64,000 bases of DNA from positions 1,888,001 to 1,952,000 of the forward strand of contig OY729428.2 in NCBI GenBank assembly GCA_963422375.2, written 5' to 3'. Position numbers and translations under genes: made by a program. Below the pieces are notes generated by a model. That model did no database searches and was not told the DNA's origin. It worked only from the letters and a program-made list of their open reading frames with translations. This document shows, piece after piece, positions 1-64,000 of the stretch. Origin of the DNA: Bryobacterales bacterium. GTDB lineage: Bacteria > Acidobacteriota > Terriglobia > Bryobacterales > UBA6623. The number at the start of each line of letters is the position of its first letter. Positions within the stretch are counted from its first letter, which is position 1.

Positions 1-2547
1 GACACCAGGGACGGCATCCAGGAAGGCGGTCAGCGCGGGCACGCCGTGGTGCCGGAGGACGTCGAGTCCAGCCTCATCCTGTCGGTCCTGCGCTACGACG
101 GGGACCTGAAGATGCCGCCCGGAGGGAGGCTTCCAGACGAGGTCGTCAGCGATTTCGAGCGGTGGATTCGCATGGGCGCCCCCGACCCCCGCGAGACCGA
201 GGTCAAGGAATCGAAGAGCACCATCGACCTCGAGCGCGGGCGCGGCTACTGGGCGTTCCAGACTCCGCGTCGGCCGGACCTGCCCCGGGTAGCGGACATC
301 CAGTGGCCGAGAGGCACCATCGACCAGCTCGTCCTCGCCAGTCTCGAGCAGCGAGGCCTGCGCCCCGCCCAGGACGCGTCCAAGGCCGACCTGCTGCGTC
401 GCGTGACGTTCGACCTCACCGGTTTGCCTCCCACCGCCGAGGAGCTGCAGGCGTTCGTCGACGACCGCAGCGAGCACGCCTACGCGAAGGTCGTCGACAG
501 GTTGCTTGAGTCCGACCGGTTCGGAGAACGTTGGGGCAGGCACTGGCTCGACGTGGTCCGCTACGCCGACACCGTCGGAAGGACCCGCAACCTGCCGTTC
601 CCCGTCGCTTGGAAGTACCGGGACTACGTCATCGAATCGTTCAACAAGGACAAGCCCTTCGATCGGTTCATCCGCGAGCAGATGGCGGGAGACCTGCTCC
701 CGTACGACAGCGCCAGCGAGCGCGTCGAGAACCAGATCGCGACCGGCTTCCTGGCGATCGGCGCCCACGATCTCAACGAGCCAGACGCGAAGCAGTTCGA
801 CATGGATGTCGCGGACGAGATGATCAATGTCTCGACCCGGTCCTTCCTCGCTCTCAGCGTCGGATGCGCGCGCTGCCACGACCACAAGTTCGACCCGATT
901 CCCACAACCGACTACTACGCCTTGGCGGGCATCTTCCGCAGTTCCGATCTGCGCAGCGGCCTGCGACGGCGCCCGCGGTTCAACGCGGGCTACTTCCGCA
1001 CGCACAAGCTGATTCAACTGGACGGAGTGCCGGAATTCACTTCCGCGAATGCCGGGGAAGTTCGCGCCGAGCGGGAGCGCCTATGGAAGGCCCTGCAGGC
1101 AGCCGAGAAGGCGGGGGATCGGGCCGAATGCCGGAAGCTGGCGCGGGCGCTCGGGAAGCTCCCGCTGCCCGAAAACCTGGCGATGGGAGTCGTCGAGGCG
1201 CCCAAGCCGGCTGCGACGCGGGTGAACGTGGGCGGCGACCCGCACGCCCTCGGCGTTCCCGTCGACCGCGGTTTCGTGCAGGTCCTGTATCCGGAGCAAG
1301 CTGAGTTGCCGCAGATCGGGAATCGGGAGAGCGGTCGGCTCCAGCTGGCGGACTGGCTGACGCGGCGCGACAACCCGCTCACGGCTCGCGTCATGGCGAA
1401 CCGCGTGTGGCGCCACATGCTCGGGACGGGAATCGTCGCGACCGTCGACAATTTCGGCGCGATGGGGCGCCAGCCCGTGAACCAGGGTCTGCTCGATTAC
1501 CTAGCCGTGCAGTTCACCGACCAGGAGTGGTCTGTGAAGAGTCTTGTCAGGGAAGTGGCGCTCAGCCGCACCTACCGCCTCGCAAGCAGCCCGGTCGAGG
1601 CCAACCTCGAGATCGATCCCGACAACGACTACTTCTGGCGCGCCAACGTGCGCCGCTTGGAGGCCGAGTCGGTGCGCGACTCGGTGCTGCTGGTTAGCGG
1701 CGAGCTGCGGACGGGGGCGCCCCCGCCTTCCCCTGTTCACGGCTTCGACCGAAACCAGCTGATCAACACCGGCAACAGGCAGGTTTCGTCGTGGGAGATC
1801 GACGAGACCTATCGCAGCGTCTACGTGCCCGTGATCAGGAACCAGGCAAGTCGCCTGTTCGAGGCCTTCGACTTCCCCGAGCCGAGCGAGACGCATGGCG
1901 ACAGGGACGTGACGACCAGTCCGACCCAAGCCCTCTTCTTGATGAACAGCGCGTTCGTAAGCGCGAACGCGGACGTCGCCGCCGAGCGGCTGCTGGCGGC
2001 CGTCAACGGCGATGCGCAGCGCGTCCGGCAGGCCTTCCGCCAGGCCCTGTCGCGCGAGCCCAGCCTGCAGGAGGTGGACGCGGCGCTCGGAGCCATTCGC
2101 GACGCGGCGCGAGAGCTGGCTTCCAGCTCCGCTGACCGGAGCGGACGGGTGGCCGCCCGGGCGTGGGTCGATGCACTCGCCTCGGCTGCACTCGAGAGGA
2201 CCTTCAACGAGGACGAGATTGCGTCCGCGATGGACTACATCGAGCGGCACCAGCCGGAAGCCGGGAGCTCGGTCGAGTCCGCGGCCCGGGCCTTCCTAGA
2301 CAGCGACGGGGTCTTCCGGCGCGGTCGCGTGCTAGGGATGCTCCAGTCCGCCTTGGGATGGGATCTGACTCGCCCGGAGAAAGCCGCTGCGTTGAAGAAG
2401 GTCCGCGAGTGGTGGGCCCGGGCGATCAAGACTCGCGCCACAGGCGAGTGGACCACGCTGGCATCGGCTGGCAGCCCCGAGCAAGAGGCGTGGTCGCTGC
2501 TCTATCATGCTTTATACAACAGCGCGGAGTTCCGCTACCGGTTCTGA
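1..2547 (+). CDS. Planctomycete-type cytochrome c / DUF1549 (PSCyt2) / DUF1553 (PSD1) protein, 5'-truncated by the window edge
   Basis: Frame open from base 1. Motifs MPP..RL, LLRRVTFDLTGLPPT, GERWGRHWLDVVRYAD, CARCHDHKFDPIP, NPLTARVMANRVW, RRLEAESVRD, PTQALFLMN. Confidence 0.93.
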   Translation, partial: DTRDGIQEGGQRGHAVVPEDVESSLILSVLRYDGDLKMPPGGRLPDEVVSDFERWIRMGAPDPRETEVKESKSTIDLERGRGYWAFQTPRRPDLPRVADIQWPRGTIDQLVLASLEQRGLRPAQDASKADLLRRVTFDLTGLPPTAEELQAFVDDRSEHAYAKVVDRLLESDRFGERWGRHWLDVVRYADTVGRTRNLPFPVAWKYRDYVIESFNKDKPFDRFIREQMAGDLLPYDSASERVENQIATGFLAIGAHDLNEPDAKQFDMDVADEMINVSTRSFLALSVGCARCHDHKFDPIPTTDYYALAGIFRSSDLRSGLRRRPRFNAGYFRTHKLIQLDGVPEFTSANAGEVRAERERLWKALQAAEKAGDRAECRKLARALGKLPLPENLAMGVVEAPKPAATRVNVGGDPHALGVPVDRGFVQVLYPEQAELPQIGNRESGRLQLADWLTRRDNPLTARVMANRVWRHMLGTGIVATVDNFGAMGRQPVNQGLLDYLAVQFTDQEWSVKSLVREVALSRTYRLASSPVEANLEIDPDNDYFWRANVRRLEAESVRDSVLLVSGELRTGAPPPSPVHGFDRNQLINTGNRQVSSWEIDETYRSVYVPVIRNQASRLFEAFDFPEPSETHGDRDVTTSPTQALFLMNSAFVSANADVAAERLLAAVNGDAQRVRQAFRQALSREPSLQEVDAALGAIRDAARELASSSADRSGRVAARAWVDALASAALERTFNEDEIASAMDYIERHQPEAGSSVESAARAFLDSDGVFRRGRVLGMLQSALGWDLTRPEKAAALKKVREWWARAIKTRATGEWTTLASAGSPEQEAWSLLYHALYNSAEFRYRF

Positions 2548-2573
2548 CTGGTAGCGGTCCAAGGAGACGATCG

Positions 2574-3959
<1,386 letters not shown>

Positions 3960-3984
3960 GCTGCAACCGGGAGCGTATCGGCCA

Positions 3985-6256
3985 GGGCATTTCGCAAGGG
4001 CATCGCGCTGAAGCAGATCGTGCAGATGTTTCCTGACAATCACGCGGCGGCGCGGTGGATTGTCGAATCGAAGCTCGGCTATGGAGACTGGATCATTGCG
4101 TCTTATTTGGTCATGATGAGCCTCAAGAGTGTGGCAACCATGAAGCTCCACCTAGACTTGGTCTTCACACCAGCGGTTCTAAATTTGGCCGTCAAGGGGG
4201 TGCGTGAACGTTGTTTCGGAGGATGAGGTGAACAAGTTGACCGAGAGGTTGCGCTCCTGAGGCCGCCCCGCGGGAGCGTCGGACGGCGGGCAGGGCCGTG
4301 GCGCGGCCCACGTCGCGGGTCCGCGGAGTGCCGAGCCCGCGACCGGACGCACTCCGGCGGTAGCCGGCTTTGACGGCCGGACGCTGCCGGCACGAAACTG
4401 CGCGGAGTCCAGGCCTCGGCCGCCCGGCAGCCCGGAGGAGCGCACCGCCGCCAGCAGCGTCGGCCGGTCCGGGAAGCGGAACCAGCGCAGCGCGACCTGC
4501 AGCTCCCGGAACAGGGCGCGGCGCGTGACCGGCTGGCGCCGGCACTGCTGCCACAGCGCGCAGACGCACTGCACCAGACGCACTGCAGCACGGCGTGGAG
4601 CGCGAAGGCGAACAGGTTCGGCACGGCCGGCACGTTGGCCAGCCCTTCCTTGCCGTGCCCGAAGTTGCGCTTGAAGTTGCGGCCGTGCCGCGCCAGGCAG
4701 TTGAAGCCCTCGTTCTCGATCTTCCAGCGCGCCCGGCCGGCCCGCGCGATCCGCTCCGCGTTGTCCGCGGTGACCGCGAGACCGGTGAAGAAGCTGCTGG
4801 CGCAGGTGCGCTTGCCGTCGCGCTCAGTACAGGTCGTCGCCCGGCAGGACGGGGCGGCAGGCCTGCAGCCAGGCGCCGTGAGCGGCGAGCCAGCGCTTGG
4901 CGGCGTTGCCGCTCGCAGTCCCGCTTGCGCTCGTCCTCGCTCATGTCGGCGCGGGTCGCGGCCGCGTCCTGCTGCGGGCACGCGAACTCGGGCATCAGCG
5001 GCAGGACCGTGGCGTGGCCGTCGGCCACCGCGGTGGCCGACGGCCATGGCGTGGAAGTGATGCGGCCGGCGCTCGCTGCCGGCGCGCCGCACCGAGCACT
5101 GCGGGCAATGCACCCTGTCGGAGCGGTGGAACCGGACGCCGTCCGGAGCCGCCGGCAGGCGCTCGTCGAGGCGCTGGAAGGGCTCGAGCGCGCCCTGCGC
5201 GGCCACGGTTGCGAGGCACGGCCGGAACAGCGGGTCGCACGCGGCCGGGTCGAGGTCGTCGAGCAAGTTGCGGATCCGGTTGTCGCAGGGGATGCGGCCC
5301 GCGCCGAACAGGGTCCGGCAGTTGGAGCGGGAGCCGTCCCGCTCCATGCGCCGCTGGAACGCGAGGAACGACTCGCACCGGGTGAAGAAGCAGGCCGGGG
5401 CGCAACCGGCGGCGTCGCTGACCTCGTAGCGCTTGTTGCGACCGTCGCGCCGGTCGGGCCGGCCGGCGGCCGTCTCGCGGAAGGCGCTCAGCAGCGAGTC
5501 CAGGACATGGGGCATACACCCTAGCTCACAAATTCCGCTAGGAAAAGTCAAGTGCCAGACTGCCTTCGACACCTTTCTCAAACACTCTGGAAATCCCAAA
5601 ATGCCCAAATTGAGAATCGCTGTCTTCACACAGAAATCAGCTTGGTTTCCCGCCCGTCGGTTTCTTTCGGTATTGTCTCAAGATGGTACGATGTGCTCGG
5701 GTCCGGTGGAAGTGGACGAGACGTACACGGGTGGGAAGAGTCGCAACGGGAGCAGTGCCAACCGCGATGAGCTAGCCGGGACAGGCTGGAGAACGGCTCG
5801 CGGGACAACAGTTGCGAGTGACAAGGATCGCGAGATCAACAAGGTTGCGGCCAAGTGGGTCGCGCCCACCCACAGGGACAGGCTTCAAGGGTTTGTGAAG
5901 GATCACGCCGAGCCGGGCACGAGGGTCTATATCCACGATGCTTCCGCCGAGGAGGATCCGCCGTTTGCTCACCCTATAGTCACGCAGTCGCTCCCTCAGT
6001 ATGTAGGGAGTGATATACATACCAACAGCATCGAGTCGCTGTGGTCCATGCTCAAGCGGGCGTACAAAAGAATTTTTGACAAGCTCTCTCCCAAGCACCT
6101 TGACCGCTATGTACAGGGGTGCGTGGGCAGGTACAATGCCTGCGAACTAGACACCAACGAGCAGATGAGTGATATCCGGGGCGGGATGGATGGAAAGATC
6201 CTGCGCTACAGGACGCCCATTGCCGATCACGGTCTGTCTTCGGGGGTGCGAACATG
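3985..6256 (+). pseudogene. Decayed IS1595-family transposase, split by the ISNCY-like element at 4171-5622
   Basis: N-part HFRKGI..MFPD..SKLGYGDW..MKLHLDLVFT (zinc ribbon missing) resumes after the insertion as TQKSAWF..GPVEVDETY..HTNSIESLWSMLKR..SPKHLDRYV. Boundaries approximate. Confidence 0.85.
4171..5622 (-). mobile_element. ISNCY-like insertion sequence with frameshifted, internally deleted transposase (ATG at 5515)
   Basis: 18-bp imperfect IRs CAGCGGTTCTAAATTTGG / CAGCGATTCTCAATTTGG. 9-bp TSD TCTTCACAC at 4162-4170 and 5623-5631. Motifs PDRR.GRN..Y, SFLAFQRRM, CPQC, GRARWKIENEGFN, NFGHG. Confidence 0.9.
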
Positions 6257-7009
6257 CTACGACGATCTGAGCCTGAACTGCCTTTCTACTCGGAGTCTCG
6301 ACATGTTGAAATCCCGACTGTTGAGATATTGCCTCCAGCAGACGTCGTGTCTACGTTGCAACGTAGTGAGACAATGAAGTGCGTCATTCTTGATCCTTGG
6401 TACAACAAGGGAATTGGCGGCAAGCGTGATGATTATGACGATTGGATAGAAGGTGTGATTAGAAAGTCCAGTCGGATTTCAAGCCATGTTTTTGTCTGGG
6501 GATTCCCGGAGATTTTAGCGAACCAAGTCAATCGAATCCCCGAGGAGTTGCGCCTCCTTGCTTAGTTGACTTGGTATTACAAGAACTGTCCATCCGTAGT
6601 TCTCGGCTGGAGGTCTGCACAGAACACCTGTCTCCACATAGCATCTGAGACGGCACCAATTTACGTTGAGAACTTCCTGAACGGTTCTCAGTTGGATCGA
6701 TGGAACTCTGGGAAAATGCGGTTTGTTCCCGGACCACCATCCGTCTTGGAAGCCCCACTCAACATAGGATTTGTGGGTCGGTGAGAGCAGATGGGACATC
6801 CGGCACAGAAGCCACTTTCAGTGATTGAGCCATTGATCCGCATGGCAACTATGGAAGGTGACTTGGTCTTGGATCCGATGTGCGGGTTAGGAACTACTGG
6901 CGAGGCGTGTATCCGGCTAAATCGTAAAGCAATTCTTTGTGACAATTCCCTTGAGTACTTATCAATCGCTCAGGACAGGATTGCTAGGTGCGGGGCAAAT
7001 GGAAGATAG
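6254..7009 (+). pseudogene. Amino (N6A/N4C) DNA methyltransferase, beta-type motif order, with two in-frame stops
   Basis: Three collinear in-frame ORFs. DPWY (motif IV), HPAQKP, LVLDPMCGLGTT (motif I). TAG at 6563-6565 and TGA at 6782-6784. Confidence 0.85.
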
Positions 7010-7648
7010 AAACGCCACTATACGTGGCCCTTATGCACAGCAGTCAATACGTGACCGGATCGAGGCATTCTTCCTTGAGAATCTCGGCGCAAGGTGGCTA
7101 CACGAGAACAACCGATAGAAGTTGCTAGAGATCCTAGAACAGGAAGAGCACCCGAGAACTGGCACCAGAGGCTTTCTGAGTTGCGAACGGACAAGAGGTA
7201 CACGATCCTATCTTGGAGGAATCGGGGAGATTTGAAGGTCAGCGAATACATGATGCCTAACGCTGAACGCAGATCCATAGCTTCAATGAGGAACCGCCCT
7301 AGCGCTTCTACTTGGAAGCGAGTCCTAGCATATCACTACAATAGATGTGTATGGGATGAAAGTGGAATAGTCTGCGGATTACGCAATGGAGAAATTGACC
7401 CTGTAGGCGGTGGAACTGTCAGGCTGACACCGGATCATCGCACACCACACGCCATCTATGCAGATACTGATCCAAGTGACGAAACCAAGTGGCAGCCTCT
7501 CTGTGGACGGCACCAAGTTATGAAGAAGAACTACTGGGACGACGAGACGGGATGGCTCAATGTCATTGCCATAGTGCAGTCGGCATCAGAAGCACAGAAG
7601 CATGAAGTATTCGTGTTTCTCAAGAGATACTTGGGAGAGACATTATGA
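6999..7648 (+). pseudogene. KpnI-like HNH type II restriction endonuclease, frameshifted near 7088
   Basis: ATG 6999 MEDRNA..RIEAFFLENLG, then after an extra GC: KVATRE..PENWHQRLSELRTD..YTILSWR..IDPVGGGTVRLTPDH..WQPLCGRHQVMKKNYWD. Matches my recollection of R.KpnI. Confidence 0.8.
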
Positions 7649-7817
7649 GGGGTTAGCCCCTTTAACTCTGCGAATTGAAACTCCCGTATCCCGCCTAACC
7701 AGTCTACAAACGAGGAGAATCCAACAGAAATATCGACTGGACTGGACGTTCGAAAATGCAATCACAGTCTTAGTAAATCCAGTGAAGATTCGCCGCGTCA
7801 TGCCGAAACCGAAGCGG

Positions 7818-8078
7818 TACTGAGAGGCGCAAAAGTCTTTTCCCAAGATACAGGCCATACTCAGTCGACTTCCGATTCAGGCTGTCATCATAGCAGCCCA
7901 GAGATAGAGTCTTGAATTCTCGAACTTAGGCCTGCATATTGTGATATACCGTAACTATCTACACAGTATATTGCGTACTTGAATTTGGAAGGCCTCCTTC
8001 TTAGCAGACTGCTTGGGAACCCAGTTGCCAGTACATTCTGGCCTGGCCGATCCGAAAAGACTTTTGCGCCCCTCAGTA
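7818..8078. mobile_element. MITE-like non-autonomous element (261 bp)
   Basis: 25-bp IRs TACTGAG(A/G)GGCGCAAAAGTCTTTTC at 7818-7842 and 8054-8078 (one mismatch). Terminal TA may be a TA duplication. AT-richer non-coding interior. Confidence 0.7.
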
Positions 8079-8279
8079 AGTCAAGCTGAAATCGGGTGTT
8101 TTCGCTGCTTTCGAATTCAATCTGGTTTGAAACCTCGCGCCCGACCGGCAGTCGGCGGAGTTCGGCTTTTATGGTAGCCCGGAGCGCTGAATATCTCGGC
8201 CAGCCGGTCCGCTCGCTTGCTTTCGGTGCCACTTGTCAGGGCTCGACCGACGTGTCGGTCGGTACGTCCCGGCTCGTCC

Positions 8280-11200
8280 CTAGAACAGCAGCTTGAGCCC
8301 GAACTGCAGCTGCCGGTTGTCCTGGGATGTGCCACCGATCGTGCCGGCGTTTCGGTTCCCGATCGAGAGGCCCGGCATGCCGAAGTGCGGCCGGTTGAAG
8401 AAGTTGAACGCTTCGAACCGGAACTCGATTCTCGATGTCTCGCCCAGCGGAGCCGGGAAGGTGCGGTGCAGCGCGAAGTTGACCATGTTCGTCCCCGGGC
8501 CGTATAGGATGTTCCTCCCGGAATTGCCGAACGTGTAGCGCGGCGGGAACGCGAACGCGTCGGTGTCGAAATAGCGGTCGATCGTCGGGCTGGAGAGCTT
8601 GCCGTCCCGAATTCGGTCCGGCCTCGACGTGGTGCCCGTGTTCGCGTTGTCGAAATTCAGGGCCGGAGTGAACGGTATGCCATCCGAGAAGGTCACGATG
8701 CCCGACAGGTCCCAACCGCCGAGCAAGGGCTTCAACAGTCCATCGCCCGACGGCAGCCGGTAGACGCCGCTGAACACGAACCGGTTGGGGATGTTGTGAT
8801 TCGACGGGCCCCAATTCGCCGCCAGGTCGCGGCTGTCCTGGATTCCGCCGTAGTCCCCGGAGGGCCCGCACCCGTCGCAGTTGCCTAGGTTGCTCGCAGT
8901 ATCGAGCGACCGACCGTGCGTGAACGCGGTCAGGAACGAGAGACCGCCGCTGAAGCGCTTCTCAAGGCGGGTCGACACGCCGTGGTAGCTGCTGGTGGCC
9001 CAAGGCTCGGTGCGAATGATGCGGGCGCGCGTGTACTGCCCGTGCGGGCGCCGGTTGTTGGGCGAGCCCGGCCCGGGCGTCGGCTGGTTCCCTTCGTACG
9101 ACGCGTACAACTGGCGGCCAGTGTTGCCGACGTAGTTGACCTCCCACATGATGTTGCCCGGCAGCTGCTTCTGGATGCTGAAGTTCCATTGCTGGATCGT
9201 CGGCATGTCCAGCGTCGGGTACCAGCTGCGCAGCCGGGCGGTCGACTTGGGATTGAGTACGAAGTCCTGCGGCGCGACAGCGTCCGGACGGGGCGGCAGG
9301 GAGCCGCTCAGGGGAATCGTGCTGGAGGGGTTGAGCTGGTCGCTGGGCAGCGAGATGCCGCCGAATCCGAAGAACGGCGGGTTGTTCGTCATGCGGCGGG
9401 CCACTCCGGTGCCTTCGTCCTGGCCGAAGAATACGCCGTACCCGCCCCGAAGGACGAGTCCCTCGATGACGCGGAAGGCGAATCCGAACCGAGGCGCGAT
9501 GTTGTTCATGTCGGTTTCCAACAGGCTGCGGGGCTTGCGGCTGTCGCCGGCGAGGATGAGTTGGCCGAAGAGCGGGTCGTCCGGGTTGAGGATGAAGTTG
9601 GCCATGCGGTTGTCCAGCTCGATGAACGGCTGCGTGAGTTCGTAGCGCGCGCCTAGGTTCAGCGTCAGCCTCGAGCTGACCTGCCAGTCGTCCTGGAAGT
9701 ACCAGTACAGGTTCTGCTGCTGCTCGCGCGCCGTCGCGCGCGTGCCGGTTTGGATGCGGTTGGGCAGCCCGAGGAGGAGGTCCGCCACCGACGAGCCAGT
9801 GCCTGGCCGGCCTTGGGGGTTCTGCGTGAACACTCCGCTGAAGCTGAAGCTTCCGCGGCCCTCCAGGGTGGCCGAGGTCTTCGTGCGGATCATCTGGTAG
9901 TCGAACCCCAGTTTCGTCGTGTGCCTCCCGCGCACCATGGAGAGGTTGTCGGAGAAGTTCCAGACGGCCGAGGACTTCAGCAACGGGAGGTTGCCGAAGC
10001 CCGGAGGCGAGACTCCGATCGAGGTGAGGCCCGCTAGGCCGAACGTCGGCGTGCCGCTCGTGACGTCCGGGTGCAGCGCGCCGGCGATGATCTCCTCTCT
10101 CGGCGTGAGACCGTCCTGGTCGACCCCGATCCGGTTCCACGCGAAGCGGAATTCGTTAACGATGCTCGGCGAGAATGTCCGCGTGTAACCGTAGCCGATG
10201 CTGAAGGCGTCGCCCTCCCGGACGACCGGGTTGCCTGCCGGGGTCTCGAACACTGCGTTTTGCTGGAAGTCGGGAAGGTTGAACGAGTACCTTCCGAACA
10301 TGCTGTCCATGTCGCTGACGCGCACGTCCCCGCGCCCGGTCAAGTTGTCGGTGCGGATGCCGTTGTTGGGCGCTCGCACGAAATTGCGGTTGGAGCGGTC
10401 GAAGACCGGTGCCGGGTAGCGCGCGATGAGGTCGCGGCCCACGCTGTCCATGCGGGACGCCGGGATCTTGTTGTTCGCGAACTGGTCGCGCACGGACCCG
10501 TCGCCGTTCGGGTTCGCTCGCGTCGTGAACGGATCGAAGATGTTCCGATCGCCGAAGGTGCCCTGGCGTTCCGTCGGCAGTGGCACGGTCCCGGTGAGCG
10601 TGGTGCCTTGCGTGATGTGCGTGCGCTGGTAGGCGGCATGCCAGAAGACCCGGTTGCTCACGACCGGCCCGCCCATCGACCCGCCGGCCTGGTGCTGGAT
10701 GAAAAGCGGGTCGACCGTTGTCGGCGGCGCGAAATAGTCCCTAGCGTCCAAGTTGTCGTTGCGCAGGAACCAGAACGCCGAGCCGTGGTACTCGTTGGTG
10801 CCGCTCTTGGTGACAACGTTGACGACGGCCCCCGCGGACGCGCCGTACTCGGCGGAGAAGTTGCTGGTGTTGACCTTGAATTCCTCGACCGCTTCAAGCG
10901 AGGGTCGCATCGCGTCGCGCTGCCTGTTGTCGAGCCCGCGCAGGTAGTTGACGTTGCGCGCGCCGTCCAGCAGGTAGGCGTTCTGGTAGCCGCGGTTGCC
11001 GTAGGCCGAGTACGTCTTGTCCCGGGAGCGGCTGTTCGGGACGGTGCCCGCCGTGAGGTTGCCGAGGTCCAGGTAGTTGCGGCCGTTGAGCGGGAGCTTC
11101 TGGATCGTGTTCTCGCCGACAACCTGGCCGATGCTATGGGTAGTCTCTTCCAGCTGCACCGCCAGCGCCTCGACGGTGACCTGCTCGGTCACCGTGCCGG

Positions 11201-11555
11201 GCTCCAGCACCAATCGCAGGTTGATGACTTCGTCGACGCGCAGGCGAACATCGGACTGCACGAACTGCTTGAAGCCTTCCAGCTCGGTGGCGACGTTGTA
11301 GGTGCCGGGCCGGAGCAGCGGCGCGGAGAACCTGCCGACCTCGTTCGACTCGGCTCGCCGGACCGCTTCGCCCGTCTCGGTATTCGTGATTTCTACGGCC
11401 GCTCCGGGAATCACCGCCCCCGACTGGTCCAGGACGGTTCCGCTGATCTGGCCAGTGGAGGTCTGCGCGCGGACGTGCGGACCAGCAGAGGCCAGCAGGC
11501 CCGCGATCGACAGGATTGAGATGAGCTTGTTTCGCACTGTTGCCTCGGTTCGCAC
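8280..11555 (-). CDS. TonB-dependent receptor with carboxypeptidase regulatory-like N-domain
   Basis: Signal peptide, G.V.DQSGAVIPGA, LPLNGRNYL.L, EEFKVNTSNFSAEYG, FQDDWQV, C-terminal RQLQFGLKLLF. Start may be GTG 11537. Confidence 0.95.
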   Translation of the reverse strand: MRTEATVRNKLISILSIAGLLASAGPHVRAQTSTGQISGTVLDQSGAVIPGAAVEITNTETGEAVRRAESNEVGRFSAPLLRPGTYNVATELEGFKQFVQSDVRLRVDEVINLRLVLEPGTVTEQVTVEALAVQLEETTHSIGQVVGENTIQKLPLNGRNYLDLGNLTAGTVPNSRSRDKTYSAYGNRGYQNAYLLDGARNVNYLRGLDNRQRDAMRPSLEAVEEFKVNTSNFSAEYGASAGAVVNVVTKSGTNEYHGSAFWFLRNDNLDARDYFAPPTTVDPLFIQHQAGGSMGGPVVSNRVFWHAAYQRTHITQGTTLTGTVPLPTERQGTFGDRNIFDPFTTRANPNGDGSVRDQFANNKIPASRMDSVGRDLIARYPAPVFDRSNRNFVRAPNNGIRTDNLTGRGDVRVSDMDSMFGRYSFNLPDFQQNAVFETPAGNPVVREGDAFSIGYGYTRTFSPSIVNEFRFAWNRIGVDQDGLTPREEIIAGALHPDVTSGTPTFGLAGLTSIGVSPPGFGNLPLLKSSAVWNFSDNLSMVRGRHTTKLGFDYQMIRTKTSATLEGRGSFSFSGVFTQNPQGRPGTGSSVADLLLGLPNRIQTGTRATAREQQQNLYWYFQDDWQVSSRLTLNLGARYELTQPFIELDNRMANFILNPDDPLFGQLILAGDSRKPRSLLETDMNNIAPRFGFAFRVIEGLVLRGGYGVFFGQDEGTGVARRMTNNPPFFGFGGISLPSDQLNPSSTIPLSGSLPPRPDAVAPQDFVLNPKSTARLRSWYPTLDMPTIQQWNFSIQKQLPGNIMWEVNYVGNTGRQLYASYEGNQPTPGPGSPNNRRPHGQYTRARIIRTEPWATSSYHGVSTRLEKRFSGGLSFLTAFTHGRSLDTASNLGNCDGCGPSGDYGGIQDSRDLAANWGPSNHNIPNRFVFSGVYRLPSGDGLLKPLLGGWDLSGIVTFSDGIPFTPALNFDNANTGTTSRPDRIRDGKLSSPTIDRYFDTDAFAFPPRYTFGNSGRNILYGPGTNMVNFALHRTFPAPLGETSRIEFRFEAFNFFNRPHFGMPGLSIGNRNAGTIGGTSQDNRQLQFGLKLLF

Positions 11556-11802
11556 ACCGTTGGGACGATGGCTCAGTCGCCTGTATTGTATGCCTCCGTG
11601 TCGGGACTGCCGCGTTCGTTGTCGCCGCGACCCGAACGACCCGAGTCCGCGACGGTATCGATGGCCAGCGCGACCGGCTGGAAGGCCCGGGCGCTTGGTG
11701 CGGCGACCGGGTGCCGGGAGGGGGAACCCGGGCCGCTGGCTCTCATCGACCGAGGCCTCTTGTCGCGAGCCGGGCGCGGGACGTGCGAGAATTAAGGGGC
11801 GC

Positions 11803-11879
11803 GGGCCCGTAGCTCAGCTGGATAGAGCGGCCGCCTCCTAAGCGGCAGGCCGGGGGTTCGAATCCCTCCGGGCCCGCCA
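11803..11879 (+). tRNA. tRNA-Arg (CCT)
   Basis: GGGCCCG/CGGGCCC acceptor stem, anticodon arm GCCGC-CTCCTAA-GCGGC, GGTTCGAATCC T-arm, encoded CCA. Confidence 0.97.
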
Positions 11880-11900
11880 TCCGGCCAAGGCCCCGTCCGG

Positions 11901-12914
11901 TCAGCCGCCCGCGGCCAGAATCTCGCGGAACTGGCCCGGCTCGATGTTGCCGCCGCTAATCACGCAGACCGCGGCCGACGCGGGATGCCGGTCCCCCGCG
12001 GCGAGTGCCCCGGCGACCGAGGCTGCGCCGCCTGCCTCGACAACCAGCTTCTGCTCGACGGCGAGTGTGCGAATCGCCGTGCGCATGGCGTCTTCGGACA
12101 CCAGAAGCAGGTCCTCGACGAGATCCCGCACCACTGGGAATGTGTTCGAGCCGGGGCGTATCACCGTGAGGGCGTCGGCCAGCGTAGCCGACGGCACGGT
12201 GCGGACGGGCCGGCCCTGCTCCAGCGAGCGCTTCATCGAAGGGTTCGCGAGGGCTTGGACGCCGTAGATCCGGCAGGCGGGGCGCGCTGCCTTGACCGCA
12301 AGGGCCGTCCCGGCAATCAAGCCCCCGCCGCTGACCGGCACGAACAGGCTAAAGTCTCCGGCTACTTGGTCGAGCAGTTCCAAGCCGAGCGTGCCGTTCC
12401 CGGCGATGCTCTCGACGGAATCGTAGGGGTGGACCAGCACGCGTCCGCTCTCGCTCCGGATCCGCTCCGTGGCCCCGGCCCGCGCCTCGAACGTGTCCGC
12501 GCAGAGCTCGACGCGACCGCCGAATGCCCTCGTCCGGTCTCGCTTGAAGGCCGACGCCCCTCGCATCATCACGACGGTCGCGTCGACCCCGAGACGGGAC
12601 GCGGCGAACGCGACCGCCTGGCCGAAGTTCCCGGACGAATTGGTCACGACTCCCTGCCCGCGGCAGCTGGCGAGGTTCGCGAGGATGCTGTTCAGCGCCG
12701 GGCGCACCTTGAACGCGCCGACAGGCTGCTGCGATTCGAGCTTCAGCAGGACTTCACGGCCCAACGCCCGGCTCAGGAATTCCGACCGGACTAGCGGCGT
12801 GGGGGCTAGCTGACGCGCGAGGCGGTCCCTGGCGCGGGCAATTTCCGAACGCCACGCCGACGGAGCCGCCCCAAGCACCGGCTCAAGTTCATGCGCTTCG
12901 CGGGGAGGCTCCAT
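11901..12914 (-). CDS. PLP-dependent threonine/serine dehydratase family protein
   Basis: TPL, KLESQQPVGAFKVR (PLP lysine), SSGNFGQ, VHPYD, PVSGGGLIAG, ISGGN. Confidence 0.92.
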   Translation of the reverse strand: MEPPREAHELEPVLGAAPSAWRSEIARARDRLARQLAPTPLVRSEFLSRALGREVLLKLESQQPVGAFKVRPALNSILANLASCRGQGVVTNSSGNFGQAVAFAASRLGVDATVVMMRGASAFKRDRTRAFGGRVELCADTFEARAGATERIRSESGRVLVHPYDSVESIAGNGTLGLELLDQVAGDFSLFVPVSGGGLIAGTALAVKAARPACRIYGVQALANPSMKRSLEQGRPVRTVPSATLADALTVIRPGSNTFPVVRDLVEDLLLVSEDAMRTAIRTLAVEQKLVVEAGGAASVAGALAAGDRHPASAAVCVISGGNIEPGQFREILAAGG

Positions 12915-13795
12915 TTCGCGTGTCGGATTAGGCTCGCTCGGACCCTAAACCGGCCATCGCCCGGCTTACATGCCCCGGCCCGGCGGCGAGCAGCCTGCTC
13001 CCCGCGCCTTGTGCGCTGGCTCGGTCGGGCATTTTGGGGAAGCGAGGAGGAATCAATGGAAACCCGCCCGCTCGGCGCGAATTGTTGCCGGCATCCCGCC
13101 CTGGCGACCCTGAAGGCGCGGGCGCGTTCGAATGGCCGGTGAAGGGGCGAGATCCCATGGACAGTGTACGACTCGGACCTGCGCCGGCAGCAGGACGAGC
13201 GGGACTCGCATTCCTTCACGCTGAAGACACGCAAGCACGCGGAGCCGGGCGATCCACGAGGCTGCGAGATCCCTTCCCCAACGCCAGCGTCGCGAACATC
13301 GCCGCGAGGCGTCCAGAGCATTGCCCGAGGTCTTGCTGCCGACGCAGGCGAGCGATTCTAGCAAGCTCGCGCCATTGGAGCACATGCCGCTGGGCCGACC
13401 CCGACGTCGACTTCCTCTCTAAAGCAGGTGCACAGTCGGTCCGCGAGCGCGGCTGGAAGGATCCACCCGCACTCTCGCCGGCCCCTCTGCGGCGGTGCCG
13501 GGCGACTACACGCTGGACGTGCCAATGCCCGTCGTCGGACGGGATTGCGATCCGGCTCGGTCCTCCCGGAACGGTCCGCTGACCAGCTGCCAGCGAATTC
13601 GGGAGAGGCGTCGCCCTAGCCCCGGCGGATTGGCGGGACGAAACGACGGCGGCATTCGCTGGCCCAATCGCAAGAGCATCGGCCGCATTCCGGCAGATGG
13701 GCAAGTGCTGCTCCAGCGCGCCCAATGCACCGGATCTGCTCAGTTCCTGCGATAAACTGAGCTGAGCCTTGGAATTGAGGCGCGGAGGTAGGACG

Positions 13796-16700
13796 ATGGA
13801 AACCGAGTCCACTTGGGTCCGGTCGGGCTGGCTGGTCGTAGCGGCTTTTGCCACGGCCGTGGTCGCCAGCGGCCCCGGATTGAATGCCCAGACCAGCACG
13901 GGCAGCATTCGGGGAACGGTCTACGACGAGACAATGGCCGTCATTCCAGGCGTGACCGTCACTGCCGTCGACATGAGCCGCGGCGTCGAGCGCGAGGCCA
14001 CGACGGCCGCGTCGGGAGAGTTCGTCCTGAGCCACGTCGAGCCGGGAACCTACTCGGTCGGCTTCACGGTCGAGAACTTCGCCCCCTTTGAGATCGAGGG
14101 CTTGGATGTCCGTGTCGGCGAGACCGCAACGATCTCGCCCCAGATGGCGGTGGCCGCGACGGAAGACCGCGTGGTCGTCTCGGCCGGAGCGGCCCGGTCG
14201 GCCATCGAGCCCGAGCGCATGCATCAATCCGATCACATCGATTCGGTCCGCATCGCTAACCTTCCCGTCAATCGCCGGGACTATCTCGACCTGGCCCTGC
14301 TGACGCCCGGGGTCGTCAACACGAATTACGTCGCCAACGCCACGGATCGGCGCATCATTCCTACGCCCTCCTCCGGGCTCGGCATCGGAGGCATGAACGG
14401 TCGCGGCAACACGTTCATGATCGACGGGCTGGACAACCTGTACAACTCCGGGGCCGTGCGCTCGTCAATCAGCCAGGAAGCAGTCCACGAGTTCCAAGTG
14501 AATCGTAGTTCATTCTCCACCGAGCAGGGCGGCGCGCCGGGCGGGACGGTCAACATCATCACCAAGGGCGGCACGAACGAAGTTCACGGCAGCCTTTTCG
14601 GCGTGGTCCGGAACCGGAGCTTCCAAGCCCGCAACTACTTCGACCGGGGCAGGGCGGCCTACACCAGGGCGCAGAGCGGAGTCTCGCTGGGCGGGCCGAT
14701 CAAGCGGAACGAGACGTTCTATTATGCGGCCTACGAGCGCCTGGACCGGAACGAGTCGCAAATCGTGCCCCTGCTGGACGATCCCTCGTTCCTGCACACT
14801 TTGCCGAAGTTCCAGCAGGACCTGGCCGACGTGCTGGCCGTGCGGGCGCCGCCAGCCCTGAAGCCCTTGGTGGGGCAAATCTCGGGAGGCCTGACGCCGG
14901 CGAACACTCCCGGAGTGGAAGAGCTGTTCGAGAAGAACAGCGGGGTGTTTCCTTTCAGCGAGCACCGCCAGCAGCTGCTCGCGCGTGCGGACCACAGCCT
15001 CCGCGACGGTCACAACATCTTCGTCAGGGCGAACCTGACGCTGCAGGACGCCGAGAACAGCAATTTCGGGGCCCTCTTGGGCCGTAGCAGGGGCTTCACT
15101 CGGAGCGTCTGGGACTCCGCGCTCGCGTTCGGAGACACCTACGTCATCAGCCCCTCCTGGGTGAGCGAGACGCGGGTCGGGCTCGGCTACCACGACTTCG
15201 ACGTTCTGCCCACCGACTCCCACGGTCCCTCGATCGACATCAACGGCTTCGGCTTCTTCGGCCGCGACCTGATTCTTCCCGCCCGCGTAGTGGAGCGCGT
15301 GTTCCAGGTGCGGCAGAACTTCATGCGGCTCACGAGCCGCCAGACGATCAAGTTCGGCGTCGATTACAACCCGTTGCGCGACTGGGTGCGGTCCGAAACG
15401 TTCTTCGGCGGGCGCTTCATCTTCGCCGAGGCGGTCCCGCTGAGCGCGGTCGTCGACGGGGCCGCCGGGGCGCCGCTGTCGGATCTGGTTCGCACCTCCC
15501 TGACAGCGGCGGGCATGCCCGACCTTGCCGCCACCATCGACAAGCCGATCAGCGCCGTGCAGGCGTATGCTCTCGGCCTGCCCACGATCTATCAGCAGGG
15601 CTTCGGCGATCCGTACTGGATCGGGTGGGCCAATCGGCTCAACTTCTTCGTCGAGGACTCGATTCGCATCACGCGCGACTTCCGGCTGTCGCTCGGGCTG
15701 AGGCACGAATTCGAGATGAAGACGCGCTTCCCGCGGGATTACAACAACATCGGGCCGCGAGCTGGCTTCGCGTGGAGCCCGGACGCGAAGACCGTCGTTC
15801 GCGGCGGGTTCGGCGTGTACTACTCGCGGATCGACGGCCAGACCGCGTACGTCAGCGATCTGCTCGGCAAAAGGGGCCAGATCAACCAGGTGTTCGTTCC
15901 CCTCACTGGCGTTCCGGGCATCACGAGCGCGCTCACCGGCCAGCCGCTCACCTCCGCCGAGATCTACCAGACCCAGCTCAGCCGGGGCGTGCTCGGCAAG
16001 CGTGCGATCACCGCCGACGACCTAGCGATGCACGGCATCGGCACGGGTCCCGGCAATCCGCTGAGGGTCGGGTTCCGCACCGTCCAAGACACGGTCAATC
16101 CGTACTCGACCCAAAGCAGCTTCGAGATCCAGCGCGAGCTCGGCGGGTACGCACTCTCGGCCGCCTACAATTTCAACCGCGGCGTTCACATCATCCGCCC
16201 GCTGGATCTGAACGTGATCAAGGCGGGCACGAACGACGCCGGGCTGCCTGTCCCGGGATTCCGCAACCCGCTGATCCTGCAGGACAACGCGTACGGCAGC
16301 TGGGGCAGGTCCTTCTACCACGCCATGATCCTGCAGCTGAAGAAGCGATTCTCCCAAGGCTTCACGCTGACCGCGCACCACACCTGGAGCAAGGCGATTG
16401 ACGAGGCCACGGACTACAACTCGGCGTTCGAGCCGCATCTCCAATGGGACGCGCGCAACGAGCTCGCGCTGTCGGACTTCCACCGCGGCCACCGCTTCGT
16501 GGCCAACGCGGTCGCCCAGTCCCCTTGGAAGTCGGGCATGGGCCGGGGCTTCGGTCACAACCTGCTGTCGGACTTCACGGTCGCCGGCATCGTGGTGGCG
16601 CGGTCGTTCGCGCCGTTCAACTTGAACGCGGGCTTCGACACCTTGGGGGACCGCCATACCGACACGCACCGCCCGTGGGGACTGGGTCGCAACGCCGGCA

Positions 16701-16966
16701 TCGGCCCGGCCTTCTTCGGCCTTGACGCTCGGCTCGCGCGCACGTTCTCGATTTCCGAGCGCGTGTCGCTGCAGTTCGTGGCCGAGGCATTCAACATCAT
16801 GAACAAAACGAACTTCAAGCAGGTCAACGGCGTGGTGGGCAACATGACGCTCGAGGACCTGCCTGCCCGGCTGGTCGGCAGGCGCAAGCGGGTCACGGAA
16901 CCGCTCTCCTTCATCAACGCCTTCGACCCGCGGCAGTTCCAGTTCAGCTTGCGGCTGGCGTTCTAG
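13796..16966 (+). CDS. TonB-dependent receptor
   Basis: GGAGG upstream of ATG 13796, signal peptide, LPVNRRDYLDLALLTPG, EAVHEFQV, C-terminal PRQFQFSLRLAF. Confidence 0.95.
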   Translation: METESTWVRSGWLVVAAFATAVVASGPGLNAQTSTGSIRGTVYDETMAVIPGVTVTAVDMSRGVEREATTAASGEFVLSHVEPGTYSVGFTVENFAPFEIEGLDVRVGETATISPQMAVAATEDRVVVSAGAARSAIEPERMHQSDHIDSVRIANLPVNRRDYLDLALLTPGVVNTNYVANATDRRIIPTPSSGLGIGGMNGRGNTFMIDGLDNLYNSGAVRSSISQEAVHEFQVNRSSFSTEQGGAPGGTVNIITKGGTNEVHGSLFGVVRNRSFQARNYFDRGRAAYTRAQSGVSLGGPIKRNETFYYAAYERLDRNESQIVPLLDDPSFLHTLPKFQQDLADVLAVRAPPALKPLVGQISGGLTPANTPGVEELFEKNSGVFPFSEHRQQLLARADHSLRDGHNIFVRANLTLQDAENSNFGALLGRSRGFTRSVWDSALAFGDTYVISPSWVSETRVGLGYHDFDVLPTDSHGPSIDINGFGFFGRDLILPARVVERVFQVRQNFMRLTSRQTIKFGVDYNPLRDWVRSETFFGGRFIFAEAVPLSAVVDGAAGAPLSDLVRTSLTAAGMPDLAATIDKPISAVQAYALGLPTIYQQGFGDPYWIGWANRLNFFVEDSIRITRDFRLSLGLRHEFEMKTRFPRDYNNIGPRAGFAWSPDAKTVVRGGFGVYYSRIDGQTAYVSDLLGKRGQINQVFVPLTGVPGITSALTGQPLTSAEIYQTQLSRGVLGKRAITADDLAMHGIGTGPGNPLRVGFRTVQDTVNPYSTQSSFEIQRELGGYALSAAYNFNRGVHIIRPLDLNVIKAGTNDAGLPVPGFRNPLILQDNAYGSWGRSFYHAMILQLKKRFSQGFTLTAHHTWSKAIDEATDYNSAFEPHLQWDARNELALSDFHRGHRFVANAVAQSPWKSGMGRGFGHNLLSDFTVAGIVVARSFAPFNLNAGFDTLGDRHTDTHRPWGLGRNAGIGPAFFGLDARLARTFSISERVSLQFVAEAFNIMNKTNFKQVNGVVGNMTLEDLPARLVGRRKRVTEPLSFINAFDPRQFQFSLRLAF

Positions 16967-18251
16967 CGGGCGCTCGGGGGGCGGTCCCGTCGCCGGTGCG
17001 TCGGCCGTCCCGCGCCGCGGAGAGCACGGCCTCGGCCGCCCTGTACCCGCTGCGCACGGCGCCCTCCATCGTGGCGGGCCAGCCCGTGTCCGTCCAGTCC
17101 CCGGCTAGGAACACGTTCGCGTGCGGCGTGCGCGGGCCCGGGCGCAGGCGCTCCATGCCCGGGCGGGCGGAGAAAGTCGCTCTCGCCTCGCGGATCACCC
17201 GGCTCGCGGCCAGCGCGGACCGCCGGGCCTCGGGAAAGAACTCGCGCAGCTCCCGCACGGCGAGTTCGACGATGTCGCGCGCCGGGACCGATGCCAGCTC
17301 CCGCGAGGCGCTGACCACGACGAGGTAGTAGCCGCCGCCCTTGTGAAAGAGCCACTGGATCTGGCGGTCGAGCAGCATGGCGTGCTCCAGCGCCGTGATC
17401 GGCCGGTCGAACCACAGGTGAATGCCGGTGATGGGCGAGTGCTCGAAGCGCGCCAGCTGGCCCGCGATGCCCAGGCCGGGGACGAGGCCTTCGACGCGGT
17501 CGAACGGAACCGCGCTGACGTAGAAGTCGGCCTCCTTGGACGACGGATCGATCCGCCGGACGCGAGACCCAAGGATCACCCGCACGGACGGGCCGAGGCA
17601 GCCGGCCAGCGCGGCCGAGTACAGGCTGTCCAGCGGCACGGTCGGCGTGCCCATTTCGAAGCTGTCGCGACTGCTCAGGAGGCCCTCGGAGAACACTTGG
17701 ATGGCGGGCCGGGCCGAAGCGCGCTCCGGTTCCTCGTTGAGGGCGCTCACGACGAACGGCCTCCAGAATCTGGCGACCGAGCGAGGCGTCGCGCCCCTGG
17801 CGCGCAGCCAGTCGGCGAACGAGACGTCGTCCGGCCCCGGGCGCTCCCTGCGCGCCGCGCGGAGACAGCGGGCGAGCGATAGCTTGTCGCGCCAGTCGAG
17901 GCAGCGCATCGACAGCAGCGAGCGAGCGAGGTGCAGCGGCGCGGGGAGCGGGTCCGCCCTGACTGTGTCGACCGCGCCCCCCGGTGTGACGACATGCAGC
18001 GCGCTGTGGAACCGGATCTTGCTCTCCACGCCGCAGCGGCGGTAGAAGTCGAGCAGTTGGGTGCAGCAGCGCAGGAGGACGTGCTGGCAGTTGTCGATCC
18101 GCCCGGACGCCGTGCCGATGCCCGGGGAGGGAATCGACGAGGCGCGGCCCCCGAGGAATCGCCGGGCCTCGTGCATCTCCACCGGGAGGCCGGCCGCGCC
18201 GAGCCTCGCGGCGGCGGCGAGGCCGGCCAGGCCTCCGCCGACGATCTTCAC
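16944..18251 (-). CDS. hpnE: Hydroxysqualene dehydroxylase HpnE (FAD-dependent)
   Basis: GTG start overlapping the hpnD TGA. GGGLAGL Rossmann motif, IDNCQHVLL, LAGDWTDTGWPATMEGAVRSG. Confidence 0.92.
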   Translation of the reverse strand: MKIVGGGLAGLAAAARLGAAGLPVEMHEARRFLGGRASSIPSPGIGTASGRIDNCQHVLLRCCTQLLDFYRRCGVESKIRFHSALHVVTPGGAVDTVRADPLPAPLHLARSLLSMRCLDWRDKLSLARCLRAARRERPGPDDVSFADWLRARGATPRSVARFWRPFVVSALNEEPERASARPAIQVFSEGLLSSRDSFEMGTPTVPLDSLYSAALAGCLGPSVRVILGSRVRRIDPSSKEADFYVSAVPFDRVEGLVPGLGIAGQLARFEHSPITGIHLWFDRPITALEHAMLLDRQIQWLFHKGGGYYLVVVSASRELASVPARDIVELAVRELREFFPEARRSALAASRVIREARATFSARPGMERLRPGPRTPHANVFLAGDWTDTGWPATMEGAVRSGYRAAEAVLSAARDGRRTGDGTAPRAPARTPAAS

Positions 18252-19141
18252 GCTGGGAATGACGGAATTCCTCCCGTGGCGCGCATGTGCAGCGCCCGGG
18301 CCGACAGCCACAGCTTCTTCCACGCAGGCAGGGTCACTGTACGGTCGAGGACCGCGTAGCGGACGCTGCGGATGCGGCCCAGGATGCCCCGGTAAGTCGC
18401 AACCATCGCCCAGAGGGCCGGCCGGCCGGCCGGGCTCAGCAGCTCGAGCAGGCCGGCGGACTCCTCGTAGTAGCGGTCGGCGCGCCGCCATTGGAACGCC
18501 ATGAAGCGCTGGAACCTGCGGTCGTCGGAGGAGATCCTGCGCTCGAGCAGATCCTCGCGGCTCAGGCCGAATTGCTCCAGTTCCACGGTCGGGAAGTAGA
18601 CGCGGCCCATGGCGGCGTCGTCCGCGACGTCGCGCATGATGTTCGTGAGCTGGAAGGCGATGCCGCACTTCTCGGCAAGCGGGATTGCGGCGCGCTGCTC
18701 GAAACCAAGCACGTGGATGGTCGTCATGCCCACGACCGCGGCGGCTTGATAGCAGTAGCCGTACAGGTCGTCGAACGTGCGGTGGACCTTGCCCGCCAGG
18801 TCGCTCTCCATTCCGTCCAGCAGGTCGAAGAAGTAGGCGTGCGGAATCGAGTACCGTTCGGTCGTGTCGCGGAATGCCGGGAGGGCGGCCTCGTCCGAGG
18901 AGCCTCCGGACAGGGTGCCGTGCACCCGCGCGCGCCAGCGGGCGATCTCGCGGCGGCGCTCGGGAACGGGCGCATCGCCATCGTCGGCGATGTCGTCCGC
19001 CCGGCGCATGAAGGCGTAGATCGCGCACATGGCGTCGCGCCGCTCCGGCGGGAGGAGCGCGAACGAGCGGTAGAAGTTGCCCGCCCGCGTCTTGGCGACC
19101 TGCCGGCAGTGCGAATAGGACTGCTCAAGCGTCCATGCCAT
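18248..19141 (-). CDS. hpnD: Presqualene diphosphate synthase HpnD (squalene/phytoene synthase family)
   Basis: NFY.SF, IYAFMRRADDIAD, YCY..A..VG, GIAFQLTNIMRDV..D..GRVY.P. Lies between hpnC and hpnE. Confidence 0.9.
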   Translation of the reverse strand: MAWTLEQSYSHCRQVAKTRAGNFYRSFALLPPERRDAMCAIYAFMRRADDIADDGDAPVPERRREIARWRARVHGTLSGGSSDEAALPAFRDTTERYSIPHAYFFDLLDGMESDLAGKVHRTFDDLYGYCYQAAAVVGMTTIHVLGFEQRAAIPLAEKCGIAFQLTNIMRDVADDAAMGRVYFPTVELEQFGLSREDLLERRISSDDRRFQRFMAFQWRRADRYYEESAGLLELLSPAGRPALWAMVATYRGILGRIRSVRYAVLDRTVTLPAWKKLWLSARALHMRATGGIPSFPA

Positions 19142-20078
19142 GGGCTTCGGGTGCCTCGGTCGCAGGCCTGGCTAGGCGGCGGAAGGCGGTTGCGAGCGCC
19201 AGCCAGGCCAGATCGAGCTTGCCGATGTCGGGCCTGGAGGCGATTGTGTCGCAGTCCCGCTTCGCGATCTTGGCGAGGACGGTCATGCCGGCTCGGGCGA
19301 ACATCTCGACTTCGAAGCCAAGCCGACCGCCGCAGCGGCCGGCCAGCGGGATGCCGCGCCGGAAGAGCGATGCGGCTCGCCGGGTCAGGTCTCGCAGCGC
19401 CTCGCGGCACTGCGGCGACGCCTTCCCGGCGGCCACGTCCCGAGCGAGCCGGTCCAAGGAGCAGCCGTGCGCTTGCAGCACGTCCAGGGGCACATAGACG
19501 CGACCGATTCTCCAGTCTCTCGCGACGTCCTGGCAATGGTTGGCGATCTGAAGCGCCGTGCAGATCGAATCGGAGAGAGCAAAGAGAGTGTCGTCCTGGC
19601 AGCCGTGCAGCCGCAGCACGAGCCGGCCCACCGGGTTGGCCGAGAAGCGGCAGTACCCCAGCAAGGCCTCGAAAGTGCGGTAACGGCGCACGGTCTGGTC
19701 CCGTACGAACGCCCGAATGAGGTCCTCGAAATCGCTGATCGGCAGTTCGTGGCGGCTCACCGTGTCGCCCAGCGCTACATACACCGGATGGAATGCATGG
19801 CCCCGTGCCATCTCCCGCAGCTGCGTCCACCACCAGTCGAGCAGATCGAGGCTGGTGCGGGAATCGCCCGATTCGTCGCTAAGATCGTCGGCCCAGCGGC
19901 AGAAGGCATACACGTTGCAGTAGTCCTGGCGGAGGCTCTTGGGAACTAGCGGGCTCGCGACGAGGAAATTCTCGTAGTGCTTGCGCGTCAAGGCCCGCGT
20001 GTAGCGTCGCGACTCCTCGATGCCCCAAGCGGGAAAGATCCTGCCGTGGTGCGACAGGAATTCGGTCGGAAACAGCAC
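19125..20078 (-). CDS. hpnC: Squalene synthase HpnC
   Basis: HYENFLVAS, YAFCRWADDLSDE, YCRFSANPVGRLVL, SD.ICTALQIANHCQDV. Confidence 0.92.
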   Translation of the reverse strand: MLFPTEFLSHHGRIFPAWGIEESRRYTRALTRKHYENFLVASPLVPKSLRQDYCNVYAFCRWADDLSDESGDSRTSLDLLDWWWTQLREMARGHAFHPVYVALGDTVSRHELPISDFEDLIRAFVRDQTVRRYRTFEALLGYCRFSANPVGRLVLRLHGCQDDTLFALSDSICTALQIANHCQDVARDWRIGRVYVPLDVLQAHGCSLDRLARDVAAGKASPQCREALRDLTRRAASLFRRGIPLAGRCGGRLGFEVEMFARAGMTVLAKIAKRDCDTIASRPDIGKLDLAWLALATAFRRLARPATEAPEAHGMDA

Positions 20079-20088
20079 GCGAAGTGTC

Positions 20089-21852
20089 TCAGAGGCCGGC
20101 TGCCACCCCTTCGCTCCGCGAATCGGCCGCTCCCATGATCACAGCCTCGCCGACCTCGATCGCTTCGACGTGCCCGAGGGAGCGGCCGAAACTCAGCCGG
20201 TGCCCGAACGATTCCAAGGCGTCGCGGGTTTCGGCCGAGACTCCGGACGGTTCCAAGTACAGCAGGTCGGGCATCCATTGATGGTGGAAGCGAGGGAAGT
20301 CCACCGCCTGCTGGACATTCATGCCGAAATCGATCACATCGAGAATCACCTGGGTGACCGAAGTGATAATGGTCGGCCCGCCTTGGGCGCCGATAACGAG
20401 GCGAGTCGTTCCGTCCCGCAGCACTATCGTGGGTGACATGGCGGAAAGAGGCCGCTTGCCAGGCTCGATCGCGTTGCTCTCGCTCTGCAGCAGCCCGTAG
20501 GCGTTGGGCGTGCCCGGCTTGGCGGTGAAGTCGTCCATCTCGTTGTTCAGCAGCACTCCCGTTCCCTTGGCGGTCACCCCCGATCCGTACCCTCCGTTCA
20601 GGGTGTAGGTCACAGCCACCGCATTGCCGGACGCGTCGACAACCGCGTAGTGCGTGGTCTCGTCGCTCTCGTACGCCTGCGGACGGCTATCCCCGACCTC
20701 GGCGCTCGGAGTCGCCCGGCTCTCGCGGATAGTCTTGCCTCGCGCAAGTGCGTATTTCTTGGAAAGCATTCCCTCTAGCGGGATGCGAACGAAGTCCGTG
20801 TCGCCGAAGAAGCGGGCGCGATCCGCGAAGAACCGACGCATGGCCTCGGCGGCGACGTGAATCGTGGCCGCGGATGCGGGTCCGGTGGCCGCAAGGTCGA
20901 AGCGCTCGAGGATGTTCAGGATCTGGATCACGCCCGCGCCGCCCGAACTCGGAGGTGGAGCGCCGAGTATGTCGTGGCCTCGGTAGGAGCCTGTGACCGG
21001 GCGTCTCTCGACGGGCTTGTAGGCGGCGAGATCGTCGGCGGTGATGGTCCCGCCGTTGGCGGCCATGTCCCGGGCGATCATGCGTGCCGTTCGCCCGGTG
21101 TAGAACTCGTCCGGTCCGAGGCGAACCAGGCGGCCCAAGGTCGCCGCGAGATCCGCTTGCACGAGAGTGTCTCCGAGCGAGAGATGCCGGCCGCCGTCGA
21201 GAAAAACGCGCCGGGACTCCTCGAATCTCCGCAGGCGCGGGCTCGCACGCAGGGATCGCGCCAGATCCCAGGTCACGGGGAATCCCTTGCTTGCGAGGCG
21301 CGCGGCTGGCGTCGCCATCGCGCTCCACTGCTTTGTTCCGTAGCGGGCCAGCGCGAGCGCCAGGCCGCGGACGGTCCCGGGCACGCCGGCCGCGCGGTAT
21401 CCAACCACGCTCGCCTCGGTGGCGTTGCCGTCCGGTCCTAGGTACATGTCGCGATGGGCGGAAGCGGGAGCCCGCTCACGGAAGTCGACGAACGAAGCGC
21501 GCCCGTCGGCAAGGCGGAGCAGCATGAAGCCGCCGCCGCCCAAGTTGCCGGCGTTCGGCTCGGTCACGGCGAGGGCCAGGCCGACGGCCACCGCAGCGTC
21601 GACGGCGTTCCCGCCGCTTCGCAGCACGTCGACTCCGACTTCGGTAGCGTGCCGTTCCGCGGTGACGACCATCGCGTCCCGTGCGTAGACGGGTTGCGGC
21701 CGGAACGCGCTCGCATCGGGAGCGATGAGGGCGAGAAGGACCGCGGCCAAGCCCAAAGCGAGGCGTGCCCGAGGCTCGGATGCTCGCGGAAGCGGACTGC
21801 TTCGCAGGCGTGTTCCAAGAGGCGGCCTGTCCCTGATCTGTGCGTCTGGCAT
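20089..21852 (-). CDS. ggt: Gamma-glutamyltransferase
   Basis: GGNAVDAAVA, DFRERAP, PPPSSGG, ETTH autoprocessing site, LLNNEMDDF, PGKRPLSAMSPT. Exact start uncertain. Confidence 0.95.
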   Translation of the reverse strand: MPDAQIRDRPPLGTRLRSSPLPRASEPRARLALGLAAVLLALIAPDASAFRPQPVYARDAMVVTAERHATEVGVDVLRSGGNAVDAAVAVGLALAVTEPNAGNLGGGGFMLLRLADGRASFVDFRERAPASAHRDMYLGPDGNATEASVVGYRAAGVPGTVRGLALALARYGTKQWSAMATPAARLASKGFPVTWDLARSLRASPRLRRFEESRRVFLDGGRHLSLGDTLVQADLAATLGRLVRLGPDEFYTGRTARMIARDMAANGGTITADDLAAYKPVERRPVTGSYRGHDILGAPPPSSGGAGVIQILNILERFDLAATGPASAATIHVAAEAMRRFFADRARFFGDTDFVRIPLEGMLSKKYALARGKTIRESRATPSAEVGDSRPQAYESDETTHYAVVDASGNAVAVTYTLNGGYGSGVTAKGTGVLLNNEMDDFTAKPGTPNAYGLLQSESNAIEPGKRPLSAMSPTIVLRDGTTRLVIGAQGGPTIITSVTQVILDVIDFGMNVQQAVDFPRFHHQWMPDLLYLEPSGVSAETRDALESFGHRLSFGRSLGHVEAIEVGEAVIMGAADSRSEGVAAGL

Positions 21853-22540
21853 CCCTGTCTGGCTCGGGGCCGACGCGAACAGCCAGGACGCGGGGCCTTC
21901 GTGTCTCGTATCGGGTGTCCGCCGCCGACACTCTCAGAATCGCACGGTCCGCAGATCATGCACCCGTGCCTGTCGCACAGCGCATCGTTCCCGAGCGATT
22001 CCCGGCGCTTCGACGGAATCAGCCGGCGCAACGTCGCGGCGAGGACGGCTGCTGCGAGCCCCGAGGCGCATCGGCTTCCGCCTGCGCAAGCTGCCGGCCG
22101 CCGGCCGGCTTGCTCGCCGCTGCACTTGGCGGCTCACGTGGACGGCTCGGATGCCGGCTACGGGTCCGAGCCGAGTCCAATGCACCGCCGGCCTCCCACT
22201 GGAGTGCTTGAAACCAAGCGGGGATGGGGGCCAGCGCTCAGCCTCGGTCGACAGAGGCCTTCGGCTGGAGTCTGTCAATTCGGATCCGTTCGAGGGTGTC
22301 GTTCAGCCAATCGGACGTCCGATCGGTCCGCGCTGGCCCGACTGGACGGGAGGGCCCAGCAGCCTCGGCTAGGCAACTCGATGCGCTCTCCGCGAGCGGA
22401 GCGGTCCCCGGAATCGATTCGATTTCAGCCACCGGAGCCGACATCCAAGACTTGACCGCACGTGACAACCCGAATGGCGGGTCGATGTCCCGAGCGAGCT
22501 TCTGCGATCGGCCGCCGGGATGTCGGCAGGGCCCCTGGTG

Positions 22541-23011
22541 TCACTGGAAGAGCCTCTCCAGGCGCACTGCCTTGAAGCGGCGCTTGCGGTCCTCCTCCTC
22601 GGAGTCCCACGCTCGCCTGACCGGGACGACCGCTCCGCTAGCGGCGTCCCGGATGCCGGCGAGCTCACGGGTCAGTGCGATCCCCGATTCCCCGACGGTC
22701 CCGTCGAAGCGATAGACCACGAGGTTGATCTGGTTGCCCGCCTGCTCCATCGCCTGCACGACGAACTGGATCGAGCCGTTCGAGACCGTGCCCTCGCTGA
22801 TCTCGTCGCTGGTCCCGTATGCGTTGTATGCCTTCCCCGTGAGCTCCGGCCCGCGCTGCGCGAACCGGAACGCCAAGTCCGTGGCCGGGGCGCGGCCCTG
22901 CTTCGGAATCGTGCCGATCCAGGTTCCGGTCAGGTCGGCTCCGCGGGTCGGCGAGGAAAGAAGCGAGCAGAGAGCTACGGCGGCCAACCGGGCCGCGTCG
23001 CGCCTATGCAT
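22541..23011 (-). CDS. Hypothetical secreted protein
   Basis: Signal peptide followed by ADLTGTW. Start overlaps the stop of the DUF1552 gene. Confidence 0.75.
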   Translation of the reverse strand: MHRRDAARLAAVALCSLLSSPTRGADLTGTWIGTIPKQGRAPATDLAFRFAQRGPELTGKAYNAYGTSDEISEGTVSNGSIQFVVQAMEQAGNQINLVVYRFDGTVGESGIALTRELAGIRDAASGAVVPVRRAWDSEEEDRKRRFKAVRLERLFQ

Positions 23012-24341
23012 GGAGTAGCCCGGGAAGTTGTCCCTGGCTGTCGGCGAATCGATCCACGGGAGCGCCGAAGGCGTCGAGCAGCGCTAGGTACAGGTCCGCC
23101 AAGGGATGGTCTTCCGGGTAGACCAAGTGCCGGCCCGAGTCGATCCGCCCGGCCCCGCGCCCGCCGAGAAGGATCGGAAGCTTGCGGGGATCGTGCCGGT
23201 GGCCGTCGGACAGAGCCGAGGCGAAGACGATCATCGAGTTGAACAGCACGTTGGAGTCGCCCTCCGGCATGGCGGCCAGCCTGCCTAGGAGGTACGCGAA
23301 CTGCTCCACGTGCCAGCGATTGACGAGCTTGTACTCCGCGAGCTTCTCTGCCTTGTTCCCGTGGTGCGAGACGTCGTGGTGCCCGGCAGTGACCCCGTCG
23401 AGGAACCGGAAGCTGACGTTGCTCACGGCGTTGCCGAACATGAACGTGGCGATGCGCGTCGTGTCCGACTGGAAGGCGATGGCGACCATGTCGAGCATCA
23501 GCCTCACGTGCTCTAGATGGCCGGAAGGCTGATCGGTCGGAGCTTCGCGCGGGTCGAAGGTCGCGCGCGCCCTCCACGTCCTGTTCCGAGGATCGGAAGA
23601 CCGCTCGATGCGCTTCTCCAGGGATCGCACCGACGAGAGGTACTCGTCGAGCCGCGACCTGTCGGCGGAGCCTAGCCCGCTACGGAGCCGCTTCGCGTCC
23701 TTCAGTACCCTGTCCAGGAGGAGAGAGTCCAGCCGCGCTTCGGAGCTAGCGGAGCCGCTCGCCGCTCGGAACAGCCTCTCGTAGACCGATCTCGGGTTGA
23801 GCTCGCGAGCCAGCGGCGTAGTGGGCGAGGCCCAGGAGACATGCGATCCGTAGACCCGCGTGTAGCCCACCACCGCGTCGTTTCCCACCGCGACCGGCGT
23901 CACTCCCAGCTCCAGCGAGGGAAGCGGCGTAAGGTCTCCCCGGGCCTTCGCCGCGACTTGGTCGAACGAGATGCCGTTACGCAGATCCGCCCCTTGGGTC
24001 TTCTTGATACGGGAGCACGTGAGAATCGAAGACTCCTTGACGTAGTGTCCGTCGCCGTCCTTGGCCTGCTCGTTCCAGAGGTTGCTCAGGACGGCCACGT
24101 CTCGCCGGACAGGGGCGAGCGGCTCGAGGCTGGGCGTGAGGGCAAAGTCCCGGCCCGCTTCCGCGGGCGTCCAGGATTCCGGGTAGGCCCCGTTCGGCAT
24201 GTAGAGTGCCGCGAGACGGACGGGCGCGCGCTCGGACCGTCCGGGCTTGGCCGCCATGGCCTCGAGCCACGGCAGGCCCAAGGCCAGCCCGCCGCCTCGG
24301 AGCAGCGCCCGTCGCGACATCTGGACGGTGCGAGCGTTCAT
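23004..24341 (-). CDS. DUF1552 domain protein (Tat-like)
   Basis: SRRALLRG.G..LGLPWLEAM, YMPNG, LPSLELG, LDEYL.SVR.LE.RI, AFQSD.TR, HH.VSHH. ATG overlaps the upstream TGA. Confidence 0.92.
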   Translation of the reverse strand: MNARTVQMSRRALLRGGGLALGLPWLEAMAAKPGRSERAPVRLAALYMPNGAYPESWTPAEAGRDFALTPSLEPLAPVRRDVAVLSNLWNEQAKDGDGHYVKESSILTCSRIKKTQGADLRNGISFDQVAAKARGDLTPLPSLELGVTPVAVGNDAVVGYTRVYGSHVSWASPTTPLARELNPRSVYERLFRAASGSASSEARLDSLLLDRVLKDAKRLRSGLGSADRSRLDEYLSSVRSLEKRIERSSDPRNRTWRARATFDPREAPTDQPSGHLEHVRLMLDMVAIAFQSDTTRIATFMFGNAVSNVSFRFLDGVTAGHHDVSHHGNKAEKLAEYKLVNRWHVEQFAYLLGRLAAMPEGDSNVLFNSMIVFASALSDGHRHDPRKLPILLGGRGAGRIDSGRHLVYPEDHPLADLYLALLDAFGAPVDRFADSQGQLPGLLHA

Positions 24342-26266
24342 CGACCGGACCTCCGTGCGGTGGCGGGAGTCGGCGCATCGGCTCCTAGGAATGGCTCGCT
24401 CAGCACGATCGCCCGCGCCAGCGACCAAGCCTCGAAATCCTGCCCCTGGACGCTGTCGACAATCGTTTCCACGGTGCAGGAGTTGGCCGGAGTCAGCCCT
24501 CTTCCAAGAGCATACCCCAGCATCCGCTTCGCCAAGTTGCGCAAGAACAGCGTTTTCCGGTCTAGGAGTGCCCTCTTGAGCTCGCTCGGGCCATCGAAAC
24601 CCGTGCCGTCGGGAAGCCGCCCGGATGCGTCCACCGGGACGCCCGCCTGTTCGTCGCGCCACCGCCCGACCACGTCGTAGTTCTCGAGCGCGAATCCGAG
24701 CGGGTCGATGTGCGCGTGACACCCGGAGCAGGCTGCGCTGCGGCTGTGGTTCGCCAGCAGATCCCGGTTGGTCGCGGCATCTTCCCCGCTTGTCGGCTCC
24801 TGCAGCTCGGGTACTTCGGGGGGCGGCGGAGGGGGCGGAGTACCGAGGATCGAATCCAGGATCCACACCCCCCGCAGCACGGGACTCGTCCGATGCGGGT
24901 GGGAGGCGACCGCCGCCACGGCCGGCATGGCCAGCAGGCCTCCGCGCTCGACGCCCTCGGGTAGTTCCATCCAGTTGGGGTTCTTTGCGTCCTGCTGCTT
25001 CTTCATCGGAAGATCCAGGTGCCTGATGAGATTGCTCGTCAGCACCGTGCCTTCGGAGTCGAGAAAGTCCAGCAGGGAGCGGTTCTCGCGGAAGATCTCC
25101 AGGAAAAAGAACACCGGCTGGAGCCGGATGTCGCCACGCATCTCTGCGCTGGCGGCGTATCCGGGAAACAGGTCCGGGTCGGGCCCGCGAGCGCCTGCCA
25201 ATTCCCGCGTGCGCAGCCATTGCTCGGTGAAGCGCGTCGCGAACTCCAGCGCCCGCGGACTTCGCAGCATGCGCGGCACGATCCGCCGCAGCACCTCCGG
25301 ATCGTCCATCCGCCCATCGGCCGCGATGTCGAGCAGGAACTCGTCCGGCATGCTGCCCCACAGGAAATAGGAGATCCGGGATGCGAGCGCGTACTGCCTC
25401 CGCGCGGGAGCGCCGGTGCCGCCGTTGACGTGGAACAGGAAGGCCGGCGAGACGAGCGCCCCGCGCAGCGCGAAGAAGACGGCCGGCTCGAAGGCCTGGC
25501 CCAAGCGCCTCGCCTTGCGGAAGAGCCGCAGGTAGGCCTCGACCTCCTCTCTCGCTACCGGCCGGCGAAACGCCCGCGGAAGGAACCGTGCCAGGATCCT
25601 TCGCGCGGCCTCGCGCTCGGGCACGCCGGGTCCCGGGCGCGCGACTAGGATCCGCCGCTTGGACTTGAATTCCTTGGAGGCGACATCGACGGCGAATCGC
25701 GCGGCGTCGAAGTACTTCTCAGTGAGCAGGGGCGATATGAACAGAGTCTCGGCCGCGTTGTCGAAACCCTCGCCCCCGGGGCCGTCGGCAGGCAGCATTC
25801 CGCTCACGTCGATCTGGATGTCGAGAAGGTCCCGCACGGTCGCGGCGTACTCTTCCCGGTTCAGGCGGCGGTTCAGGGCGGGTGGCGGTTCGAGCCCGGC
25901 TGCGCACGCCTGCGCCCTCCAGGCGGTCCGGGTCCACTCGACGAACCGGAGGCGCTCCTCGAGCGGGGGCCGGGGAGCGCCTGTCGGCGGCATTTCGTGG
26001 TCGGCGACGCGCGTTGACAGCGCGACCCAGTCGTCGGGACGCTCCCGGAACGACGCGACGCTCGCGAGCGTGTCGGTGCGGAACCCCGCCTCGGCGCCCT
26101 CGCCTCGATGGCACGTGTCGCAATGCGCTTCTAGGAAGCGTCGCGCCTCGCCGAATCCGCCGTCGCCTGCGGCGGGACGGGCCGTCGCAGGAACCAGGAC
26201 GAGCAGGCAGGCCGCACCCGCGCCGTTCCGGAACGGGACCCGCGCCAGCACTGCCGACTTCCTCAC
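24338..26266 (-). CDS. DUF1592/1588/1587/1585/1595 protein with two CxxCH motifs
   Basis: CDTCH, RRLNREEY..TVRDL, GFDN, AFRRP, LASRISYFLWGSMPD, TSPVLRGVW, CSGCH..IDPLGFALENYD..GRWR, YALGR. Start approximate. Confidence 0.92.
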   Translation of the reverse strand: MRKSAVLARVPFRNGAGAACLLVLVPATARPAAGDGGFGEARRFLEAHCDTCHRGEGAEAGFRTDTLASVASFRERPDDWVALSTRVADHEMPPTGAPRPPLEERLRFVEWTRTAWRAQACAAGLEPPPALNRRLNREEYAATVRDLLDIQIDVSGMLPADGPGGEGFDNAAETLFISPLLTEKYFDAARFAVDVASKEFKSKRRILVARPGPGVPEREAARRILARFLPRAFRRPVAREEVEAYLRLFRKARRLGQAFEPAVFFALRGALVSPAFLFHVNGGTGAPARRQYALASRISYFLWGSMPDEFLLDIAADGRMDDPEVLRRIVPRMLRSPRALEFATRFTEQWLRTRELAGARGPDPDLFPGYAASAEMRGDIRLQPVFFFLEIFRENRSLLDFLDSEGTVLTSNLIRHLDLPMKKQQDAKNPNWMELPEGVERGGLLAMPAVAAVASHPHRTSPVLRGVWILDSILGTPPPPPPPEVPELQEPTSGEDAATNRDLLANHSRSAACSGCHAHIDPLGFALENYDVVGRWRDEQAGVPVDASGRLPDGTGFDGPSELKRALLDRKTLFLRNLAKRMLGYALGRGLTPANSCTVETIVDSVQGQDFEAWSLARAIVLSEPFLGADAPTPATARRSGR

Positions 26267-26358
26267 CTCATCCGGGACGTGGGGCTGGAATGGACGCGAG
26301 GGCGGAGGGCGTGTGATAGCGTAAGGGGAGATGGCGGCCGTGCCGCCACATTCCGCGA

Positions 26359-26434
26359 GCCACGATAGCTCAGCTGGTAGAGCAGCGGTTTCGTAAACCG
26401 CAGGTCGTCGGTTCGAGTCCGACTCGTGGCTCCA
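26359..26434 (+). tRNA. tRNA-Thr (CGT)
   Basis: GCCACGA/TCGTGGC acceptor stem, anticodon arm GCGGT-TTCGTAA-ACCGC, GGTTCGAGTCC T-arm, encoded CCA. Confidence 0.97.
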
Positions 26435-26641
26435 TCCCGCATTCCCTCCGATTGTATCCCTTTGCCCCGAGACGGAACGGCTTGGGGAAGTGCTCCAACT
26501 CGGAGCGTGGCGTCTTCCGATCAAGACCGCGGAGGTCCGGGACCGCGCGCGTCGCGGGGCCGTTGGGCGGGTATGCTCGTAGGGCCTTCCCTGTAGGGAT
26601 GCCGGAGCGGTTCCCCTGCATCGAGCTGCACTCCAGCTGGC

Positions 26642-27760
26642 ATGAGAATCACCGACGTCGAAGCCATCTACCTGCGTTCGGAGCGGGTCAGGGAAGTCTG
26701 CGACTCCGGCCAGGACGCACTGATCGTGCGCGTCCACACCGACGCGGGCATCACCGGGCTGGGGGAGGTGGACTCGAGCCCGCTCGCGGCCAAGGGCGCG
26801 ATCGAGGGCCCGTACTCGCACACGGTGACGAGCGGCCTGCGCGAGCTGGTGATCGGCGAGGATCCCTTCGAGACAGAAAAGATCTGGCACCGTATGTACA
26901 CCGGCAACCTCTACGGGGGGCGGCGCGGCGCGGGCTTCCACGCCATGAGCGGCATCGACATCGCCTTGTGGGACATCAAGGGCAAGGCGCTCGGCATGCC
27001 GATATGGAAGCTGCTGGGCGGCGGCTTCCGGGACCGGATTCGCTGCTACGCCAGCTCGCTGTGGGGACCGACGCCCGCGGCGACGCGAGATCTGGCCAGG
27101 CGTTATGCCGACCGCGGTTTCGACGCGGTGAAGTTCGGGTGGGAACCGATGGGGCGCGACGAGGCCACCGACGTCGCGCTGGTCCGCCAGGCCCGTCGAG
27201 GGCTCGGTGACGGTCCCGACCTACTCGTCGACGCCGGCCTCGTTTGGGACGCGAAGACCGCCATACGGCGGGTTCGAGCCTTCGAGGAGCACCGCATTTT
27301 CTGGCTCGAGGAGCCCCTGATGCCGGACGACTACGACGGCTACCGGCGGCTCAGTGAAGCGGTGGACACGCGCATCGCCGCCGGAGAGGAGGAGAGCAAC
27401 CGGGCCTCCTTTCTCGAACTGATGGACCGCGGCAGGATCGACGTGGTGCAGGTCGACCTGACGCGCGCGGGAGGGTTCACGGAGGCGGTCAAGATCGCCT
27501 CGTTAGCGCAAGACCGCGGCCTTCCGGTCGCAAATCACGGCTTCACCACCTATGTCAACGTCGCCGCGGCGCTGCACTTCCTGAACGCGGTTCCAAACGC
27601 CCTCATCGCCGAGTACGTTGCCGAGGAGGAGACGACGCTGCGGGACCGGATCACCAGGCAGCGCATCGTTGCCAAGGACGGCATGCTGGCCATGCCGACT
27701 GAGCCCGGCTTGGGCGTTGACCTTGACGAGGATGCGGTCGAACGCTTGCGGATCGCATAG
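26642..27760 (+). CDS. Mandelate racemase/muconate lactonizing enzyme family protein
   Basis: TDAGITGLGE, SGIDIALWDIKGK, LLVDAG, WLEEP, AAGEE, PGLGVD. Confidence 0.93.
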   Translation: MRITDVEAIYLRSERVREVCDSGQDALIVRVHTDAGITGLGEVDSSPLAAKGAIEGPYSHTVTSGLRELVIGEDPFETEKIWHRMYTGNLYGGRRGAGFHAMSGIDIALWDIKGKALGMPIWKLLGGGFRDRIRCYASSLWGPTPAATRDLARRYADRGFDAVKFGWEPMGRDEATDVALVRQARRGLGDGPDLLVDAGLVWDAKTAIRRVRAFEEHRIFWLEEPLMPDDYDGYRRLSEAVDTRIAAGEEESNRASFLELMDRGRIDVVQVDLTRAGGFTEAVKIASLAQDRGLPVANHGFTTYVNVAAALHFLNAVPNALIAEYVAEEETTLRDRITRQRIVAKDGMLAMPTEPGLGVDLDEDAVERLRIA

Positions 27761-27765
27761 GGAAT

Positions 27766-28798
27766 CCTGATTACCCACAAGACTCAGCCAAGGTTAAGAG
27801 GCGGTAAGGCATGGGCGGGGTGCGCACGGAGGCGTGGAGCAGGCGGGGGACCAGCACCTGCAGATCGTAGCGGCGGTTGAAGCGGTAGCAGAACTCGGCG
27901 AGGTACCGCGGCAGGTGCTTGCCGTGGAGCGAATGGCAGGTTCCCGCCAGGGACTGCTTGACGTTCGCCAGCATCGTGTTGACCCGGAAGAAGCGGGAAT
28001 CCCCGCAGCTCCGCTTCCCGCCTCCGGTGACGGTCGGCACGTGCTCGCAGCCGGCGTCGGCCACGCCCCGGAAGCAGGCCAAGCCGTCGGAATGCACCTC
28101 CGTGCCGGGCTGCAAGTGCCGCCCGGCCCACGCTGCCAACGTCTTCTTGCGGAAGCCCGCCACGCTGCTCAGGCGCATCCTTGCCGGCTGGCCGGCGGCG
28201 GTGACCTGCACGGCGGCCACGAACGGCGTCTTGCCCGCCGCGCCGCGCCCGCGCTTGCCGCCGGTCCGCTCCCCGCCCCAGTAGGCGTCGTCCACTTGCA
28301 CGATGCCGCCCAGCGGCACGCGCTCGTCGCGCTCCTTCATCACTTGCAAGAGCTTGTGCTTCATCTTCCAAGCCGTGTTCTGGCTCACGCCCAGCTGCCG
28401 CGCCAGTTCCAGCGAGGAAACGCCGTGCTTGCCCTGCGTCAGCAGGTGGAGCGCCAGGAACCAGACGGTCAGCGGCAGCTTGGTGGCAGCGAAGATCGTG
28501 CCGGCGACCAGGGAGGTCTGGCGGTGGCAGGCATGGCACTGCCAGAGCTTGCGGGAGCGGATGCGGCAGTGCCGCCGGGAGCCGCACTCCGGGCAGCGGA
28601 AGCCGTCCGGCCAGCGGGCCTTGAAGACGGCCTGCTCGCATGGCCCCTCGCTGCCGTAGCGCTGCAGGAACTTGCCCAGGCTGAGTCCCTTCTGGAATTG
28701 CACGCGATTGCGTTTCATCTGCTATCCCCTTTCCTGTCAGAGATTTCCGACCTCCTTCAGTATAGCATATCCTCGGCTGACGTTCGTTGGTAATCAGG
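27766..28798 (-). mobile_element. IS1595-family element (1033 bp) inserted at the left end of the neighbouring MITE
   Basis: About 28-bp imperfect IRs starting CCTGATTACC. 8-bp TSD TAGGGAAT at 27758-27765 and 28799-28806. Confidence 0.92.
27771..28718 (-). CDS. IS1595-family transposase (open frame, some conserved residues altered)
   Basis: RWPDGFRCPEC..C..C zinc ribbon, VQVDDAYWGG, GRGA.GK, SDG, YLAEFCYRFNRR. Confidence 0.9.
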   Translation of the reverse strand: MKRNRVQFQKGLSLGKFLQRYGSEGPCEQAVFKARWPDGFRCPECGSRRHCRIRSRKLWQCHACHRQTSLVAGTIFAATKLPLTVWFLALHLLTQGKHGVSSLELARQLGVSQNTAWKMKHKLLQVMKERDERVPLGGIVQVDDAYWGGERTGGKRGRGAAGKTPFVAAVQVTAAGQPARMRLSSVAGFRKKTLAAWAGRHLQPGTEVHSDGLACFRGVADAGCEHVPTVTGGGKRSCGDSRFFRVNTMLANVKQSLAGTCHSLHGKHLPRYLAEFCYRFNRRYDLQVLVPRLLHASVRTPPMPYRLLTLAESCG

Positions 28799-28800
28799 TA

Positions 28801-29224
28801 GGGAATTATATATCTGAGTGCCGACAACGCCATGTCCGACTAGAACTGCCCTGAGCGGGGAGGTCGGCGTCGAGCTCGGGTCATTCGAGTGCGGCCGCGG
28901 TGGGCACGGAAGGGTGGGCCGCGCCGGACTGCACGCTGGAGCCGCGGCAGTGGGGGCATGCCGGACCGTCGGGCCAGCGCATGGAGGCGACCACTTTTTC
29001 GCGGATTCGTCATCGCGGAACATGGCGATCACTTCAATCAGGGTGATGCCTTTACGAAACCACTTTCCGGGACTTTTCTACTTTATAGACGACCTCATAT
29101 ATTGGAACTATTCTATCAAAATACCCCACCAACTGTCAACAGATCTCCGGAAGAAATATGAAATTAATTTATGGACTGATAATTTGCAAAATTGGTTGAC
29201 TCGGCACTCAGATATATAATTCCC
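28801..29224. mobile_element. 424-bp internally deleted derivative (MITE) of the IS1595 element at 43813-45306
   Basis: Perfect 24-bp IR GGGAATTATATATCTGAGTGCCGA. 8-bp TSD ATCGCATA at 27752-27759 and 29225-29232. Retains only the transposase N-terminus. Confidence 0.92.
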
Positions 29225-29363
29225 ATCGCATAGCCCGCGGCGTTCGACGCGTCTGGGCGCTGCGGTGGCGAGAGACGCCTCTCGAAATTCGATGTCCGGG
29301 AGCCGATACGGCCCCCGGAAGGCAGCGCTGCCGGCCCGGGCTAGGACCTTCGGACGCGGAGCC

Positions 29364-30188
29364 CTATTCGTCTGCCGCCTCGATTCGGAATGAGTGCTCC
29401 TTGAGCGTCTTGACGTGGTCGCCCTTGGACTTGGCGTTCAGCGGGTTTCCTTGAAGGGAAACGGCCCAGTACCGAGCGAAGCGGCTGTCGCCGGCGATGT
29501 CCTTCTCGGCCATCTCGGCTAGGACGGTGATGTCGCTCACATTGTTGTTGCGCAGCGAAAGCCGCTGCAAGGACGTCAGGCCGGCCAGCGGCGTCAGATC
29601 CGACACCTGGTTGCCGTCGAGGTTGAGCGTCGAGAGGCGCTCGAGGGAGCCCACCGGTGAGACGTCGCCCACGGCGTTGTCCGCCACGTCCAGCGTCCAT
29701 AGCTTCGAGAGACCCTTGACAGGCGTGAGGTCGGCGATCTGATTCCCGGAGAGGTAGGCGGAGTTGAGTGCCTCGAGACCGGCCAGCGCAGAGATGTCCG
29801 CGACCTTGTTGTTCGACAGCTCGATGTACTGGAGCCGCTTCAGGTTGGCGAGCGGCGAGATGTCCTCGACTTGGTTGTCCGTGAGCGTCAGGCTCTGGAG
29901 GAGGTTGAGGCCCGCGACCGGCGTGAGGTCCGAAACCTCGTTGCCCGGGAGCTCTAGCAGCATCAGCCGCTTGCAGTGCTCGAGCCCGGTCAGGTCACGA
30001 ATTCCCTTGCTGCGGGCGGTGATCGTCGAGATTTGCGCCACGTCCTCTGCGGTAATCGGCTCTTCGGTGTTGCGTTTCTCAAACACGTAGTGCCGCACGG
30101 CGGCTTCCAAGTTCTTGTCCGGGAAGATGTCCGCCACGGCGGGCATCGTCATGGCGAGTCCGAGAATTACGGTCGCGGCTAGGCGCAT
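29364..30188 (-). CDS. Secreted internalin-like leucine-rich repeat protein
   Basis: Signal peptide, FPDKNLEAAVR cap, about 8 22-residue repeats of type L..L.L..N.V.DLTPL. Confidence 0.92.
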   Translation of the reverse strand: MRLAATVILGLAMTMPAVADIFPDKNLEAAVRHYVFEKRNTEEPITAEDVAQISTITARSKGIRDLTGLEHCKRLMLLELPGNEVSDLTPVAGLNLLQSLTLTDNQVEDISPLANLKRLQYIELSNNKVADISALAGLEALNSAYLSGNQIADLTPVKGLSKLWTLDVADNAVGDVSPVGSLERLSTLNLDGNQVSDLTPLAGLTSLQRLSLRNNNVSDITVLAEMAEKDIAGDSRFARYWAVSLQGNPLNAKSKGDHVKTLKEHSFRIEAADE

Positions 30189-30305
30189 GTCGCTTGCTCC
30201 TGATCCGGCACGGGGCCCTTGCATCCTGAACATGATACTATCCCGCCACCCAAGGGGGACGTTCGGCGCTGCTGTCGCAGGCCGGGGCGGCCGTTGCCCG
30301 CGCCG

Positions 30306-31499
30306 TCAGCCGACGATCGCCGAGTAGACGAGCACCCCGAACTTCGCCCTCAGGCTCAGGTCCCCGCTCGGACGCACCTGCACCATCAACACGGCGCAGA
30401 GATCCTCGGCCGGATCGACCCAGAACACGGTTCCCTGCGACCCTCCCCAGAAGAACGATCCCTCCGAATACGGCAGCCCCGCCCTTGCGCGGTCCAGCAC
30501 GACCGCGACTCCAAGGCCGAATCCGAGCCCCGGACGGTAGCTCGTGCCCTCCTCGAGGTGATTCGCGGCCATGAGGGTGACGCTACCGGGGGCAAGCAAG
30601 CGCCGGCCGCGGAATTCGCCGCCGTCGAGCAGCATCTGGCAAAAGCGCCAGTAGTCGGCGGCGGTCGTGTGCAGTCCACTGGCGCCCGAGACGAAGCTCC
30701 TCTGCCGGGACGCTTCGGCCGGTTCTCGCGATGAGCGCTCAGGATCGTCGTTCCCGTCGACGACGAGTGTCGCCCGGCGGTGCTCCTTGGACTCCGGCGG
30801 CCAGTAATGCGTGTCGGACATGCCCAGCGGATCGAGCAGGCGCTGTTGCAGGAACTGGTCGAGCCCCTGCCCGGCCACGCGCTCGACGAGGTGACCGAGC
30901 ACGTCTAAGGAGTCGCCGTATATCCACCTGCTGCCGGGCTCGGCTCGCAGGGGCGTCCTGGCGGATTCCCGCATCAGCTCCTGCATGGTCGGAAAGGCGT
31001 ACTTTTCGACGCGGGTCCGGCCGTCGTCGAAGCCCGACGTGTGAGTGAACAGGTGCTGCACCCGCATGGGGCGCTGCGCGGGCTTGGGCTCGCCGTCGTC
31101 GACCGCAACGAGGCGCCCGCCGAACTCCGGGATGTGCTTCGCCACCCGGTCGGAAAGCATGACCCGCCCTTCCTCGTACAGCATCAGGGCGGCTGCCGCT
31201 GTCAGCGGCTTCGTCATCGACGCCACGTCGAAGAGGGCGTCGAGTGGCATCGGATCGTTGCTGTCCATCCCAAGAGTTCCGGTGGCGCGATGGTGGACCA
31301 CTTTGCCCCTGCGGGCGACCAACGAGACGAACCCGGCGGCTTGCTGGCGTTCGACCATTCCGTCCAGCCACCGCTCCAATTGCGCTAGCCGTTCCGACGA
31401 CATGCCGACGGATTCCGGTTGCGCAAGGCGGATGGGCGGCGGGTCGGCAGCCAGGACGGCGGTCGACACCAGGACCGCGGCGACCAGTCGGGACCACAT
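30306..31499 (-). CDS. Serine hydrolase, beta-lactamase class C-like family
   Basis: Signal peptide, PESVGMS, F.VASMTK (SxxK), LFTHTSG, PG..W.Y, LLDPLGM.DT, WGG..GT.FWVDP. Confidence 0.92.
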   Translation of the reverse strand: MWSRLVAAVLVSTAVLAADPPPIRLAQPESVGMSSERLAQLERWLDGMVERQQAAGFVSLVARRGKVVHHRATGTLGMDSNDPMPLDALFDVASMTKPLTAAAALMLYEEGRVMLSDRVAKHIPEFGGRLVAVDDGEPKPAQRPMRVQHLFTHTSGFDDGRTRVEKYAFPTMQELMRESARTPLRAEPGSRWIYGDSLDVLGHLVERVAGQGLDQFLQQRLLDPLGMSDTHYWPPESKEHRRATLVVDGNDDPERSSREPAEASRQRSFVSGASGLHTTAADYWRFCQMLLDGGEFRGRRLLAPGSVTLMAANHLEEGTSYRPGLGFGLGVAVVLDRARAGLPYSEGSFFWGGSQGTVFWVDPAEDLCAVLMVQVRPSGDLSLRAKFGVLVYSAIVG

Positions 31500-31609
31500 G
31501 CGAGACAATTTCTGCTCCTCCGCTACAAGCGCGCCCATCGTAGCAGCGACTGTCTCCCGGCCTGGCAGCAGCCGTCCGAGCGGCCGCCGCGACTCGACGG
31601 CGCCACGGC

Positions 31610-34600
31610 TCACGATTCGCGGAGAACTGCGTTCGGGTCGACCCGTGACGCGCGCGTGGCGGGCAGGAACCCGGCGGCCGTCGCGACCGCGAGTAGCACG
31701 GCCGCCATGAGCAGGAAGTTGCCGACGGCGTCTGCCGGGCGGGATTCGAAGTGGTTCGCCAGCAAGCGGGACAAGGCGTAGGCGCCCATTGCTCCGATGG
31801 CGATACCGCCTGCGGTCACGCGCCAGCAGGAGCCCAGCACCGACGCAAGGAGAAGGGAGCGGTCCTCCCCGAGCGCCAGGCGCACGCCGAATTCGCGCCT
31901 TCGCCGTCCGACCGCATTGGAGACGACACCGTACAGGCCCACCGCGGTGGGCAGCATGGCGAGCAGCGACAGACTGCCGAGCAGCCGCACCAGAGTCCAC
32001 GAGCCCGACATGGCCTCGGCAAGTTCGCTCTCCATCGTGCCGAGCCTCGCGATGGGAAGCTCGGGCAGCACGTCCGCCACCGCCTCCCGGGCCGACGCGA
32101 GCAGCGCGGCCGGACTCCCGCGCGTGCGCACCAAGAACGACAGCGGCAGCCGGTTGTCGCGCCAGTTGCTCGGAGTCACTGCGGGCTGGCCTGCCTAGGG
32201 CACGAACAGCAGCGGCCCCGCGCCGTTTGCTAGGAACGATCCCTCCAGGAGCGCGTCCGCCACCACGCCTACGATCTCTGCCGACCAAGACTCCCACTCC
32301 CTCGTTGATCACGACGGTCTGTCCCAGCGGGTTCAAGTTGCCGGGGTAGGCTCGCGCGAATGCGCCGCTGACGATGGAGCCTTTTGCAAAATTCAGAAAA
32401 GAGGGCTGACCGCCCCATGAACGACTAGTTTCCGGGCTGTTATTCTCGCCGAAAAAGACCCCCTGCAGCTGGGCTTGCTCGGCTTCGGGGCGCTCCTGCG
32501 AGGAGCGGCCCGGTGCAGGCGCAGCTCTCCCGGCCCGGCCCTGCGGGCGGGCGCTCTGCCCGGCTGTCCCGGCGGCCCGGGCTCTCGGAGCGCCAGGCGC
32601 GGGAGCTGCTCCACCGTCAGCGCGAGCACGCCGAACAGGAGGTGGCACAGCACCTTGCCGCGGCCGCGGACGCGCACGTGGCGCCCGCCGCAATCGTCCT
32701 TCAGGCGGCCGTTGACACGCTCCACCGTCGAGCGCTCGCGGTAGCGCAGCTTGGCGGGATCCGCCCGCCCGGCGCTGCGCAGCGCCTTGGCCTCCCGTTC
32801 CAGATCCGCCTGCAGCTCCGTCCGGCCGCGCGGGTTGACAGCGATGAGCGGCACGTGCCCGAGCCGCTTGCTGAAGGCCCGGATCCCGGCCGCGTCGTAC
32901 GCGCTGTCCATCCGGTCGTACAGGTTGTCGACGCGGCCCGCGGTCCGTGTCGCCAGCGGGATCGCGGCCTGGCTGTCGTGCAGCGAAGCCGCGGTGAGCA
33001 GGCAGCTGACCGGGATCCCGCCGTCGATCGCGTCGATAGGCAGCTTGTAGCCGCGCCAGCTGACGGTACGGCCCTTGGCGTTGCGCTTGGTGCCGGTATC
33101 GCAGCCCTGCGGCAGGTCGTGCAGCATTGCTTCGAGATTCATGTCGGGCTGCCGCGCCAGTCGGCGCGGAGCGGGCGGCCGCTGCTCGCCCTTGCGAGGG
33201 CGCCCGCGCTTGCGTTTCGGCTGGGGTTCCGGCGCGGGCTTCCCGGCGGGCCGCTCGCGGCCCTCGCTGGCGGTCGAGTCGCGGGAGACGCGCCCTGCCA
33301 AGCGGCCGTCGAGCGTCCGCGCGAGCAGCGCCTCGTGCAAGCGTCCGGGCAGTTCGCCGGCGGCGAACTCGGCGAAGGCGCGCGAGAAGGCTGCCTCGCC
33401 GGGCACGGCCCCGGCCAGGTCCCGGCCGCACAGGCGGCGCAGGGTGCGATCGGTCTGCAGGCGCTCGACCAGCGAGCGCGTAGCGGGCTGGTCGAAGACG
33501 GCCTTGGCGATGCAGGCGCGCGCCATGGCGGCGCGGCTTGCGCGGGGGCGGCCGCGGCCGCCCTGCCCGACGGGCAGGCAGTCCTCGACCTGCGCCAGTT
33601 CCACCGCTTGAACGAAGCTGCGGCAGCGCTCGCCGAGGGGGCCGAGTTCCTGCTCGAGCCAGGGGAACAGCCCCTGCTGGAACGTGAACCAGTACGCGGA
33701 TACGGTTTCTATCAAGGACATATTCGTTGAATCCTGCCAGCTGCTTACTAGGCTTGCATTACAATAATAGCACGGAGGGCAAGGGATTGCCAGGAAACTC
33801 AAAACGCATGACAAGCCATTAAAACTACATTTACTACAGTTCTATTCCATTGATTATATCGAATACTTAATAGACTAACTAAATGATAATGCTATGAGCT
33901 CGGGATTTTTGCAAAAGGCTCGATGGCGACGCCCGCTCGGTCGGACGTCGTGAAGCGCCGGCCGCGAATCGGCGGAAACCCCAGCGCGCGGAAGTACGAG
34001 GGCGACACGGCCTGGATCCGCGAGAAGCGCTGGCCCATCTGGGGGCCCGCGGACTCCTCGACGGCCGTGCCGCGACAGCAGTGCGGGGGAGCCAGCGAGC
34101 AGAGGCCTACGGCGTCAACGCCCGGCAGGGCGGCAAGCCGCTCCGCGAGCTCGCTGGCCCACCGCTTCCACGATGGGGAGGATCGTCCATATGCGCCTGC
34201 CGCCGACCACCTCTCCCATTTGGGCGTACTGGTTTCGCGGCGACTCCAGTTGCACGAGCGCCAGCCGTTCCGAATCGAAGCCGAGTTCCGCGCGCTGGAT
34301 GCGCCTCAGCTCGCTGAGCAGCAGGCCGACGCCGACCAGCAAGGTCATGGCAAGGCCCGCTTCCATGAAAACCAGGGAGTCCCGCAGGAAGCTTCGGCCG
34401 CCCGCGATGCGCCCGGCCCCGCTCATGCGCGAGGTCAGGCGTGCCTGCGACTGGGCGACAGCCGGCAGGGTGCCGAACAGGATGCCGGTCCCTGCGCTGT
34501 CCGCCAGGGCGAATAGCAGCACCGGACCGTCGATCGAGAAGTCCTGCACGAACGCGGGCATGTCGGTCCATTCGGTGCGCGCCAGTATGCGGACCAACGG

Positions 34601-35574
34601 GCCCATGGAGATGCAGGGTGAGTCCTACGCCGGCCGCACCGCCCAACGCGGCTAGCAGCAGGCCTCGATCAGGAACTGGCGGACTAGGGCTCCGCGTCGC
34701 GTGCCGAGAGCCGAGCGGATGGCGACCTCCTCAATGCGCGTCGAACGCCTGCCGAGCATCAGGCCCGCCACGTTGCTGCAGGCGATCGGAAGCCCGCAGC
34801 CCGCAGCGAGCCAGACAATGTACAGCCCGGATTCGCTGGCGGCGGCGAGGGTATCGCTCAGCGGCTGCAGCACGACCGCGCGGTGCTCGTTCGTCTGCCT
34901 GTACTGCTCGCGGTTCCTGGCTGCGACGATCTCGAGACGCGCCCGGGCCTCCTCGACGGTCACGGAGGGATCCAGGCGAGCGATGACGCTGAGCCAAGTG
35001 ATCTGGCGCCCGTGCGACTCCACCGCCCCTTCTTGGGAGAAGGGGACCCACAGCTTGGGGCGGGGCTCTCGACGTGGAAGTCCGCAGGCAGCAGGCCCAC
35101 GATTTCGGGATCGCCTCCGAACCGCTGCATCCAGAAGCCGTGGGTCAGCAAGACGACCCGCCGGGCGCCCGGCTGGACTCGCAGGAGCGGCAAGAGCGAG
35201 GATGACATGCGCTCGCCGAGAACCCTCTGCGGCTCGGCGTCCAGCCCGCTGACGTTGAACCGACGGCGCGGACGGAAGTAGCCGAGCCCGGAAAACACTC
35301 CGTCCTGCTGTCGCCAGTCGAGCATGTCGGGGCAGGATGATGGGAAGGGCCGCCCGGACGAGTCGCGCAGGTCCCGCGTCCAGATCGAAACGAGCCGGTC
35401 CGGCTGGTCAATCGGGGCCGCCTGCCACAGCGTGGACTTGACCAGCGTGAAGATCGCCGTGTTGGGTCCGATTCCGAGCTCCAGCGTCGCAGCCACGACC
35501 GCGACGAACATCGGAGCGCGTCAGAGAACGCGTATGGCGTAGCGGAGGTCCTGCAGCAGGCTCGCCAGGGTCAC
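31610..35574 (-). pseudogene. ADOP/MacB-like duplicated ABC permease, fragmented and IS-interrupted
   Basis: GTG 35574 ..LLQDLRYAIRVL*, then fragments LGIGPNTAIFTLV, IACSNVAGL..E.AIRSALG, LLVGVGLL, AVGLYGVVS..V..RRREFGVRLALG, PA.RASRVDP in different frames with stops. Confidence 0.9.
32377..33921 (-). mobile_element. IS1182/IS5-like DDE insertion sequence (transposase ATG 33721, apparent stop loss)
   Basis: IRs GAGCCTTTTGCAAAA. 4-bp TSD GATG at 32373-32376 and 33922-33925. Motifs QQGLFP, LRRLCG, SRDSTA, W.GYKL, ASLHDSQ.AIPL, MDSAYD, RSTVERVN.RLKD. Confidence 0.88.
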
Positions 35575-35686
35575 TCGGGGCCGGGGACCGCCTCTCGCCC
35601 GCCGGGGCCCTACAATCTTCCCGGCGTACTCCAGCGCGCGTGTCCCCGGGGAGCGGATCCGTCGGCGGGACCCGCGCTGGAGCGAC

Positions 35687-37033
35687 TCAGCGGTTGGCCT
35701 TCGTGTCCTCCAGCCAGGCCTCGAACTCCTGCCACAGGCGCCGGGCGACCTCCGGTCTGCCGCTCGCTACGTCCGTGGTCTCGACATGGTCGACCGACAG
35801 GTCGTAGAGCTCGATCGGCCCGTCTGCCACCGGGCGGACCAGCTTCCAGCGGCCTTGTCGCATCCCGCTCGCCTCGCGGTAGCGGAAGAAAAGGCTGTGA
35901 TGCGGCGAGGGAGCTCCGTCGCGGAGCACGGCTAGAGGATCCCGTCCGTCGATCACGCGATCCTCGGGCATTTCGATCCCTGCCGCGTGCAAAGCCAGGA
36001 CGAACAAATCCATGTTCGACAGCGGCTCGCGCACGACGGAATGCTCCGGAATCCTCCCGGGCCACCGCAGGATGCAGGGCGTGCGCACACCTCCTTCGTA
36101 GACTGTCGTGCGTCCGTCGCGGAACGGCGCGTTGGACGCGACTTCGAGAGCGGGCTTCCGCGGGCCGACCCAGGCGCCGTTGTCGGAAGCGAGGACGACA
36201 AGCGTCGATTCGGCCAGCCCCTGGATGTTGAGTTGGTCGAGAATGCGCCCGACCCCCGCGTCGAGCGCCGTCATGACGGCGCGATAGCCGTGCTCGGCGA
36301 CTTCCGTGTCCGGGGCGTAGCCGTACAGGCGGAAGAATTCCGCCGGCGCCTGCCAGCGGAAGGGCTGCCCGGGGGCCTTGTTCCTAGGGTTGGGATAGTG
36401 CGCTGCGTTGAATGGCACGTAGGCGAGAAACGGGCGACCCGCGTTTCGGCGAATGAAGTCGCAAGCCGCGTCGGCGAAGATGTCCGTCGTGTAGCCCTCG
36501 ATCCTTGCCGGATCCGCGCCGACGTACATGTCGTGGCGACCGTTGTAGGAATGGGTGAAGTAGTCGCAGTTGCCCGAAATGCAGCCGATGTACTCGTCGA
36601 AGCCGCGATCGGTCGGCCTGCTCCCGACCGCGAATCCGATGTTCCACTTGCCGAAAGCGCCCGTCGCGTACCCGCGCTCTTTCAGATATTCCGGCAGGAT
36701 CTTCTCGCGATGGGGCAGTCCGACGCCGGTCCAGTTCTCCTGCGCGGACAGCTGCTGGGTCAGGCCGTTCCGTCGGGGGTAGCGGCCGGTCAGGAGCGCG
36801 CCGCGGGAAGGCGAGCAGGAAGACGAAGGGATGTAGAAGTCGGTGAGCTTGGCGCCTTGGGCGGCGAGCCGGTCGATGTTCGGCGTCTTGATGACGGGGT
36901 TTCCGTAACAGGCCAGATCACCCCATCCGACATTGTCGATGTAGATCAGGACGACGTTCGCCTCTCTCTCGTCCTGCGCCGGGGCGTGCGCGGCGAGGCA
37001 GGCTCCCAAGGCGGTCGCTAGCAGTCGGCTCAC
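35687..37033 (-). CDS. Arylsulfatase-family sulfatase (Cys-type)
   Basis: Signal peptide, CSPSRGALLTG (CxPxR), GKW, SDNG, YEGGVRTP, ELYDL..D. Confidence 0.93.
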   Translation of the reverse strand: MSRLLATALGACLAAHAPAQDEREANVVLIYIDNVGWGDLACYGNPVIKTPNIDRLAAQGAKLTDFYIPSSSCSPSRGALLTGRYPRRNGLTQQLSAQENWTGVGLPHREKILPEYLKERGYATGAFGKWNIGFAVGSRPTDRGFDEYIGCISGNCDYFTHSYNGRHDMYVGADPARIEGYTTDIFADAACDFIRRNAGRPFLAYVPFNAAHYPNPRNKAPGQPFRWQAPAEFFRLYGYAPDTEVAEHGYRAVMTALDAGVGRILDQLNIQGLAESTLVVLASDNGAWVGPRKPALEVASNAPFRDGRTTVYEGGVRTPCILRWPGRIPEHSVVREPLSNMDLFVLALHAAGIEMPEDRVIDGRDPLAVLRDGAPSPHHSLFFRYREASGMRQGRWKLVRPVADGPIELYDLSVDHVETTDVASGRPEVARRLWQEFEAWLEDTKANR

Positions 37034-37378
37034 GCTGGCACTCTACTACACGCTGGCCGGGCATCCCGAGGCGCGCCAGCGCGCGACCCGTGGTTCTAGC
37101 CGCAACCGGCGGTATCGCTGCCGCCCCGCCGTGCGCTCCGGGCGCTGTTGCCTGCCCGCAAGGCAAATCGGTCAATCCCGGGGTCCGCGACGGCACGCCG
37201 AGCGGGACTTGAATCGCCCGGGAGCTCGGCACTGTCGCGAGCACGCCTCGCGACGAATTCGGCTGGACCGGGTCCGTTGGGATCCGGTCCAGCCCGAAAT
37301 CACCCGACCGAGGCCCTGCTCCCGCCGGATTCCGGCGGGAGCAGGGCCCGGCGGCGGCCCGAACGGCTCGGGGCGCCG

Positions 37379-40300
37379 CTAGAAGTACAGCTTCAGGCCC
37401 AGCTGCCCGATACGGGCCGCTTCCGCTGCCGTGATGTTGCCGAAATTATTGTTGCCGAAGCTCGTGTTCGGCCGAAGGAACACCGTGTTGTTGAAGAAGT
37501 TGAAGAACTCCGCCCTCAACTGCAGCCGCACCCGTTCGCTGAACGGAAAGTCCTTCAGGATCGACACGTCCCAGTTGATGTAATCCGGCTCGCGGGCGTC
37601 CGGAAGGAAGTTCCCCATGTTGCCGAAGGTGAAGTCCGGCGGCTGCTCGAACGCGTCGGCGTTGAAGTAGGGCTTGCCCCCGAACCGCCCGCCCAGCCGC
37701 TCGGTGACATTGCCTGCGGTCTCTGGCAGCTGCCCGAGCACACGGTTCGGCGTCTGGCGTCCGCCGAAGGCGTTGAGGTTGTTGAACCGCGAGGTGATAC
37801 CGACAGGCAGCCCGCTCTGCATCGTGGTGACGCCGCTGATGTTCCAGCCGCCGAGAACTTGGTTGACCCAACCGCCCCGGTTGAGCAGGCGCCGTCCCTT
37901 GCCGAACGGCAGGTCGTACTGGTAGTTGATGACGAGCCGGTGCGCGACGTCCAGGCCCGAGAGGGTCCGGTCCAGGCGCTTGTCGTAGTGGTTCGTGTAT
38001 CCGGGATTCTGCGCGCCCAGGAAGCCGGCCACGGAACTCACGTCGTCGATCATCTTCGACCACGTGTACGCGCCCAGCAGCTGCAGGCCCCCGGCGTAGC
38101 GCTTGCGCATCTTCACCTGCAGCGCGTGATAGCTGGAATGGAACTCGTAGCCACGAGGTGTGTTGAGACCTGAGTAGTGCGGATACGGGCGAAGGAGTTG
38201 GCCAACGGCGATCGTCTGTCGGCCCAGCCCTAAGTTGCTGGGGATAACCCCGAAGAAGGGATTGTCCACCCGGTCGTTGAGCCGGTCGCCCATCGACTGG
38301 TACTGGTTCGGCAGCTGGTTGAACTGAACGCCTGTGCCGAGCAGCTTGACCCCGGAGTTGCCGGCGTAGGCCACGTCGATCAGCCAGCTCTCCGGCAGCT
38401 CGTACTGGACATTGAAGTTCCACTGGATCGAGTACGGCGTGCGGTCCGTCCGTACGATGGCGGCCGGTCCCTGCCCGAGAAACGTCGCCGACCCCTCGGC
38501 GCCGTTCGACGGAGCGACGAAGCCTAGGGGGAATGGATCCGCTATATCCGCGAAGGGCGTGCGCCCGCCGTCTTGGCTGCCGATGACGGGCGAGATGGCG
38601 TTGAAGCTCACCGCGCCGACGGTGGAGGTACCCGGCCCGAACCCTGTAGTGGGGTTGTAGAAGAAGCCGGCCCCGGTGCGGATGACGAGCTTGTCAGTCA
38701 GCTTGTAGGCCAGCCCGAGGCGAGGCGCGACGTTGTTGTTGTCGTAATTCTTGATGTGCCGGGGCTTGCCGCCGACGCCGGCGAACTCGAGGCCGCCCAG
38801 CACCTGGCGCTCCATGCCCGCGGTGTCGATCGCGAGCTCGGGCTGCTGCAGGTTGAAATCGAACCAGCTGGCTCGGTTGTACCGCTCGGTGATCGGACGG
38901 TCCTGGTCCCACCGCAGCCCGACGTTCAGCGTCAGCCGGTCGGAGACTTTCCAGTCGTCCTGAAGGTAGAAGCCCCAGTAGGGCGTCTGCTGCGAGAGCG
39001 ACGGCTCGAAGCGCATCCGGCCGCCGTTCATCAATCCGAGCAGCATGCTGGCGACAGAGTTCCCCTCCTGACCGCGGTTGAAGCGCTCGCGCGTCCAGTT
39101 GCGGTTGAACTGGAAGAAGCCCGCCGGGTCGGCCGGCCGGTGATTCGACACGCGGTTGAGGCGGAACACGCCGCCGAACTTGATCGTGTGGTCACCGAAC
39201 AGCCGCGACATGTCGCCCACCCAGGTGTGCGACTCGAACTTGTTGCCGATGTACCAGAACGCGTTGTTGCCCATCTGCTGGAAGTCAGCGACCTGGACGC
39301 GCGGGAAGACCGGGAACTGGGCCTGGCCGTCGAGGGCGGACGGGAGCCCCAGAGACGAGAGGGCGACGTCCTCCTCGATGTAGCGCCGGGGGTTTGCGTG
39401 GTAGGAGTAGCCGTAGTTGCCGTGCATGACCCAGCCGTTCCAGAGGTAGGTGTCGTCCAGCGTGTACGAGCGGTTGATCGAGCCGTTCCATCCCGAGCCC
39501 GGGGACGCAATGCTGTTCCAGCGGCTCGGCAGGGTGTTGAGCGTCTTGTTGAGCGAGACGCGCACGAACAGATTGTTGCGCTCGGTGACGCGGTAGTCCA
39601 CCTTCGACGACGTGTCCCAGGTGTTCGGTCGTGCGCCGAGCTGCGAGAAGAAGTTGTTGCGGATTCCGGGGGCCGTGGGTTCCGGGTAGTACGACAGAAA
39701 CTTGAGCGCCGTGGCGTTGTGGCGGTCTGCGGGAACCTGGTTGTTAGGGAACGGGTCGCGGGTGCCGTCGCCCTTGATCGTCAGCGGGTCGTGGACGATG
39801 CGGTTGTCCTCGCCGAAGTCGCCCCGCTTCATCCGCGGTGTCGGCACCGACTGCGTGACCGAGGCGGGATTCACCTGCCTGCGGAACTCGACGCTCTGGA
39901 AGAAGAAGAGGCGCTGCCGCGAGCCCGACAGCGGGCCTCCCAGCGTGCCCCCGAACTGGTTGAACCGGAACGGCGCCCGATCGCGTCCGTTGGCGTTGGC
40001 GAACCAGTTGTTGGCTTGGAGCTTGTCGTTGCGGAGGAATTCGTACAGCACGCCGTGGAACTCACTGCCGCCGGACCGCGTGACCATGTTGACCACCGCG
40101 CCTGCCGTCCGGCCGTACTCGGCGGAGAACGCGTTGGTCTGGACCTTGAACTCCTGCAGGGTGTCGGGGGAAGGGATGTACGACGGCTGGTTGTACCCCA
40201 TGACCTCCTGCGATGAGCCGTCGAGCATGATCGAGTTGGCCACGTTGCGGCCGCCGTTGGCCGAGAACGCGACCGCGGAGATCGATCCGTTCCCGCTTGT

Positions 40301-40828
40301 AGAATTGCGGAAGTTGCGCGTCGTGTTGATGCCCGGCGTGAGTCCAATCAGCTGCAGGACGTTCCGTCCGTTCAGCGGGAGGGACTCGGCGGTGCGGGAA
40401 TTGACCACCTCGCCGAGGTCCGACGTGGCGGTCGCCAGCAGAGGCGCCTCTGCCGTGATCTCGACCGTCTCGGTCACCTCGCCCACCTCGAGCGGGATGT
40501 CGATCTCGGCAACTTGCGCGACCTGCAGGATGAAGCTTGGACGGATGTAGCGCTTGAAGCCGTCCGCGGCGACCTCCAGGGAATAGCTTCCCGGCGGGAT
40601 TTGCTGGAAGACGTATGCGCCCACCGCATTGGATTCCGCGCTCCATGGGCGGTTCTGGTCCACGTGCGTCAGCGTGAGCGTGGCGCCCGGGATCACCGCG
40701 CCGGTGGAGTCGGTGACTGCCCCGCGCACGGTGGCTGTCTGAGTCTGGGCGGACGCCGGCTCGACAGCGAGCGCGGATGCCAGCAGGGTGGCAAGCAGCC
40801 ATCCCGAGAGGTTAGAAATTGATCGCAT
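37379..40828 (-). CDS. TonB-dependent receptor
   Basis: Signal peptide, G.VTDSTGAVIPGA, LPLNGRN, EFKVQTNAFSAEYGR, YLQDDWKV, C-terminal RIGQLGLKLYF. Confidence 0.95.
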   Translation of the reverse strand: MRSISNLSGWLLATLLASALAVEPASAQTQTATVRGAVTDSTGAVIPGATLTLTHVDQNRPWSAESNAVGAYVFQQIPPGSYSLEVAADGFKRYIRPSFILQVAQVAEIDIPLEVGEVTETVEITAEAPLLATATSDLGEVVNSRTAESLPLNGRNVLQLIGLTPGINTTRNFRNSTSGNGSISAVAFSANGGRNVANSIMLDGSSQEVMGYNQPSYIPSPDTLQEFKVQTNAFSAEYGRTAGAVVNMVTRSGGSEFHGVLYEFLRNDKLQANNWFANANGRDRAPFRFNQFGGTLGGPLSGSRQRLFFFQSVEFRRQVNPASVTQSVPTPRMKRGDFGEDNRIVHDPLTIKGDGTRDPFPNNQVPADRHNATALKFLSYYPEPTAPGIRNNFFSQLGARPNTWDTSSKVDYRVTERNNLFVRVSLNKTLNTLPSRWNSIASPGSGWNGSINRSYTLDDTYLWNGWVMHGNYGYSYHANPRRYIEEDVALSSLGLPSALDGQAQFPVFPRVQVADFQQMGNNAFWYIGNKFESHTWVGDMSRLFGDHTIKFGGVFRLNRVSNHRPADPAGFFQFNRNWTRERFNRGQEGNSVASMLLGLMNGGRMRFEPSLSQQTPYWGFYLQDDWKVSDRLTLNVGLRWDQDRPITERYNRASWFDFNLQQPELAIDTAGMERQVLGGLEFAGVGGKPRHIKNYDNNNVAPRLGLAYKLTDKLVIRTGAGFFYNPTTGFGPGTSTVGAVSFNAISPVIGSQDGGRTPFADIADPFPLGFVAPSNGAEGSATFLGQGPAAIVRTDRTPYSIQWNFNVQYELPESWLIDVAYAGNSGVKLLGTGVQFNQLPNQYQSMGDRLNDRVDNPFFGVIPSNLGLGRQTIAVGQLLRPYPHYSGLNTPRGYEFHSSYHALQVKMRKRYAGGLQLLGAYTWSKMIDDVSSVAGFLGAQNPGYTNHYDKRLDRTLSGLDVAHRLVINYQYDLPFGKGRRLLNRGGWVNQVLGGWNISGVTTMQSGLPVGITSRFNNLNAFGGRQTPNRVLGQLPETAGNVTERLGGRFGGKPYFNADAFEQPPDFTFGNMGNFLPDAREPDYINWDVSILKDFPFSERVRLQLRAEFFNFFNNTVFLRPNTSFGNNNFGNITAAEAARIGQLGLKLYF

Positions 40829-41509
40829 GATAGCCCCCAAGTCCGGTAGCACCGGCAATACATCAATTCGGGCCGGCGGGAACCCCAATATCCCGCGCCA
40901 AGCCCCCCAACGCGACCATTGTAGGATGCCTCGCGGGTCATGTCAACGGGAAACGCCGGCCGCCCGTCACCGCTTGGCCCGGTCTTGTGCGTGACACGGG
41001 CGGACCATTCCCCGAGGGCCGAACGCGGGGCCTAGGCCACATTGCGCCGCCAGCGAAGGCAGTGACCGGAGGCCCTTGGCGGCTTCGGGGCGGCTTCCCC
41101 GGCGCGCGGACGCCACACCTTCTCCGACGACTCCGTCTGGCATGCGCTCAGCCGTGCCCGTGGGCCAAGGTTGACTGGCGCTTGGCGCGAATCGGCACGG
41201 AGGTGCCCCGCCATTGGGTGTCAAGCGCCGGGAGTGAGGAGTTTACTCGCCGAGTCAGGGCTGCAAGGAGGGGGTCCGCCTTGCAGGACTCCGCGGCAGT
41301 CTCGCGCCGCACCTACCGTGTCCGCGAGTGGACTCGAGCGAACCCGGAGCGAGCCTGCCTCTCGCGGCGGACAGGCCTGGAATGCCCTCTCGATGTCAAT
41401 TGGGTTGGCCTATCCGCAGCGACTAGCGCGCGAATCGGTCCTCGGGCTGGCGGCCCGGTTCGGATCGCGGCAGCGGCGCGCCGCCACGCGCCCTGCTACC
41501 CCGGCACCG

Positions 41510-41836
41510 TCAGCCCTTGCAGAGATCCGAGTCCTTGCAGAGCACGGCGGACTCGACGGTCTTGATCGCCTCGCCCTCGACCTTGCCGGTGACCGCGACC
41601 ATCTCGCCAGCGAACTTCCTCACCCTCTCCTGCTCGGAGATCGAGTAGATCCGCCCGTCTTCTGTCACGAGCACAGCTGTCGCCCCGCCGTTCACGCAGT
41701 TCTTCGCGCAATCCGGGTTGCGGGCCTCGCCCTTCCGGGCGCATCCCTCGTCGGAAATGTAGCCGGTCAGCGTGGCACCGAGGCATAGACCGCTGGCCAG
41801 CAGCGCCAGAGCCAGCAGCGTTGCGATTCGTCTCAT
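41510..41836 (-). CDS. Small secreted Cys-containing hypothetical protein (possibly OB-fold)
   Basis: GGAGAA RBS, signal peptide, TLTGYISD..C......CAKNCV.GG..V.VTGKV. Confidence 0.8.
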   Translation of the reverse strand: MRRIATLLALALLASGLCLGATLTGYISDEGCARKGEARNPDCAKNCVNGGATAVLVTEDGRIYSISEQERVRKFAGEMVAVTGKVEGEAIKTVESAVLCKDSDLCKG

Positions 41837-42071
41837 CGAGGTTCTCCTTCGTGGATTCGGGGCCCAGATCTGCCCTGGTGCCTTGATCGTAGCCGGTCGC
41901 GGCCTCGGAAGTCAAACTCGCGGGCGCGCGGCGAGCGCTGGGGCGGGATCGACCAGTTGCTTCGGATGTGTCCTGTCGCGCGGGGCCGCCACGATACCTC
42001 AGCGGCGCGGCTTCCTCCTAGAGCAGTAGCGGGTTGCCCTCCATACTCTGCGGATCGGCCGTCTCCGCGAG

Positions 42072-43412
42072 TCAGTCGTCGAGAAGGCGGCGCAAGGTGC
42101 CGAATGGTCTCGGAATGGCGCGGGTCCCCCGCCAGATCTTACTGCTCGTGACGGTCGTCTCGCACGAAGTAGAGCTCCTCCGAAGGCCGCCGTCCGCACC
42201 GTTCGACGATCGCCCGCGCCTCCCGATCGGTCTCGGCCGCATCCTTCTATGAAGGCCGGCAGAATCGGTCCGACCGGGGAGTGCCTCGATTGATGTGCGA
42301 GGCGAACTGGAACTCGGGGCGCAGGTTGCGGATGGACTTCCACGCTGCCGTTCGTGCAGCGCGCGTTGGATGGACGTTGAAGTCGCCGTCCCCGGTAAGC
42401 GTGGCGTAGAGCACCTCCCGGTGGCTGTTGGATGCGCCCCGGAGGACCGGCCGTCGATCCCCGACCGATTCGCCCCGCCTCCAGCCTCGACCGGCGTCGA
42501 CAGGATGTCGATCCGCTGGACCATCGACTTGGTGCGGGTTCCGCGGCGGGTGCCCCCCGGCCAGACGGCAATCATGGGCGTTCGGATGCCCGCGTGGTAG
42601 AGATTCCCCTTTTCCACACAGCATCTGGAGCCCGTGGTCACAAGTGTGCAGGAAGGGCGGGTCGTCGGCGAACTTCGCGCGGGCCGCGTCGTAGACCTGG
42701 CCCAGTTCGCCATCCTTGTTCGCGACAGCCGCCTAGTAGCGTATCCGCCCCACTCGCGTGAATGGCGCGTCGACGTGCGTCGGGGGAGGTAGCACCGCTG
42801 CCGGGCGGCACCGATTGTGCTCCGCGGGCCACGTCACGTAACGCCAGTTCGACCCGACGAAGAGGCGGAGCGCCGGTTGCCGTCGCAACCGGCCAGATAA
42901 CGGAGCGTCGCCGGTATCGCAGCGTGCTTGTGGGTTCCGGCGTGCGCCAAGTGCTCGAGTCCGTAGTCCGAGGTGTGCTCGTAGTGCGAGATCTTGCCGA
43001 CCGCGACGACCGTGCAGCCGAGTTGTTGCAGATGCGACGGCACCTTGCGCAACTCACTTCGCGGCGTGGCATGGTTCGCCTCGGCTCCGTTTCTGGACGG
43101 GTGCCGCCCGGTCAGCAGGGCCGCGCGCCTCGGCGCGCAGGCTGGCGAGTTCACCTAGGCGCGCTCGAACAGCAGTCCGTCTGCCGCCAAGTGCGCCATC
43201 TTGGGCGTCCGGACATCCCCTGCGCCGTAGGCGGAGCTGTTGATCGCTCCGTGGTCGTCGGAATGAATGATCGCCAGATGGGATGCCTTGCCGGGGCGGC
43301 GGACGGAAGGACCGCAAGGCACGGGACAGCGAAGGCGAGTAGGTGGGTTTCCTGCCGGGTCTGCTCGGGTCGGCCAGCCCGGTGTCGAACTTGGCAGCTC
43401 GGCGCTTGGCAA
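42072..43412 (-). pseudogene. Decayed sulfatase
   Basis: Fragments SDDH..YG..VRTP..LAADG..FERA*, CAPRRAALLTG, VGKISH, KGNLY.AGIRTPM...WPG across several frames with stops. Limits approximate. Confidence 0.8.
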
Positions 43413-43427
43413 GGGCTGCCCGGAACA

Positions 43428-45952
43428 TCACTGCGGGGCCCCGGCGATCTTGGCGAAGAAATCCGTCATCACTTCGTCCCGCAGTACGCGGGTCGCGACG
43501 CGCATCCTACGGCCGCGCTTGACCTCCTGCCAGGACAGGTCGTCGCCGAGGGCCGGGCTCGGCACGGTGATCGACTCGACCCAGCGCGGCTCGGCCAGCC
43601 AGGCAACTGCTGCCAGATCCCAGATCGCCAAGGTCCGCGACGGACGGTGCGGGGCGTGCTGCGCGGGGCTCCGCTCTTGGACCAGCTCGTACAGGTAGTC
43701 GCCCGCGGCCGAACTTCCGCTCAGTCGGCGCTCCAGCTCGTCCCGGCTCGCGCGCAGGTTCTCGGCCACTCCGGGAGCCGGTACTTGCATCAGACCGGCC
43801 CCTGAATCGAAAGGGAATTATATATCTGAGTGCCGACAACGCCATGGTCCGACTAGAACTGCTGTGAGCAGGGAGGTGGGTGTCGAGCTGGGGTCATTCG
43901 AGTGCGGCCGCGGCGGGCACAGAGGGGTGGGGTGTGGGATCGTATCTGAATCGAGCCTGCCAGCGGATTGGACGAGGAAGGGACTAGAGAGGCCGCCTCG
44001 CATGCGCCGGTTGCCCCGGTGGAACCCGGTTGGCGGTGGCAGGGCACGCCTTGCAAGCCGCTTGCAGGCCCTGCGAGGGCCGAAGACAGCGGATCCCCGG
44101 CGCTCGACGGCCTGCATGGACGGTCCGGACCGGACCGGGGTCGCGCCGGGGCATGCCGGATCCGGTGCGACCCTCGTACCGAGCGTGAAGCGCGCGCCCG
44201 CAGCGGGCTGCCGCGCTCGGCGCGGCGGGCGCCGCTCAGGCCGCGACCGCGGCCTGGCCGGTCAGCTGCCGGCAGGTCAGCGTCCGGCCGACCAAGCCCC
44301 GCGCCATGCGCCGCATCCGTTCCGCCGTCCCGCGAACTCCGTGAGGTAGCGGCCGAGATGACGGACGCTCATCCGGTGATAGGTGCCGTACAGGCCGCGC
44401 TTGAACAGGGACCCAAACGACTCGATGCCGTTCGTATGCGCCGCCCCGCGCACGTACTCGCCGCCGGAGTGCCTGACGGCTTCGTGCGCGAACTCCGCCA
44501 TGCCGGCGCAGGCCGCCGCCTCGTCGGAGCGGACCTGCGCCCCCGGCGCGACCCGGCCGCGCACGAAGCCCTGCAGGTCGCCCTCGGCGGTGCCCGGCAG
44601 CGGCCGCGCGGCCGCTGCGTTCGTGGCGCGGTCGCGCGCCCCCGCCACGGGCGTCTTGCCGACGGGCCCGCGCCCGGCGCGGGCCTTCTTCCTCTCGTGC
44701 TGGTTGCGTTCCTTGCCGCCGACGTAGGTCTCGTCCACCTCCACCGGGCCGGCGAACAGGCCCCGATCCCGCTCCCGGCACGCGCGGATGCGGTGCGCCA
44801 GGTGCCGGGCCGACTTCCGGCTGATGCCTAGGTCGCGGTGCAGCTTCATGCTCGAGACACCCTTGATGCCGGTAGTCAGCAGGAACAGGGCGACAGCCCG
44901 GGTGCGGTAGCCGAGCTTGGTGTCGGCCATCACGCTGCCGGTGCGCACCGAAAAGCGCCTGCCGCAGCCGCGGCAACGGTACGGCATCGAAGGGTGGGCC
45001 GCGTCGGACTGCACGCTGGAGCCGCGGCAGCGGGGGCACGCAGGACCGTCCGGCCAGCGCATGGATGCGAACCACTTTTCCGCGGATTCGTCATCGGGGA
45101 ACATGGCGATCACTTCGATCATTGTGATGCCTTTACGGAACCACTTTCCGGGACCTTGTTTCTTCATTTACGGTATCCCCTACTGGAACTATTCTACCAA
45201 GAAACACCACAGAATGTCAACGGAAATTCGGAAGAAATATGAAATCTTATTATGGCTTGATAATTTTGCCGACTTGATTCCCTCGGCACTCAGATATATA
45301 ATTCCCAATCGAAAAGCGCTCGGGTGGCGGCGAGGTCTTGGCGCAGGTTGAATTCCTCCGCCGACGCGAAGTGGTGCGGCGTGCCGCCGAGCCAGACGAC
45401 CGTGGTTCTGGATCCGACCTGCGGCTCCAATCGCAGCGCGGCGGCCACGTTCGTGGGCGCTCCGATCGCAACCAAGTAGTGAATCGCGGGCCCGCCGCCC
45501 ATGACGCGTTCGACGATGTGCTCCGCGGCTGGGCTGGCGACCGGCCTGCCTCCGACGCTCGTCCACGCCTTCGCTCCCTTGAAGACCGGGATCTCGCCTC
45601 CGATGCGCACGGCCTCGAGCACTGGTCCGATCTCGTCGTAGCTGCGCTCCATGCCGTCTCCCGGGTCGCGGACCCTTCGGTTCACGAAGGGCGCGGCGCA
45701 TGTCGCTTCGATCTGGATCGACTCTCTCGACAGGGCGGCGTACGCTAGGGCGAACTGGTCATCGAAGTCGTTCCCTGCGTCCGTGTCGATCAGAATGCGA
45801 GACTTTCCGACGGGCTGGGGTGCCGCGCTCCGTTGGCCGGACGCCGACCGGGCGGAAGCAGCGACGGAGCCGCCCAGCACCGCGAGGCCGCGGAGCGAGG
45901 AGAGCATCTGCCTCCTTGACGGGTGCCGGGGCCGCTCGGAGCGGGCGCGCAA
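43428..45952 (-). pseudogene. Nucleoside hydrolase family protein (Tat-like), interrupted by IS1595
   Basis: ILIDTDAGNDFDDQFAL, AIGAPTNVA, EFNL.QD..A...LFD joins SGAGL..IWDLAAVAWL in frame once the IS and one TSD copy are removed. Confidence 0.9.
43813..45306 (-). mobile_element. IS1595-family element (1494 bp), transposase 44277-45167 degenerate near its C-terminus
   Basis: Perfect 24-bp IRs. 8-bp TSD AATCGAAA at 43805-43812 and 45307-45314. Motifs RWPDGP.CPRC, GPVEVDETYVGG, HTNGIESF, YL.EFAGR. Confidence 0.95.
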
Positions 45953-46001
45953 ACCGGCTACGCCTTGGACGGCTGGCCAGGCTACCCGCCAGTGCCGCCC
46001 G

Positions 46002-46907
46002 TCAGCGTTCGATCCAGCGGTAGGCAGACTTGCTGTTGAGGCGGAAGTACTTCTCCCGGGCCTCGTCGCTCTTGCCGTCGAAGTACTCCCGGACGATGCC
46101 GATGACTTGCGCGTAGGTCCCGAGAGGGTCGCTGTTCGGCCAGTCGCTGCCGTACAGGACGCGGTCCTCGCCGAATGCCCCCGCGATTTCGTCGATCGTC
46201 GATCGGTAGTCGTCCAGCGAGTACGAGACCGTGCCTCCTCTGTCTAGCAGTACGGCGGAGATCTTGACGTACGTCTGCGGTCGTGCGGAGAACTCGCGCA
46301 GGATGCCTTCGTAGCGGCTGCGCTGCGACCGCTCGACCTGCATCTTCGGAAGATGGTCCACGACGATGCGCAGGTCGGGCACTTGGTCCGAGAGCCGCAG
46401 CAGGCCGTCGAGCAGGTCTAGGTTGGGGTTCGCGCTGTCCAGCGAGAATTCGCGCTCCGCAAGCAGGCGCATGTCTCGGATGAACTGCGGGTTGTCGAGC
46501 TGCTGAACCAGGTCCCGCCCCCAGAGGTCGCCGTACCGGATGCCTCGAAACAGCGGGTTCGCGCCGAAGCGGCCCAGATGCCCGCCGAATCCCGGCTTGC
46601 CTGCGTCGAGGAATCCCACCAGACCCACGACGGAGCGCTCCTCCGCTGCGACATCGAGGACCCATTGGTTGTCCTCGATGCGCGGGCTGCATTCCACCAC
46701 GACCGCACCCGCAACACCGTGGCTCCTCGCGACGCTGCGGAAGCGGGCCGGGTAGGTCGGCTTGGAGCGAATCGGGTCGTCGGCGGGCGGCCACGGAATC
46801 CCGCCCGGGCGGTACGGGTCGAACAGGTGAATGTGCGTGTCGATGGCTGGGAAGGGAAGAGGGGTAGCGGCAGCCGCGGCGGAGAGCAGGAATGTCCGGC
46901 GGGTCAC
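46002..46907 (-). CDS. Amidohydrolase_2 family protein (Tat signal; sugar-lactonase-like)
   Basis: TRRTFL, IDTHIH, VVDHLP, YVKIS, FGEDRVLYGSDWP. Confidence 0.9.
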   Translation of the reverse strand: MTRRTFLLSAAAAATPLPFPAIDTHIHLFDPYRPGGIPWPPADDPIRSKPTYPARFRSVARSHGVAGAVVVECSPRIEDNQWVLDVAAEERSVVGLVGFLDAGKPGFGGHLGRFGANPLFRGIRYGDLWGRDLVQQLDNPQFIRDMRLLAEREFSLDSANPNLDLLDGLLRLSDQVPDLRIVVDHLPKMQVERSQRSRYEGILREFSARPQTYVKISAVLLDRGGTVSYSLDDYRSTIDEIAGAFGEDRVLYGSDWPNSDPLGTYAQVIGIVREYFDGKSDEAREKYFRLNSKSAYRWIER

Positions 46908-47229
46908 GCCAAGAGTATATGGGAGTATATGGGGGCGGCCCTCCTGGCGTCCCCCGCGGCATCCGTTTCAGCGGCAGGCCGCCGCGCCGTCGGCCTCGCA
47001 GAGCGGGTCGGCTCGAGCGGAGGACCTTGCCAGACCGCCTGCCGGTGCAGGTATCTCGCGGCGGAGCAGGCGATTGCGAGCCGAGCGCCGCGCCGGTGCG
47101 GCGCTCGGCCCCGCGGTCTGTATCAAGATAAACTCGGGCTGGTGCGCCAGGCCTCCGTTTCCGGGAGTTGGCTGCCTTCGCCCGGGCCGCGAGGGATCCT
47201 GCTGCTGAGCCCCTGACGAGGCCGATTAA

Positions 47230-48645
47230 ATGGAACCTGTGGAAGACGCTCAGCGCGCGGCGACGCTCCGCTCACTCCCGAGTGTCGAGGAAGTGCTGCG
47301 ATCAGCCGACGCGGCCAGCTGGATTGCGTTCCTGCCGCGCGAGCGCGTAACGGACTTGGTGCGCGCAACGCTTGCGGAGATCCGCGGTCAGGTCCTGGCC
47401 GGCGCCCCGACCCACGGCGAAGACCCGGCCGAGGAAGTGAAGCGGCGGGTCGGTCGCACTATCGACGGCCTGCTGCGCAGCACGCTGCGTCCGGCGATCA
47501 ATGCCTCGGGCGTGATCCTGCACACGAACCTAGGGCGGGCCCCGCTCAGCCGGGCGGCGATCGAAGCCATCGTCGAGACTTCCGGCTGCTACACCAATCT
47601 CGAGTACGACATCGCGCTGGGCCGTCGCGGACGGCGGGACGTCCATTGCGGCGAATTGCTTAGGAACCTGCTGGGGGCGCCCGCCATCGTCGTCAACAAC
47701 AACGCGGCCGCGGTCTTTCTCGTGCTGAGAGAGCTGGCCGCGGGCGGAGAGGTGATCGTGTCGCGCGGCGAGCTGATCGAGATCGGGGACGGGTTCCGCA
47801 TTCCCGAGATTCTCCAGGCGTCGGGAGCGGCCCTGCGCGAGGTGGGCACGACGAATCGCACCCGTCTAGACGACTACCGGCGCGCGATTGGCCCGGAGAC
47901 CAAGGCACTGATTCGGATTCATCCCAGCAATTTCCGGCAGGTGGGATTCACGGGTCGGCCATCGCTGAAAGAACTGGCCGGGCTGGCGCGTGCCGAATCG
48001 ATACCGCTGATCGAAGATCTCGGCAGCGGGTGCCTGGGCGGACTGGAAGGAACCGGCATGGAAGGGGAGCCGCGCGCGATCGACAGCTTGGGCCAGGGGG
48101 CCGACGTGGTGACGTTCTCGGGCGACAAGCTGCTCGGCGGTCCCCAAGCCGGCATCATCGCGGGCGAGGCAGAGACGGTGGAGCGGATCCGCCGCAATCC
48201 CCTGTTCCGCGCCCTGCGCGTGGACAAGCTCACCTTGGCGGCACTGGCGGCCACGCTCAGGAGCTTCGTGACGGGCCGGCCCGACGACGTGCCGGTGCTG
48301 CGGATGGCGCGCACGTCGGTCGAGGAACTCGCCAAGCGGGCACGGCGGTTCGTCCGGCGGCTCGAGATGCTCCACATGCCGCACGCCGAAGTGGTCCACG
48401 GCGAATCGCTGCTGGGTGGCGGCTCGACGCCGATGCAGACTCTGCCTGCGGCACTGGTGGCCGTCAGCGGTCCCCCCGGGCTTGCGGTTCGCAGGATCGA
48501 GGCGGCCCTGCGCGTGAGCGACCCTCCTGTGATCGCCCGGGTCGAGAGGGACCGTCTGCTGCTAGACTTGCGTACGGTGCGGGAGACCGAAGAGGACGAC
48601 CTCCTCGCAGCGGTCCTGCGGTCCACCGGCGCGACGGACGTCTAG
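47230..48645 (+). CDS. selA: L-seryl-tRNA(Sec) selenium transferase
   Basis: INASGVILHTNLGRA, NLEY, VNNNAAA, SRGELIEIG.GFRIP, EVGTTNRT, DLGSG, FSGDKLLGGPQAG, RALRVDK. Confidence 0.97.
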   Translation: MEPVEDAQRAATLRSLPSVEEVLRSADAASWIAFLPRERVTDLVRATLAEIRGQVLAGAPTHGEDPAEEVKRRVGRTIDGLLRSTLRPAINASGVILHTNLGRAPLSRAAIEAIVETSGCYTNLEYDIALGRRGRRDVHCGELLRNLLGAPAIVVNNNAAAVFLVLRELAAGGEVIVSRGELIEIGDGFRIPEILQASGAALREVGTTNRTRLDDYRRAIGPETKALIRIHPSNFRQVGFTGRPSLKELAGLARAESIPLIEDLGSGCLGGLEGTGMEGEPRAIDSLGQGADVVTFSGDKLLGGPQAGIIAGEAETVERIRRNPLFRALRVDKLTLAALAATLRSFVTGRPDDVPVLRMARTSVEELAKRARRFVRRLEMLHMPHAEVVHGESLLGGGSTPMQTLPAALVAVSGPPGLAVRRIEAALRVSDPPVIARVERDRLLLDLRTVRETEEDDLLAAVLRSTGATDV

Positions 48646-48649
48646 CGCG

Positions 48650-49057
48650 ATGAAGTTCAGCGTGTCGACGCGAGGATTCACCGACATCCTTGACATCACC
48701 GCGAAAGTCAAGGAACTGGCGGCTGGCTCCGGAGCGGGGGACGGCGTGGTCCACGTGTTCGTCGCAGGATCGACCGCGGCTCTCTCGACTATCGAGTTCG
48801 AACCGGGCGCGGTGCGTGACCTGAAGGAGGCGCTCGAACGCATCGCCCCGATGGACGCCGCGTACCACCACAACGAGGCGTGGCACGACGGCAACGGCTA
48901 CGCGCACTTGCGGGCGGCGCTGATGAAGCCGTCGCTGTCGGTGCCAATGGAAGGCGGCCGGCTCGTGCTCGGCACATGGCAGCAGCTCGTGCTGCTTGAC
49001 TTCGACAACCGTCCGCGTCGGCGGACAGTTCATGTCAGGGTGAGCGCGTGCGCCTGA
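48650..49057 (+). CDS. yjbQ: YjbQ / UPF0047 family protein
   Basis: DITAKV, GSTAA..TIE.E, NG.AHLRA, LGTWQ..L.DFD.RPR.R. Confidence 0.92.
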   Translation: MKFSVSTRGFTDILDITAKVKELAAGSGAGDGVVHVFVAGSTAALSTIEFEPGAVRDLKEALERIAPMDAAYHHNEAWHDGNGYAHLRAALMKPSLSVPMEGGRLVLGTWQQLVLLDFDNRPRRRTVHVRVSACA

Positions 49058-49133
49058 CGGGGCGTGCCCGCGCGTAGGCCCGCGCAGGCACTCGTCTGCA
49101 ACCATGTTGCATTTTGAGCTATACTCGATTCCT

Positions 49134-50453
49134 ATGCCTGGTCACCTCGCCGCCCCTGCGCCGGGGGCCCCCGCGCGGGATCGATCTCTCCGGTTGTCGG
49201 CATCGCGGACGGCGCGCCGCTGCTTGGCCTGCTGCGCGCTTGCCTTGGGGCTCTGCTCCGCGGCCGCGGCGCGTGCCTCTGAGGCCGTCACGTGGATCGA
49301 GTCCTACGACGAGGCGCTCGCGGAGGCCCGCCGGACGGGCAAGCCGATCTTCCTCGAATTCCGGTGCGCGCCCTGAAGGGCCGGGAGGGAATTCGACGCA
49401 CAGGTTGTGCTGACCGACGAAGACACCAAGCGGGGGCGCCTGCTGCGGCAGTACGTAACCGCGCGTATCACGCGGATGGACCGAATCAACATCGGGCTAT
49501 TCGACTTCGACCGGTACAACACGCTCTACTTTTTCGCGCTCAACGCGGACGAGCAGATTTACCTCCGATACGGAGGTCGGGACGAAAGGTCTGCCACGAC
49601 CTACCTGGACCTCGAGAGCCTAGAGCTTGCGCTCGAGAGGGGGCTCGATCTGCATCGTCGCTATCTCGTCGGCAAGCTGCCCCGGAAACCGGTGCCGCCA
49701 GCCCGGTACCCCCGCGAAATCCCAGCCCTGCACGAGCGCACGGTCCAGCGCGGCCGCTGCGTGGAATGCCACCTGATCGGCGATCTCGAGAACGTGCAAC
49801 GCGAGCGGGACGGAACGCTTGACAAGCTGACCCACCTATACCGCGCGCCGGAGATCAGGCGAATCGGCATTGAACTGGATATCCCGAAGGGCCTTCGCGT
49901 GGAGCAGGCCAGCGGCGGCGCAGCCGCCGCCGGAATGCGTCCGGGGGACGAGATTCGCGCCGTCAACGGAGTCGATGTCTGGACGTTCGGGGACCTGCAG
50001 TGGGAGCTCGGCAAACTGCCCCACACCGCGAAGGATCTCGGGATTGGCGTCCTGCGGGACGGAAGGCGCGAGCCGCTCCGAGTGGGCCTACAGCCATTCT
50101 GGTGGCTAACGGATCTGACGTACCGCAACCTCTCGGTGGATCCCCGCGTCTATTTCACTTCGTCCGCCTTGGACGAGCGGGAAAAGGTCGAGCTTGGCTT
50201 CGACCCCCGCGGATTTGCCAGTCGGGTAGTATCGATCGATCCGCTGGCCGAGCTCCTCGGCAGCCACCAGCTCCGGGAGGGTGACGTAATTTACGGTGTG
50301 GACGGCAAGTTCGTGGATGACGTCGCCGATACGGCCCACTTGTACATCAAGCTGCGCAAGCAGGCTGGATCCGAGGTAACTTTGCAGGTCCTGCGCGGGC
50401 GCCAGCGCATGGCACTTGCGCTCAAGACGGAGAGGATGAGTTTTCGGAAATGA
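49134..50453 (+). CDS. Putative exported selenoprotein: thioredoxin-like CxxU domain + CxxCH + PDZ-like domains (about 439 aa, Sec at 49374-49376)
   Basis: ORFs 49104-49376 and 49407-50453 are in the same frame, separated only by TGA in EFRCAP*. Trx_7-like W...YDEALAEAR..GKPIFL. CVECH at 49758-49772. AA.AG.RPGDEI.AVNG and L.EGD.I..VDG PDZ-like motifs. SECIS-like hairpin and adjacent selA. Confidence 0.85.
49393..49417 (+). promoter_or_regulatory. Candidate bacterial SECIS element
   Basis: TCG-AC-GCAC[AGGTT]GTGC-TGAC-CGA hairpin. Apical loop begins 26 nt after the TGA and resembles the E. coli fdhF GCAGGUCUGC apex. Confidence 0.7.
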
Positions 50454-50995
50454 ATGCGCTCTGCCGAGCCGTCGCTGCGCTGGCTGTCACGGCCAGCCTC
50501 TGGGCCGGCGACTGGTCCGAGCCAGTGGAGGCCACTGCCCGTGACGGCACGGCGCTCGTCACGTGTCGCGCGAGGGTCGCCGGAGAATTTCTCGTGGTTG
50601 AAGTCACCGCCGCCGCCGGCTGGCACGTCTACGCCATGGACAACGAGCAGAGGGCGAGGGAAGCGCTGGCCGGGAAGATGTCGCTGGGCGTCGAGCGGAA
50701 TACGGAGGTCTTGGTATCGGGCGGCTTGGAGCAGGTCGGCGTCTGGTACCAGAGCACTCCCGACGACCATTCGCAGCCCGAGTTGCGGTGGTACTCGTAC
50801 GGTTTCGAGGGGACGACCCTGCTGGCTAGCCGGGTCCGGCGCACGGGAGGCGAAATGGCGAGCGTCGAGGTCCGCGCCCAGGCGTGCGACAGCGCCAGCT
50901 GCGTTAGCGTCGAGGCCGAGCTGCGGGTGAAGGTGCCCGGCGGCGACGGCGCGGCCTTCGCCTTGGATGGCCTAGTCCCCGTGCGGGGTTCGTGA
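50450..50995 (+). CDS. Secreted DsbD N-terminal-domain-like protein
   Basis: ATGA overlap with the selenoprotein stop. Signal peptide, GWHVYA, and QACDSASC (Cx4C) near the C-terminus. Confidence 0.65.
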   Translation: MNALCRAVAALAVTASLWAGDWSEPVEATARDGTALVTCRARVAGEFLVVEVTAAAGWHVYAMDNEQRAREALAGKMSLGVERNTEVLVSGGLEQVGVWYQSTPDDHSQPELRWYSYGFEGTTLLASRVRRTGGEMASVEVRAQACDSASCVSVEAELRVKVPGGDGAAFALDGLVPVRGS

Positions 50996-51014
50996 GGCCG
51001 GGCGGCCGGCTCCA

Positions 51015-52136
51015 TTACAGGGTCGGGGGGTCCCAGTGGTGCTCGCTGGGCAGCGGCAGTCGGACCGTGCGCCGCTCCGCGTACGACCGGTAGCCCGCCT
51101 GCACGACTTCCAACGCCCTGAAGCCGTCGGTTCCGTCCGCCCGAGGCTCCGCGCCGCTCTGGATGGCGACGAAGAACGCGCGGAACTGGTCTTCGAACGT
51201 CCTGCGCCTCGGCGGCCAGATATCCACCCAGCCGGGCTCGAGATCTCCCCACCAGCGCGCGGGCCGGGTCCACGCAAGCACTTCTGGAGGCAACACTGTT
51301 GCAGGATCGGACTCCAAATACAACGACAGCGGGGCCGACTGGAACGGCGCGGTGATGAACGCGCTGCAGCATAAGGCCGCCTGCGTCCCGTACAGTGCGA
51401 GCGGGGAAGCGAACGGGCGGGAAAAGCGATGCCAGCCGAGCGATCCGATCGCCCCTGACTGCATCCTGAGCGTCAGGACCACGCTGTCGTCCCTGTCGTG
51501 GCATGCCAGCACGGATGCCATCTCGCAGGAGACCGAGCCAATCTCGCCCAGCAGGTCCCGGATCTGATCGATGCGGTGCTGCCCGACATCGACCAAGGTG
51601 AATCCGCCTCCTTGCTTGACGTCGAACCGGTAGTTCCGCAGGCCTCCGGGAATGACGTCGATGGGCTCGGAAATCGTTCCGCTGAAGGCTCGAACCTCGC
51701 CAAGGATGCCGGCTTCGATCAGGCTCTTGGCGCAGGCATGCTCGGCGCTGAAGCGATGGTGGAACCCTAGCTGGAGCACGACTCCGGCCCTCGCTGCCGA
51801 TTCGTTCATCGCGCTGGCGTCCGCAAGGGACAGGGCGATCGGCTTCTCGCACAGCACGTGGCGGCGCGCGTCGAAGGCCAGCTCGGCTTGTTCGCGGTGG
51901 AACGCATTCGGCGACGCGACGAGCACCGCCTCGACACCCGCTGCTTGGATGGCTTCCGCCGCGCTGGAAGCGACCAGCGGGATGTCGAAACGCTCGGCGA
52001 CGGCCAGAGCGGCGTCACGGCAGGGATCGAACACGCTGACAGCCTTGGCCCCGACGGTCCGCAGGGCGGGAAGGTGGCGCTCGGCGACGACGGAGCCCGC
52101 CCCTATGATTGCGAACGATGGACGTAACGCTGCCAT
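51015..52136 (-). CDS. Gfo/Idh/MocA family oxidoreductase
   Basis: IIGAG, SPNAFH, HVLCEKPIA, GGG...DVG.H.ID. Confidence 0.92.
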   Translation of the reverse strand: MAALRPSFAIIGAGSVVAERHLPALRTVGAKAVSVFDPCRDAALAVAERFDIPLVASSAAEAIQAAGVEAVLVASPNAFHREQAELAFDARRHVLCEKPIALSLADASAMNESAARAGVVLQLGFHHRFSAEHACAKSLIEAGILGEVRAFSGTISEPIDVIPGGLRNYRFDVKQGGGFTLVDVGQHRIDQIRDLLGEIGSVSCEMASVLACHDRDDSVVLTLRMQSGAIGSLGWHRFSRPFASPLALYGTQAALCCSAFITAPFQSAPLSLYLESDPATVLPPEVLAWTRPARWWGDLEPGWVDIWPPRRRTFEDQFRAFFVAIQSGAEPRADGTDGFRALEVVQAGYRSYAERRTVRLPLPSEHHWDPPTL

Positions 52137-53888
52137 TTCCGCGACGACTGCACCAAGAACGGCTCTTGCCACTATAGCCATCCCGTCATAACCGAATCTG
52201 GCGGCGTGGCCTACTCACGTGTTCGGCAGGGATCAGGAGTGGTGGTCCGTGCCGTTCCGTATTTGACCCGGGTGCCTTCCAGACCGGTCGCAGGCTGGAT
52301 TGCCGCCTGCTGCTCGGCTGCACGAGGCCGCCCGCTGGCAGGCCCTTCGCGCTTCGACGGAACCGGGCAGAGCGGGCTTCCTCGCCTGAAGGGCGACTCT
52401 CGCGTTTGCGGCGGCTGGGCAACTGCGACCAAGGTCGCCGTCAATAGGAGGCACAAGGTACGTCAAGGCGCGCTGACCGTCTTGGCGCGCAGCCAGATGG
52501 AAGCGGTAGAACCGCCAAGTCGAATCTGTCCGGCTGCCAACTGCGACTGATTCGGGCGGGTCACGCTAGTCGCTCGCAAGGAGCTCGAGAGTGGCGTCCT
52601 CACGAGCAGCCCCTCGGTCATCCGTCAACATGCGTTCGACGGCGGTCGCGCAAGGCGAGCGACAGGGCTGTCCTTGCCGAAGCCATGCCACGGCAAGTCC
52701 CAGACCAGCAGGCGAGTCCACCGCACGGCGTGGTACGGCGTCCAGGACATTGCGGGTCCCCCGGGGTCGCTGATGCTCCGTCCGCGACGGTCGTGTCAGG
52801 TGATCGCCGGGACCGGTCGACCGTCCGGCGGTTGGATCGCCGGAGTGAGCCATCAGCGGACGAACACAAGGCCATTTCCAAGCCCATTCGGTAATACTAT
52901 AGGAGGTCGAATGCTTCGATGAAGGAATGCAGCAACTTTCGGTCCCTGCGGTCCATCTCGCGGCGATTTCTATACTTCTCCGGTTCGCTTATGATCTTGA
53001 TCCTTCGATTCCGTGGTGTTGATTGGCCAGAAGAACGGGGCAGGCGGACGTGATCTCCGCCATGATCTCCAAGGAATTCAGGAGAACGATTTTCCTCTCG
53101 TGAGGCTGTCTCACTCTTCCGTCATTGAAGAAGTCATCCCTTGCCCCCTCCCAGCCGATAGCGAAGCGATGCGACCTGGAGCATGACGGCATTCTGTCTC
53201 GGTATGCTGCGCGTCTTGAGTGATCGCCCGTCATGCTCTCGTGCTACGAACATCGTACTTGTGTCTGGGCCTAGCCGAGTCGGATCAATTTCGGAGAACA
53301 TGAGTTGAACTGTCATTTCAGGCCGATCAACGAGGCAGGGCCCGGAGGGCCCGCCGATCAACGATAGGACCGCTAATGACCAGAATGTCCGCACCGTGGT
53401 TGCTGGCTATCATCTCGGCGGCTGGAGTGATTGCCATGCGAGGATCTTCCTCCGCGCGATTTCAACGTGTTATGGCCAGGTTTCAGTGTCCGGCAATTCA
53501 AATGGGGCGATGCCCTTGGCGGGGAGTCCTGTTGCGTGTCCGCCCGCGGGGCGCGGGGTCTTTCACCGGACAGGCCCCTGCCGTTCGTCCTAGGCTAAGT
53601 CTTGCTAGTGACCGTGGTTGATACGGCCGTCAGCCGTCCACGGCACTGACCGAATGGCTCCCAGCTTTCCGCGAGGCTCCGACCTGTGGCCAGCCCCGCT
53701 GCCGTGCTCGGACCGGCGGCCCGAAACGATTGCCGTGCTCGGCCATTTCGCCGGCCGGTGCCTTGGCATCCGATCCATCGAACCGCGGTCCACGACCCGG
53801 CTCTTGAAAACCGCCCGCAGCGAGTGATTGCGCTAGACTCAGGGAGGGGGAGGTCGCGAGGCTGCCCGGCTCTCCAACGCCGAACTGG

Positions 53889-54473
53889 ATGAACAAGTAC
53901 GTGATCATCGGACAGCAGTCCGCGGGCAAGTCAACGCAATGTCGCATGCTGTCGGCCCGTTTCGACTTCGTCCACATCTCGGTCGGGGACATCATTCGCT
54001 GGCATCTGGAGCATCGCACGAAACTTGCCTCACGCATCCAGGTGATCCTCGATTCGGGCAACCTGATTCCCGACGAAATCGTGATGGATCTCGTCCGGAG
54101 GCGGCTGCAAGAGCACGATTGGAACTTTGGATTCGTCCTCGACGGATTCCCGCGAACCAGAGCGCAAGCGGATTTCCTGTGGCAGAACTGGGACATCGAC
54201 CAAGTCCTCTACATCGACCTTCCCGACGACATCGTGTTCCAGCGCGTATGGGAGCGAGGCCGGGCCGGGTGGGGGTCAGGCTACACCAAGCGCGCTGACG
54301 CCCATCCCGATGCCGTGCGACGCAGGATTCGCAACTACCACGCACGGACCAAGCCCCTGCTCAGCCTCTACAGGAGCCTCGGAATCCTGACCGACATCGA
54401 CGGAAACCGCACGATTACAGCGGTTTTCTCGAGAATCACGCGGTCTCTGGGGTTGCTTGAAGGTCCCGTTTAG
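53889..54473 (+). CDS. Adenylate kinase-like nucleoside monophosphate kinase (short LID)
   Basis: GQQSAGKSTQ P-loop, HISVGDIIR, G.LIPD, GFVLDGFPRT..QA. Confidence 0.85.
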   Translation: MNKYVIIGQQSAGKSTQCRMLSARFDFVHISVGDIIRWHLEHRTKLASRIQVILDSGNLIPDEIVMDLVRRRLQEHDWNFGFVLDGFPRTRAQADFLWQNWDIDQVLYIDLPDDIVFQRVWERGRAGWGSGYTKRADAHPDAVRRRIRNYHARTKPLLSLYRSLGILTDIDGNRTITAVFSRITRSLGLLEGPV

Positions 54474-54485
54474 GGCGCTCGGAAG

Positions 54486-55922
54486 CTAGAGCGCCTTCGC
54501 CTTCGACCATTCGTATTCCACTCCGCCGTCCACGTTGTGCAGGCGGAAGGTGATGCGGCTCTCGTCGTACACTTTGTCCGCCAGCACAGAGACGAAACCG
54601 CCCTTCACCCGGTGAAAGCGGTGGTAGGCATCGTCCTCCCCGGGCGTGCCGCCGGCATGCTCGTCCGTGGCCGGACCGCTCGAGAACTCCTGGACGCCGG
54701 TCCGCGGGTGGACCGAGTGGTACTGCCAGTGCCTGTCGCCGCAGACGATGAAGAAGTTCTCGGGCAGATTCTCGGCGAACCACTCCCGGATTTCGTCGCC
54801 CTCGTGCTGGAAGCCCCGATTCGCATGGTTGTCGTTCTTGCTGCCTCTATCCGGTCCCACGATCGGTGTCGGGCTGACTAGGACCTTCCAGTCGGCGTCG
54901 CTAGTCAGCAGCGATCCCTTGAGCCACTGCTTCTGCTCCGCTCCCCAGATGGTCTTGTCGGGTCCGTCCGGCATCGTGTTGGGCGACCGGAAGTCACGGC
55001 CCTCGACGACCCACACCTGCAGCCCCTTGCCCCAGCGGAATGTCCGGTAGGGCAGATCGCTCATCGGCACCTGCTCCGAATAGACCTGCAGCCCTTGCTC
55101 CCAGCTGAACGTACCCATGTAATCCCGCGACATGCCCGGCCAGTTGTCGTTGTGGTACGAGTCATGGTCGTCCTTTTCCCAGTAGCCCGGCACGCTCAAA
55201 TGGAGCCGGACGAGGGAAGGGAAGCTGTACATCCTGTGCCAGTGGTACCGGGCCAGCGCCAGCGACGTAACGAGAGGGGCATCGTTATCGTAGTAGACCG
55301 TGTCGCCTGTCGGCACGATGAACTTCGGCGCGAGATCCAGCATCGACTTGTAGATCTTGAACCCGTCCGGCGCGTCGTGGTCCCGGTTCGCCTGGCCCGT
55401 GACCGCCGTGAACAGCACCGTGACGTACTGGTCGGGGGGCGGAGCCGTCTCGAAGCGGCCGTTGATCGGCTTGTGCCGGACAGTGCCGTCCAAGCTTCCC
55501 GTCTCCGCCTCGAAATAGTAAACGGTCGAGGGCTCGAGGCCGGCGAGGCGGAAGTGCTGCGTGAAGTCGTTTGCCGGGCCCGCCTCAACCCATGCCGTGG
55601 AGCGAGGATCGAAAAAGTTCACGTTGTCCGCGTAGCGCAAGCGGACGAGGCCGGGCGCTCCGGGTACAGAGCCCTGCAAGTCGCGCGGATCTAGCTGCTC
55701 GATCTCGGTGCCGGGCTCGGGCTTGTCGGCCCGGCCGCGGAACGCGATTCCGTCCGACCGGCGTTCGGCCGATTCGGTGATGCGAGTCCAAATGATCGCG
55801 GAGTCCGACGAGACCTCGCCGACCTTCACGCCCGTGGCCTGCCTAGACTCGTCCAAGTACGTGACGCTAGGGTCGCAGGCGGTCTGCGCCAGGAACAGAA
55901 GCGCTAGGAGGATGCGTGGCAT
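54486..55922 (-). CDS. Alkaline phosphatase D (PhoD) family protein, probable lipoprotein
   Basis: Lipobox-like QTAC, AIIWTR, GDTVYYD, DDHD, YRTFRWG, G.EQ..WL, CGDRHWQY. Confidence 0.88.
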   Translation of the reverse strand: MPRILLALLFLAQTACDPSVTYLDESRQATGVKVGEVSSDSAIIWTRITESAERRSDGIAFRGRADKPEPGTEIEQLDPRDLQGSVPGAPGLVRLRYADNVNFFDPRSTAWVEAGPANDFTQHFRLAGLEPSTVYYFEAETGSLDGTVRHKPINGRFETAPPPDQYVTVLFTAVTGQANRDHDAPDGFKIYKSMLDLAPKFIVPTGDTVYYDNDAPLVTSLALARYHWHRMYSFPSLVRLHLSVPGYWEKDDHDSYHNDNWPGMSRDYMGTFSWEQGLQVYSEQVPMSDLPYRTFRWGKGLQVWVVEGRDFRSPNTMPDGPDKTIWGAEQKQWLKGSLLTSDADWKVLVSPTPIVGPDRGSKNDNHANRGFQHEGDEIREWFAENLPENFFIVCGDRHWQYHSVHPRTGVQEFSSGPATDEHAGGTPGEDDAYHRFHRVKGGFVSVLADKVYDESRITFRLHNVDGGVEYEWSKAKAL

Positions 55923-55932
55923 TGTCTCTATA

Positions 55933-56304
55933 CTAGCGACCCCCCCTAGCTCTCAGTCGCGCCAGCTGGCGCTCCACCGAGATCAGCCTCTCGAGCACGG
56001 CGCGCTGGCCCGGCCCCCCGCAGTCGCAATTGACGGGCCGGTCTTCCAACTGGATCACGCGCACCTCCAAGCGGTCGAGCTTGAGCTCGGACAGCGGGCC
56101 CAAGCCCTCCGGCCGGGCTTGCTCGGCCGTCAGCCGTTCTTCCGCGGCCCGGGCAAGCCCGTCCTCGATTGCGTCCAGCCTCTCTTCGATCGCGCGCAGG
56201 CGGTCGTCGTACGTCGCGCGCACGGGAAGGCGGCCCTGGGCTAGGAGAATGGCCGCCGAGGGGACCGCGGCGAGCAGGAGCAACGCGCATCGGCTGCGCG
56301 GCAT
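55933..56304 (-). CDS. Hypothetical secreted coiled-coil protein
   Basis: Hydrophobic N-terminus, heptad-like RL..IE.RL repeats, CDC. Codirectional between nadA and phoD. Confidence 0.6.
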   Translation of the reverse strand: MPRSRCALLLLAAVPSAAILLAQGRLPVRATYDDRLRAIEERLDAIEDGLARAAEERLTAEQARPEGLGPLSELKLDRLEVRVIQLEDRPVNCDCGGPGQRAVLERLISVERQLARLRARGGR

Positions 56305-56420
56305 GGCGGGCGACATGCTGTGAGTCTCGCATACCCGGGCGAGACGGCTGGACACCTCCCGCGTCGCGCGGAGAGCCGCTGCGGTCGACGGGACCCCTCT
56401 CTAGCAGCGAGGCGAGAGTT

Positions 56421-57476
56421 TCACTGGATGGTCAGCATGCGATCGATCGCGCGCTGGGCCTTGCGCGCGACGCCCGGCTCGATCTCTACCTCGATTCGGT
56501 CCTGCTCCAGCGAGACGAGCAGCTTTTCCAGCGTATTCATCTTCATGTACTCGCAGACGGCGTCCGGGCTCACCGGGTGGAAGATCTTGCCTGGCAGACG
56601 GCGGCGAAGCCTGTATACCATGCCCATCTCGGTCCCGACGATGAACTCCCGCGCGGCGGACGATTCGGCGTGCCGGACCATGCCCTCGGTGGACAGGAAG
56701 AAGGCCCTCTGGTAGGGCGAGGTGCCCTGCATCACCCTGGCCATGCAATGGGACGCGCATCCGCACTCCGGATGGATGAGGAGTTCCGCTTCAGGGTGGC
56801 GCTCGAAGGCCTCCTCGAGGGCGGTTTCGCCGATTTTGGCATGCACGTGACAGAAGCCGTCGTAGAGATCCACTAGCGCCGGGTCCACGACCTTGCTCTG
56901 GGCGATCGACACCGATCCCAGGAACTTGTCCGGCAGGAACAGGATGCGCTGGCCCGGGTTGCGGGATGCGGCGTGGTCTAGGACCTGCGCCGCGTTCCTC
57001 GACGTGCAGATGTAGTCGCTCAGGGCCTTTGTGGCCGCGTCCGTGTTGACGTAGGAGATCACGATGCCGTCGGGACAGGCCTGCTTCCAGCGCCGTACTC
57101 GCTCGCGGTCGATGGACTCGACCAGAGAGCATCCGGGCCGGTCCGGCATGTAGATCTTGGCGCGGTCGCCGACGATCGTCTTGGCGGTCTCGCCCATGAA
57201 CCACACCCCGCAGAAGTCGACGCGCGACGCGGGCTGCCTGGCGACGTAGCGGCTGAGGCCGAGCGAGTCGCCGACCTCCGCCGCGACTTCCTGCAGTTCT
57301 GGGAACTGATAGTTGTGAGCGACGATCAGCGACCGCTTGCTCTTCGCGAGTTCGCGGACCTTTCGCCCGGTCTCGACCAGCCGGGAAGTGTACTCGTGCG
57401 TGTAGCGGCCGGGGTACAGGTCGCCCGCCGCCCGGTTGAATGTGTCGTACCACGCAGGGTAGGGCAGTCTCTGCAT
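56421..57476 (-). CDS. nadA: Quinolinate synthase
   Basis: AHNYQ, GDSL.L, FCGV.FMGETAK, GCSL, YVNT, CTS.NA, FLPD..LG, C.VH, HPEC, C.YMK. Confidence 0.96.
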   Translation of the reverse strand: MQRLPYPAWYDTFNRAAGDLYPGRYTHEYTSRLVETGRKVRELAKSKRSLIVAHNYQFPELQEVAAEVGDSLGLSRYVARQPASRVDFCGVWFMGETAKTIVGDRAKIYMPDRPGCSLVESIDRERVRRWKQACPDGIVISYVNTDAATKALSDYICTSRNAAQVLDHAASRNPGQRILFLPDKFLGSVSIAQSKVVDPALVDLYDGFCHVHAKIGETALEEAFERHPEAELLIHPECGCASHCMARVMQGTSPYQRAFFLSTEGMVRHAESSAAREFIVGTEMGMVYRLRRRLPGKIFHPVSPDAVCEYMKMNTLEKLLVSLEQDRIEVEIEPGVARKAQRAIDRMLTIQ

Positions 57477-57544
57477 CCCTCTATGCTCCGCTGGCAGCCA
57501 GCCTCAGTATGACCGAACGGCAAGGCGCTCGCACCTCCCGAGAG

Positions 57545-57865
57545 TCAGACTTGAAATGACTTCCCGCATCCGCAGTTCCTCTCCGCGTTCGGGTTCTTGA
57601 AGAGGAACCGCTGTTCCAGCAGTGTCTCGACGTAGTCCAGCGTCATGCCGTCCAGGTACCGGTAGCTCTTCGGATCCACGCACAGGCGCACGCCCTCGAC
57701 CTCGAAGACGCTGTCGGTGGCGCGGGCGCTGCGTTCGTACCTGAATTTGTATTGCAGTCCGGAGCAACCGCCTCCGATGACGCCGAGTCGCAGCAGGCCG
57801 CCCGGATTCTCTGACGCCAGCATTCCCCGGATTCTGCTAGTCGCGCTGGGGGTTACGTCGATCAT
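57545..57865 (-). CDS. IscA/HesB family Fe-S cluster assembly accessory protein
   Basis: LRLGV.GGGCSGLQY, VDPKS..YL.G..LDY, NPNA...CGCGKSF. Confidence 0.95.
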   Translation of the reverse strand: MIDVTPSATSRIRGMLASENPGGLLRLGVIGGGCSGLQYKFRYERSARATDSVFEVEGVRLCVDPKSYRYLDGMTLDYVETLLEQRFLFKNPNAERNCGCGKSFQV

Positions 57866-58006
57866 CGCTCCTAACCATCATACTCCCGCCGGGATTCCGT
57901 GCGCCGGAGCTGGCATGCCGCGCCGCGGCGTTGGCGGCGGCGGGCATACCCGCGCTCGAGGCGCGGCCGAGCCCTGCTAGTAGAATGGCTGTATCCGGTC
58001 GCGCGC

Positions 58007-59020
58007 GTGTTGACGGACAGCTATTGCCGGCCCTTGCAGGATCTGCGGATCTCGGTCACCGACCGCTGCAACTTCCGCTGTACCTACTGCATGCCGCTGG
58101 ACCAGTACGACTGGATTTCGCGGGACCAGATCCTCACGTTCGAGGAAATTGGCCGCTTGGTGCGCATCTTCGCCGGCCTCGGCGCGACCAAGCTGCGCAT
58201 CACGGGCGGGGAGCCCCTGCTGCGACGGGACTTGGCCGACCTAGTTTCCATGCTGGCTGGAATCGACGGGATTGAGGATCTGTGCCTGACCACCAACGGC
58301 TCGCTGCTCGAGGGCTCGGCCGTCGCCTTGCGCCGGGCGGGGCTGACCCGCGTGACGATCAGCATCGACTCAGTCCGACCCGCTACGTTCCAGCGCATGG
58401 CGCAGCGGGGCAGCTTGGATGATGTCCTCGCGGGGGTGGCGGCTGCCCAGCGGACAGGACTCGTTCCCGTCAAGCTGAACGCGGTCGTGGAGCGCGGAGT
58501 GAACGACGGTGAAATCCGGGAACTCGTCGAATACGCTAGGTCGGAGCGCGTGGAAATCCGCTTCATCGAGTTCATGGACGTCGGCAACGTCAACCAATGG
58601 TCCTCGCGGAAACTCGTGCCGAAAGCCGAGATCCTAGACCGCGTCATGGAGACCCACCCGTTCGCGCCGGTCGCCGCAGCGCGCGGGAGCGCTCCGTCCC
58701 AGCGGTATCGCTACTTGGACGGGCGCGGGAGCTTCGGCGTGATCGCCTCGGTCACGGAGCCATTTTGCGGAGCGTGCACGCGAGCGCGGCTGACGGCCGA
58801 CGGCCGCTTGGTGACCTGCCTGTTCTCGACGCGCGGCCGCGACCTCAAGACGCCGCTGCGGGCCGGAAGCACGGACGCCGACCTGCGCGAGACCATCGCC
58901 GCCGCGTGGAGGGACCGGGATGACCGCTTCTCCGAGGAGCGGCTCGTCGCGATCGCATCGGCCGAGGGGTACAGGCCGGAGTCGGTTCGGAAGCTGGAGA
59001 TGATCAGTCTCGGCGGCTAG
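58007..59020 (+). CDS. moaA: GTP 3',8-cyclase (radical SAM)
   Basis: LRISVTDRCNFRCTYCMP, RITGGEPLLR, FCGACTRARLTADG...CL, C-terminal GG. Confidence 0.97.
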   Translation: MLTDSYCRPLQDLRISVTDRCNFRCTYCMPLDQYDWISRDQILTFEEIGRLVRIFAGLGATKLRITGGEPLLRRDLADLVSMLAGIDGIEDLCLTTNGSLLEGSAVALRRAGLTRVTISIDSVRPATFQRMAQRGSLDDVLAGVAAAQRTGLVPVKLNAVVERGVNDGEIRELVEYARSERVEIRFIEFMDVGNVNQWSSRKLVPKAEILDRVMETHPFAPVAAARGSAPSQRYRYLDGRGSFGVIASVTEPFCGACTRARLTADGRLVTCLFSTRGRDLKTPLRAGSTDADLRETIAAAWRDRDDRFSEERLVAIASAEGYRPESVRKLEMISLGG

Positions 59021-59086
59021 CGTCGAACCGAGGCATGCAGTGGCCCCTCGCCACCGGGCACGACCGATTTCGGCCGGCCAGGGCCG

Positions 59087-60085
59087 TCAGGAGTCGACGT
59101 GGCAGCGGAAATGGCTGTCCAAGGCCTGCTTGTTGAAATCCGACATCTCCTGCGAGAACCGGCCCATTTCCTCCGGATGCATCGGCTTGAAGTTCCTCGC
59201 AACCTCGGTGTTCTCTTGGATGAATTCGAGCGAGGGCATCCCGACGACCGCGGATGTGACCGGCAGCGAGAGGGCGTAGCGCAGGAGTGGTTCGATCCCG
59301 GCCCGGCCCTGGCCGTCGCCCACCAGAGACTCCTGGCCGGTCACCTTCATGGCGAGCACTCCCATGCCCTTGCGGACAGCGACCGGCAGGGCGACGGCCT
59401 CGAAGCTGTCCTCGGGGGCGTTGTCCACCGGATCTCTCGAGTTCCGGCTGCGTCCCTGCCTCGCGGCGTTGAGCGCCATCTGCGTGCAGTCGAAGCCGTG
59501 GCGCTCCAGTGCGGTCGCGAGCACGTCCGGATGGGTGTGGCTCGTGATCCCGGCGAACCGGCAGACGCCCTCGTCGCGCAGCTGCATCAGCGCCTTGAGA
59601 GCCCCGGCCTCTATCTCCGCCAGATCTGCCTCGTCCCCGAGGCTATGGATATGGATCAGGTCGATTCGGTCCGTCCGGAGGCGCTGCAGGCTCCGCTCCG
59701 TTTCCCGCATGGCTTCGTCTCGGTCGCGCACGCGGATCTTCGTAGCTAGGAAGACCTCGTCCCTACGCCCGGCCATCACCTTCCCGACCCAAGTCTCGCT
59801 GGTTCCCCCGCCGTATCCCTGGGCGGTGTCGAGGTAGGTGATGCCGAGGTCGATGGCAAGCTCGAGCGCCTCGACGGCCTTGTCCTCCTCTTCGTACATC
59901 GCTAGTCGGCTCCCGCATCCCATCGCGAGGACGGAGGGCTCCGCGCCGGTGTTCCCGAGAGGCCGTGACGGCAGGGCCGCGGGTGCCGCGCGCGCTTCTT
60001 CGCGCTCCTGCGTCGGGGCGGCGCATCCCGAAGAAAGGGCGACGGCCCCTCCTAGGAAGTGGCGGCGTGTTAGATCGATTGCCAT
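59087..60085 (-). CDS. Aldo/keto reductase with Tat/lipoprotein-like signal
   Basis: TRRHFL, RPLGNTG, YLDTA..YG, FLATK, SL.RL.TD.IDL..IH. Confidence 0.92.
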   Translation of the reverse strand: MAIDLTRRHFLGGAVALSSGCAAPTQEREEARAAPAALPSRPLGNTGAEPSVLAMGCGSRLAMYEEEDKAVEALELAIDLGITYLDTAQGYGGGTSETWVGKVMAGRRDEVFLATKIRVRDRDEAMRETERSLQRLRTDRIDLIHIHSLGDEADLAEIEAGALKALMQLRDEGVCRFAGITSHTHPDVLATALERHGFDCTQMALNAARQGRSRNSRDPVDNAPEDSFEAVALPVAVRKGMGVLAMKVTGQESLVGDGQGRAGIEPLLRYALSLPVTSAVVGMPSLEFIQENTEVARNFKPMHPEEMGRFSQEMSDFNKQALDSHFRCHVDS

Positions 60086-60177
60086 GCTGGGCGGCCTCCT
60101 CGGCGCGCACTCACTCTAATACCCCGTCGCGCCCGCCCGCAATGGAGTGAGACTGCGGGACCATATAATGGGCGTCC

Positions 60178-61904
60178 ATGTCGCAATCCAACTCGAAGTT
60201 GCGGTCGCAGGAGTGGTTCGGGCGCCGCGACAAGCTGGGTTTCCTCCATCGCTCCTGGCTGCGCGCGGAGGGCTTCCCCGGCACCGTGTTCAGCGGCAAG
60301 CCCGTCATCGGCATCTGCAATTCCTGGTCCGAGCTGACGAGCTGCAACGCCCACCTGCGGCAGGTCGCCGAAGCCGTGAAGCGCGGGGTCTGGTCGGCCG
60401 GCGGGTTCCCCCTCGAATTCCCGACGATCTCGCTCGGCGAGCCCTTCATGCGGCCTTCGAGCATGATGTTCCGCAACCTGATGGCGATGGACGTGGAGGA
60501 GTCGATCCGCGCGAACCCATGGACGGCGTCGTGCTCCTCTGCGGCTGCGACAAGACTACGCCCGCGCAGCTGATGGGGGCGGCCAGCGCGGATCTGCCGT
60601 CGATATTCGTGACCGGCGGGCCGATGCTCAAGGGCATCTGGCGGAACAAGGAAGTGGGGTCCGGAACGGACGTATGGCACTACTGGGACGAGTTGCGGGC
60701 CGGGCGCATCAGCGAGGAGGACTGGTGCGAGATCGAGTGCTCGATGTCGCGGTCCGCCGGGCACTGCATGGTCATGGGCACGGCCTCGACCATGACGAGC
60801 CTGACGGAGGCCTTGGGCATGACGCTGACGGGATGCGCGAACATTCCGGCCGCGGATTCGCGACGCTACGAAATCGCCCATCGCAGCGGCGAGCGGATCG
60901 TTGAAATGGTGCGGGAGGACCTGCGGCCGTCCCGGATCGTCACTCGAGAGGCCTTGGAGAATGCGGTGCGCGTGGACATGGCGATCGGCGGATCCACGAA
61001 TGCCATCATCCACTTGAAGGCCTTGGCCGGGCGCCTCGGGATCGACTTCCCTCTGGAGCGGTTCGACGAGATCTCGCGCGAGACGGCCGTGATCGCGAAC
61101 ATCCGGCCGTCGGGCGAGCATCTCATGGAGGACATGTTTTATGCCGGGGGGATTCCTGTCGTCATGCGCGATCTCCTGGACCAGCTCCGCGGCGATGCAC
61201 TCACGGTGACGGGCAAGACGGTGCGCGAGAACGTAAGCGGGGCCGAGTGCCACAACCGCGAGGTCATCCGCACCAAGGACCGCGCCCTGCAGCCGGAGGG
61301 CGGGACCGTGATCCTCAAGGGCAACCTCTGCCCGCGCGGCGCGGTCCTGAAGACCAGCGCCGCGTCGCCCGAGCTGCTGCAGCACACGGGCCGGGCACTG
61401 GTCTTCGAGGATCACGAGGATCTGATGCAGCGCATCGATTCGCCCGATCTCGAGGTCGACCCCAGTTCGGTTCTCGTCCTCAAGAATGGCGGACCGGTCG
61501 GCGCTCCCGGCATGCCGGAATATGGCAACATGACGATTCCCGCGAAGCTGCTCAAGCGCGGCGTCAAGGACATGGTGCGCATTTCCGATGCGCGCATGAG
61601 CGGCACCAGCTACGGCACGGTGGTGCTGCACGTGAGTCCCGAGTCGGCGGTCGGAGGGCCGCTCGCGTACGTGCGGACGCGCGACGAGATTCGGCTCGAC
61701 ACCGCGGGGCGTCGGCTTGACCTGCTTGTCGACGACGCCGAGATGAGCCGGCGCCGGGACGCGTGGCGCCCGCGCGAAGCGCACTACGACCGGGGCTACG
61801 GCAGGATGTTCCTCGAGTCGGTCCTGCAGGCGGACGAGGGCTGCGACTTCGCCTACCTGCGAGGGACTGGGCGGGCGGAGAAGAGGCTACCCCTGGCGTT
61901 CTGA
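60178..61904 (+). pseudogene. IlvD/Edd-family dehydratase (sugar-acid dehydratase-like) with one frameshift near 60516
   Basis: N-part IGICNSWSEL..CN.H..RNLMAMDVEESIRANP continues in another frame as MDGVVLLCGCDKTTPA..CMVMGTASTM..GGSTN..SDARMSGT. One base missing in AACCCATG. Confidence 0.88.
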
Positions 61905-62065
61905 CGGAATCCGGAAGCTCTCCGCGCCGCTGCACACCTCCCGCACGGCCTTGGGTCCGCTTGGGGTCTCACGCGGACCGTCACACGCCGCCGGCCGGCA
62001 CTCCAGATTCTGAATCAGGCCGCAGTCGCGCCTCGAAGGCAGCCGCGACGGCGGCGATGGGCTCG

Positions 62066-62545
62066 CTACGGGGCGCTGGGCGGAGCGGAGAATCGCAGCC
62101 AGACCGCCCGGCCCGCGGCCGGCAGCCCCGCCAGCACCAGGAACGGAATCAGGGCGTAGGCAATTACGAACGGCGGTCCGAGCAAGCCTCCCACCAAGCT
62201 CAGGCAAACGGCGAAGGGAGTCGCGACCAGCGTCCCGCCGATCACGAATCTCCTCCAAGCCCCGCAGCTGTTCCGGAGCATCAGATTCGCGAGCAGGCCG
62301 ACCAGCAGGCCCGCAACGAAGAAGAGCGCCATGCCCGGAATGATCCGAGCGAGGGTGGCACCGTCGCCCTGCGCAATAGCCAGGCCGGTCGAGCTCCCGA
62401 ATCGCACAAGCGCGACGACGGCCTGGATCGCTGCGAAGGCCGCTCCGAACAGGACCGGCAGCTTCAGCCGCCTCCGCGCCCTATGGCACGAGCACCGCCC
62501 GATGGCGGAGCTCTCCCGTGCAGAGTTGGTCCCAGTCTGTTCCAT
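62066..62545 (-). CDS. Hypothetical membrane protein (about 4 TM segments)
   Basis: Four hydrophobic stretches. Starts just after the acyl-CoA dehydrogenase stop. Confidence 0.65.
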   Translation of the reverse strand: MEQTGTNSARESSAIGRCSCHRARRRLKLPVLFGAAFAAIQAVVALVRFGSSTGLAIAQGDGATLARIIPGMALFFVAGLLVGLLANLMLRNSCGAWRRFVIGGTLVATPFAVCLSLVGGLLGPPFVIAYALIPFLVLAGLPAAGRAVWLRFSAPPSAP

Positions 62546-62549
62546 TGGC

Positions 62550-63692
62550 TCAGTCAAGCAGCTGCTTGGCAATCGTCTGCAGCTGCATGTTCGAGGTGCC
62601 CTCGTAGATGGTGCCGATCTTGGCGTCGCGGTAGAGCTTGGCGACGGGGTAGTCCTCAGTGAAACCGACACCTCCGAAGAAGTCCACGCAGCGGGCGGTG
62701 GCTCGCACCGCCATCTCCGAGGCGTGGTACTTCGCCATGGCAGCCTCCTTCAGGAAGGTCTTGCCGCTGTCCTTGAGCCGCGCCGCGTTCCAGACGAGCA
62801 ACCTGGCCGCCTCGACCTGCGTCGCGAGCTCCGCGACCTGGAACTGAATGCCTTGGAAGTCCGCAAGGCGTCGGCCGAACTGCTTGCGCTCCCGCAGGTA
62901 GGCAAGGGCGTGGCCGATGGCACCCTCGGCGATGCCCAGCATCTGCGCGCCGATCGCGATGCGCCCCTCGTTGAGCGCTTGGATGGCGATCCTGTAGCCC
63001 TTGCCGACCTCGCCGACAACGTTGGCTTCGGGCACGAAGCAGCTGTCGAGGAGGATCTCGCACGTCGACGACGCCCGGATGCCGAGCTTGTCCTCTTTCT
63101 TGCCGACGGTGAAGCCGGGGAACTCTCGCTCGACAAGGAACGCGGTGATGCCGCGGTACCCGGATTCCGGGCTGGCGTTCGCGAACACCAGGAAGAGTCC
63201 CGACTCCTTGGCGTTGGTGATCCAGAGCTTGCGGCCGTCGAGGACGAACCCGCCGTCGCAGCGCTGCGCGCGCGCCCGCATCGCGAACGCGTCGCTGCCG
63301 GAGCCTGTCTCCGAGAGAGCGTAGCTGCACACGGTGTCGCGGCATGCGCGGGGAAGGTACTTGCGCCTCTGCTGGACGGAGCCCCAGCGGAGCAGCGCGT
63401 TGACGACCAAGGTGTTCTGGACGTCGACTACCACCGAGACGGACGGGTCCACCCTCGAGAGAGCTTGGACCGCCAACACCGCGTCGAAGAACGTGCCGCC
63501 TTGTCCGCCCAGATTCTCGGGCACCTCGATGCCCATCAGGCCGGCCGCGAACAGCTGGTCGACGACATCCGGGCGCAACTCGCACGCCTCGTCCATGGCG
63601 CGAACGTGCGGGCTGACCTCCCGCTTTGCGAACTCAACAACGGAATCGAAGAATGCGGACTCGTCTTCGCTCAGTACGGAGAGGGCACCCAT
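62550..63692 (-). CDS. Acyl-CoA dehydrogenase (short/branched-chain-like)
   Basis: YALSE..SGSD, G.K.WITN, KLGIRASSTC, LNEGRI.I, R.QFG, YRDAKI..IYEGTSN.Q. Confidence 0.95.
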   Translation of the reverse strand: MGALSVLSEDESAFFDSVVEFAKREVSPHVRAMDEACELRPDVVDQLFAAGLMGIEVPENLGGQGGTFFDAVLAVQALSRVDPSVSVVVDVQNTLVVNALLRWGSVQQRRKYLPRACRDTVCSYALSETGSGSDAFAMRARAQRCDGGFVLDGRKLWITNAKESGLFLVFANASPESGYRGITAFLVEREFPGFTVGKKEDKLGIRASSTCEILLDSCFVPEANVVGEVGKGYRIAIQALNEGRIAIGAQMLGIAEGAIGHALAYLRERKQFGRRLADFQGIQFQVAELATQVEAARLLVWNAARLKDSGKTFLKEAAMAKYHASEMAVRATARCVDFFGGVGFTEDYPVAKLYRDAKIGTIYEGTSNMQLQTIAKQLLD

Positions 63693-63712
63693 CGACCGTG
63701 GTACGCCCTCCC

Positions 63713-64000
63713 TTACGACGCGATGCCGACAGGGCCTTCGTCCTCGCCTTCGTCCTCGCTCGGCGCCGGGAAGTAGACGATCAAACCGCAACTCTCGCAG
63801 GTGAGCACGCCCTCCTCGAGCTGGCGAAGGTCCTGCAGCACCTTCGGGCGCAGGCGAACGTGACAGGCCCCGCAACTCTCGCCGTTCACGGGGGCAGCGG
63901 AGATGCCTCGGGCCTTGCGTACCCGCTCGTAGATTCGCAACGTCCCCGCACCGATCCGAGCGACAACCGCCTTCCGGTCCTCTCGTCGCTTAGCGCGCTC
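63713..64000 (-). CDS. C4-type zinc-ribbon (DUF164/CT398-like) protein, 5' end outside the window
   Basis: YERVRK..G.S.A.V....CGACH..L.P......TCESCG.I.Y. Confidence 0.85.
   Translation of the reverse strand, partial: ERAKRREDRKAVVARIGAGTLRIYERVRKARGISAAPVNGESCGACHVRLRPKVLQDLRQLEEGVLTCESCGLIVYFPAPSEDEGEDEGPVGIAS

Follow-up and report, generated by a model that had tools for sequence, protein, structure and literature searches.

Among DsbD-like reductases, including the ScsB/ScsC systems of Proteus and Salmonella, an alpha-type domain serves one dedicated thioredoxin (Trx)-fold partner. ScsB is a membrane protein that includes this domain, and its client ScsC is not known to carry selenocysteine (Sec, U) or PDZ domains. 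DsbD of E. coli and Neisseria is built from alpha, beta and gamma domains. Its membrane domain lies between nDsbD and cDsbD, and each of these uses a pair of cysteines in electron transfer (PMC2631958). Thioredoxin_7 (Trx7)/PDZ domain-containing (seleno)proteins are listed as a family in review tables (PMC13188914, PMC9312934). In the available parts of these reviews, the family, NF041199, occupied a table row only, and a partner, a CxxCH motif or a function were not described. The same review table holds TsoB (NF045694), a rhodanese/DsbD fusion-like protein. TsoB is a DsbD-related selenoprotein of periplasmic type with UxxxxU and a rhodanese domain, encoded in a three-selenoprotein operon.

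The window, a stretch of 64,000 nucleotides from contig OY729428.2 of a Bryobacterales bacterium, held four genes on the forward strand between positions 47230 and 50995. These were selA, yjbQ, the gene of a Trx7/PDZ selenoprotein (protein A) and the gene of a secreted protein of 181 aa, the partner (protein B; Table 1). The gene set, spacing, overlap and motifs listed in an earlier sequence-only reading were all found again in the sequence. They included a selA-yjbQ spacing of 4 nt (48646-48649), a gap of 76 nt between yjbQ and the selenoprotein gene, counted from the ATG at 49134, the ATGA coupling of the selenoprotein gene to the 181-aa ORF, and the motifs GWHVYA and CDSASC in the translation of the latter. 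ATG 49104 and TTG 49194 were further start candidates for the selenoprotein gene, and the start choice is provisional. The reported absence of selB agrees with the ORF scan, which gave no selB domain among 35 scanned ORFs of 52 candidate ORFs in the window. The same scan gave no selD domain, and no tRNA-Sec was found within the window.

Table 1. Features of the selA-yjbQ-selenoprotein-partner locus, in window positions.
Feature	Position	Strand	Basis
selA, L-seryl-tRNA(Sec) selenium transferase, 471 aa	47230..48645	+	TIGR00474, PF03841
yjbQ / UPF0047, 135 aa	48650..49057	+	TIGR00149, PF01894
Trx7/PDZ selenoprotein gene, stop codon included	49134..50453	+	NF041199, Pfam, AF2 model
Predicted signal peptide region; mature start around SEAV	49134..49277	+	read by eye
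Thioredoxin_7-type fold, DsbD-gamma-like domain	49278..49667	+	PF13899 E 1.2e-7; model secondary structure
C-A-P-U putative active site: Cys codon 49365-49367, Sec TGA 49374-49376	49365..49376	+	TGA conservation
SECIS-like element, codons GAC GCA CAG GTT GTG CTG	49395..49412	+	synonymous-site freeze, RNAalifold
C-V-E-C-H (CxxCH), helical linker between Trx fold and PDZ1	49758..49772	+	conservation
Tandem PDZ, approximately 49866-50132 and 50145-50432	49866..50432	+	PDZ_2, PDZ_6 and PDZ matches; boundaries from model
ATGA: selenoprotein stop (50451-50453) overlapping partner ATG	50450..50453	+	direct reading
DsbD-N (alpha-domain)-like secreted protein, 181 aa	50450..50995	+	AF2, Foldseek, hhalign
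G-W-H motif, residues 57-59	50618..50626	+	invariant in 27/27
Cys146-x4-Cys151 redox pair (CDSASC)	50885..50902	+	invariant in 27/27 and 46/46

Structures of A and B were predicted individually, one of the checks that the earlier reading had proposed. The AF2 model of protein B, whose signal peptide as read by eye spans about 19 residues, reached a pLDDT of 88.9. In Foldseek it matched best the periplasmic N-terminal domain of ScsB (6c29), and the other top matches were nDsbD structures (6dnv, 6dps, 1jpe, 1l6p, 1vrs). With hhalign, the partner aligned to a DsbD-like protein of three domains, in its N-domain, at 97.9% probability and E 4.2e-13, the Cys pairs being aligned. DsbD-like proteins with three domains were also reached by the partner-family profile, at E 1e-16 to 4e-15, and a profile search of PDB sequences gave no match. 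Pfam DsbD_N scored 21.7 bits on the partner in the window, under the cutoff of 25 bits, and matched 21 of 27 partner-family members at E<=0.01. In a set of 46 partner sequences, H59 was invariant and G57 and W58 were conserved to at least 90%. The claim that the 181-aa protein is DsbD-N-like was thus upheld by the fold matches, the hhalign result and the invariant cysteines. By its model, the partner is a protein of predicted DsbD-alpha/ScsB-type Ig fold with an invariant Cx4C pair, a Cys spacing that differs from that of DsbD.

The selenoprotein matched NF041199, trx7_PDZ_seleno, with 395 bits (cutoff 300) over residues 63-441, on both sides of the TGA. The earlier reading had recognised the selenoprotein and had overlooked this catalogued family; the partner of the selenoprotein appears to be new. 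The family also has Planctomycetota-rich full-length clusters. Pfam assigned Thioredoxin_7 and two PDZ regions, and the AF2 model, with U modelled as C, had a pLDDT of 94.3 and a pTM of 0.90. The hydrophobic N-terminus closes with AAAARA, and homologues showed short Sec-type leaders ahead of a conserved mature start. Membership in TsoB was rejected; the match to NF045694 was weak (E 6.7e-4), scoring 17.9 bits where 805 are required. Unlike in TsoB, the Cx4C protein at this locus retains its Cys residues.

For comparison, 80 loci of 197 relatives were examined, all from metagenome-assembled genomes. They were titled Acidobacteriota, mostly Bryobacterales, with the exception of one locus titled Acidimicrobiia (L045). 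TGA stood at the Sec position in 79 of the 80 related loci and in the window. The SECIS-like element downstream of it would form a hairpin with the stem 49398-49401 / 49407-49410 and the loop AGGUU. Its codons were frozen at their synonymous sites across loci (GAC 80/80, GCA 79/79, CAG 80/80, GTG 80/80 and CTG 78/80), in contrast to nearby invariant Gly positions, which use all four codons. RNAalifold predicted four pairs, and both single changes observed (n=2) were wobble-compatible. No Rfam family matched the hairpin. At the sequence level, Sec decoding at the TGA is supported by the conservation of this codon, the synonymous freeze in the hairpin and the NF041199 match across the TGA. The UGA would be read as Sec with the aid of the hairpin, which lies 24 nt downstream.

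The sequence around the TGA reads FRCAPU, a CxxU motif whose C30 and U33 were invariant in 53 of 53 selenoprotein sequences. Alignments of the Thioredoxin_7 domain with DsbD C-terminal domains were weak but concordant. In three gapless and concordant alignments, U fell on the CxxC of DsbD-gamma, at its first Cys; individually, they were weak, with E 0.23, E 0.0021 (13% probability) and E 0.0043 (8% probability). In the model, a helix begins at residue 37, consistent with the first-Cys register of U. Judged by these alignments, Sec takes the nucleophilic place in the canonical Trx dyad, the first rather than the second, a point that the earlier reading had missed. The partner Cys of this site lies three residues upstream of Sec, and a Gly takes the usual second-Cys position.

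The partner fold, together with the apparent position of Sec on the first Cys of DsbD-gamma, makes the cassette look like the soluble domains of DsbD minus the membrane domain. Thioredoxin_7, the family of the first domain of A, also matched the C-terminal domain of the DsbD-like proteins P0315 and P0322. Unlike in DsbD, no linked beta domain or other DsbD_TM/CcdA electron source was found in the window ORF scan or among 68 flanking ORFs of relatives. The cassette encodes its domains on two secreted proteins or, in the fused forms, on one chain ordered gamma-PDZ-PDZ-alpha. Protein A further differs from DsbD in carrying Sec for the nucleophilic Cys, in the shifted resolving Cys and the Gly, and in the gain of a PDZ tandem and the CxxCH motif.

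A partner homologue followed the selenoprotein gene in 78 of the 80 loci, and both misses end at a contig edge. Two of the 78 partner genes were displaced by 0.6-1.9 kb. The neighbourhood check suggested earlier found the selenoprotein-partner pair in all 78 testable loci, nearly all of them Acidobacteriota. No other family-wide neighbour of the selenoprotein gene was found among the 80 loci, and flanking ORFs (68 from 50 selA-less loci; 95 listed) gave heterogeneous housekeeping Pfam matches. The two genes might be co-inherited neighbours without direct interaction, B acting with the general Dsb system and A alone. The unfused loci come mostly from one order, with all but one of the 80 titled Acidobacteriota, and the pairing counts are therefore inflated by shared ancestry. 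Several observations argue against such mere co-inheritance and make it very improbable. The adjacency persisted while the flanks changed, across about 30 groups of positional synteny, and an (A/G)TGA overlap, from which an open partner frame begins, was retained in 69 of the 78 loci. In a second phylum, both proteins were joined in one chain, in eight clusters of 587-610 aa named Verrucomicrobiales or Rubritalea, with CxPC, CTECH and Cx4C all invariant (8/8). One fusion, P0266, was arranged as Trx7-PDZ-DsbD_N-like; its linker was short, and it lacked an internal signal peptide. A second, P0242, had a different linker. The proposal that the last gene encodes the dedicated redox partner of the selenoprotein gains support from the pairing in 78 of 78 testable loci and the eight Verrucomicrobial fusions. 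The gene adjacency, and the fusion in another phylum, suggest that the two proteins form an extracytoplasmic redox relay.

In the preferred reading, given a probability of about 0.62, A and B form a two-protein periplasmic thiol/selenol-disulfide relay from two soluble DsbD domain types with no linked membrane domain. It would share with ScsB/ScsC the logic of an alpha-type domain dedicated to one Trx-fold protein. Both proteins would be exported and made together from the ATGA-coupled genes. They may react directly with each other through a mixed selenylsulfide or disulfide, by analogy with DsbD gamma and alpha. An unlinked membrane reductase, either a complete DsbD or a protein of the CcdA or DsbD-beta type, would reduce B, B would then reduce the CxxU of A, and A would reduce substrates on its PDZ domains. 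The PDZ tandem was closest to those of DegP, DegQ and RseP in a Foldseek search of the PDB (E down to 2.5e-10). The C-terminal half of A resembles these tandems in fold and sequence, A having no protease domain, and the tandem probably holds polypeptide substrates. The analysis shows the genes, their domains and folds, the conserved motifs, the pairing, the fusions and the TGA/SECIS signature; we infer the physical contact of A and B, the electron direction, the electron source and the substrates.

The direction from B to A is a preference, as strict domain homology, with gamma reducing alpha, would give the flow from A to B. In this reverse flow, the Trx7 domain of A would be reduced first, perhaps via its own CxxC(H) or a CcdA-type protein, and B would be the output hub serving other periplasmic Trx-fold clients. 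Domain homology pairs the Trx7 domain with cDsbD and B with nDsbD, and in the alignment U falls on the Cys of cDsbD by which nDsbD is attacked. The cassette also has three conserved Cys/Sec pairs of redox type, as does DsbD. The PDZ tandem and the Sec of A better suit a terminal, substrate-handling enzyme than a relay station, and no client or donor was linked to the cassette in the 80 loci or among the 68 flanking ORFs. The reverse flow is therefore considered unlikely, though it is the same partnership as in the preferred reading.

The CxxCH motif of A was overlooked in the earlier reading and has no place in a simple relay scheme. C161, C164 and H165 were invariant in 53 of 53 selenoprotein sequences, as was the corresponding CTECH in the fused forms. 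If the motif were a site for c-type haem or a metal, the cassette would be no pure thiol relay but a periplasmic redox module linked to haem or metal, for example with haem c coupled to the selenylsulfide or with a role in haem handling. A is exported, and the attachment of haem c is extracytoplasmic. Distant relatives of B were fused to ChuX/HutX haem-utilisation domains (P0277, P0299), but these fusions belong to distant paralogues. The sole Pfam match of the motif was to magnetochrome (E 0.097), which at 12.7 bits against a 30.4-bit cutoff was not significant. In the model, helix 164-178 carries the motif at its N-terminal end, as is usual for CxxC sites of redox or metal type rather than for class I cytochromes c. 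A second axial ligand was not identified, and no ccm/ccs genes were linked in the window ORF scan or among the 68 flanking ORFs. A haem or metal role of the cassette is thus rather improbable.

The selA and yjbQ assignments were clear, with 516 bits for TIGR00474 (cutoff 268) and 417 bits for PF03841 in SelA, and 91 bits for TIGR00149 (cutoff 68) and 115 bits for PF01894 in YjbQ. A selA gene preceded that of the selenoprotein in 27 of the 80 loci, and this linkage mapped to one clade (28/30 rows, SH-aLRT 97). The position of selA beside the selenoprotein gene is thus real, but it is not a family-wide feature. yjbQ lay between the two genes in 17 of the 27 selA-linked loci (17/80 overall), a pattern that needs about five gains or losses within one clade. 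A literature search returned no co-mention of UPF0047 with "seleno", and the YjbQ co-mentions it returned had neither term in title or abstract. Because yjbQ is patchy even inside the selA-linked clade, the suggested link of YjbQ to selenium handling was not supported; yjbQ is a lineage-specific insert without demonstrated role. The selA linkage in the clade of the window probably reflects co-expression of Sec synthesis and the selenoprotein.

The four genes lay in the window as the sequence-only reading had described them: co-directional, with the reported gaps, the in-frame TGA and the ATGA overlap. The third gene encodes a Trx7/PDZ selenoprotein, here called A. The fourth encodes its partner B, a DsbD-N-like protein, and the genes for A and B together are referred to as the cassette. 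Coordinates of these genes, and of other features of the window, are compiled in the table. The only Sec gene in the window was selA. Domains of selB or selD were not found among the 35 window ORFs scanned, and no tRNA-Sec was detected in the 64-kb window or in 60 related loci scanned. The genes around the cluster had an acidobacterial look.

Table. Coordinates of the gene cluster, its motifs and other features of the window
Feature	Position (nt)	Strand	Details
selA	47230-48645		Co-directional with the other three genes; TIGR00474, 516.1 bits (cutoff 267.9)
yjbQ	48650-49057		4-nt gap after selA; TIGR00149, 91.2 bits (cutoff 67.75); PF01894 (UPF0047), 115.1 bits (cutoff 27)
Gene for A	49134-50453		ATG start; 76-nt gap after yjbQ; ATG 49104 and TTG 49194 also possible as starts
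CxxU motif of A	49365-49376		FRCAPU
In-frame TGA of A	49374-49376		U of FRCAPU
CxxCH motif of A	49758-49772		CVECH, between Trx fold and PDZ1
Gene for B	50450-50995		181 aa; start within ATGA overlap with the gene for A
PSCyt2/PSD1 gene and DUF1501 gene	1-3956
Squalene/phytoene-synthase family tandem	18251-21933	-	Two genes
PSD2-5/PSCyt3 protein	24341-27220	-
tRNA-Thr	26359-26434
IS1595-family transposase gene	27774-28721	-
IS1595-family transposase gene	44280-45167	-
Partial direct repeats	28834-29185 and 43847-45266		81-89% identity

A is a member of an already catalogued family. It matched the NCBIfam model NF041199, 'Trx7/PDZ domain-containing (seleno)protein', with 395.4 bits (cutoff 300), residues 63-441 aligning to model positions 2-389 of 390 and running across the TGA. 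Two reviews list this family as a table row with the motif CxxU (PMC13188914, PMC9312934). Pfam placed the CxxU motif in a Thioredoxin_7 domain, which was followed by two PDZ regions. The motif was invariant in 53/53 sequences. The database entries for the family (P0102-P0221) were nearly all fragments of 325-359 aa, mostly 348 aa. Because these public gene calls begin downstream of the UGA, annotations lack the Trx/Sec domain, and some fragments were named 'serine protease Do'. A protein atlas search with the Cys-form P0209 returned the own family alone, including full-length clusters rich in Planctomycetota. Tat export of A was considered and rejected, as the leader in the window contains RR but homologues carry plain Sec-type leaders. 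Further selenoproteins of the FCYxU TonB-receptor type were not seen in the window.

A scan in which each species was represented by one genome yielded 197 relatives, and the best 80 of the 197 loci were kept. All 80 came from metagenome-assembled genomes and were titled Acidobacteriota, mostly Bryobacterales, except L045 (Acidimicrobiia). The TGA was kept in the window and in 79/80 loci. Locus L048 (10001-11006) encoded an A without the N-terminal Trx/Sec part. Cys took the place of Sec in P0209 and in eight forms in which A and B are fused. Coding sequence was conserved on both sides of the in-frame UGA. In an 80-sequence alignment starting at the TGA, the codons 22-39 nt downstream were frozen synonymously: GAC (80/80), GCA (79/79), CAG (80/80), GTT (70/80), GTG (80/80) and CTG (78/80). 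At invariant Gly positions in these 80 rows, all four codons were in use. A split gene or a pseudogene as the origin of the TGA was rejected, given the conservation of the TGA and of these frozen codons. The frozen codons fold into a hairpin of 4 bp around the loop AGGUN, located 24 nt after the UGA. Its stem columns were near-invariant and showed no covariation; only two stem changes occurred, both wobble-compatible. Single-sequence folding of the 67 nt after the UGA was no better than for shuffled sequences (z +1.08), and Rfam searches gave no match to a SECIS family. Judged from the alignment, the block appears to be constrained at the RNA level, as a SECIS would be. Seemingly damaged frames occurred in two further loci, with the gene for B split between two frames in L054 (11110-11740) and yjbQ likewise in L003 (9414-9932). 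These, as well as L048, could be pseudogenes or assembly errors. The A of L045, from a MAG titled as Actinomycetota, grouped with that of L038 (Acidobacteria; SH-aLRT 99) inside the Acidobacteriota clade, which suggests that the MAG was wrongly binned or labelled and that no gene transfer took place.

The family-wide neighbour of A was B alone. A B homologue was located downstream of the gene for A in 78/80 loci, and the two remaining loci, L028 and L065, stopped at a contig end. The pairing was thus conserved in relatives while other neighbours changed, in line with the linkage proposed from the window. The distance was 0.6-1.9 kb in L033 and L056. An (A/G)TGA overlap was kept in 69 of the 78 loci, with the B frame open from that start. 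By positional synteny, a rough measure as some contigs were short, the loci fell into about 30 groups. In loci without selA, 68 flanking ORFs, taken from 95 listed with the longest left out, were assorted housekeeping genes, and no DsbD_TM/CcdA or ccm gene was found among these 68. The two proteins also occurred as one polypeptide. In the fusion P0266 (606 aa), the order was Trx7, PDZ, DsbD_N-like; its linker was short, and an internal signal peptide was lacking. P0242, also a fusion, had another linker. With the C-terminal portion of P0266 as query, a search recovered eight clusters of 587-610 aa, two of them named 'Verrucomicrobiales bacterium' and 'Rubritalea sp.'. In all eight fused clusters, CxPC (Cys for Sec), CTECH and Cx4C were invariant. 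Gene pairing and fusions together constitute strong comparative evidence that A and B work together.

For B, about 100 close homologue clusters were found. The sequence-only reading had likened the product of the fourth gene to a DsbD N-domain with a Cx4C pair, and fold and conservation both bore this out. Cys146, Cys151 and the GWH motif were invariant in 27/27 sequences, and both cysteines were kept in 46/46 locus-derived sequences and in 8/8 fused forms. The match of B to Pfam PF11412 (DsbD_N) reached 21.7 bits (E 2.2e-4), below the 25-bit cutoff. At the family level, PF11412 matched 21 of 27 members at E<=0.01, with a best value of 5.9e-7. The AF2 model of B had a pLDDT of 88.9. Foldseek returned 13 PDB matches at E<=0.001. 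Entries of ScsB-N, nDsbD or nDsbD complexes accounted for at least 12 of them, ScsB-N and nDsbD being the N-terminal periplasmic domains of ScsB and DsbD. Target-normalised TM values were 0.6-0.65 for nDsbD entries and 0.42 for ScsB-N. The closest structures were ScsB-N (6c29) and nDsbD of Neisseria and E. coli, including the DsbC-DsbD-alpha and nDsbD-cDsbD complexes. An hhalign comparison of the B family with the N-domain of P0322, a three-domain DsbD-like protein, gave 97.9% probability (E 4.2e-13) with the Cys pairs in register. The B-family profile was narrow, with 155 hits at E<=0.001 in 1.84 billion representatives, yet it reached three-domain DsbD-like proteins. It had no match among PDB sequences. 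A role of the B C-terminus as a PDZ ligand was rejected, the extreme C-termini differing in length and residue. Distant relatives of B (P0277, P0299, P0262, P0267, P0269, P0271, P0276 and P0283) kept a GWHxY(A/G)MDN block, and QVCx4C was kept in P0277 and P0299, the two whose sequences were read. Some distant relatives were fused to EF-hand domains; P0277 and P0299 were fused to ChuX/HutX haem-utilisation domains.

The model of mature A, with U read as C, was compact and of high confidence (pLDDT 94.3, pTM 0.90). A helical linker connected its Trx fold to two PDZ domains, which resembled the tandems of DegP, DegQ and RseP. In three gapless alignments, Sec was matched to the first Cys of the canonical CxxC and Gly36 to its second Cys; Cys30 lay three residues upstream of Sec. 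Each alignment was weak, with E 0.23 for E. coli cDsbD and E 0.002-0.004 for two DsbD-like proteins. Their registers agreed with each other and fitted the helix start in the model of A. In DsbD, the first Cys of cDsbD, the gamma domain, forms a mixed disulfide with nDsbD, the alpha domain.

The features of A named in the sequence-only reading were present, but that description had missed a CxxCH motif between the Trx fold and PDZ1. It was invariant in 53/53 sequences and present as CTECH in 8/8 fused forms. Its candidate roles are a third redox pair, a haem c site and a metal site. Among cytochrome and magnetochrome models, the only match was PF18509 (magnetochrome), which was not significant (E 0.097; 12.7 bits vs a cutoff of 30.4). 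In the model of A, the motif was located at a helix N-terminus, a position that was read as favouring, without settling, a role as redox or metal site rather than haem c attachment.

The linkage to selA was real at this locus but not general, and it proved lineage-specific. The selA gene was found upstream of the gene for A in 27/80 loci, and yjbQ lay in between in 17 of those 27. In a quick maximum-likelihood tree of A (IQ-TREE), the selA-linked rows made up 28 of a 30-row clade (SH-aLRT 97), corresponding to one gain and two losses. Confinement to one clade therefore points to a single lineage-specific event. Plausibly, the linkage serves co-expression. A role of YjbQ in selenium handling, raised earlier from the gene order, found no support. 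Besides its patchy occurrence, yjbQ would need about five changes within the selA-linked clade. No paper combining UPF0047 with 'seleno' was found in the literature searched, and papers co-mentioning YjbQ and 'seleno' had neither term in title or abstract.

The best reading of the cassette is a periplasmic relay in which a DsbD gamma-like domain (A) and an alpha-like domain (B) would act as an obligate pair, presumably in direct contact. Sec would occupy the attacking position of A, and the PDZ domains would hold polypeptide substrates. In the preferred direction, electrons would flow from a donor, whose gene is not linked to the cassette, to B, then to A and to the substrate. The reverse flow from A to B, as it occurs in DsbD, is a serious rival. 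By analogy, the cassette would do the work of the soluble portion of DsbD or ScsB without the membrane domain. DsbD_TM was absent from the four genes and from the 35 window ORFs scanned, and because a membrane domain is missing, the cassette is not a DsbD. No characterised bacterial route for the reduction of extracytoplasmic proteins is known to work without a membrane protein of the DsbD or CcdA type. Alternatively, the cassette would be a self-contained 'soluble DsbD' independent of a membrane domain. The CxxCH motif, as haem c or a third dithiol, would then be the input site, and electrons from the periplasmic cytochrome or quinol pool would pass to Cys-x-x-Sec and on to B. Periplasmic proteins would then be reduced without electrons imported from cytoplasmic thioredoxin. 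We consider this version improbable.

In this cassette, DsbD's two soluble domain types appear as an obligate pair or a fusion, and the membrane part is lacking; Sec takes the attacking position, and the PDZ domains are an addition. Should the proposed relay hold, a family seen only as a table entry would gain a partner and a testable mechanism, and the source of the electrons would become a question. With Sec forms in Acidobacteriota and Cys forms in Verrucomicrobiota, the pair would also offer a natural experiment on the contribution of Sec to thiol-disulfide relays. Full-text literature searches returned only the review table row and no described partner for the A family. The main text of the 2008 GOS paper (PMC2398784) contained no mention of PDZ, DsbD, thioredoxin-like or Solibacter. 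Descriptions of an obligate pair or fusion involving a DsbD-alpha-like protein, of the shifted C-x-x-U-x-x-G active site or of the invariant CxxCH of A were not found in the papers searched.

Elsewhere in the window, two IS1595-family transposase genes with partial direct repeats flanked a segment of about 15-16 kb. The segment contained genes for an LRR protein, an FtsX fragment, a further DDE transposase, a sulfatase and a TonB-type receptor, and ended about 2 kb upstream of selA. At the start of the window, a Planctomycete-type PSCyt2/PSD1 gene adjoined a DUF1501 gene. The stop-to-stop frame of a PSD2-5/PSCyt3 protein overlapped a tRNA-Thr and a mandelate-racemase-like ORF, so that boundaries there are doubtful. 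The tandem of two squalene/phytoene-synthase family genes was located beside a gamma-glutamyltranspeptidase gene and resembles an HpnC/HpnD-type arrangement.

Follow-up and report, generated by a model that had tools for sequence, protein, structure and literature searches.

In the window, the 64,000-nucleotide stretch of Bryobacterales DNA analysed here, a cluster of genes on the + strand begins with selA (47230..48645), encoding L-seryl-tRNA(Sec) selenium transferase (TIGR00474, 516.1 bits against a cut-off of 267.9; Pfam SelA, 417 bits). It is followed by a YjbQ/UPF0047 family gene (48650..49057; Pfam UPF0047, 115 bits; TIGR00149, 91.2 bits), by the Trx7/PDZ selenoprotein gene that concerns us here (49134..50453; 439 residues plus the stop codon), and by a gene for a secreted DsbD_N-like protein of 181 aa (50450..50995). 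All features described below are on this same + strand. The nearby selA gene to which a preliminary description of the locus had drawn attention is confirmed by these scores. Of 82 loci examined, 29 have selA ahead of the selenoprotein gene, all in the closest clade, and the YjbQ/UPF0047 gene that separates the two is present in 20 of 82, once as just a short fragment. A simple scan for promoters and terminators between 46800 and 51200 found nothing.

Translation of 49134-50453 with TGA read as U gives one open frame, in which the TGA at 49374-49376 is the sole internal stop. The two ORFs called there, 49104..49376 (90 aa) and 49407..50453 (348 aa), do have a common frame with this single interruption, as had been noticed at the outset, and joining them across the TGA yields the 439-residue product. 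The start codon of the gene is uncertain, ATG 49104 being the alternative. The Sec codon is residue 81, in the context F-R-C-A-P-U, and it closes the redox motif C-A-P-U (49365..49376). The readthrough product matches the NCBIfam model NF041199, 'Trx7/PDZ domain-containing (seleno)protein', over residues 53-431 with 395.5 bits (cut-off 300), and a six-frame search of the genome with the same model gave 387.5 bits at this gene, with '1 TGA' inside. Gene calling with translation table 11 divides 49134-50453 into two ORFs, the protein database entry for the gene is the 348-aa fragment only, and among the 150 best cluster representatives 93 begin right after the Sec column, so the splitting by standard gene callers that had been foreseen has indeed occurred. 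Judged from its sequence, 49134-50453 is a genuine selenoprotein gene of an exported redox protein, cut in two by gene callers. As a gene call this is of little consequence, and the curated NCBIfam model could let pipelines that use it recognise the gene; the case usefully recalls that the Trx7/PDZ selenoprotein is cut short by generic gene callers.

TGA stands at the Sec column in 152 of 158 related loci (78 of the 80 from genomes and 74 of the 78 from metagenomes, the window having it as well), and the protein sequence is conserved on both sides of the column. Because the same column holds TGA in nearly all loci of both kinds, between conserved flanks, its presence is not a matter of chance. 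In the six exceptional loci the N-terminal region is absent altogether. Two related loci (L092 and L124) are truncated copies, in L019 the motif was not matched by the pattern search, and in G110 '1 TGA' was flagged within the gene by a six-frame profile search. The homolog P0109 reads C-A-P-C, with Cys at the Sec column. Among 30 divergent full-length members, compared at 23-51% identity, Cys occupies this column in 23, the first Cys is present in all 30, and the second redox residue is missing in 7. The outcome of this comparison, which the preliminary description had proposed as a check, agrees with its placing of the TGA at the second redox position of a thioredoxin-type CxxC site. The Bryobacterales-labelled lineage has a strong preference for Sec over Cys. 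Positions 49374-49376 are also covered by contigs of runs from three studies; no letter differs, and all reproduce the TGA.

A bSECIS-type hairpin (49394..49415) lies downstream of the TGA. Its upper stem GCAC/GUGC (49398-49401/49407-49410) carries the apical loop AGGUU (49402-49406), which begins 25 nt past the UGA; the loop is reduced to GGU if A and U pair to close it, and the upper stem accordingly has 4-5 bp. The lower stem GAC/GAC has an A.A mismatch after a bulged U. According to the criteria printed in PMC13188914, a bSECIS element has an apical loop of 3-9 nt with G in the first two loop positions and an upper stem of at least 4 bp, at 16-37 nt from the UGA, and the hairpin satisfies these published limits on loop, stem, G position and spacing. 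The minimum free energy of 49390-49423 is -7.4 kcal/mol, beside a bSECIS criterion of -7.5 kcal/mol or lower, with a z of -0.7 versus shuffled sequences. The hairpins of relatives gave -8.9 (L079), -10.6 (L123) and -8.1 kcal/mol (L199), the last with a different stem sequence in the same hairpin architecture. For the 86 nt after the Cys codon the folding energy was no better than that of shuffles (z +0.87). Single-sequence energy is uninformative here, and we therefore relied on comparative analysis.

In that analysis all 76 distinct rows preserved the upper stem, showing one double compensatory and two wobble changes; the lower stem was mismatched in 32 of the 76 and has partial support only. 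RNAalifold returned the 4-bp upper stem only, with a covariation term near nil, since a stem that hardly varies leaves little covariation to be seen. The third-base entropy of codons 89, 91, 92 and 93 is 0.00-0.66 bits, compared with 1.08-1.91 bits for the other 44 conserved four-fold codons, and these four lowest synonymous-site entropies among 48 conserved codons coincide exactly with the hairpin. A search of the window with Rfam at gathering thresholds found nothing but two tRNAs. At the protein level, the Cys form P0109 reads FDARV where the window protein reads FDAQV, and a metagenome scan seeded with P0109 returned neither Cys-form DNA nor the contig of P0109 itself. The downstream SECIS hairpin that had been named as a hallmark is thus upheld by the conserved upper stem and by the synonymous-site constraint, and the comparison supplies a well-defined SECIS consensus for the Trx7/PDZ family.

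The remaining genes for Sec decoding were looked for elsewhere in the genome, as had been suggested, and selB (345.6 bits), selD (299.7 bits) and tRNA-Sec, the selC product (73.9 bits, anticodon tca, tRNA-Sec(UCA)), were all found. The preliminary description had named four observations that would speak against a selenoprotein, namely homologs without Cys or Sec at this position, the two halves as separate genes elsewhere, TGC or TGT in the reads, and a genome without selB or selC; none of these was what we found.

The N-terminal region (residues 1-48, 49134..49277) is signal-peptide-like, with a basic stretch and then the hydrophobic CLACCALALGLCSAAAARA. Here and in all homologs printed, a hydrophobic N-terminal segment is found ahead of the conserved mature domain, in agreement with the probable signal peptide of the original claim. 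Mature residues 1-133 (49278..49676) form a Thioredoxin_7, cDsbD-like fold (Pfam Thioredoxin_7, 32.3 bits, residues 53-113 of the precursor), and tandem PDZ domains follow at about residues 245-320 and 338-431 (49866..50426), with Pfam matches of PDZ and PDZ_6 at about 260-289 and of PDZ_2 at 378-431. With a CVECH motif at residues 209-213, this is the order of Trx-like domain, CVECH and two PDZ-like segments initially read from the translation. A structure model of the protein was obtained with a pLDDT of 94.3 and a pTM of 0.90. Its Trx domain matched 3f9u_B (Z 12.8) and the cDsbD structure 1vrs_D (Z 9.0), and hhalign aligned this domain with the cDsbD of the same genome (E 2.9e-5), CxxU falling on CSNC. 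The N-terminal profile gave marginal matches to PDB sequences (E 0.0086-0.93). The best Foldseek matches of the PDZ half were the PDZ1-PDZ2 tandems of DegP/DegQ (3otp_D, E 1.5e-10) and RseP.

The gene that follows encodes a protein with a conserved Q144-x-C146-x4-C151 motif, and its ATG overlaps the TGA stop of the selenoprotein gene (ATGA). Of the 127 assessable loci, 124 carry this gene downstream of the one for the selenoprotein (80 of 82 from genomes and 44 of 45 from metagenomes); in L123 and L199 there is room downstream and the partner is absent. In P0122 and P0123 the partner is fused to the Trx7/PDZ protein, in the order Trx-PDZ-PDZ-nDsbD. Of 79 partner sequences, 77 have both C146 and C151. 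Pfam DsbD_N matches 34 of 39 partner homologs, the copy in the window scoring 21.7 bits, under the cut-off of 25. An hhalign comparison with the nDsbD of the same genome aligned the Cys pairs (E 4.3e-4, probability 34%), and the partner alignment profile found nothing among PDB sequences at E up to 1. There is no membrane DsbD or CcdA gene within the cluster; the only DsbD_TM match of the genome is a canonical DsbD of 646 aa, which the same contig carries at a distance of about 357 kb.

Perhaps the Trx7/PDZ selenoprotein is a periplasmic selenol/thiol oxidoreductase that relays with the nDsbD-like partner, the PDZ domains holding its substrates, a function for which we consider the chances about evenly balanced. 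The UGA at 49374-49376 is very probably decoded as Sec by SelB and tRNA-Sec, directed by the GCAC-AGGUU-GUGC hairpin, and the mature protein consists of a cDsbD-like Trx fold with C-x-x-U, a helical linker with C-x-x-C-H and a DegP-like PDZ1-PDZ2 pair. The Trx domain would exchange electrons with the co-translated, secreted partner through its C-x4-C, in the manner of the DsbD gamma and alpha domains, with polypeptide substrates held by the PDZ domains, and the membrane source of electrons would be the single canonical DsbD of the genome, encoded elsewhere. A coupling of the two proteins is suggested by their adjacency in genomes (80/82) and metagenomes (44/45), the ATGA overlap, the two fusions and the alignment of both active sites with DsbD of the same genome, in its gamma and its alpha domain respectively. 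Counting against the relay are the weak similarity of the partner to nDsbD, with a Pfam score below cut-off, an hhalign probability of 34% and no PDB sequence match, the missing partner in L123 and L199, and a cluster in which no membrane DsbD or CcdA gene was found. Since the second redox residue is missing from 7 of the 30 divergent proteins, dithiol or selenol-thiol exchange cannot be the whole story for the family.

The C-V-E-C-H motif (residues 209-213, 49758..49772) opens a helix in the linker that joins the Trx domain to the PDZ domains. CxxCH including its His is found in 63 of 63 close members and in each of the 30 divergent full-length ones, a stricter conservation than that of the Sec/Cys position; the residues invariant in the 30 divergent proteins are Cys78 (mature C30), C209, C212 and H213. 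Another His, at mature position 126, occurs in 24 of these 30 proteins, and there is no other invariant His or Met. No cytochrome c or magnetochrome domain model matched the CVECH segment significantly, the sole family match being that of the Pfam magnetochrome model MCR (PF18509; 13.5 bits against a cut-off of 30.4, E 0.055). In fold searches of the N-terminal model only residues 1-133 were matched, and the segment 134-196 was without match. In the structure model the motif is at the N-terminus of helix 164-178. The CVECH segment has a pLDDT of about 79 when the N-terminal half is modelled in isolation and of about 91 in the full model, an increase suggesting that it packs against other domains.

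Two readings of this motif were considered. In one, which we hold to be possible though somewhat doubtful, CxxCH acts without heme, together with the first Trx Cys, either as another redox-active disulfide or as a site for a metal (Zn, Fe or Cu), and Sec/Cys81 is an accessory resolving residue, dispensable in some lineages. The invariance of Cys78, C209, C212 and H213 in 30 of 30, beside the loss of position 81 in 7 of 30, fits such a site, as do the position of the motif at the N-terminus of its helix and the interdomain packing suggested by the pLDDT values; however, a simple disulfide relay needs no invariant His after CxxC, and no metal-site family was matched. The other reading, that CxxCH attaches heme c covalently and makes this a heme-containing selenoprotein, seems to us rather unlikely; it concerns function and is compatible with Sec decoding. 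It would put a one-electron heme centre beside the two-electron selenol/thiol centre and the PDZ domains, loosely as in MamP/MamE. The motif with its His is invariant in close and divergent members (63/63 and 30/30), the protein is exported judging from its signal-peptide-like N-terminus, the genome has three Cytochrom_C_asm matches above cut-off, magnetochrome is the sole family model touching the segment, and the His at mature position 126 (24/30) could be the distal ligand. Nevertheless, the magnetochrome match is far below its cut-off and covers the motif alone, no cytochrome fold was matched in the fold searches of the N-terminal model, a second invariant His or Met is missing, and redox or metal sites just as typically have a CxxC where a helix begins.

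If covalent heme c on CxxCH were combined with a 'split DsbD' relay of two soluble proteins, Sec taking the place of the resolving Cys of the gamma-like domain, the result would be a selenium-plus-heme periplasmic enzyme coupling one- and two-electron chemistry on PDZ-held protein substrates. We know of no described selenoprotein of this selenium-plus-heme 'split DsbD' kind, and regard the combination as unlikely. Far less probable still, to the point of being dismissed, is that no selenoprotein is made at all, the TGA being a true stop that separates two genes, a lesion in a pseudogene or an error of sequencing: the two ORFs from table-11 gene calling, a hairpin that is weak by energy alone and the truncated L092 and L124 speak for it, but it is contradicted by the recurrence of TGA at a single column, between conserved flanks, in 152 of the 158 loci, which come from many assemblies, by the Cys homologs, by synonymous-site constraint coinciding with the hairpin, by the full Sec machinery of the genome, by the TGA seen in contigs of three studies, and by the fact that the 90-aa ORF would stop within the Trx active site.

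A single gene for an exported selenoprotein of the NF041199 family, its UGA read as Sec, is very probably the right explanation of the locus as a whole, the periplasmic relay being the evenly balanced part of it. A near-obligatory DsbD_N-like partner with fusions, the conservation of CxxCH, the preference for Sec and the SECIS consensus give more to work with for this family. The family thereby becomes open to direct bench tests of heme or metal content, partner trapping and dependence on DsbD.

The Trx7/PDZ selenoprotein family is already known and has been catalogued since 2008, as NF041199 is listed in two selenoproteome reviews (PMC13188914 and PMC9312934, the latter giving it as 'PDZ domain-containing protein, pfam13899, CxxU') and traces to the 2008 GOS survey (PMC2398784), where its selenoprotein status was predicted. 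By our reading of the table order in that survey, it is the selenoprotein listed there as 'putative secreted serine protease MucD'. The preliminary description was right that Trx/PDZ (seleno)protein families had been catalogued. The window protein shares with NF041199 the CxxU motif, the single Sec, Thioredoxin_7 and PDZ, with no difference in the protein itself. The accessible portions of these three papers assign the family no function, name no partner gene, give no SECIS consensus and make no mention of CxxCH, and the partner gene linkage and CxxCH invariance were likewise not encountered in the accessible parts of the literature searched.

Other known systems resemble parts of this protein. 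TsoB, a rhodanese/DsbD fusion-like selenoprotein (NF045694), also has DsbD-related parts and matches residues 31-91 weakly, with 17.9 bits against a cut-off of 805; unlike the window protein it has a UxxxxU motif and another architecture. MamP and MamE are magnetochrome-PDZ proteins with paired CxxCH motifs. The likeness here lies in an exported protein that has a CxxCH beside PDZ domains and gives weak NCBIfam matches in its PDZ parts and a weak MCR match on the motif, but the scores are far below cut-offs (MamP 28 against 300; MCR 13.5 against 30.4), and the single motif here is not paired and is placed before the PDZ domains. The similarity to DegP/DegQ (HtrA) is confined to the C-terminal half, which superposes on PDZ1-PDZ2 (3otp_D) and is matched by TIGR02037 at residues 260-428. 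The trypsin-like domain is absent (TIGR02037, 40 bits against a cut-off of 416; no Pfam Trypsin match), and a Trx domain and helical linker stand in place of the protease domain. In comparison with E. coli DsbD (complex 1VRS), the gamma-type Trx fold is shared, with CxxU falling on the CxxC of the cDsbD of the same genome, and the partner weakly resembles the Ig-like alpha domain, its C-x4-C being aligned on the nDsbD Cys pair. There is no DsbD_TM domain in the window protein or in the cluster, and where DsbD has the order alpha-TM-gamma, the corresponding parts here are separate secreted proteins or are fused as Trx-PDZ-PDZ-nDsbD. Finally, where DsbD has its second Cys this protein has Sec, and it possesses the PDZ tandem and CxxCH in addition.

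The preliminary description had proposed that an exported selenoprotein is hidden in two open reading frames of the forward strand, one of 90 aa (49104..49376) and one of 348 aa (49407..50453). Translation of the window agrees with this: both lie in the same frame, and TGA 49374-49376, at the CxxC site, is the sole internal stop in 49134-50453. When translated as Sec it becomes residue 81, in the motif F-R-C-A-P-U. In the readthrough protein, Pfam assigns residues 53-113 to Thioredoxin_7 and the stretches from about 260-289 and 378-431 to PDZ domains, and CVECH occupies residues 209-213, so the domain arrangement described earlier stands. The NCBIfam model NF041199, an equivalog named "Trx7/PDZ domain-containing (seleno)protein", matches residues 53-431 with 395.5 bits against a cut-off of 300, and the earlier remark that such families had been catalogued was accurate. 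The name NF041199 appears in a single paper of the literature that could be searched. Zhang and Gladyshev 2008 (PMC2398784, Table 4) reported "putative secreted serine protease MucD" as a new selenoprotein family with a CxxU motif, counting 2 members with Sec and 12 with Cys, and from the order of the tables we infer that this is the family later named Trx7/PDZ. The words PDZ, DsbD and heme are absent from the 2008 text, and the passages of papers listing the family, which include PMC13188914 and PMC9312934, give no function for it. The window protein is a real selenoprotein, correctly read earlier, but one whose family was already catalogued; the leads worth following are a partner gene, its fusions and an invariant CxxCH.

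When 1.84 billion cluster representatives were searched with a profile, 199 proteins matched at E <= 1e-30. Among the best 150 of these, the active site was covered in 29, another 28 were other fragments, and 93 began at profile positions 34-70 within their own first 15 residues, so that their called starts lie just past the UGA. The database entry for the window's gene is a 348-aa fragment (P0002). Standard gene callers do split the gene, as had been anticipated.

Eighty genome loci were fetched, mostly with Bryobacterales, Terriglobia or Acidobacteria labels (two Pirellulaceae, one Hydrogenedentota), and 78 of these, like the window, have TGA at the aligned codon. The other two, L092 and L124, are truncated at the 5' end and preceded by unrelated sequence; they are pseudogenes or else errors of long-read assembly. 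The Trx active site is absent from both (L092:3989-4861 starts at residue ~149, L124:4001-5006 at ~104), and there are frameshifts in the selenoprotein gene of L124 and in the partner gene of L092. Metagenome loci (n=78) had TGA in 74, the N-terminus being missing in the other 4. The flanks of the TGA are conserved in protein sequence (…PIFLEFRC-x-x-*-x-x-GR-x-FDAQVV…). Among 401 genomes sampled from the phylum, including three unpublished ones (G024, G152 and G049) that have no match above cut-off and enter no other result, the only other genome exceeding it was G110, with one TGA inside the match. The homolog P0109 carries C-A-P-C at the Sec site. Of 30 divergent full-length cluster representatives (23-51% identical), 23 have Cys at the Sec column and 7 have a gap or a different residue; 9 of the 30 were scored against NF041199, and all 9 exceeded its cut-off. 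Homologs with Cys or TGA at this column, which the preliminary description had said to look for, are present. The second Trx redox residue is lost, and the first Cys and CxxCH kept, in P0160, P0162, P0197, P0202, P0208, P0235 and P0246, of which the two tested (P0197 and P0202) still exceed the cut-off. A TGC or TGT codon in place of TGA, named earlier as an outcome against Sec, was not found: four runs from three studies, some of which may be the assembly's own source, yielded contigs that span 49374-49376 with zero differing letters.

Following the UGA, 79 aligned sequences (76 distinct) share the near-invariant element GAC-GCAC-AGGUN-GUGC-U-G(U/A)C. The bSECIS criteria in passages of PMC13188914 are a loop of 3-9 nt, an upper stem of 4-16 bp, a G in the first two loop positions, a spacing of 16-37 nt and an MFE <= -7.5 kcal/mol. 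The hairpin falls within the four geometric ranges (loop A-GGU-U, upper stem 4-5 bp, spacing 25 nt), and its MFE is borderline in the source genome at -7.4 kcal/mol, with -8.9, -10.6 and -8.1 in relatives. As the stem is nearly invariant, it offers little covariation: the four upper pairs present one double compensatory change (L123, GCGC/GCGC) and two wobble changes, and the outer pair 30-51 is UA in 25, CG in 10, UG in 2 and unpaired in 39. Synonymous-site conservation is the stronger test. Over 48 conserved four-fold-degenerate codon columns of the gene, the four lowest third-base entropies (0.10, 0.66, 0.00 and 0.18 bits) belong to residues 89, 91, 92 and 93 and coincide exactly with the hairpin, the remaining 44 ranging from 1.08 to 1.91 bits. 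The divergent homolog L199 differs in the sequence of its upper stem (GACC/GGUC) and loop (AGUU) but keeps the layout: 3 bp, a bulge of 1 nt, 4 bp and a loop whose second position is G (MFE -8.1). The conserved element and the synonymous constraint together support the SECIS hairpin of the preliminary description. On the metagenome contig of L199 (L199:2585-2640) the redox motif is R-U-V-P-U, both of its redox positions being encoded by TGA, and CVHCH is kept.

The remaining Sec machinery looked for is all encoded in the genome: selB (345.6 bits), selC as a tRNA-Sec with anticodon tca (73.9 bits) and selD (299.7 bits), in addition to selA (516 bits) two genes upstream of the selenoprotein gene. 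This selA linkage is found in 29 of 82 loci, in the closest clade only. From the conserved UGA, the Cys homologs, the hairpin, these genes and the agreement of the contigs, UGA 49374-49376 very probably encodes Sec. A YjbQ/UPF0047 gene (48650-49057) separates selA from the selenoprotein gene, starting 5 nt past the selA stop, and holds that position in 20/82 loci; we know of no link between YjbQ/UPF0047 and selenium metabolism. The selD match is part of a 759-aa ORF (L016:241-2520; G000 contig C1, around 1374433-1375347) with an N-terminal extension of ~400 aa that begins with a GGGHSH dinucleotide-binding-like motif, and is therefore probably a fused oxidoreductase-SelD; its active-site region has Cys, not Sec, and zero stops inside the match. 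An IS1595-family transposase (DDE_Tnp_IS1595 and zinc ribbon; 44277-45164, minus strand) lies ~2 kb upstream of the selA cluster.

The partner gene (50450-50995) starts within the selenoprotein stop codon (ATGA) and encodes 181 aa with a signal-peptide-like N-terminus. Of 39 partner homologs, 34 match Pfam DsbD_N with E no higher than 0.01; the copy in the window scores 21.7 bits, under the cut-off of 25. Invariant in the 39-row alignment are W22, W58, H59, D64, R68, G75, T85, W99, S108, Q144, C146 and C151, and the Cys pair is present in 77/79 sequences. The genome's canonical DsbD has 646 aa and three domains and is its sole DsbD_TM match; the partner's GWH and A-C-x4-C align with SWH and A-C-D-P-R-Q-C of its N-terminal Ig-like domain, nDsbD (hhalign, E 4.3e-4, probability 34%). 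The partner lies downstream of the selenoprotein gene in 80/82 loci (exceptions L110, at a contig edge, and L123). Of 45 metagenome loci whose 3' end is complete and followed by at least 600 nt, 44 also have it; L199 lacks it within 2488 nt. In the cluster representatives P0122 (a Cys form of 606 aa) and P0123 (518 aa, its called start lying just past the Sec column) it is fused to the Trx7/PDZ C-terminus, with partner profile scores of 145 and 163 bits. Fragment P0155 also contains both parts. Adjacency, translational overlap and fusion in combination make a functional link likely. The searchable literature, whose coverage is incomplete, yielded no mention of this partner.

CxxCH is invariant in 63/63 close and 30/30 divergent members. 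The residues invariant in all 30 divergent members (mature numbering) are W6, P23, C30, D78, R97, C161, C164, H165, P191 and G197; the Sec/Cys position is outside this set, and the first Trx Cys and C-x-x-C-H are therefore the family core. The motif reads C-x-H-C-H rather than C-V-E-C-H in 25/30. Heme binding is a tentative possibility for this putative site: c-type cytochrome maturation is encoded in the genome and a candidate distal His (mature position 126) occurs in 24/30 divergent members, while a permissive Pfam scan gave only a magnetochrome domain (13.5 bits versus a cut-off of 30.4), a match that amounts to the CxxCH motif itself. A putative metal site is less probable, a putative second redox disulfide is the most doubtful of the three, and a substantial share of the probability is assigned to none of them.

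The mature protein (391 aa) was modelled with AlphaFold2 from a 63-row alignment, with a mean pLDDT of 94.3 and a pTM of 0.90. The hydrophobic N-terminal segment, found in all homologs, is consistent with export of this predicted secreted protein. In fold searches the C-terminal half of the model resembles the PDZ1-PDZ2 tandems of DegP/DegQ (3otp_D, E 1.5e-10) and RseP. Mature residues ~134-196 form a helical linker between the Trx and PDZ parts, with CVECH beginning helix 164-178, and had zero matches in fold searches of the N-terminal model. The C-terminal tail R-M-S-F-R-K (50436-50450) has R390 and K391 invariant and F389 in at least 90% of 63 sequences; in this two-PDZ protein it could be a putative self- or partner-binding tail. 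Divergent Cys forms are without it.

Residues 1-133 of the mature protein form a Thioredoxin_7 fold, best matched by 3f9u_B (Z 12.8, rmsd 2.5 Å, 118 residues aligned), the C-terminal domain of a DsbD-like "cytochrome c biogenesis-related" protein; E. coli cDsbD (1vrs_D) gives Z 9.0, and C-x-x-U aligns onto C-S-N-C of the genome's own cDsbD (hhalign, E 2.9e-5, probability 74%). The gene product is a predicted exported protein with a Sec-containing cDsbD-like Trx domain and a DegP-like PDZ tandem, genetically coupled to a predicted secreted nDsbD-like protein. The PDZ domains might draw in envelope proteins by their unfolded or C-terminal peptide segments. In DsbD, electrons pass from the gamma Trx domain to the alpha domain, which then reduces Trx-fold clients; by analogy, the selenoprotein and its partner would swap reducing equivalents via C78/U81 and C146/C151, and canonical DsbD would supply the pair.
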